Assembly (NCBI GenBank): GCA_044892525.1
Contig: CM097887.1
Location: forward strand, 94,156,397-94,220,396
From: Schmidtea polychroa
Lineage: Eukaryota
Direction: 5' to 3'
Length of the DNA: 64,000 nucleotides
In this document: in pieces, positions 1 to 64,000 of the stretch
How the letters are laid out: every line of letters starts with the position of its first letter
Numbering within the stretch: position 1 is the first letter of the stretch
The notes under the pieces: generated by a model
What the model saw: only the letters and a program-made list of their open reading frames with translations
Databases searched by the model: none
What the model was told of the DNA's origin: nothing
Translations under genes and position numbers: made by a program

Positions 1-26425: not shown

Positions 26426-27449
26426 TTGGACATGTCGTTGACCCATCTCTCATCCGACGCGATCAAGCTCAACAATCTTTATAAATGACTTAGATGATGC
26501 GTGTTTGTACTCTCCTACGTGTTGTGATTCTGCAATTTGTGTTCATATGTATCCTCAATTTCATTAATATAATCATAGTATTCGTTGTGTTGTCCCGTAA
26601 AAGTTATAGAGTGATGAGTTATGACTGGATAAATGAATTGGAATGACCATTGGAGAATGTGGGTCGTCCCCTTGGACCAGGGTCGTACCAAGAATGCATG
26701 GCGAGTATGGGTAAGACCTTCTTAGGCACCGGGGAACCTGAACTGAGAGTGGGTCCGTAGTAGTCCTAAGGCAGGGGCTCACCTGCGGATCAACTCCGAC
26801 CCGTGTGAGCAGCACCAACGTGGGTAGATCATCACGGGCTCACATGAGGGAATATTTGTAAATCATGCGGGTTATGTGGGGGAAGGGCCCCGAGCTAAAG
26901 GAACATGAGGCCAGCTGCACTACGAATGTCCGTTTGACTCCTCCCATATACGCCCAACATGATTTTTGGGGGCTCAGCCGGGATTATATTGATTTGTTTG
27001 ATTGTCTATTTTTGTGTTATGATGTGTTAGATTAACAATTTAATTAATTATGATAAAAAGGGAATCGGGGCTGAAACGAATTATAGTGCAATGAAATGAT
27101 ACGAACTGTCTGAGTTTGAAAGAGAGTATGTATGAATAAAAACGAACCTAAATGAGTTTGAATGAAAATAAGGTTGAATGAATGTGAAAGAGTGCGGTGA
27201 GAAAAGAAAACGGGAATCACTTATTTTGTTTAGTTTAATTTATTAAATTAAAAAGAGGGATGAAAGGAAGTAATGATAATAAAAGTAAATGATTAAAGTG
27301 AAAAATATGACGAGGGAATCCCAAGGATGGAATAAAATACAAAAGTTAGAAACATTAACAATAAAAGTCAAACGAAAATTAAATACCAACCTGACAATAT
27401 TATTAATAATACCCGCAAAACAAATAATAACAACACATTTTTTTTAGAT

Positions 27450-27929
27450 ATGTCGGAAGCTAGAAAACATCTACAACAGTTAAGCAGATTCATCGACATA
27501 GAAAACGATTCCCTAAAGACGTTAAGAGAAAAACTGCAACAAATAGAGACCCTAGAACAACAACGCCACGATGCACCTCTGATATCAAAACAAAATTATT
27601 TAACCAATAAACTGGGAGCAACAAACACCGATACCGACTTGTCTACCCATTACCAATGGATGCAGCAACGACTCGACGACCCCGCTCTGAACATCGAATA
27701 TGTGAGAATACGCGAACAAGTAAAAACTCTGTCTCAGAGAATACGAACATCGATAGTAGAGAAAGCAGCGGCCTTAAGAACTTGTAACATTTGTAAGACG
27801 CGACCTGCCAAAATTCTAATTCTACCTTGTGGACACCTTAGCCATTGTGACGAATGCGCCGTCGGTTTAACGCATTGTTCTTTATGTGTATGTGTGATAA
27901 AGGAGAAGCACACGATTTACTTCAGTTAG
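27450..27929 (+). CDS. Coiled-coil plus C-terminal IAP/MDM2-type C3HC4 RING protein (putative E3 ligase), no BIR seen
   Basis: CNICKTRPAKILILPCGHLSHCDECAVGLTHCSLCVCVIKEKHTIYFS at the extreme C-terminus. Confidence 0.85.
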   Translation: MSEARKHLQQLSRFIDIENDSLKTLREKLQQIETLEQQRHDAPLISKQNYLTNKLGATNTDTDLSTHYQWMQQRLDDPALNIEYVRIREQVKTLSQRIRTSIVEKAAALRTCNICKTRPAKILILPCGHLSHCDECAVGLTHCSLCVCVIKEKHTIYFS

Positions 27930-28509
27930 CACGCGATCAGCACTCGGTGAAAGAATTGATCTGATTGACGATTTGACTAAATCCTTTATGTTTAATTGAT
28001 GGGTCAATAATTTTTTAGTAAATGTGTATATTGCATGTGGCTTAAGCCAAATAATGAATAAAATGTTTTGTGTGTTCATTTTATTGTGAATTCAGTAACT
28101 TTATGATAATTTTCACCATGGAGAGAGAGCATCAATAAACTTAATTTAAACAAATAATATAAAGTGGAACTAGTCCCAACATAGGGTTAAAGGGGGAATA
28201 AACCGAGCCACCTTCGGGAGGTACGTTATACAAATGCCGTTTGGGAAGGGACAACCGATCACCCCGAGTAAGAGATGTAAGGCGAGGTACCATCGCGAAT
28301 ATTGAAAAGTTTCTACGGTATGGCTGATCACCATACCAATGTGGAAATGGATCAATGCGATCGTTTTGCGTTTTGAGCAAGGGGGGAAAGGGGAAAATAT
28401 TCTCAAGCGGTGAAGATTAGGTCGACAAATAAAGTAAAAAATAAAGGAGATGACAGTTTAGAATAAAAGGAGAGGAGGAAATAGAAGCATGCAGATCAGG
28501 AGATATTAA

Positions 28510-28872
28510 GGTCGAGTTGTTGAATAGTCCAACCGGTCAGAAGAAGAAGATTGAGCTGTGAATAGTGCCAGCCAGTCGTAAGATCGAGTTGTTGAATAGT
28601 CCAACCGGTCAGAAGAAGAAGATTGAGCTGTGAATAGTGCCAGCCAGTCGTAAGATCGAGTTGTTGAATAGTCCAACCGGTCAGAAGAAGAAGATTGAGC
28701 TGTGAATAGTGCCAGCCAGTCGTAAGATCGAGTTGTTGAATAGTCCAACCGGTCAGAAGGAAGAAGATTGAGCTGTTGAATAGTGCCAGCCAGTCGTAAG
28801 ATCGAGTTGTTGAATAGTCCAACCGGTCAGGAGAAGAAGATTGAGCTGTTGAAAAGTGCCAGCCAGTCGTAA
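28510..28872 (+). repeat. Five tandem copies of a 72-74-bp unit in the 5' leader region
   Basis: gatcgagttgttgaatagtccaaccggtcagaagaagaagattgagctgtgaatagtgccagccagtcgtaa repeated. Confidence 0.95.
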
Positions 28873-29548
28873 AGGCCTAAAGTAATAGTGAGATAGCATT
28901 TAAGCTACAAGTTGATAACATTTAAAAATTACGAGTGAGATAGAATATTAAAGCTAGCTAGAAGCAAATTGAGTTTGAAATATGGAATTTGAACTTAGAA
29001 AGGATCAAACAAGCTCGTAAAAGATGATAGTAAAATTCTTTTAGTAAAGAAGGAGAAAAAGGAAAAGGAAAATGAATTAAGAATAATAGAAACAAAGAAT
29101 AAGTATGAATAGAGAATGAATCAAAGAGGAAATAATTAATTAATTAAAGGGGATCCCAGGTAAGTAGACAAAAGTTCTACAGATTTTTTTTTTTGGTTTA
29201 AACCGGTTAAACGAATTTTGTTTTGGTTCCAGAGCAGAACCGAGTAAAAGGAAATAGAGATGAAAGATTAAATGAATAAGCGGAACCGCGCAAAAGGAGT
29301 AAGGAAAATGTGGGGGGTAATAAGCAGTAACTGACAACGACCTATCGATATTATAAATGCTAACTATAGATAATTTATACGACTATATAGATAATTGTTA
29401 CTACCCCAAATAGATAATTAAAAATCGACGAAAACTATGGGTTGATGGGTAATTATATTCCGCGGAGAAGTGTATGAGGGGAAATGAAGAGAAGCATAAC
29501 AGAGGCCCAAAAATGGTGTCTGTGCTTGAATGTGGTAAAAAGGAATGA

Positions 29549-29893
29549 TTGATTCGTGTAAGCAAATGCAACACGATATCATTGTTTCATTGTAGATACC
29601 CATCCAACCAAGTCAATTCAGAACCAGCTCAAAAGGAAGCCAGAGAATATACAAACAACCCAGGAAAAGCAATTCAGAACCCGCATAAAGAAAAACAAGC
29701 CAATCCGAACACGGAGGACGACAACGACATCTTTACCTACGACGGAATTATCGAAATATCTAGCATCGACGTAATAGCAGCAGTCAATCAAGGACTCAGA
29801 TATCTCCTCCGGAAATCAGCCGAGAAATTACGCGGAATATTCCTCGAAGGAAACACTATCAGAACCGAACTTGACCAATTCAGCAGCCGCTAA
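29549..29893 (+). CDS. Short ORF upstream of gag, possibly a disrupted N-terminal part of the polyprotein
   Basis: A-rich coding-like composition from ~29595; non-ATG start. The gag frame is itself open back to 29932. Confidence 0.3.
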   Translation: MIRVSKCNTISLFHCRYPSNQVNSEPAQKEAREYTNNPGKAIQNPHKEKQANPNTEDDNDIFTYDGIIEISSIDVIAAVNQGLRYLLRKSAEKLRGIFLEGNTIRTELDQFSSR

Positions 29894-30258
29894 CCGTAGA
29901 AAAATCCACGTGAAAAGACAGAAAAGAGTAAGAAAGAATCACGGATAAACCCAACCTTAGATCTTCAAGTAAGCCAGGAGACGTATTATTTTCAGGAGAC
30001 GAATTAGATCAACTCAAAAGAGGACGATCATTTAGGCAGCAGAGAGGAATATCACAAGGAGCAAAAAGACCCCACAAAACACCGATATACGATCCAGAAA
30101 ACCCCACAGCCAGACATACGCCCAGTCGATCTAGAAGTAGAGAAAGCCTATCCGATATAACAAACAACCTAACCGGGTCAACAGAAGAATTATCCGTCCA
30201 TAGTTTAGCTACATCGCTGGAAAATTTAAAAGGAATAATAGAGTTTCAAGAACCAATC

Positions 30259-33200
30259 ATGACGAATGTGGTAAAAACCGACGAATATAAAGAAAAATTT
30301 AGAGGCGAACCATTCAACGGGAATGCGAATAAGTTGGCAACGTTCATAACAAATTTTGAAGTCTATATCGATGTGTGTGGATGGACATCAGAAGCAATTA
30401 GCAAACGGATGCCGTTGTTTTTATGTGATAGCGCATTGGAAGTGTCTCTAGAAGCAAAAGAAAGAAATACGAAGTTAGACAATTGGGAAAGCATCAAAAC
30501 ATTTTTGAGAAAAACATTCGGAGCCAGCAAACCAATAAATCAAGCCCTAGGAGAATTAGCGAGTAGAAAACAAAGAGCAAATGAATCCATAACGTTGTAT
30601 GCGAGTGAATTGCGAAGATTGGCAAAGAAGGCCATGAACGGAAACTTGCCGGAGGAAAATTTAATTGGTTATTTCATAGAAGGACTGCGCCGAGAAGAGG
30701 TAAGGGCCTCGGTGGGATGTCAAATGTGTAAAACACTAGAGGAAGCCATAGATTGGGCCACGAGATGCGAACTCCACCTCCCGGCACAAATGAATGTCAT
30801 GCAAGAGGAAGGAAGAATCGCAACAGCAACGGTAAAAACTGAAAATGGAGAGAACAGCAATCATGAACCAAAAATGAATCAGTTTATACCCGGTGCGCAT
30901 CAAATTTTCAAACCACCGCAAGGACGATCAAATGGGAATAACAGTGAACGCAACAACCCGAACAATGGGAATAATTTTAATAATCGACGAAACACGAACG
31001 ATAACAAACAATGCCGAACATGCGGTAAACCAGGACATTGGGATAGAAATTGTTACCGAAACGCAAATTGCAATAGGTGTGGACGACGGGGACACACGGA
31101 AAATATATGCCAATTGAGAGGATGTTTTAATTGCGGTCAACCAGGTCATATCTCAAGAGACTGTCGAGAAAGGAGCCAACAACAACGACCACCACAGCGA
31201 AATAATAACTATGCACCAAATCCGCAACGACAAAGTAATCCTAGTGAGGGAAAGCAAATGAATGTGATGCAAGAAATTTCACAAATGAAGCAGATGATGC
31301 AACAAATGATGAGACCGAGACAAGAGCAAGTACCACAACAAACCCAGAATATACGCATGATGAGGAGCACCGAGAATCTTAACAACTATGAAGTACAACA
31401 ACATGCACAAGAATGGCAAAGACTACAAGCTGAAGAAGAGAGGATAAAAAGAGAGCGAATCCAGCAGCGACAAGAACAACCATTACGAATAAATATGATG
31501 AGAATGGTAAGGGAGATAAAAGAGCAATATTGTTACAATTACGGTAAAAATCCAAGAGTTGTACCTATGAGCGAACCAGAGAAACCGAAAGAAACAATTC
31601 CAGCAGCAAAAAAGGAAAATTCAACAACATCGCTAAAAGGAAATCAGAGAATTCAGAAAATATTTTGGAAAAAGATAAAAGATAAAATCGAAAGAGAAAA
31701 TGAGAAAACGAAAACAGAAGCAGAAGCGGAAAATAACGAAAATGAAAAACAGATTAATCATCTAAATCATGATATGATACGAGGATTAGACTCAGAGGAG
31801 CTAACGATACTCGAGAACAAAAAATTAAAGAAAGTACCAAGAATGAGAAATTTACGAATTAATATGATGAGGACAACAAAGAAGGTGTTGTCAACAGATG
31901 ACGATGAGGATTATGTGAGTAGCCTTGGTGGAGAAATGTTACAGTTAAATGAAAATATCGACCAACTAAGAGAAAAGATCGGAGCAGATGAGGATGAAAG
32001 TGAAAGCGACGTGACAAGCGAAAGCGAAGACGAGAATATCGAAATGAAATTGAGAAAAGAAAGAGAAGAAGCGATAAAACAAGTAAAGGAAATACTTCCA
32101 GTGGTGGTAAGAAACCAGGAATTCATTGACATCATACCATACAGACGCTTCACACAAAGGATAATGAAACTAGAAAGAAACGAAAAAGACCTAATACCAA
32201 ACGAGGAAAAAGCGATAATAAAGAAGTATATGGAAAAAATGAAACAAGCGGAGACAACACGCTATGTAATAAAAATCGGAACGAGCAAAGGACTCGAGAG
32301 AATATGGATAAAAAGTGCAGTTACAGACGATCTCTTCGATTGGATAAGAGAACATTTGGGCAGCTCGAGAAAGAAAGAATACCTGTATCAATATCAAGGA
32401 GAACAAATCAAACCAGACATGCACCTAATAGATGCATTGATCTGGCCAGGAGAAACTCAAATATTGAAATTGTATAAAGAGAAGCAACCAGCAAATATTC
32501 ACGAATGGGCTAAAGACGCCAAGGCCGAGTATGACTTTAACATCAAGCTGAAGCTGGAACAAATAAAACAATGCACCTTGCGACGAAATCTAGATAAGCT
32601 AATCAAACAAATTCAAGAACAAGTCGAAGATAACTGGGATTTACTCATAGCAAGACGAACTCCAGACATGCATGAACTAATGAGCCGATTACGAGATACA
32701 GAATTGCTCAGGATGAGCGATTGGAGAACCATAAATTTGATCCACAAATACGGAAGATTAAAAGAAACGCAACCGCAGAAATTAGAAATAACCATATGGT
32801 TACCAAATGAGGAGAAACGACGAATAAAGATGAGTAATCAGAGTACGGTGGATGACTTAGTAACCAAGATAAACCAAGAGATAACGGAAAAAGTACGAAG
32901 CGAGAGTAGCGACGGGATGATAGATGATGTAGTCATGATGTACGATAAAATAATATTACGGGCCGAAGACGACACCTCGCTAAGCGAAATAGGAATGTGG
33001 GATAATCATCAAATCATCAGAATATTGCCCATGGACGAATTCCGAACAAGAGATGTAACATACCAGAAAGAAATACGAGACAGGATGAAAACGCTATATC
33101 AAAAATCAGTAGAGATAATTGAAATTCATCAACAATGGCTGAAAGAAAAAGAGCTTCAAGGAAAATTAAAGAAACTGAGTACCAGATCCTGCAGACGAAC

Positions 33201-33972
33201 CCCATGGGAAAGGATGTGGAATGCGGAAAACAAAGAATGGGAAATCAGGAAAGGGATTTTCGTGGAAACAGACATTGGTGAGATAGAAAGCGAATCAGAA
33301 GAAGAGGAAGATGAACCTCCAAAATACGAAGAGGACGAAATAGAATCGACATCGAACGACGAAAGCGAAACGGATGTTACGTCAGAAAGTGAAACGGAAG
33401 CCAGGCATATTCATGCGATGAGAAAGAAGGAACGCGAATACGCCGACATAGACGGGGAAGAGGCAAAAGAAGCGAGAGAACGAGAAGAGAAGGAAAGATA
33501 TAAACAATTAGGTGATATCTTAGCAACGGGAGCAAAAAATCAAAAACGTCAAGTAATAACATTGGCTAACATCATCCTAAAGACATCAGAGGATATCCAC
33601 AATCTAAGAGAAATGGCGAAAGCGATTGAGGAATACCGACAATATAACGAATGGTACCCAGAACAGCTAGAACAAATTATTAGGAAATGGAGAAACCAGG
33701 AATGGGCACAAGATACCCAGGAAAGGTATCGTATCCGAGTCAAGCATCCCGACAAAAGCATTGAGGATATAGAAGTACATCCAACAACAAAGATCAGAGA
33801 GTTAAAAAAGAAATTAGCATACGAAACTCCATTTCACCTACAACTATTCGGAAAATCGTTGGATGATAATGCAGATGTCGGTATAACACCCATGAGATTG
33901 GGGGAGATCAATGTATTGACAATGGCAGAAACATTGGGAAAACCGATTAAAAAGGAAGAGCAAATCCAGTAA
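30259..33972 (+). CDS. gag: Extended Gag (1237 aa): retrotransposon capsid domain, 3 CCHC zinc knuckles, then acidic/coiled regions and three ubiquitin-like domains
   Basis: Capsid motifs W..IK..L...FG, KQ..NESI..Y..EL..LA and FIEGL. CX2CX4HX4C x3 at 31012-31164. UBL-like segments at ~32260-32478, ~32776-33030 and ~33724-33918. Confidence 0.92.
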   Translation: MTNVVKTDEYKEKFRGEPFNGNANKLATFITNFEVYIDVCGWTSEAISKRMPLFLCDSALEVSLEAKERNTKLDNWESIKTFLRKTFGASKPINQALGELASRKQRANESITLYASELRRLAKKAMNGNLPEENLIGYFIEGLRREEVRASVGCQMCKTLEEAIDWATRCELHLPAQMNVMQEEGRIATATVKTENGENSNHEPKMNQFIPGAHQIFKPPQGRSNGNNSERNNPNNGNNFNNRRNTNDNKQCRTCGKPGHWDRNCYRNANCNRCGRRGHTENICQLRGCFNCGQPGHISRDCRERSQQQRPPQRNNNYAPNPQRQSNPSEGKQMNVMQEISQMKQMMQQMMRPRQEQVPQQTQNIRMMRSTENLNNYEVQQHAQEWQRLQAEEERIKRERIQQRQEQPLRINMMRMVREIKEQYCYNYGKNPRVVPMSEPEKPKETIPAAKKENSTTSLKGNQRIQKIFWKKIKDKIERENEKTKTEAEAENNENEKQINHLNHDMIRGLDSEELTILENKKLKKVPRMRNLRINMMRTTKKVLSTDDDEDYVSSLGGEMLQLNENIDQLREKIGADEDESESDVTSESEDENIEMKLRKEREEAIKQVKEILPVVVRNQEFIDIIPYRRFTQRIMKLERNEKDLIPNEEKAIIKKYMEKMKQAETTRYVIKIGTSKGLERIWIKSAVTDDLFDWIREHLGSSRKKEYLYQYQGEQIKPDMHLIDALIWPGETQILKLYKEKQPANIHEWAKDAKAEYDFNIKLKLEQIKQCTLRRNLDKLIKQIQEQVEDNWDLLIARRTPDMHELMSRLRDTELLRMSDWRTINLIHKYGRLKETQPQKLEITIWLPNEEKRRIKMSNQSTVDDLVTKINQEITEKVRSESSDGMIDDVVMMYDKIILRAEDDTSLSEIGMWDNHQIIRILPMDEFRTRDVTYQKEIRDRMKTLYQKSVEIIEIHQQWLKEKELQGKLKKLSTRSCRRTPWERMWNAENKEWEIRKGIFVETDIGEIESESEEEEDEPPKYEEDEIESTSNDESETDVTSESETEARHIHAMRKKEREYADIDGEEAKEAREREEKERYKQLGDILATGAKNQKRQVITLANIILKTSEDIHNLREMAKAIEEYRQYNEWYPEQLEQIIRKWRNQEWAQDTQERYRIRVKHPDKSIEDIEVHPTTKIRELKKKLAYETPFHLQLFGKSLDDNADVGITPMRLGEINVLTMAETLGKPIKKEEQIQ

Positions 33973-33988
33973 ACCTACGAAAGGTAGC

Positions 33989-34240
33989 TTGAGTACACCA
34001 AGCCCTAACAAAGTGGCGAGTAAATCGAATAAAACCGAGGAAATCGAGGAAATTATATTGGAAGACAGCGATGAAGGAGCTGGAGAAAGATCACCAATTC
34101 TGGTAAGATGGCCGACAGGAGCCGAAATATGGACAACAAGCCAACCATCAACTAGCTATCAGCAGCCAAATAAGCTAAGTATCGAGGAGATTATCGATAA
34201 TACAACAGAAACCGAAACCGACGAACAATTCCAACGATAG
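33989..34240 (+). CDS. Linker ORF, in frame with the downstream polyprotein and separated from it by one TAG
   Basis: Same frame as the 34328 ORF. The frame is open from 33920, and 34241-34327 has no stop. Confidence 0.5.
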   Translation: MSTPSPNKVASKSNKTEEIEEIILEDSDEGAGERSPILVRWPTGAEIWTTSQPSTSYQQPNKLSIEEIIDNTTETETDEQFQR

Positions 34241-34327
34241 AAAGGACCAACGAAAGCAACACCAGAAGGTCAAACGGACAAAATAATAGACGAATGGAAC
34301 GAATGGCTGAGAAACAACGATAGCTCA

Positions 34328-37300
34328 TTGCCAAGAACGGATAATGAGAGAAACCCGAAGTATGAAACGACAAGAGAAGCCGGAACAATGATGGAAAAAC
34401 GGGCAAAAGGAAGACCTAGGAAGCAAGGAGAAAAACCAGAATTCAAAACTAGAGAACAACTGAAACAAGAACAAGGACAAGTCAGATTAGAGAAACTGGA
34501 TAAAATAGTGTGGGACTTAAAAGAAGCTCAACCAACAATCGAGAGAGGCGAAAAATGGATACGAGAGCTAGTAAAAGATATGCTAATAATAACGAACCCA
34601 CAATTGAGACGGTTATGGCAACGAAAAGTAGCAAGCGTAGATGCCAGGCAGCTATGGAATACAATATCCGGAATAATTCCGAAATTAATCAAAGAGAAGA
34701 CAAAAACCACTAAAACCGATTGGGAAGAGACAAGAAGAGTAATTGAACAATTAACTTTAAACGCAAACGACGACGAACATCATTTAGTAGTATTAACGTA
34801 TCTAATGTACAATTTGATGGGATTAGCAGCAAGGAAAATACCTAACAAACAATTCGCAAATCATGTAGAAATGACCGTTACAATCATTGAAAATACAATC
34901 GAACCACATATTATCCGCGCCGGTGGGTGGAAAAGACTCATACAAGCGCCACGAAAAAACGAGCAAGAGAGATCAATGCAAATTCGGTTGAAGAAATTGC
35001 TAAACGAGCTGGAATGGGAATTGCCATTGAAAGACCCAGCCAGCAGAAAAGCGTCGATTAATTCACTAATGATGACCATGATGATATGGATGCTCTGCAC
35101 CAATGGAGCCGCGGGATTTACTATTTACGACTGTGACAATTCGATAATAGGAGAAAGATACTCCCTGAGAGATATAGAGGAATGTAGACAGGCATCTCCG
35201 AATAAATTAGATATAGTAAAAAAGAAAGTCTCCTATCACGTATACCAAGAATCAGATTTCATTAGAACGCAAGCTAGAGAATGCGTAGTATCGAAGAAAG
35301 TGTTGGCATATTACTGTGGACAATACTCATATTCAACCCTTATATTACCGGGATTAGATAAAGAAATAGTACCTATACAACGGGAAGACTGTAAAGAACT
35401 TTTTAGAACCGGAGCGATGAGAATCAGGGATGGAGTAACCATACACGGACAAAGCGGAATGATCAAGACGGAAAGTATCTATGTAGCCGGACGGGTAAAA
35501 TCAACTGATGGATCATGTAACGGAGGCACATATACGATCAGAGGAGAAGTGATCTCGGGAGTAGTAGTAATTGAGTCCTACACAGTGGAGTTGAAGGAAT
35601 ACGAAGCACAATTCGACGCAAACAACTATCAAATGAAAACCAACCCAGCATGCAGAGCTACGGAAAACGTGTGTAGAACGGGAATTTCGACTATAATATA
35701 TGAAGCTAACACCCAAAAATGCCGACTGCAATTGTTAAAAAGTGCTCTATTCAATGAAGTAAAAGGAGAAATTTACGAAAACGAGGATGACGATGAAGAG
35801 AATGGGAACGTAAGGATGCAAAATGGGAAACCAGTCCCGCCATCCCCCAAAGAAAAGAGACTCACAACCCAAAAAACACCAACGGCATTAATTACAGATG
35901 ATCCGGACATCGGCATGAGATTCATTAGAGAAAAAGAGACCACCAAATGTGACAGCATAGTATATCGGACGAACTACGCAGGTATCTACATGTCAAGGCA
36001 AGTAATAGACCGAGCAGTGGGAAAGGTAGCAACAGAGGACGTAAAATTGTACCTGTACGCTAATAACAAAATGGACTTTTTATTTCATCGAGGACAAACG
36101 ACAATGCAAAAAGTGTATTACGATCTTATACAAAATGACTGTTCATTGAATAAAGAGATACTAAAAACAAAATTAGCTATCGCAATAACACACCCAGATA
36201 ACACAATGCCATCACTCCCGTTACCGGATGGACATTTTGGTAGAATGGTGGGAGAGGTAATGTATACATATGCATGTACCAAGACATTTGCGCGACTGCC
36301 AAGAAAGCCCACAATTCCACCAGGGAAATGTGCAAACGAATTAGAAATTAGCTACAAAGGGCGGAACAGATTCGTTCAACCCGTCACTCGAATCATGAAC
36401 CCAATTGGATTCTATCCGAACACCTTTAACTGTTCAAATGCATATGGACCGTTATATGAAAAACCCGATGGGAAATGGATAATGTTACCGGTAAAAACCG
36501 AAGTACAAGAACCTAAAAAGTTTGGATTAATAGAACTCGCAACAGAGCAAGACTTCAAACCAATTGATGTGTCAAAAGCGGGTATGTACTCACCAGAGGA
36601 TTTAGAAACGGCACGATTAAACGTATTATTCCCAGCAAGGCGAGAATCCATTCTATCAAATATGGTTACCATAACTGGGGGAACGAATTTCCAGTCAGGC
36701 CCCAATTACGAACTATTATTGTCACCCGATCATTTTCAACAAGCCACGTCAAACATGATGAAAGCAATGTGGGGAAGATTTCTAGTGTTCGGTCAAATGA
36801 TGGCAGGAATATTGGGAATCATCTTAATTATCCAGATTGTTAGAGTAATATTGACTCAAATGTTGGCGTGTTTTGATATCTATAAGAGAGAAAAGAAAGT
36901 AAATTGGAAGTTGATAGTAGGTTTTTTACCATTTTTGGCAAAAACAATGGTGTTACACGGTCATTCTAAAGATATACACAGAATAAAACGATTAATCAAA
37001 ATACTGACAAAAATAAAAGGGACCGACGAAGAAGTTGGCAGACGATTTCGGAAAACAATGTATGATGAGGCAACGAGAGCGCAACTGAAAAAGAACAAAC
37101 CAAAATTTTTGGACAGATTTAGAAATCGGTCAAACAGCAGCGATAGCGATGATGGCGACAACGGGAATGACAAATACCCATATCCAAGTAGAAACCCGAA
37201 TGAAAAGCCAATAGAAACAGCGCCATATTGGGAGAAAGAAAAAACAAATACCTGGATAGCCAACGGAAGTTACATACCACCAGATATCGTTGGACAACAA

Positions 37301-40300
37301 ACAGCTTTGACCATGACACAAAATATGTATCCACAGTTACCAAGTCAACCAGGGATGAACTATATGCCAACCCGAAGAACGAAAAGCGTAGACCAAGCGG
37401 ATGACGTAAGAACGATAGCAGTGATGAGTTCACCAGGAGGCGCGGCAGTAACAGTCATGATCCAAATCAACGGGAAAGAGACAAGCGCAATGATAGATAC
37501 AGGAGCAAATGTATCAGCAATAGCAATCAACCAAATACCCAGTAAATGTTGGAAAGACATCGAACAAACAACTATCCATATCATCGCATGCAGTAAAGAA
37601 ACCGTAGACGTAGTAGGAAGATGGTGGACTACGTTAAGATATCAAGATAACGAAATTGAAACGTATCTAGCGGTGATACCCAAACTGAGTGAACCATGTA
37701 TAATCGGAACGGATTTAATGCCAGAATTGTTCAAGGAAGTAGTAATCGATTTAACAACAATGTGTCTAAAGGACAAAACGGGTAGAATATGCAAGATGAA
37801 CGCAATAATTAGATGTCCGGAGAAAATAATTGTACCAGCAAAATCACAGATGATATGTCAAATAAAAGTGGATGCAGGAATGGAAGGAGAAGTCATTTTT
37901 GAGCCAAGCAAATCATTCGAAAAACGACGAGAATTACCATTAGCAAGAGAAATAATAACAATAAATGAAGACGGGGAAATACCAATCAACATCACAAATT
38001 TCGAGGAAGAAGATAAAATCATATATGAAAATGAAAGATTGGGTAGATTGACACCCATGATAGACATCGAATTACCAAAAATCACCAACGAAACAACGAA
38101 AGCTGACGAATTATGGATAATTGACAGCACCTTGCTAACGGAAAAAGAAAAGGAAAGACTTCAACAATTATTGATAGAATATAAAGATATATTCGCAATT
38201 TCGGATTTAGATTTGGGAGCATGCGATGTTACATTACACGCAATACCATTAATAGACGAAACTCCAATCGCACTACGTCCATACAAACTAGCAGAGAAGC
38301 AAAAAGAGATAGCCGAAGCAGAAGTACAAAAAATGCTAGATGCACAAGTGATCGAACCAAGTTGTTCGCCATGGCAATTTCCCGTAGTCATGGTGAAGAA
38401 AAAAGATGGTACTCAGAGATTCTGTATCGATTATCGGAAATTAAATGCAGTAACAAAAAGAGACACATACCCGTTACCAGACATCAATGAGATGTTACTT
38501 ATGTTACAGGGGGCCGCATATTTTACATCTTTAGATCTGAAAAGCGGATATTGGCAGATCAAAGTCAAAGAGGAAGACAAAGAGAAAACAGCATTCACAT
38601 TGGGCCGAGATCTATACCAATTCAGGAAAATGCCGTTCGGACTGACCAATGCCCCAGCATCATTCCAGAGATGTATGAATTTTGTCACACATGGGATCAA
38701 GCAGTGTATGGTATATATTGATGATTTATTAATATATTCAGCAACATTCGAACAACATTTGGAAGATATCAGAAACGTGTTCGTTCGATTACGACAATGG
38801 AAATTGAAACTCAAACCATCCAAATGTGATTGGGCAAAAGAAAAGGTTACGTTCTTAGGACACATAGTGTCAGCAAAAGGCAAAGAACCAGATCCAAGAA
38901 ACATAGAAAAAATAAAAACATGTCCAGCACCAAAAACTGTCACCCAAGTTCAAGAATTTCTCGGATTATGCGGATATTATCGAAAATTCATCAAAAACTA
39001 TGCAGGTATTGCGAAACCAATACAGGACTTAGTGAAAAAGGATATTTCATTTATTTGGGGTGCAGAACAACAAAAAGCATTTGAGACATTGCGAGATAAA
39101 TTAATTGAAGCTCCAATACTGGTACATCCTGATTTCAAGAAACCGTTCTTATTAGCAACAGATGCAAGTGGATATGCAGCCGGAGCAATATTAGGACAAC
39201 TGGATGAAGAGGGAAAAGAAAGAGTGATTGGATACTACAGTAGAACGTTTAAAAAGCATGAGAAAAACTATTCCGTAACCGAGAGAGAAGCATTAGCAAT
39301 TATACAAGCGATTAAACATTTTCGATATTTGTTGTGGGGACACGAAATATGTATCACAACAGATCATCAACCACTAGTATGGCTTGGCCAACACAAAGAA
39401 GCTTCAAGTAGATTGATGCGATGGGCAATGCAGTTACAAGAATATTCACCGTTCATAAAATTCAAAGCGGGAAGAGCGAATGCCAATGCGGATTGCATGT
39501 CCAGATTTATCTTTCCAGATTTAGTAGATCACGAAATGCAACGAATATGTCTGATGGTAGCAGAAGATTTAGATTTTTGCCAATTACGGAAAGACCAGCA
39601 AGAGGATACAGAGTTGAAGCAAATCATTGAATATGTGAAAACAGGGAAAGCAGAGGTATATGAGAAAGATCAAAAATTGAAGGAGCATATGGATAAACAT
39701 CGACATCGATATATTATCGAGAAAGACTGGTTGTTGATAATGGATGGAGAAAAAAGACTGATGTGCATCCCCGAGAATAGACGTAAAGAGCTGCTAACAC
39801 AATACCATGACGGAAGACTCGGAGGACATATGTCATCTAAAAAGACGTTGGCACGAATGAAACAAAAGTATTTTTGGCCCACATTGACCGAGGATGTAAC
39901 GGAATGGGTGAAAAATTGCATAACTTGCGCAACCAGAAAAAACACGGGAACCAAATGGAAGGCACCATTAAAGCCAATGCCAGTACCAGCAGAACCAATG
40001 ACCATGATATCAATGGACGTGGTCGGTCCACTACCAGAATCAGATAGAGGAAATATATATATATTGGTAATCACAGATTATTTGACAAAATTCCCCGAAG
40101 CATTCGCAATGGCAGATCAGAAAGCAAGAACAATCGCGAAAATACTAGTAGAGGAGATATGCTGTCGATATGGAACACCAAAACAGATATTAACTGACCA
40201 AGGAACAAATTTCATGAGCGAAATAATGAGCGAAGTCACTAACTACTTCAAGATCGCAAAATTAAGAACATCACCGTACCATCCACAAACTAATGGTATG

Positions 40301-43300
40301 ACAGAAAGATTCAATGGAACACTGATTCAAATGTTATCAAATTATGTCGATCGTCATCAACGCGACTGGGACGAGTATATAAAATTATGTTTAATGGCTT
40401 ACAGAATGTCGATTCACGCGTCCACAAAGATGAGTCCGTTCAAGTTGATGTACGGCAGAGAATGCAATATGCCAATGGATTTGGAGTATCAGCCACCAAT
40501 ATCACAGTATATGGAAATAGACGATTATGTAACCAAGTTCAAGGAAAGAATGCAGGAAATCTGGGAAACTGCAGGATTGAATATAAAATTTTATCAAGAA
40601 AGTTACAAAGATCTACATGATAGAAAGAAAAACGTCAAACAGCATACGTTTCAAACAGGCGATTGGGTGATGATCGAAACACCAGAATTAGTTCCAGGAA
40701 CCACCAAAAAATTACAACGAAACGGTAAAGGTCCGTATGAGATCCTATTCATCGGAGAAACCAATGTAAGAGTACGATTGGTAAACAACCCCTTCACAAG
40801 GCCAATATATGTAAATGTGGCACGATGTAAGCCAATACCGAAAACAGCCACCAGCCAGCCGGAAGGGCGAACATTAACAACAAGATCACAAACATATAGA
40901 ATAAATATGTTACAGCAGATAAACGAACCAACAGGTAACCGATTGGGGATACAACCATCAGAAGCCGAGAAAATCATAAAGGAAGTGAAAGCTAAAATGC
41001 CCGGATGGGCAGAAGACAGATTAGATTTTGAGATATTGGGAGGTCTGCTAACAATGATCGAAAATTATGCAAACCGAGAAAGAACACACCCATTACTGAG
41101 GGTAGTAAAAAGTCAATGGCCTATATTATTTACGATCACAGACCATTATGGAGATACACCGCTGCACAAACTTTTAAAGGTCGGGAATAATGAACAAATA
41201 CTGGAAACGATCGAAGCATTTCGCGATTGTAACGTTTCAACAGATCAAGAAAATAACCAAGGTTACACTCCACTAATGATAGCAGCCAATCGGGATAAAG
41301 CTAAAGATATTATCATCGCATTACTTGAAACTGGGTCAAAGATAACCACACAAGACCACAACCAGAAAAATGCACTACATCATGCAATCGAAGGGAAAAG
41401 TACGGAAGCCTTCATAATCTTAATAGATCTATTATCATATGAGGATAATAGGGAGATAGGAAACATGTATGACGGGTTATTAACTGCAATCAAAGAGAAA
41501 TTAATAACAATTACTGGAATACTAATTGCATGGAGGAACCCGATCAAAAACGATTATATGGTAGATATAAACGAAACATTTACCAAAGGAGAAAATACCT
41601 TGATGAGGGAAGCGATGAGAGGACATCATCTATTCGAAATTCCAAATCAACTACTACAACGTGGCATAAAATTTTCAAATCACAAAGACGAACAACTAAT
41701 CAGAAAACGAATTACCAACTTCGAAAAAGCTATATCTCAATTTTCCGATAAAGTACAAGTAAAATTTTGGGAAACCGTGAGTGTATTATATATGATGGAA
41801 ACTATGAACAACATTCGAGAAAACTACCTAAGTATTATTCAAGTGCTTACGGCGGAAGAACGCATTAACAGTTCAAACAAGAAAAAGATAAAAATAAAGA
41901 AAGTAAAAACAAGAGAGTCTGAGGAGCAAGTCGATCAAATAATAACCGAGATAGCAACAACAAGTAAACCCAAGATAATAAACTCAGACCAGGAGATAAT
42001 AATACGCAAAGCCAAAGAGGTGTTCTTTGAAGAAATGCAAGATCTATCCGATGAAGCGATACTAGCAAAAATAACAAAAACAGTACACACCTACGCAAGA
42101 GACCAGACCACAAATCTAGACATAGAAAAAATAAAAACATTTATACCACTAGCATTCACCTTACCAACAAAAGACTCAAGAACACCATTACAACAAGCCA
42201 TTTTAGCAGCAAAAGAAAACAGAGCAATAACCATCATAAGAATCCTTGGAGACTTCGGAGAAGAATCTAATGCAAAAAATGAACAAGGAGAAACAGCAAT
42301 AATGTATGCAGCCATAACAAATATACACCCGAAAACATTACATATACTACATCGATCGGGATCAAGACTGGACGAAATATCAAACGAAGGAAATTCTACC
42401 ATGGATTGGGCAACCATACAACCAAACTTGGAAATGATTAGATTCATTTGTAAAAATGCTACAAGAACTGAGGTAGAAAATATCTGTAAAAACACGTCAC
42501 AGTTCCAATGGAACACGATACGGATGAACTTAGAAGCCATGAAGTTATTGCTAACATGGAAAATACCGCAAAGCAATAAATATGCAATAAATATAAATGA
42601 GTTCTACGAAAACGGAGAAAATGCTATGGTTAAAAATACACTAACAAAAGGAGGAACTCCGAAAATCATAATGATCGTATTGAACAGAGAAGACCTCAAA
42701 TTCACGCAAAATCTAAACGAACAAAAGCGGATTGGAAAACATCGCCGTATACAATTGAGAGAACTGGTAAAAGAATGGAATAGAAAGAGACATGTAGCAA
42801 CAGGCAGAAAAGAGTTTGAATTCGAGGCAAAATTAGCAAGGAATAGAGTGTTAACGGCATATCGCAAATTATTGAACGATATAAATGTCGAGGACGACAT
42901 TTCAAACGATAGCGGGGGAGATAAAGACGATAAAGACGACGATAATAATGAACAAGGTCGAAACGAGAATGGAGAGAAAGAGAAATCAGAGGAAAATAAT
43001 CAAGGGAATAACGACTCAGGTATAAAAAAGGAGGAAAATAAACCGGGAAGCCGAACAAAGGAAGAGGAAAAGACGAATAATGGGAAACAGAGGGTATGCC
43101 CACTTTTTACCAACAAGGAAATGGAAACAAATATGATGGTAATGATACTCATACTAACAATGATAGAAATGATAACAGCCCACGGTGGAATGGGAACGAT
43201 AAAAGAAGCCAAGGAAACGGAAAACAAAGACAACAAGGAGAAGGAACTAAAGCAAGAAAAGAAGAAGCAAGTACGAGAGCAACAATGGGATTTAAAAGAA

Positions 43301-44134
43301 GAATGGGATCTAAAAGAAAGGTGCATACTAGGAAGATGTATGTCGAGAGCATATCGGAGACTAGTATTAATAAATGAAGATACAGAACCGATAACGGAAG
43401 TAAGAATACAAGAAGCATACCGGAATCGAGACGGGAAGAGAATAACTAAAGTCAAAGGGAAGGAGGTACACCTGAGAAAAGGAGGTGAGGTAGTGATAAC
43501 GCAACTCCAGCCAAGAAAAGAACACAAAGTCTGCATTTCAAGATTAGGACCGGGTGAAGACTGTCTACAATATGTAACACAGCAACAACCTCCAAAAGAA
43601 TACACAGTATGCATCTGGAGAAACGATACAGCGAGAGAATGTCGACGGTACCCTGGGAAAAGAGGGAGGAAAAGAAAAATCAATGACGAAAAAGATGAGC
43701 AAGGAAAACGCAAGAAAACCGATGAGAAATATCAAGACAATTATGTATCCGAGGAGGAGATGGAGAAAATACAAAGAATGGCAAAGGAAGGTATGAACGA
43801 GGAAATAGCAAGAATACGAGGAATGATGAAAGGAAATGGCAAAGACGGTAATCTAAAAAGCACAGAAGCAATATCAACAATAACGAACAAGGAAAAAGCG
43901 GAAATTATAAGCATAAAACAGATGATGTGGATCAGCGGCATAATAATAACAGGGGCCTTTTTAATCATAACCGGGGGGACAATAAAAATAATCAAAGATA
44001 GGCGGCATCGCGGAGAACTAGAAATGGCCAGAATAAGAAATTTTCAACATCGTATAAGACGACCAAGTAATATCAAGCAGGAACAGTGGGTGGAGGCCTG
44101 GAATGCTCAGCGCCCTCCAAGCTCACGTATATAG
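34328..44134 (+). CDS. pol: Bcl2-like/Env/Pol/ankyrin polyprotein (3268 aa)
   Basis: BH2-like HIIRAGGW ~34906; signal peptide ~35050-35116; glycoprotein 35117-~36770 and TM ~36770-36873; protease DTG 37496; RT YIDD 38714; RNase H TDAS ~39160; integrase HHCC 39806-39928 and D..D(35)E at 40016/40196/40304; GPY 40729; ankyrins ~41140-41430 and ~42170-42450; C-terminal TM 43922-43993. Confidence 0.95.
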   Translation: MPRTDNERNPKYETTREAGTMMEKRAKGRPRKQGEKPEFKTREQLKQEQGQVRLEKLDKIVWDLKEAQPTIERGEKWIRELVKDMLIITNPQLRRLWQRKVASVDARQLWNTISGIIPKLIKEKTKTTKTDWEETRRVIEQLTLNANDDEHHLVVLTYLMYNLMGLAARKIPNKQFANHVEMTVTIIENTIEPHIIRAGGWKRLIQAPRKNEQERSMQIRLKKLLNELEWELPLKDPASRKASINSLMMTMMIWMLCTNGAAGFTIYDCDNSIIGERYSLRDIEECRQASPNKLDIVKKKVSYHVYQESDFIRTQARECVVSKKVLAYYCGQYSYSTLILPGLDKEIVPIQREDCKELFRTGAMRIRDGVTIHGQSGMIKTESIYVAGRVKSTDGSCNGGTYTIRGEVISGVVVIESYTVELKEYEAQFDANNYQMKTNPACRATENVCRTGISTIIYEANTQKCRLQLLKSALFNEVKGEIYENEDDDEENGNVRMQNGKPVPPSPKEKRLTTQKTPTALITDDPDIGMRFIREKETTKCDSIVYRTNYAGIYMSRQVIDRAVGKVATEDVKLYLYANNKMDFLFHRGQTTMQKVYYDLIQNDCSLNKEILKTKLAIAITHPDNTMPSLPLPDGHFGRMVGEVMYTYACTKTFARLPRKPTIPPGKCANELEISYKGRNRFVQPVTRIMNPIGFYPNTFNCSNAYGPLYEKPDGKWIMLPVKTEVQEPKKFGLIELATEQDFKPIDVSKAGMYSPEDLETARLNVLFPARRESILSNMVTITGGTNFQSGPNYELLLSPDHFQQATSNMMKAMWGRFLVFGQMMAGILGIILIIQIVRVILTQMLACFDIYKREKKVNWKLIVGFLPFLAKTMVLHGHSKDIHRIKRLIKILTKIKGTDEEVGRRFRKTMYDEATRAQLKKNKPKFLDRFRNRSNSSDSDDGDNGNDKYPYPSRNPNEKPIETAPYWEKEKTNTWIANGSYIPPDIVGQQTALTMTQNMYPQLPSQPGMNYMPTRRTKSVDQADDVRTIAVMSSPGGAAVTVMIQINGKETSAMIDTGANVSAIAINQIPSKCWKDIEQTTIHIIACSKETVDVVGRWWTTLRYQDNEIETYLAVIPKLSEPCIIGTDLMPELFKEVVIDLTTMCLKDKTGRICKMNAIIRCPEKIIVPAKSQMICQIKVDAGMEGEVIFEPSKSFEKRRELPLAREIITINEDGEIPINITNFEEEDKIIYENERLGRLTPMIDIELPKITNETTKADELWIIDSTLLTEKEKERLQQLLIEYKDIFAISDLDLGACDVTLHAIPLIDETPIALRPYKLAEKQKEIAEAEVQKMLDAQVIEPSCSPWQFPVVMVKKKDGTQRFCIDYRKLNAVTKRDTYPLPDINEMLLMLQGAAYFTSLDLKSGYWQIKVKEEDKEKTAFTLGRDLYQFRKMPFGLTNAPASFQRCMNFVTHGIKQCMVYIDDLLIYSATFEQHLEDIRNVFVRLRQWKLKLKPSKCDWAKEKVTFLGHIVSAKGKEPDPRNIEKIKTCPAPKTVTQVQEFLGLCGYYRKFIKNYAGIAKPIQDLVKKDISFIWGAEQQKAFETLRDKLIEAPILVHPDFKKPFLLATDASGYAAGAILGQLDEEGKERVIGYYSRTFKKHEKNYSVTEREALAIIQAIKHFRYLLWGHEICITTDHQPLVWLGQHKEASSRLMRWAMQLQEYSPFIKFKAGRANANADCMSRFIFPDLVDHEMQRICLMVAEDLDFCQLRKDQQEDTELKQIIEYVKTGKAEVYEKDQKLKEHMDKHRHRYIIEKDWLLIMDGEKRLMCIPENRRKELLTQYHDGRLGGHMSSKKTLARMKQKYFWPTLTEDVTEWVKNCITCATRKNTGTKWKAPLKPMPVPAEPMTMISMDVVGPLPESDRGNIYILVITDYLTKFPEAFAMADQKARTIAKILVEEICCRYGTPKQILTDQGTNFMSEIMSEVTNYFKIAKLRTSPYHPQTNGMTERFNGTLIQMLSNYVDRHQRDWDEYIKLCLMAYRMSIHASTKMSPFKLMYGRECNMPMDLEYQPPISQYMEIDDYVTKFKERMQEIWETAGLNIKFYQESYKDLHDRKKNVKQHTFQTGDWVMIETPELVPGTTKKLQRNGKGPYEILFIGETNVRVRLVNNPFTRPIYVNVARCKPIPKTATSQPEGRTLTTRSQTYRINMLQQINEPTGNRLGIQPSEAEKIIKEVKAKMPGWAEDRLDFEILGGLLTMIENYANRERTHPLLRVVKSQWPILFTITDHYGDTPLHKLLKVGNNEQILETIEAFRDCNVSTDQENNQGYTPLMIAANRDKAKDIIIALLETGSKITTQDHNQKNALHHAIEGKSTEAFIILIDLLSYEDNREIGNMYDGLLTAIKEKLITITGILIAWRNPIKNDYMVDINETFTKGENTLMREAMRGHHLFEIPNQLLQRGIKFSNHKDEQLIRKRITNFEKAISQFSDKVQVKFWETVSVLYMMETMNNIRENYLSIIQVLTAEERINSSNKKKIKIKKVKTRESEEQVDQIITEIATTSKPKIINSDQEIIIRKAKEVFFEEMQDLSDEAILAKITKTVHTYARDQTTNLDIEKIKTFIPLAFTLPTKDSRTPLQQAILAAKENRAITIIRILGDFGEESNAKNEQGETAIMYAAITNIHPKTLHILHRSGSRLDEISNEGNSTMDWATIQPNLEMIRFICKNATRTEVENICKNTSQFQWNTIRMNLEAMKLLLTWKIPQSNKYAININEFYENGENAMVKNTLTKGGTPKIIMIVLNREDLKFTQNLNEQKRIGKHRRIQLRELVKEWNRKRHVATGRKEFEFEAKLARNRVLTAYRKLLNDINVEDDISNDSGGDKDDKDDDNNEQGRNENGEKEKSEENNQGNNDSGIKKEENKPGSRTKEEEKTNNGKQRVCPLFTNKEMETNMMVMILILTMIEMITAHGGMGTIKEAKETENKDNKEKELKQEKKKQVREQQWDLKEEWDLKERCILGRCMSRAYRRLVLINEDTEPITEVRIQEAYRNRDGKRITKVKGKEVHLRKGGEVVITQLQPRKEHKVCISRLGPGEDCLQYVTQQQPPKEYTVCIWRNDTARECRRYPGKRGRKRKINDEKDEQGKRKKTDEKYQDNYVSEEEMEKIQRMAKEGMNEEIARIRGMMKGNGKDGNLKSTEAISTITNKEKAEIISIKQMMWISGIIITGAFLIITGGTIKIIKDRRHRGELEMARIRNFQHRIRRPSNIKQEQWVEAWNAQRPPSSRI

Positions 44135-44278
44135 AAAGGATTATGACTGTATATAGATTGTAAAAAGTAAGTAGACAATATTTATTTATATAACAGTATG
44201 ATATATTTTTATACAAGCGCGGTATCAATAGTATATAATGATGGGGATAATTAACATAAAAATAAAATTAGATAAGGA

Positions 44279-44662
44279 TTGAAAAGTATATATAACTTAA
44301 GAATGGAACGAATAGGCGAGGAAGTAAATCACAGTACGACAACCGAGGAGATGTGGAAACAACAATGTGCAATGTTAACTCAAGTGATTTCGAATTTACA
44401 GGAACAAGGACTCGCTGTACAAAGAAGCTTAGTCGAAAGTTTAAATAAAGGCTTCAGTCATGTAAGAATAATCGAAGACCAACGAATAAAAATAGAACAA
44501 ATGCAGCGAGAGATAGACCGAGTATCACGATACAGCCAGGTGCAAGAAGAGGAGTTAATAAGAATCGCGGAAGAGATGGAGCGAGAGGAGATAGAAGACT
44601 GGTCAGAATGGTTAACCAGCAGGGAAGAGGGCGGACAAGAGGCCGACTCTTCCAGCCAATAA
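44279..44662 (+). CDS. Small coiled-coil cargo protein (first ATG at 44303)
   Basis: E/Q/R-rich heptad pattern; same strand and composition as the element. Confidence 0.6.
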   Translation: MKSIYNLRMERIGEEVNHSTTTEEMWKQQCAMLTQVISNLQEQGLAVQRSLVESLNKGFSHVRIIEDQRIKIEQMQREIDRVSRYSQVQEEELIRIAEEMEREEIEDWSEWLTSREEGGQEADSSSQ

Positions 44663-44751
44663 ATATAACCTAAAATAGCAATGTAAATAACTGTAAATAA
44701 AAATACAAAACTGTACCAGTAACGAATATATGTATATATATAATTATAGAA

Positions 44752-46140
44752 ATGGATAAGCGACAACGAGAAGAATTCAAAGAAATTGTTGAACAAGTCA
44801 GAAAGTCCACCACAATTCGAATACACAACCATGTAACGTGTGGAATATGCAAGAACTTATTAAGAGAACCTCACCAAACCCGATGTGGATGCAGAATGTG
44901 CAGAGAATGTGTAGAGGAGGTAATAAAGAAGGGACCACAATGGTGCCCAGTATGCAAAGAAACAATGATAACAAGTTTGGGAGATACAAACGAAGATAAA
45001 GCAGCTGTAAAAGATATGATGAATGCAAACCTAGGATGCAAAAACACCCCATGTAATTGGCGAGGAGTGATATGGGAAGTGAGGCAACATATGGAGCAAT
45101 GTGAATATAAAATCAGTCAATGCAAACGTTGCCAAGAAGAGATTAAAGTCAATGAAGAAGCAGAACATCAAAGTCGATGCGAAGAAAGACTGGAGAAATG
45201 TGAGTATTGCGGAGAAACCGACACCTGGAAAAAACTAATCAGTCAACATCACAACATACAAGAGGAGAAAGTGTGCGCCGAATTCAGAGGAGAATGCCCC
45301 AACAAATGCGATAAACCCGGAGTAATAAAACTCGCTCAACATCTGAAAGAATGTGAAAGGAAAAAGATAAGGTGTGTGTTAGGAAAATGGGGATGTCAGA
45401 AACAATTACACCGAGGGGAATTACCCCAACATCTAGCAGAAAACGTATCAACACACGCGGAAATATGGTCAACGGTATTACAAGAAAACGAAAGGAAAAC
45501 CGAAAACTTAGAAAGAGAAATAGTCTCGCTAAAAGCGTTGGTAAAAGAACTATTGGAAGAAAAGGAAGCATTCGAAGAGGCGAGAACAAGCACAAAGATA
45601 CAAACAGATCTAGTAGAAACTAGCAACATTATGGTGAAAGAACTACATCAAAAAGTAAGCGAATTAAACCTCAACGAATTAATACCAACGGCTCCATACA
45701 TATGGAAGATAACGGGAGTAAAAGAGAAGATGCAGAGAGCGAGAAATGGAAAGGATACAACATTACTAAGTCCAGCATTCTACTCATGGAAAAACGGGTA
45801 TAAAATGAAAATGAAAGCATACCCCAATGGGGATGGAAGTGCATATGGAACGCATTTCTCAGTATTCTTCTTGATATGCAAAGGGCTATACGACGAGTTA
45901 ATAGAATGGCCATTCAAAGCAAAAATAGACCTCGCAATGATGAACTATCAAAGTATACATGAACAGAGTTTCCATACAGCGGGAAACCTCGTATGTTACC
46001 AAAGGCCCTTGGAAGAAGAAGGATCAGCAACCGGAGCACCGAACTTCATCCTACAGCGGAAAGTAGAAGACATGACGAAAAACGACACCATATACATAAA
46101 AATAGCGGTGAGGCGAGACGGTAAGAGTAGGACTGAGTAG
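44752..46140 (+). CDS. TRAF: Intronless TRAF-family protein (RING, TRAF zinc fingers, coiled coil, MATH/TRAF-C)
   Basis: RING 44839-44955; repeated HxxxC..C..C zinc fingers; MATH from 45694 (YIWKI..SPAFY..GYKM..YPNGDG..GTHFSVF..GLYD..WPF..G...FI). Confidence 0.95.
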   Translation: MDKRQREEFKEIVEQVRKSTTIRIHNHVTCGICKNLLREPHQTRCGCRMCRECVEEVIKKGPQWCPVCKETMITSLGDTNEDKAAVKDMMNANLGCKNTPCNWRGVIWEVRQHMEQCEYKISQCKRCQEEIKVNEEAEHQSRCEERLEKCEYCGETDTWKKLISQHHNIQEEKVCAEFRGECPNKCDKPGVIKLAQHLKECERKKIRCVLGKWGCQKQLHRGELPQHLAENVSTHAEIWSTVLQENERKTENLEREIVSLKALVKELLEEKEAFEEARTSTKIQTDLVETSNIMVKELHQKVSELNLNELIPTAPYIWKITGVKEKMQRARNGKDTTLLSPAFYSWKNGYKMKMKAYPNGDGSAYGTHFSVFFLICKGLYDELIEWPFKAKIDLAMMNYQSIHEQSFHTAGNLVCYQRPLEEEGSATGAPNFILQRKVEDMTKNDTIYIKIAVRRDGKSRTE

Positions 46141-46316
46141 AGAGACGAATAATTTTGTATATATTAAATTGTAAATATCGATGAATATACCCAGTAAAAT
46201 ATTATATAATAGTGTAGAAAACCCCAAATATGTTAAGGATAAACTTAAACGGAAAAATTCTAAAAACAACCCACCGATAACGAATTATAAACAATGAATA
46301 AACAACGAATATAAAA

Positions 46317-47393
46317 ATGCGACGTCAAGTTAATAATATCATTGTTCAGATCAAGATGACACAAGAAGGAACTGAAGCCCCAAACCACGAAACCAAAGTC
46401 AATAAAATCCATAAGGGAAAATGGGTCAAAGTAATGTTACAATTGACGAACCAGACCCGCAACCACCTCGAAGAGGCCAGGGAATACGAGAATAACAAAT
46501 ATCAGTGGTTAGTAAACAATTTGAGAGCCGAAGCAGAAGCATGCAAAAGAGCCTCTAAGTGGGCATCATTGGAAAACACTCGCCAAGAAGCGCACAGCCA
46601 CTATTTGAAACAGTTAGTGCAGGAAGCACGGAAACGATTGACGGACGAAAACACAAAACGAGAAGCAGAAAAACAAAAGGAAGGAAGGAAAATGAATCAC
46701 CTATTGGCAGAAGCCCGAAACTGGAAGCGACAGAACAACGAGATGAAAAAAGAAATGAAAGAATTGCCTATGAGATTAGAATACGAAAGCGAACAAGGCA
46801 AATGGGAGGAAAATCTGGTCATAAGAGAAGAACTGAAACGGCTCAGAAAGATTGCGGCCCGAAGCCAAACATGGCAGACCAAAGCCATGGAATTTGAAAG
46901 ACATCTAGCCATGAAAATCTCCATAAGGGAGCACGAGAATGCCGCAATGGAAGAACTGATACTTCAACAGTCAGGACGACTCGTGGAACTGGTAAATAAG
47001 GTCGCAGAACTAGAACGAGATGTCAACGGATACCAAGGAGCTCTGGAGCAGAGAAATATGGTACTGGCGGGGAAAAACAAAAAGTTAGAAAACGAAAGGA
47101 AAATGTATAACGAAAATCTCAAAAATCTGGAGATAGAGATCAAGAAATGGGAAAACGGCGAAAAAGCGGAAGAGCTAGAAAAGCAGATAGAGGTAAGAGA
47201 CGATGAAACCAGGTATCTAACATACCTGTTGGACGAGGAACTTAACGTGTCAAGAGCACTAAGAGACGAAGTGCAAGAACTTAGAGCGCAGATTCCCCGG
47301 TACTACATCCCATTTGATCCCATCGCACTCCAATTACAAACGCCAGTAGAGAGCGATGAAGGATATGTAGGCCAGGAAGAGACCTTTGTATAA
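46317..47393 (+). CDS. Long coiled-coil (SMC/myosin-like composition) cargo protein
   Basis: 358-aa open frame with heptad periodicity; no catalytic motif recognised. Confidence 0.7.
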   Translation: MRRQVNNIIVQIKMTQEGTEAPNHETKVNKIHKGKWVKVMLQLTNQTRNHLEEAREYENNKYQWLVNNLRAEAEACKRASKWASLENTRQEAHSHYLKQLVQEARKRLTDENTKREAEKQKEGRKMNHLLAEARNWKRQNNEMKKEMKELPMRLEYESEQGKWEENLVIREELKRLRKIAARSQTWQTKAMEFERHLAMKISIREHENAAMEELILQQSGRLVELVNKVAELERDVNGYQGALEQRNMVLAGKNKKLENERKMYNENLKNLEIEIKKWENGEKAEELEKQIEVRDDETRYLTYLLDEELNVSRALRDEVQELRAQIPRYYIPFDPIALQLQTPVESDEGYVGQEETFV

Positions 47394-47508
47394 AGATAAA
47401 GGGAAAGATAAAAAATACAAAATCGGGACCTGTATCCCAACCAAAAAAATTAATGGTACAGTAAAAGTATGAAAGGGACTGTAACCCTGATTATAAAATT
47501 ACCTATAA

Positions 47509-48252
47509 ATGTATAAGTATAAGCCGCACTGTAGCGCACTATTAATTGTAAATATTGTAGAAATGAAAATAGAAGAAATATCCACCATGACCGAGCTAGA
47601 GGAGGGAGAAATTGAAGTTGATGAAGTGGAGAGGAAGAAAACTATCAAAGAAGAATTACAAGAAGAGAAACAGGAAAACGAAAGATTAGTAGAAAGGTGG
47701 AGAGATAATCGAAAAATGATTAAAGTATTGAAAAGAGAATACACCTTGCTAGAAGAAGTAAAGAAAGAAGTAGAGGAAGAAAACGAATGGCTTCACGATC
47801 AAAGAAAGCGAGGGAGAAATTGGGAAAAGATCGCGGAAGAATTATGGCAGGAGAGGGCCAGTCGAAAGGCCGACGAAGTGATTAGTGACTATTGGAAAAC
47901 CGAGGCACGGAAACACCAAGAAAGCCTGAAAGAGTTACAACTCCAACTACACCAAAAACAGAAAGAATGTGAGATAATGAGACGAATGAACAACAAATAC
48001 CAGGAAATAGACAACGAAGAAGACGGGGAAAGGGAAAATGATTTTCTACAGATAATGAACCATAAAAACCTCGAAAGAGCAACACAAGAAATAAAAGCAC
48101 TAAAAGAAAAAATAATAACCCTAGAGCAACAGTTAGACGAAAGAGACAAACAATTAAAAGTACTACCCGAATTGAGAAAACGAGTAATAAAAGCAGAAAC
48201 GAGAGTGATGAGAACATCCGAGAAAACCCGTAAAAAGAAAACCCGGCAATAA
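47509..48252 (+). CDS. Coiled-coil cargo protein (likely start ATG 47563)
   Basis: E/K/R-rich heptads. Confidence 0.7.
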   Translation: MYKYKPHCSALLIVNIVEMKIEEISTMTELEEGEIEVDEVERKKTIKEELQEEKQENERLVERWRDNRKMIKVLKREYTLLEEVKKEVEEENEWLHDQRKRGRNWEKIAEELWQERASRKADEVISDYWKTEARKHQESLKELQLQLHQKQKECEIMRRMNNKYQEIDNEEDGERENDFLQIMNHKNLERATQEIKALKEKIITLEQQLDERDKQLKVLPELRKRVIKAETRVMRTSEKTRKKKTRQ

Positions 48253-48307
48253 TTAAAGATGAATGATCAATGTAAATAATTGTAAATAAAAATTTTCGTA
48301 TAGTAGT

Positions 48308-48943
48308 ATGTGGTTCGGAGCAACCCTGGTGACAATAATGATGATAGCGATAAACGGAGTACCCATGTGGCAGCCAATCCCAACACTCTGGGAGAATCCC
48401 GAGAAACAGCAAAACCCGTTAACCAAACTGAAAAGCGAAAGAAAGCTCTCCAACAACATCCCGAAACAATGCTGGAACAAAGCCGTCTGGAAAAAACTTC
48501 AAATGCAACTCCACCTACAAACCCAAAAAATCGAACAGCTCGAAATTCTCTTACAAGAACAAACCACCCAACAATCCTTGAAGGAAATCATCGTGAAGAA
48601 GGAAGTAAAAGAAAGTCAAGTCCTACTCTCTGCTACCATCAGTGAAACCCTTATCATCTGCGCACTAGTCATCTGGAAAGCGTATGATATTCATCGAACA
48701 TGGAGAAGAAACCAGTCACTATCCGAGAAACACGAAAGAAAGAACCCACGACCGAAAAATAAACATAAACGAGCAGTACATTTTCAACAACCAAACCCAC
48801 CCGACCAAATGCAACAAAATCTATCTCCTGACCAAATGCCTGCTACAATCCAGCTCCCCACGATAACAACTTCAACCAGCCATCCGACCCAGAATTCAAC
48901 CAACCAAGACAGTAATAACATTCCGAACCTCGAGATCATGTGA
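48308..48943 (+). CDS. Small predicted membrane protein (N-terminal signal-like segment, coiled coil, TM, basic then Pro/Gln/Thr-rich tail)
   Basis: MWFGATLVTIMMIAING at the N-terminus; VLLSATISETLIICALVIW hydrophobic stretch. Confidence 0.6.
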   Translation: MWFGATLVTIMMIAINGVPMWQPIPTLWENPEKQQNPLTKLKSERKLSNNIPKQCWNKAVWKKLQMQLHLQTQKIEQLEILLQEQTTQQSLKEIIVKKEVKESQVLLSATISETLIICALVIWKAYDIHRTWRRNQSLSEKHERKNPRPKNKHKRAVHFQQPNPPDQMQQNLSPDQMPATIQLPTITTSTSHPTQNSTNQDSNNIPNLEIM

Positions 48944-49172
48944 CATCGACCATTCATAAACTTTGTGTGTATAAATCCGGTCACCTAAAGTGGCCACTGC
49001 TTGCTTATTTTTGTCCTTTTATCTGTTTAATTAAAGTATTATTTAGTTATTTTAATTTTATGTTTGTGTGGATTTTGATTGTGAGATTAGTTGTTATACT
49101 GAAAGAAGGTACGATTCGAATGTACGATATTATGTGAATTGCGGGACGCAATTTTAACGGGTCCCGGAGTGA

Positions 49173-50155
49173 TTTGTTGGGCCAAGCTCCGAAGGTGTTG
49201 GAAAAGCGAACCGAAGAAGGGATAGAGTAAAATAAAATAAAAACATATAAAAAATACGAGAAACATAGGAGGAAACAAATTAAATATCCAACAAAGAAAT
49301 TAGAAAAACTAAATAAAATAACAAAACCCCTAAAGGAAAAATAAGACAAGAGGGAAGGCACCTAATAAACGACAGTAAAAGAAAAAAAAAATAAAATAGC
49401 AGAAAATTTAAGAAAAATGAACAAAAGTAAAAGAAGAAAAACAAAATAAAAATAAAAAATCATCCATAAGGCTAATTAAAACAAAAAATGAAGTTACAAT
49501 AAAATAGCAACAAAACCACAAGAAAAACAGATAAAATAATAAAAAATAGGAAAATAAATAAAATAATAATAAAAATAGGAAAAAAGTCATTAAAATATAC
49601 CTGATTACATTAAAAAAACATAAAAATCATAATAAACAATAATATTACATGCAAGTCGCGTCCTGATTGGACGAAAAGTAATATATAAAGAGCGACAAAA
49701 ATCTGTAGAGTATCATTCTAACCCGAAACTCTACAGGTAAAATTTTATCCTTTATATAATCATTCTAACCCGAAACTCTACAGGAAAACTAGGAGCAACT
49801 CACAAGCACAGATTATTGAACCATATTCATTCATCGGATAATATATACATTTAACGGAGATCGAATTCAGTTCAGTCGAACGAGTCCATCTAAAGAAAAC
49901 TTATATTATTTTGATTTAACACCTTCGGAGATTTTTGGTAAATTATGTTTTAGATTTTAGCATGATGATTTAAATATTTATTATGAATTTAACAAGTCGC
50001 TTATACTTCAATAAATTTCATATTTTAAACGAAGGTGTTGCTTTCTCTCTATGATGCTGGCGACGACGTCCTCTGGAGTCCGGGTATGATGCAGTTGGAT
50101 TTTTCGAACGTCCTACGGAGAGGACATTTACGAATATGAACTCAGGAAATTGAAG
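49173..50155 (+). repeat. 3' LTR-like direct repeat (983 bp)
   Basis: Appears identical to 22841-23823 by eye. Preceded by gggacgcaattttaacggg (PPT-region-like). Abuts the truncated polB. Confidence 0.8.
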
Positions 50156-53002
50156 GTGAACTTGCCAATTGGAAGGTATTGAGTCATTACTCCTGCATAT
50201 AAAGCTGTTGCATCTATATACATTATTTCAGAAGGATTAGAAAGACCTTCCAGTATTTCCTCACGATCTTCTGGGTTTGTTATTTCTACATATAGAGCAT
50301 CAGTATCTTTGAAAAATTTAGGATAAAGAGTTGTAAAATTATTAGCATTTATTTCTCTATTCCCTTGTACTGAAGAAATACCTCCTCTAATATTATGTTT
50401 ATATACATTAAACATATCAAGGTCAACTAATAATTCAATGGTTTTATTTCTTTCTGCTATGTCTTCATCGGTCCATATGCTATATAATAATATATCCCAA
50501 GCTAGAGAGGGAGCGGTTATATAATTATAAGGTTTTAATTCAAAAGCTTTTGAAAATGTCTCGAAGCAATCAGCTAAGATATAAACATCTAAGGAAAGAT
50601 ACATGTCAGTATATTCTCCAAGGTTTCTACAGTTGAAAAGATTCCACATTTTAAGTGCACGGGAATATTCCTGATCAGAAATCCCTGATTGTGTTAAAAC
50701 AGAAAAGAAATCTTCTTGAGCTGGGAGTAATTCATTATATTTTTCAAAGGAGTCTATATAATCATATGGATAGATTCCTTTTGCTAGACAGGTATTATAT
50801 TCCTCTAATGGAATATTGTTTTTTAATAACACATGTTCTTTTGTATATTTAAAATCCTCAGGGTTCATAGTTTTTGCAATGCCATCCAAAGACATCCCTA
50901 AGAAATTTAAGGAGTCCAAAAACTTAAAGCATCCATATTGAATGCTTTTATATTTTTCTTTTGTAAGTCCAATAACCTTGAAAGAGTTTTTAGCATTTGC
51001 AGCTAGATGTTTAATGAACAGGTGAATATCATAGCCAAAAAGATTGTGAAATATAAATGGTATGTGTGTTGGTTTTTTACAATTGAGATTACAATTTTTA
51101 TGGGCCGCTCCTCTGTAATTATTTTCTATTTTAAAATGATCATGGTCTGCAACCTTTGGCTCCTCATCCTCCTCCTCCTGAATATCAAACTCTTGTTTAC
51201 ACATCCAGCAGTGTGTTGCATTTTTATATTCTTCCTCTTGTTCTTCTGAAAAATTCATAGGAAAGTTGGATTTTAATATTATATATAATTCATGTTCTAG
51301 ATTATTTAAAGTTTTAACAAAATGATCTAGAGTCTCTTTGTCAGAAGTTCCTCTAAATGAATATTCTCTAGATTCTACAAGTTCTGGATAATTACTTTTA
51401 AAAAACATTTTATAAGCAGAGGGTAATTGTTTTGTTAGTTTTACAGTAATAGTTTTTGTTCGTCTTAGTTTTACATTTATAGCTTCAAAATCACAATAAA
51501 CCACTCCCAATGCTTCTAATAGATTGGAATAGTTTTTAAACCTCATATTAGCATTTTTCTTGTGTGGCATTTTTATTAAAGCAGGTTGATTCTTACAACA
51601 GAGTCTCTCATGTTTAATAGCAGCAAGTTTTGAACTTGAATGATATAAACATCTTTTACAACATATGCCTCCACGAATGAGTGTGTTTCCTTTCATAAAA
51701 CTTTGAAAATTCTTTATTAAGATATAATGAAGTTTTTTATCTAACATAGTGCCTCCAGACGCAGTGCTTTCTGCTTCTGGTTCTAATGAAATGCCTTCTT
51801 CTGCTTCTCTCCTCGGGTGAACGCTTTGAACCTCTTCACCATATTCTTCTCCATCAAAGTCTTCATCTGGTTTACCTTCTTCTAATATTAAAAGATCTAC
51901 TTCTCTCTTTTCATCTGAGATTTCCATGTTAGAAATGTAAATAGGAATAATGTGTTTATAATTTTTATTTTTTCTAGTTTTTGTAATTTTGGTTGGAATG
52001 AATTGATAAATATTAATTTTAAGATTATTTAATTTTTCAAATGCTGGAACATCTTCAATTTTCATTGGGTGGGAAAAATCTTTTGGATAAATTAATTCAG
52101 ATTCATATTCTTCATATTTTTGAACTCTCTGTGGGTTAGTTGCTTGAGGATGTAAGTGTGCAAGTATTGACCATTGAAAACATTTATTATCTTTATTCTG
52201 TACATTTATAACATGGTTGGAGGTGAATGGTGTGTGAATAAAAGATTTAGGATTTGGTGGTGCGCCTCTCCAGTATTCAATCTCTATATTTTGAAAAGAG
52301 TGGAATCTTAAATTAGATTCTCCTAGTTCTTGTTCCACCTGTTCTTGTTTTTCTTCCAATTCTTTAGCTATATCATTAACAAGTTTATTTCCTGCTTTTG
52401 TAGAAAATAAATATTTATATGAGGTTTCAATTTTTACATCTAGAGGCATTGCGATTGAATCATCTCCTCTCCAGTATTTTGCATTTCCTGTAAATTTAAC
52501 TTTTATAACATTAAATCTTGATCTACCAAATTTTTTTATAGCATCATCCATTGATGATATTTTTTTTTTTTTATTTTCTCTTATATATTGCATGATTGAT
52601 CTGGGTCCTCGTTTTACTTCTACAATTACATCGGTGTGATTGAAGTTGTCCCAATTAAACTCTAGTTTTTCAGCTTTTGCAGTCATTGAGTTTGAATCAG
52701 AATCTTTTGCTTCAAGACCACAATCTTCTATGTGTCTTAAGTAAAAAGATTTTATCTTCATCTTTTTTCCACATGCTGAACATTCGAATATTTCTGTTTT
52801 TAGGAACTCCAATACAATTTTTAAAATGCTTCTTATAACCTGAAAATAAATATCTATCCTTACATTTAGAACAGATTTTGGAATTAGTGTCATCTAGTGT
52901 GTTAGCTTTTATTAAATGGTCTTTTGATTTTTTATGAGATGTTAAAGCAGTTTTATTTTTAAAATTTTTTTCACAAATTTCACAATTGAAAATAGCTTCC
53001 AT
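50156..53002 (-). pseudogene. polB: Polinton/Maverick-type protein-primed family B DNA polymerase with N-terminal C2H2-like zinc fingers; 3'-truncated just after polymerase motif A by the LTR-like repeat
   Basis: ORF 50128-52893 has INVQNKDNKCFQWSILAHLHP, VYCDFE (ExoI), the CWMC..DHDH..YRGAAH..CN endonuclease-VII-like insert, FHNLFGYD (ExoII), KGIYPYDY, LDVYILADCFE (ExoIII), IRGGIS and YIDATALY (motif A). Motifs B and C are absent. The upstream ZnF ORF 52712-53002 joins it by removing one A at 52797-52801. Confidence 0.92.
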
Positions 53003-53146
53003 TTTTAAAAGAATTTTTTGGTTGGATACGATGTTTTGGTTTTGATATTAATTTTTATTTTTTTTAAATCTAAAAGTGATCAGGCGACCTAGATCATTAT
53101 GAATTAGGTAATCTGATATTCTTATAACATTAAATCCTTAAGACCA

Positions 53147-53392
53147 AGTAGTGAGGAATCTATGCACCCCGTTACCTTTTCTCGGAATTACTAATCTATA
53201 AATACATCTATTCCGAACTTTTTTACTTTTAAGGGAAGAAATTAAGGGTTAATGGCAATAGGGGACAAAGTTTAAAAGTTAAAAAAAGTGAAGAATATGG
53301 GGTAAAAAAGCATATAAATGTGGAAAATATGGGTCAATAACGCTGTTTTTTTTTAGGGTGGGGGTGCTGGGGTGCATAGATTCCTCACTACT
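53147..53392. mobile_element. Duplicate of the 246-bp AGTAGT..ACTACT mini-TIR element
   Basis: Same TIRs as 2613-2858. Confidence 0.7.
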
Positions 53393-54269
53393 GACGAGAA
53401 TTTATTGGAAGACGAATCGTGAAGAGTAATTGGAAAAATAATTGTGAAGAATAATTGTTGGAGAAAATTTGCAGAAAAGAATTAGTTGAGAAATAAACGA
53501 AGAGTTATTGAAAATTTGAATAAAGTTGTCGAAGGTTAAAGAAAACAACCAACTCAAAGTTACAGGCGATAAACCAATCAATAGTTAGTGATCTTTCAAT
53601 CCCGTGTTGTACACGAGTGATATTCCTCACTGAGTGTTGCAATAATCATTGTATAGTCATCGAGCAGAGTGTTTAAATTTATTGTTAGTATAAAGTGAAA
53701 ATTATTTGTGATTATCAATAAAGATTTCTGTTGTCAAGTGTTATTTGTAGGTCAGACAAAGACACACTTGGAATTAGAATAAGAATTTTAAATTTACAAA
53801 TATTATCACCAACCCAATAACCCAACAAAGACATAAAAACATAGTCAATTGACCGCAAAGGTTGAAGAAAGAAATTTAAGGAAGTGAGTTGACGAAAGAG
53901 CGAAAACTAGAAAAGCGACATTTGAAATGGTATTTTCTTTAGAGGATAAAACAGATTCGTTTAGAGTGGTGCAGTTTTCCCTAGGTTCACCTAGCCCTAG
54001 TGTCAAATAAAAGCCTTTCCTTGTTAATGAAAATCACAATATTTGTGATTTTGTAGGAAAAATAAAACTTTTTGTGTTTAGTTTGTTATTCTTTGTTATT
54101 CTGTCCTGCCGAAATTATAGTAACTAATATTAACTCAATAATACCTTTCCCTGAAAAGATATTTTTAATTAATTTTTGCAATTAAATTTGTTCTTTGAAT
54201 TTTAGTTAATTTTGTCAAATTTTAATTATCTTTTTCCACTCCGTGACAATATTCCTAACGACTCATAAG

Positions 54270-57200
54270 CAGGGGCGGCTCAAGAAATTTTGTCCAAGCC
54301 TAGCGCACTAGACGAACTTTTATGAAGCGCCTACATTAAAGAATGCCAACTGAAACATTATGTTTTAATAATTTAAATTTCTTAATTCAACGAGTAGATA
54401 TTTCATGATAATTTTTTTATTTAGTGTGTTGGGCTAGAACTGATTTCTGAACCCAAAGTTAGGAATGGGACGAAATGTGTCAGTACACAACACGCATACC
54501 CAGCATTAAGTTTACTTAAATAAAAATATATAAAACACCAAGTAAACAATGATAATAGAGAGATAATATACCCAAAAATAAAACATCTGAATTAAAAATA
54601 ATATAAAACACGAGCAAGAAGTATTACACGAAAACTTACTCAAATATAACCGAAAGACATAAAACAACAAAAAACAAATTCGAATAAAGGCGATTAGTAA
54701 AAATTAAAAAAGAAAATTAAAGAAAATCTTCATAAAATCTTACGCAAAGGAAATTATATCGATATTTTGAATAAAAATTCAGAACAATTCATAAAAATGG
54801 CGAAATCCATCATGACCGCCAAACAACCCAATAAAATTTATAAAAAATTAATATTTTAGTTTAAAAAAGAAATATTTTAGAAAAGAAATCATAAAAAACA
54901 ATTTAAAAATAAGAAATAAATTAAATTTAGCATGGAATGTTCTGGAAATGCTGAAATCCATCATGGAGGCAAATTTAATAAAAAATAATTCAAAAACAAA
55001 ATTCCAAAAATAAAAACAAAAATTCTTACTGAAAAATCGCCATCAAAATCGATAAAAATTAAAAATCGAATGTTTGAGAATTAAAATAATCCGAATTTGT
55101 TTTACTGCATCAATGCACGCATGTATACTTACACGTCAAATAGAGGCTATATAAACTAACACATTTCGTCACTTTTCAAGGAAAAAAATGCAAATGAATA
55201 TTTTTACTCTTATGCCAAATTTTTGGTTTTGATTTTTCTGAGATTGTAGGTAAGGACGATTTCATTGTGAATTATAAATTATTATTATAGAAACCTTGTT
55301 TTCATTATTTCTTTTTAACTATAGAAATGTAGGTTTGAGTGAGATCGTCGGTTATCATTGATTTTGAAGTGAGATCCCAGCCGACCCTGCACCTATGCAC
55401 TTTATCATCGATGAGTAAACAGCCCACAATAATTGCAGGCCACTGCCTGGCACGCACTTATCAATATTATTGGTTTTTTTTTGTTCATGTCATTCGGAGG
55501 TCGCACCACTTCATGGTTCTGCCATGGAGTTGAGTCGATGAAATCCTCCGTCTGACTCTACCTATTTATTATAGGTCAGCCGTAAAGGGTTGACTTACCA
55601 CATAACAGTAAGGTTTGTCGTAGTGGTCACAGTGGGGCCACGAAAGCAAACACTCTTCCCGACTTTCAATACATGAATAACTTACATAGTTAAAATCTAC
55701 ATCCAAAATCATCACAATACAATACACTAAGGTTGATAAACAGAGTAGATCTCAGACCTAAATTAATCACAAATCTACAATTCACAATTAATGTAGACGG
55801 TTAAATATCATCAAAAACCAACTCTACCTATACGTTTGTCGAATCGAGATTTATGAATGTCTTAAATAAATTTTCTAGTAATAGTGTAAAGTAAAGATTT
55901 TTTAAAAATGATTGATTTAGTAGTGATAGTATTCATAAAGATGTTCGACATGCGTATCAGCAAGACTTGGATTTTAAATTAAATAGACTCTAAACTAACT
56001 ATAAAAATACAAATCGTAAACCCATAAAAGTATAAATTATCCTCTCAATTTCATAAAAATGTGAATTATACTTATAGATTTAATTTCTTCAAAATATAAA
56101 TTATGATTAGTTATAAAGGTATAAATTATATATTTAATTTCTTGAAATTATAAATTACAAATTTGTATTGACGATAAAAATTATAAATTATAACTCTAAG
56201 TTAATTATAAAAGTATAAATTATAATCTTAACTTCATAAAAATATAAATTATAATCTTAACTTCATAAAAATATAAATTATAAAATTATATTAGCTTTGG
56301 AAATATAAACTATAAATTGAACTTCACCAAATATAAATTATAAACTTAAAAGTATAAATTATAAAATTATATGGGCTCTAAAATATAAACTATAAATTTA
56401 ACTTCATAAAAATATAAATTATAAAATTATATTAGCTTATGAAATATAAACTATAAATTTAACTTCATAAAAATATAAATTATAAAATTATATTAGCTTT
56501 AAAATATAAACTATAAATTTAACTTAACTTCATAAAATATAAATTATAAACTCAAAAGTATAAATTATAAAATTACATTAGCTTTAAAAACATAAACTAT
56601 AAATTTAATTTCATAAAAATATAAATTATAAACTTATATTAGCTGAAAGACTATAAATTATAATCTTAATTTGGTCATAAAAGTATAAAATATAAACTAC
56701 GTTAGCGATAAAAATATAATCTATAATAAGTTGTAAATATTTCATAAGTACCCCCCTCAAACTATACATTTGTCGAGGACAATATATATAGTAATAAATT
56801 AACTTATATATGTACAGTTATCAAACTTAATAATTCCTCAGGTCACCTAACCATTAATTATTGTCTAAATACATTAATACATTACCTTTACGATATAAAT
56901 TTGGAAAATTTTGATAAATGACCCCCCTTAATTCATATAACCATCAACCACTACCTGATACACTCAGTTAGACTATTTAATATATATACTTAACTTGGAT
57001 TACCTTTAAAATCATAGTTGAAAATTTTTCATCAAAGACCCCCCAATAAACCATATCGTCATCAACTACTACCTAAATATACATTTAACTTATATAATAT
57101 TTAAAAATATAAATTGTAAATTTTTATGAATGACCCCCCTCAAAATTATACAGTCTTTATCCATTACCTAAGTATACTAAATTAGCTTATCTCAATATAC

Positions 57201-57563
57201 ATTTAACTGATATTATATTTAAAAATATAAATTGTAAATTTTTATGAATGACCCCCCCCCTCAAAATCATACAGTCATTACCCATTACCTAAGCATACTA
57301 AATTAACTTATCTTAATATATATTTAACTTATATTATATTTTAAAATATAAATTGAAAATTTTCATAAATGACCCCCCTTCAAATCATGTAGCCATTAAC
57401 TATTCCTTAGGTATACTGAATTGTATCATCTTCGTATAGAGTTAAATTATATTTCAAACCAAAAAAATAATTCCATAAATTTTCGTAAATGATCCCCCCC
57501 ATATGTAGTAATCCTATAAAAATATAAATTTACATTCATTATTATTATTATTACCGTTATTAA

Positions 57564-57640
<77 letters not shown>

Positions 57641-59856
57641 TTAGTGTTGTTACCAGTAACATTATCACTCTTACTGTTATTATTACTATTATCATTATTA
57701 TTATTACTATAATATTATCAAAATAATTATCTTTATTTCATGGAAATAAAATTATAAAACAAATTATTGATTTTGGGATTCCCCTATCTCTAAATTTAGT
57801 TTCAATGGCCCTATCTTCCAATGAAATTACGGAAAATCACTAAAATCTATTTTTAGTAACACCCCCCTCCTGAAAACGACATCAATATTATTAATTTAAA
57901 TTATATCCATATATGTATATATGTGTGGGTGTATATGTATATGTATATATATGTGGATGTGTGTACGTGCATACAGATTTATAAAACAACCTTATAAAAA
58001 TACGATAACTTTCCCCCTCAAGACCCCATGTTATATAATGGACACAACCCCTTTAAGGTAATAGAATGGAGGTAAAATAATTTACTAAAGCCATTTATTA
58101 AAATAATTTATCAATTTATTAAAATTATTAGATTTATTTTCAACTCAAATCAAAGAGACTAAATTTATTAATTTCAATCACAAAATTTCTTTACATCATT
58201 TTTTCTTTGAATCATGTTTGTGCCAAAGTCCTTCGAGCTCAGTCGATGGACCATCCCGATGAAATACATTTCCTGGAGTTGGAAGACTTCTGGGTAATTC
58301 CTTATTTTCTGTTTCGTTTTTTTTTGGTTCCTGCATATTGCTTTGGTGTAGTAGTGTTGGATGGCCAACTATATTCCTTGCATCTCCTTTTGAGTAGTCA
58401 TTGTCAGATAATTCCGCCAGGAGGATTGGTTGGTGGAACTGACCTGGGGGCAATCAGACCTTCGTATCTCATTGAATTATTATAAACTCGATTGCTAAGG
58501 AAATTAATGAAGTTAATTAATTAAATTAAGGAAGTTAATTACAATTTTCTCATTAGTGTTGTCAACCGATCTTTGCTCATTCGAGATGCCATGGAGTGCT
58601 GTTGATCAGTGGTAGTTGTTTCGAAGGTTCGGCCAAGTGCTGGTATTACTGAAATATTATTGAGGAGTTTACGATATAAATATTTGATATTTTAATTTAT
58701 TTGCATTATTATATCAAAATTAACTAAAATTATATATTTATTCGAAATTTATTATTTAACATTAATTATAATTACTATAATAAAACAACGAAAATTTAAA
58801 TAATGTTAAATGACTTTAACAAAACAAAAAGTAATAATGAAATCAAAATTCCATTACTTTATTTAAATTATTAGTTACCAACTTTTTCTAGTATTTTAAC
58901 ATAATGAATTCAAGTATATTAGGAAGTTAATTTGGTCATTTGAGGAATATTATAGATTAAAAATTTAAGTAAATTAGAATTATTTACTCTTCATAAGAAC
59001 TTTTATGATTTTAATGAGTTTAAACTTCATATATTAATATTACCCATGATTTACAAGTGATATTTGGATTACATTGAAATAGGTCTTAAGTTAACTTAAT
59101 TAAATTGAAATTTTCTTTTTGATCAAGTTATCATGGGGAACGCATGTTATCTTTATTATTTCTATTATTTCAGTTTATTAAGTTGTTTTTTTTTGATTAT
59201 TTTCTAATTAAATTCATTATTCTCAAAAATTTCTTAAGGTATGTTTAATAAACTATGGTTATGTTTCACTTAATTTATATTCAAACATCTTAGATGTGGT
59301 ATTGTATGAACAAGTTTTAATAGACTAATGTATGATTCCGGATGACTTGTGATCGTTTGAGGATAGAAAGTTTGTATAGGCATAGGTGAGAAAGTAATTA
59401 TAATAAGGGACCTGCGTAAATCGGACATATATCTTCTAACGATAGTCCGTGAACCCATTAGAGTGCTCGACAATTACAGTGCAAGTAATGCGCTCACTTT
59501 TTGCGAGCACTCACCCTCTTGATACAGTACCAACGTTGATTACTCAACGGGTATCAAGTGGTAAAGAATGTTGTATCTTGGGTTACGCTGGTAACAGCAC
59601 TAAAGAGCAAAATATTTGATCATCAGTAACCCACCAAGTGAAATAAAAAATTTGTCCATTTCAAAATATAATAATATATGTAGTTTCAAAATACATAAAT
59701 AATAGTACAAAATAACAAAGGACTGACAATTGTGAAAGAGAAAAATTAAAGATATCATAATAAATAATTTTTTTATATATTCGAGAATTAATTTAGAAAA
59801 ATATTTTTGCGCCCTAGGCGGCCGCCTAATCCGACTATATGGTAGAGCAGTCCCTG
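54270..59856. mobile_element. Duplicate of the hAT-like non-autonomous element
   Basis: Same TIRs and TSD as 3736-9447. Confidence 0.72.
57536..57640 (+). repeat. (ATT)n microsatellite; corresponds to N-run 7119-7248 in copy 1
   Basis: Unmasked here and flanked by the same sequence as the N-run, suggesting the N-runs are masked simple repeats rather than gaps. Confidence 0.9.

Positions 59857-64000: not shown

Follow-up and report, generated by a model that had tools for sequence, protein, structure and literature searches.

A BCL2-like motif has been noted in the Burro elements, with Env placed in frame after BCL2 and before the protease (Arkhipova and Yushenova 2019, PMC6431247), and both the BCL2-like domain and its position before Env are thus already known. 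Section 7 of that article makes no mention of a signal peptide, membrane tethering, loss of BH1 or relatives devoid of the domain. A literature search returned no title or abstract opening on a Burro signal peptide or a Bcl-2 anchor; Grohme 2018, Jurka 2007 and Lee 2026, with their supplements, may cover the subject. A protective effect against apoptosis in stem cells is reported for the Burro1 RING-BIR protein (extract of PMC13465017, citing Lee 2026), and BURRO1 transcripts rise upon piwi knockdown (extract of PMC8532177).

Viral proteins offer further points of comparison. According to the accessible portion of PMC7601889, the cytosolic domain of flavivirus anchor C and of HCV core (core-E1) ends in a hydrophobic stretch which is also the signal of the next envelope protein, such that the capsid anchor serves both purposes, and the signal of HCV core is cut again inside the membrane. 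The poxviral proteins A52, B14 and N1 are Bcl-2-like domains without a canonical BH1 (PMC3847314 and PMC11209288, as excerpted).

The locus compared here lies in a stretch of 64,000 nucleotides from Schmidtea polychroa (contig CM097887.1), hereafter the window. It holds a gypsy-type LTR element with the published Burro layout, in which Gag, ubiquitin-like, Bcl-2-like, Env and Pol parts share one frame (Table 1). The likeness to Burro/GYPSM1 comprises a single polyprotein of about 4,800 aa (4,873 published; 4,724-4,811 in copies analyzed here), Gag with three CCHC knuckles, ubiquitin-like and BCL2-like domains, Env between BCL2 and protease, ankyrin repeats and MATH/TRAF cargo. In contrast to Burro/GYPSM1, MATH/TRAF occupies a separate downstream ORF, a motif scan of the RING accessory ORF (27450..27929) reveals no separate BIR-type motif, and the Burro type is assigned by layout rather than by reference sequences. 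With Bcl-xL and Bcl-2 (PF00452) the element domain shares alignable helices 4-8 and the GGW of BH2, yet it lacks the BH1 Trp and Gly, shows no BH3 dyad in its likely helix 2, is embedded in a polyprotein and is followed by a predicted cleavable signal. The arrangement recalls anchor C and core-E1, whereas the upstream domain there is the capsid and here it is a captured host-like domain whose processing is predicted only. It also resembles the poxviral proteins in that a virus-like element harbors a Bcl-2-like domain devoid of a canonical BH1, yet those are free and cytosolic with no membrane region in the excerpted sources, and no sequence match, nor any structure match with a weak model, to them was found here.

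We somewhat favor the reading that this domain, standing before Env's own signal, is tethered on the cytosolic face of the ER and serves as a likely non-canonical cell-survival factor. The comparison yields a predicted cut site and a predicted location in the ER, a likely size for the fragment, the loss of the BH1 Trp throughout the lineage, and relatives naturally devoid of the domain as controls. If true, the reading would represent a clear-cut example of a captured gene whose membrane anchor was supplied by a viral signal peptide. Should both the tether and the pro-survival role hold, the element family, whose IAP-like protein reportedly aids planarian regeneration in the source as excerpted, would possess a second device against cell death.

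The element and its copies

The LTR pair shares 983 bp (22841-23823 and 49173-50155) at 100% identity, and bounds a 27-kb element (22841-50155), which thus exceeds 25 kb as in the Burro type. A TGG-starting word at 23931, directly after the 5' LTR, is presumably primer-binding-site-like. The ubiquitin-like domain near the end of the Gag frame is a weak match to PF00240 (E 0.02), and hydropathy places a membrane helix of Env at 36797-36853. Two further hydrophobic stretches (43133-43192, which is signal-like, and 43922-43993) lie at the end of the polyprotein, within 37412..44134; they flank a Cys-containing segment and possibly delimit a second small membrane protein. Three accessory ORFs inside the element (46317-48943; 358, 247 and 211 aa) appear coiled-coil-like by eye and have no convincing Pfam match.

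At least 150 copies of the Bcl-2-like domain, at 92-100% identity, occur in the genome (150 scored of 974 candidates, 30 fetched). Frames of 4,724-4,811 aa occur in 15 of the 30 fetched copies, and in 21 of 30 the frame stays open over at least 630 aa ahead of BH2; the family thus encodes a single Gag-Bcl2-Env-Pol polyprotein. The single ORF of the Burro type, extending from Gag (three CCHC) through the ubiquitin-like, BCL2-like, Env and PR-RT-RH-IN parts to the ankyrin repeats, is found in the family and broken in the window copy. Because of the frameshift near 33,950 and the stop at 34238-34240, the apparent start Met at 34388 is likely a property of the window copy. An independent small ORF from this Met was considered and rejected, as most copies read through from Gag.

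The Bcl-2-like domain is under purifying selection, like protease-RT. Uncorrected pN/pS between the window and eight diverged copies is 0.04-0.06 in the 135-codon core of the domain and 0.03-0.06 in protease-RT, and two near copies exhibit no amino-acid changes against 6-8 silent ones in this core. The flanking linkers are equally constrained (pN/pS 0.02-0.08), and selection thus does not single out Bcl-2 function. No GT..AG joint was present among the 15 joints listed from contigs of three sequencing runs, a result which is uninformative on splicing and expression.

At the edge of the element, a 921-aa ORF on the minus strand (50128-52893) adjoins the truncated end of the 3' LTR; Pfam gives no match for it at E 0.1, and its motifs suggest a possible fragment of a Polinton-type DNA polymerase. 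The ends of the window (1-13587 and 50534-64000) share 97-100% identity and the following copy of the element is located 50.3 kb downstream, which places the element within a tandem duplication of about 50 kb.

Table 1. Coordinates of the element's features within the window
Feature	Coordinates	Strand	Remarks
5' LTR	22841..23930	+	Right end approximate; 22841-23823 identical to 49173-50155
Accessory ORF with C-terminal RING finger	27450..27929	+	PF13920, E 4.3e-8
Gag frame with retrotransposon gag, three CCHC knuckles and, near its end, a ubiquitin-like domain	29932..33972	+	PF03732, PF00098
Breaks in the window copy	33940..34240	+	Frameshift near 33,950; in-frame stop 34238-34240
GRPRK basic word, presumably AT-hook-like (our label)	34409..34423	+	Also before Env in relatives without Bcl-2
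Bcl-2-like domain	34556..34945	+	Helices 4-8 (about 34727-34945) sequence-supported
BH1 position, DDEH replacing NWGR	34769..34780	+	From alignments; constant in 8/8 diverged copies shown
BH2, HIIRAGGW	34907..34930	+	GW invariant in 12/12 alignment rows
Predicted internal signal peptide of Env	35045..35116	+	Basic RK, 11-residue Met-rich core, A-A-G before predicted cut
Env, Monjiviricetes-type fusion glycoprotein ectodomain, 14 Cys	35117..36853	+	PF24664, E 1.9e-72
Protease, RT, RNase H, integrase, ankyrin repeats	37412..44134	+	Pfam; same frame as Bcl-2-like domain and Env
TRAF-like accessory ORF (RING, MATH)	44752..46140	+	PF21355, E 2.7e-25; PF00097
3' LTR	49173..50155	+	Right end cut short where other sequence begins

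The Bcl-2-like domain and its BH motifs

All motifs quoted in the preliminary description are present in the plus-strand frame 34241-44134, namely ETRRV (34727), NDDEHH (34766), TIIENT (34880), GGWKR (34922) and SINSL (35054), with GAAG ending at 35116 in the same frame. Taken alone, the window domain scores 15.3 bits against PF00452 (E 0.03-0.05), below the gathering score of 31.4, while some copies of a sister family reach 32-33 bits; a PDB sequence search with the window domain gave no match. An alignment of 12 rows was assembled from the window, three other families of this genome and seven library proteins (from 51 matches); it includes no cellular protein, and its rows are 11-25% identical to the window. 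The element-only profile derived from it matches Bcl-xL at E 4.8e-7 over helices 4-8, which bears out the assignment of these helices in the preliminary description, and a second, trimmed element profile does so at E 1.7e-5. PF00452 is matched at E<=1 by 11 of the 12 rows, with a best value of 3.4e-7. Chance similarity to Bcl-2 was rejected, since a leave-one-out profile of the other 11 element domains recovers the window domain at E 4.9e-13, versus E 1 for the reversed protein. The resemblance covers helices 4-8 together with BH2, and in terms of sequence the domain is almost certainly homologous to Bcl-2. Word-index searches with the domain or its alignment found no homologues, and an Atlas search gave no usable match to the domain; neither outcome is a sign of novelty.

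The region before helix 4 aligns in the profiles among the elements and not to Bcl-xL, and its two helices are likely helix 1 and helix 2. BH4 is described as an aliphatic pair, two residues, an aromatic and an aliphatic residue, and BH3 as Leu-x3-Gly/Ala/Ser-Asp (PMC3847314, in extract). The likely helix 1, in the part that profiles leave unaligned to Bcl-xL, reads LVKDML, with Met at the aromatic place of BH4, and no Gly/Ala/Ser-Asp dyad of BH3 is seen in the window's likely helix 2, which is likewise unaligned to Bcl-xL.

The clear BH2 reported earlier is confirmed (Table 1). The replacement of the BH1 NWGR was recognized correctly as divergence and placed one residue too far downstream: in the alignments N-W-G-R pairs with D-D-E-H, rather than with the claimed DEHH, and the window lacks NWGR itself. 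Eleven element domains extend to BH1 (P0022, which starts after it, was dropped); none of them retains Trp or Gly, and a basic fourth residue is found in eight. In 11 other Bcl-2-like rows of this genome, Trp is kept in ten and Gly in only two. Loss of Gly is common in this genome and thus not special to the element, as nine of these 11 other rows also lack it; it is the loss of the BH1 Trp which, in the sequences compared, appears to mark the element lineage.

AlphaFold was uninformative with a single sequence (pLDDT 46), and with 20 rows it produced a weak model (pLDDT 53, pTM 0.43), in which confidence is 60-75 only at residues 81-150 of 212 and below 50 in the helices before residue 80. 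With this weak model, Foldseek found no match at E<=0.001; its highest probabilities fell on Bax and Bcl-xL (0.66-0.72), yet with E of about 1-2. Of the 50 rows listed by VIA-align, eight are Bcl-2-family chains (Z 6.0-6.6, with an rmsd of 2.4-3.5 over 70-89 residues), which score below unrelated helical proteins at up to Z 7.6. A search of viral structures with the weak model gave no match at E<=0.001, and poxviral Bcl-2-fold proteins are absent among the 50 rows listed. Homology is supported for helices 4-8, and the whole eight-helix bundle is a candidate fold.

The predicted Env signal peptide and the probable history of the insertion

A hydrophobic stretch had been placed about 40 aa behind BH2, and it is indeed found there, with 44 residues from GGW to SINSL. 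The same preliminary description regarded it as a Bcl-2 membrane anchor that may double as the Env signal peptide. The latter part of this proposal stands: with its basic n-region, short hydrophobic core and small residues at -3 and -1, located at the start of Env, the stretch is very probably Env's own predicted signal peptide, and signal peptidase would likely cut after AAG. Of 30 Env-preceding segments, 28 have small residues at positions -3 and -1 relative to the Env start, compared to 2-15 of 30 at offsets 1-6, and in all eight diverged copies shown A or V occupies -3 and G occupies -1. Stand-alone Env proteins with an N-terminal signal measure 645-663 aa, and in P0052, P0053 and P0055 such a signal directly precedes the same xxxYDC/FDC start. 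The PF24664 match begins within the signal stretch in P0003, P0004 and L061.

The supposed origin from a Bcl-2 anchor, by contrast, was rejected. The same signal precedes Env in relatives without the domain (Bcl-minus) and in genes that encode Env alone, which makes it unlikely that the stretch is a recycled Bcl-2 tail, and the signal is likely older than the Bcl-2 insertion. In relatives lacking the GGW word before Env, the domain-profile match is also absent (14 of 14) and most retain the signal; some of them are fragments with only 120-160 residues upstream. A comparison of 11 Bcl-plus with 11 Bcl-minus rows exhibits no detectable difference in signal hydrophobicity (p 0.36-0.39). GGW and the core are separated by 29 to 61 aa among Bcl-plus rows and by 48 in the window. 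Since the window signal has a short core (11 residues) which, over 11 residues, is weaker (KD 2.05) than that of any other of the 11 Bcl-plus rows, this signal may not be a lasting anchor.

Cleavage had also been expected to leave a tail-anchored Bcl-2-like protein. In that form the expectation is not supported, since the domain lies inside a Gag-Env-Pol polyprotein and the predicted piece would measure about 400 aa or more; rather than ending the protein with a C-terminal membrane helix, the frame runs on for about 3,000 aa. The idea of an anchor plausibly survives in reversed form, whereby the Env signal would serve as an anchor, instead of a Bcl-2 anchor serving as a signal.

In a tree of Env (28 rows; P0011, P0019 and P0022, being too short, omitted), Bcl-plus and Bcl-minus rows interleave, with four changes; the deeper rows are without the domain, and the Bcl-plus P0008 pairs with the Bcl-minus P0004 at 99/98. 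In a second tree a single branch (SH-aLRT 97) separates the 11 element domains from the 11 other Bcl-2-like rows of the genome, and the search for a donor found no host row among these 11 that groups with the element domains. Both trees comprise short, long-branched rows. The simplest reading of these sequences would be one capture in front of the older signal, followed by later losses. As a separate observation, the Bcl-minus relatives P0003, P0004 and P0005 contain up to three aspartic-protease-like domains in one polyprotein.

Proposed processing and function

In the sequence of events that we envisage, the domain would have been captured once, inserted between a basic GRPxK word and the older Env signal, and lost in some lineages. 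The signal would enter the ER during translation with its N-side cytosolic, and signal peptidase would cut after AAG. The Env ectodomain would pass into the lumen, and the Env membrane helix would return Pol to the cytosol. By this topology the upstream piece would remain tethered by the signal stretch after cleavage, and the domain would enter the ER rather than the mitochondria; at least transient tethering of this kind is predicted as probable. The signal may be cut again inside the membrane, as that of HCV core is.

Enclosed as it is in the Gag-Env-Pol polyprotein, the domain would depend on a protease cut that lies some 330 residues or more ahead of BH2. A protease-site-like word (INMM type) occurs eight times in Gag versus 0.9 in shuffles, and is also found at both protease ends and behind the integrase; it was derived from these same sequences, is unenriched in the other three families (two matches each) and reads TNVL in one subfamily. 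The nearest such words upstream give pieces of about 400 or 570 aa; the element protease would cut at an INVL- or IHAM-like site, and the signal would retain a piece of about 400-570 aa.

With the BH1 Trp and Gly gone, the domain would dampen host death signaling by means other than the textbook BH3 groove. This pro-survival role is a tentative prediction, favored by the RING and TRAF-like cargo of the element and by the reported block of apoptosis by the Burro1 RING-BIR protein. A more detailed account, which we consider doubtful as a whole, would have a host Bcl-2 gene captured once, its tail dropped and the Env signal borrowed, such that an ER-tethered survival factor is made one-for-one with Env and keeps stem cells alive via a surface other than the BH3 groove, alongside RING/IAP and TRAF cargo.

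The captured bundle might instead be an assembly part, a membrane-side structural link between Gag and Env at the ER with no role in the control of death, for which the foamy virus leader peptide provides a comparison as a domain linking Gag to Env at the ER. We judge this rather unlikely. In its favor, the domain is placed on the membrane where Gag meets Env; none of the 11 element domains has the BH1 Trp or Gly and the BH3 dyad is unseen in the likely helix 2 of the window, selection is uniform along the polyprotein, and flavivirus anchor C is a precedent (PMC7601889, in the portion accessible). Assembly nevertheless does not need the domain, since the close relatives P0003-P0006 share the Gag-Env-Pol layout without it, P0004 being the sister of the Bcl-plus P0008.

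A second intramembrane cut could also free the domain to inhibit NF-kB or related innate signaling via a non-groove surface, in the manner of poxviral proteins. The closed groove and missing membrane region of A52 and B14, which share the Bcl-2 fold (PMC3847314, excerpted), are in line with this, as are the short and weak core of the window signal and the TRAF-like, RING and ankyrin cargo of the same element. The sequence, however, resembles cellular Bcl-xL, and the absence of poxviral Bcl-2-fold proteins among the 50 viral-structure rows listed, weak evidence in view of the weak model, points the same way; we consider the proposal unlikely.

An ordinary viral Bcl-2, tail-anchored at mitochondria, binding host BH3 in its groove and reusing its own tail as the Env signal, would account for the retained BH2 and for a GGW-to-core distance of 29-30 aa in two lineages, near the approximately 28 aa of this genome's Bcl-2-like gene with its own tail, and could bind BH3 despite lost motifs, as DPV022 binds BH3 without recognizable BH motifs (PMC11209288, excerpted), but it is very improbable given the signal common to Bcl-minus relatives and stand-alone Env, the variable spacing, the ER entry implied by an Env signal and the BH1 losses in all 11 domains.

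Separately from the preferred reading of an ER-tethered survival factor, other Bcl-2-like loci of this genome were recorded. L044 (G000:C2:75680131-75680739, minus strand) is a single-copy Bcl-2-like gene whose BH1 reads ISAKR, without Trp, and it does not group with the element domains. L046, L049, L060, L073 and L074 (e.g. G000:C1:50168106-50168414) belong to a second dispersed repeat, with copies 97-99% identical over at least 3 kb, which contains a short Bcl-2-like gene, apparently of two exons, that keeps the BH1 Trp and has a C-terminal hydrophobic tail of its own. L031-L037 (G000:C4:89.95-90.83 Mb) are seven near-identical copies of a Bcl-2-family exon within 0.9 Mb, with an intact NWGR and a BH3-like word.
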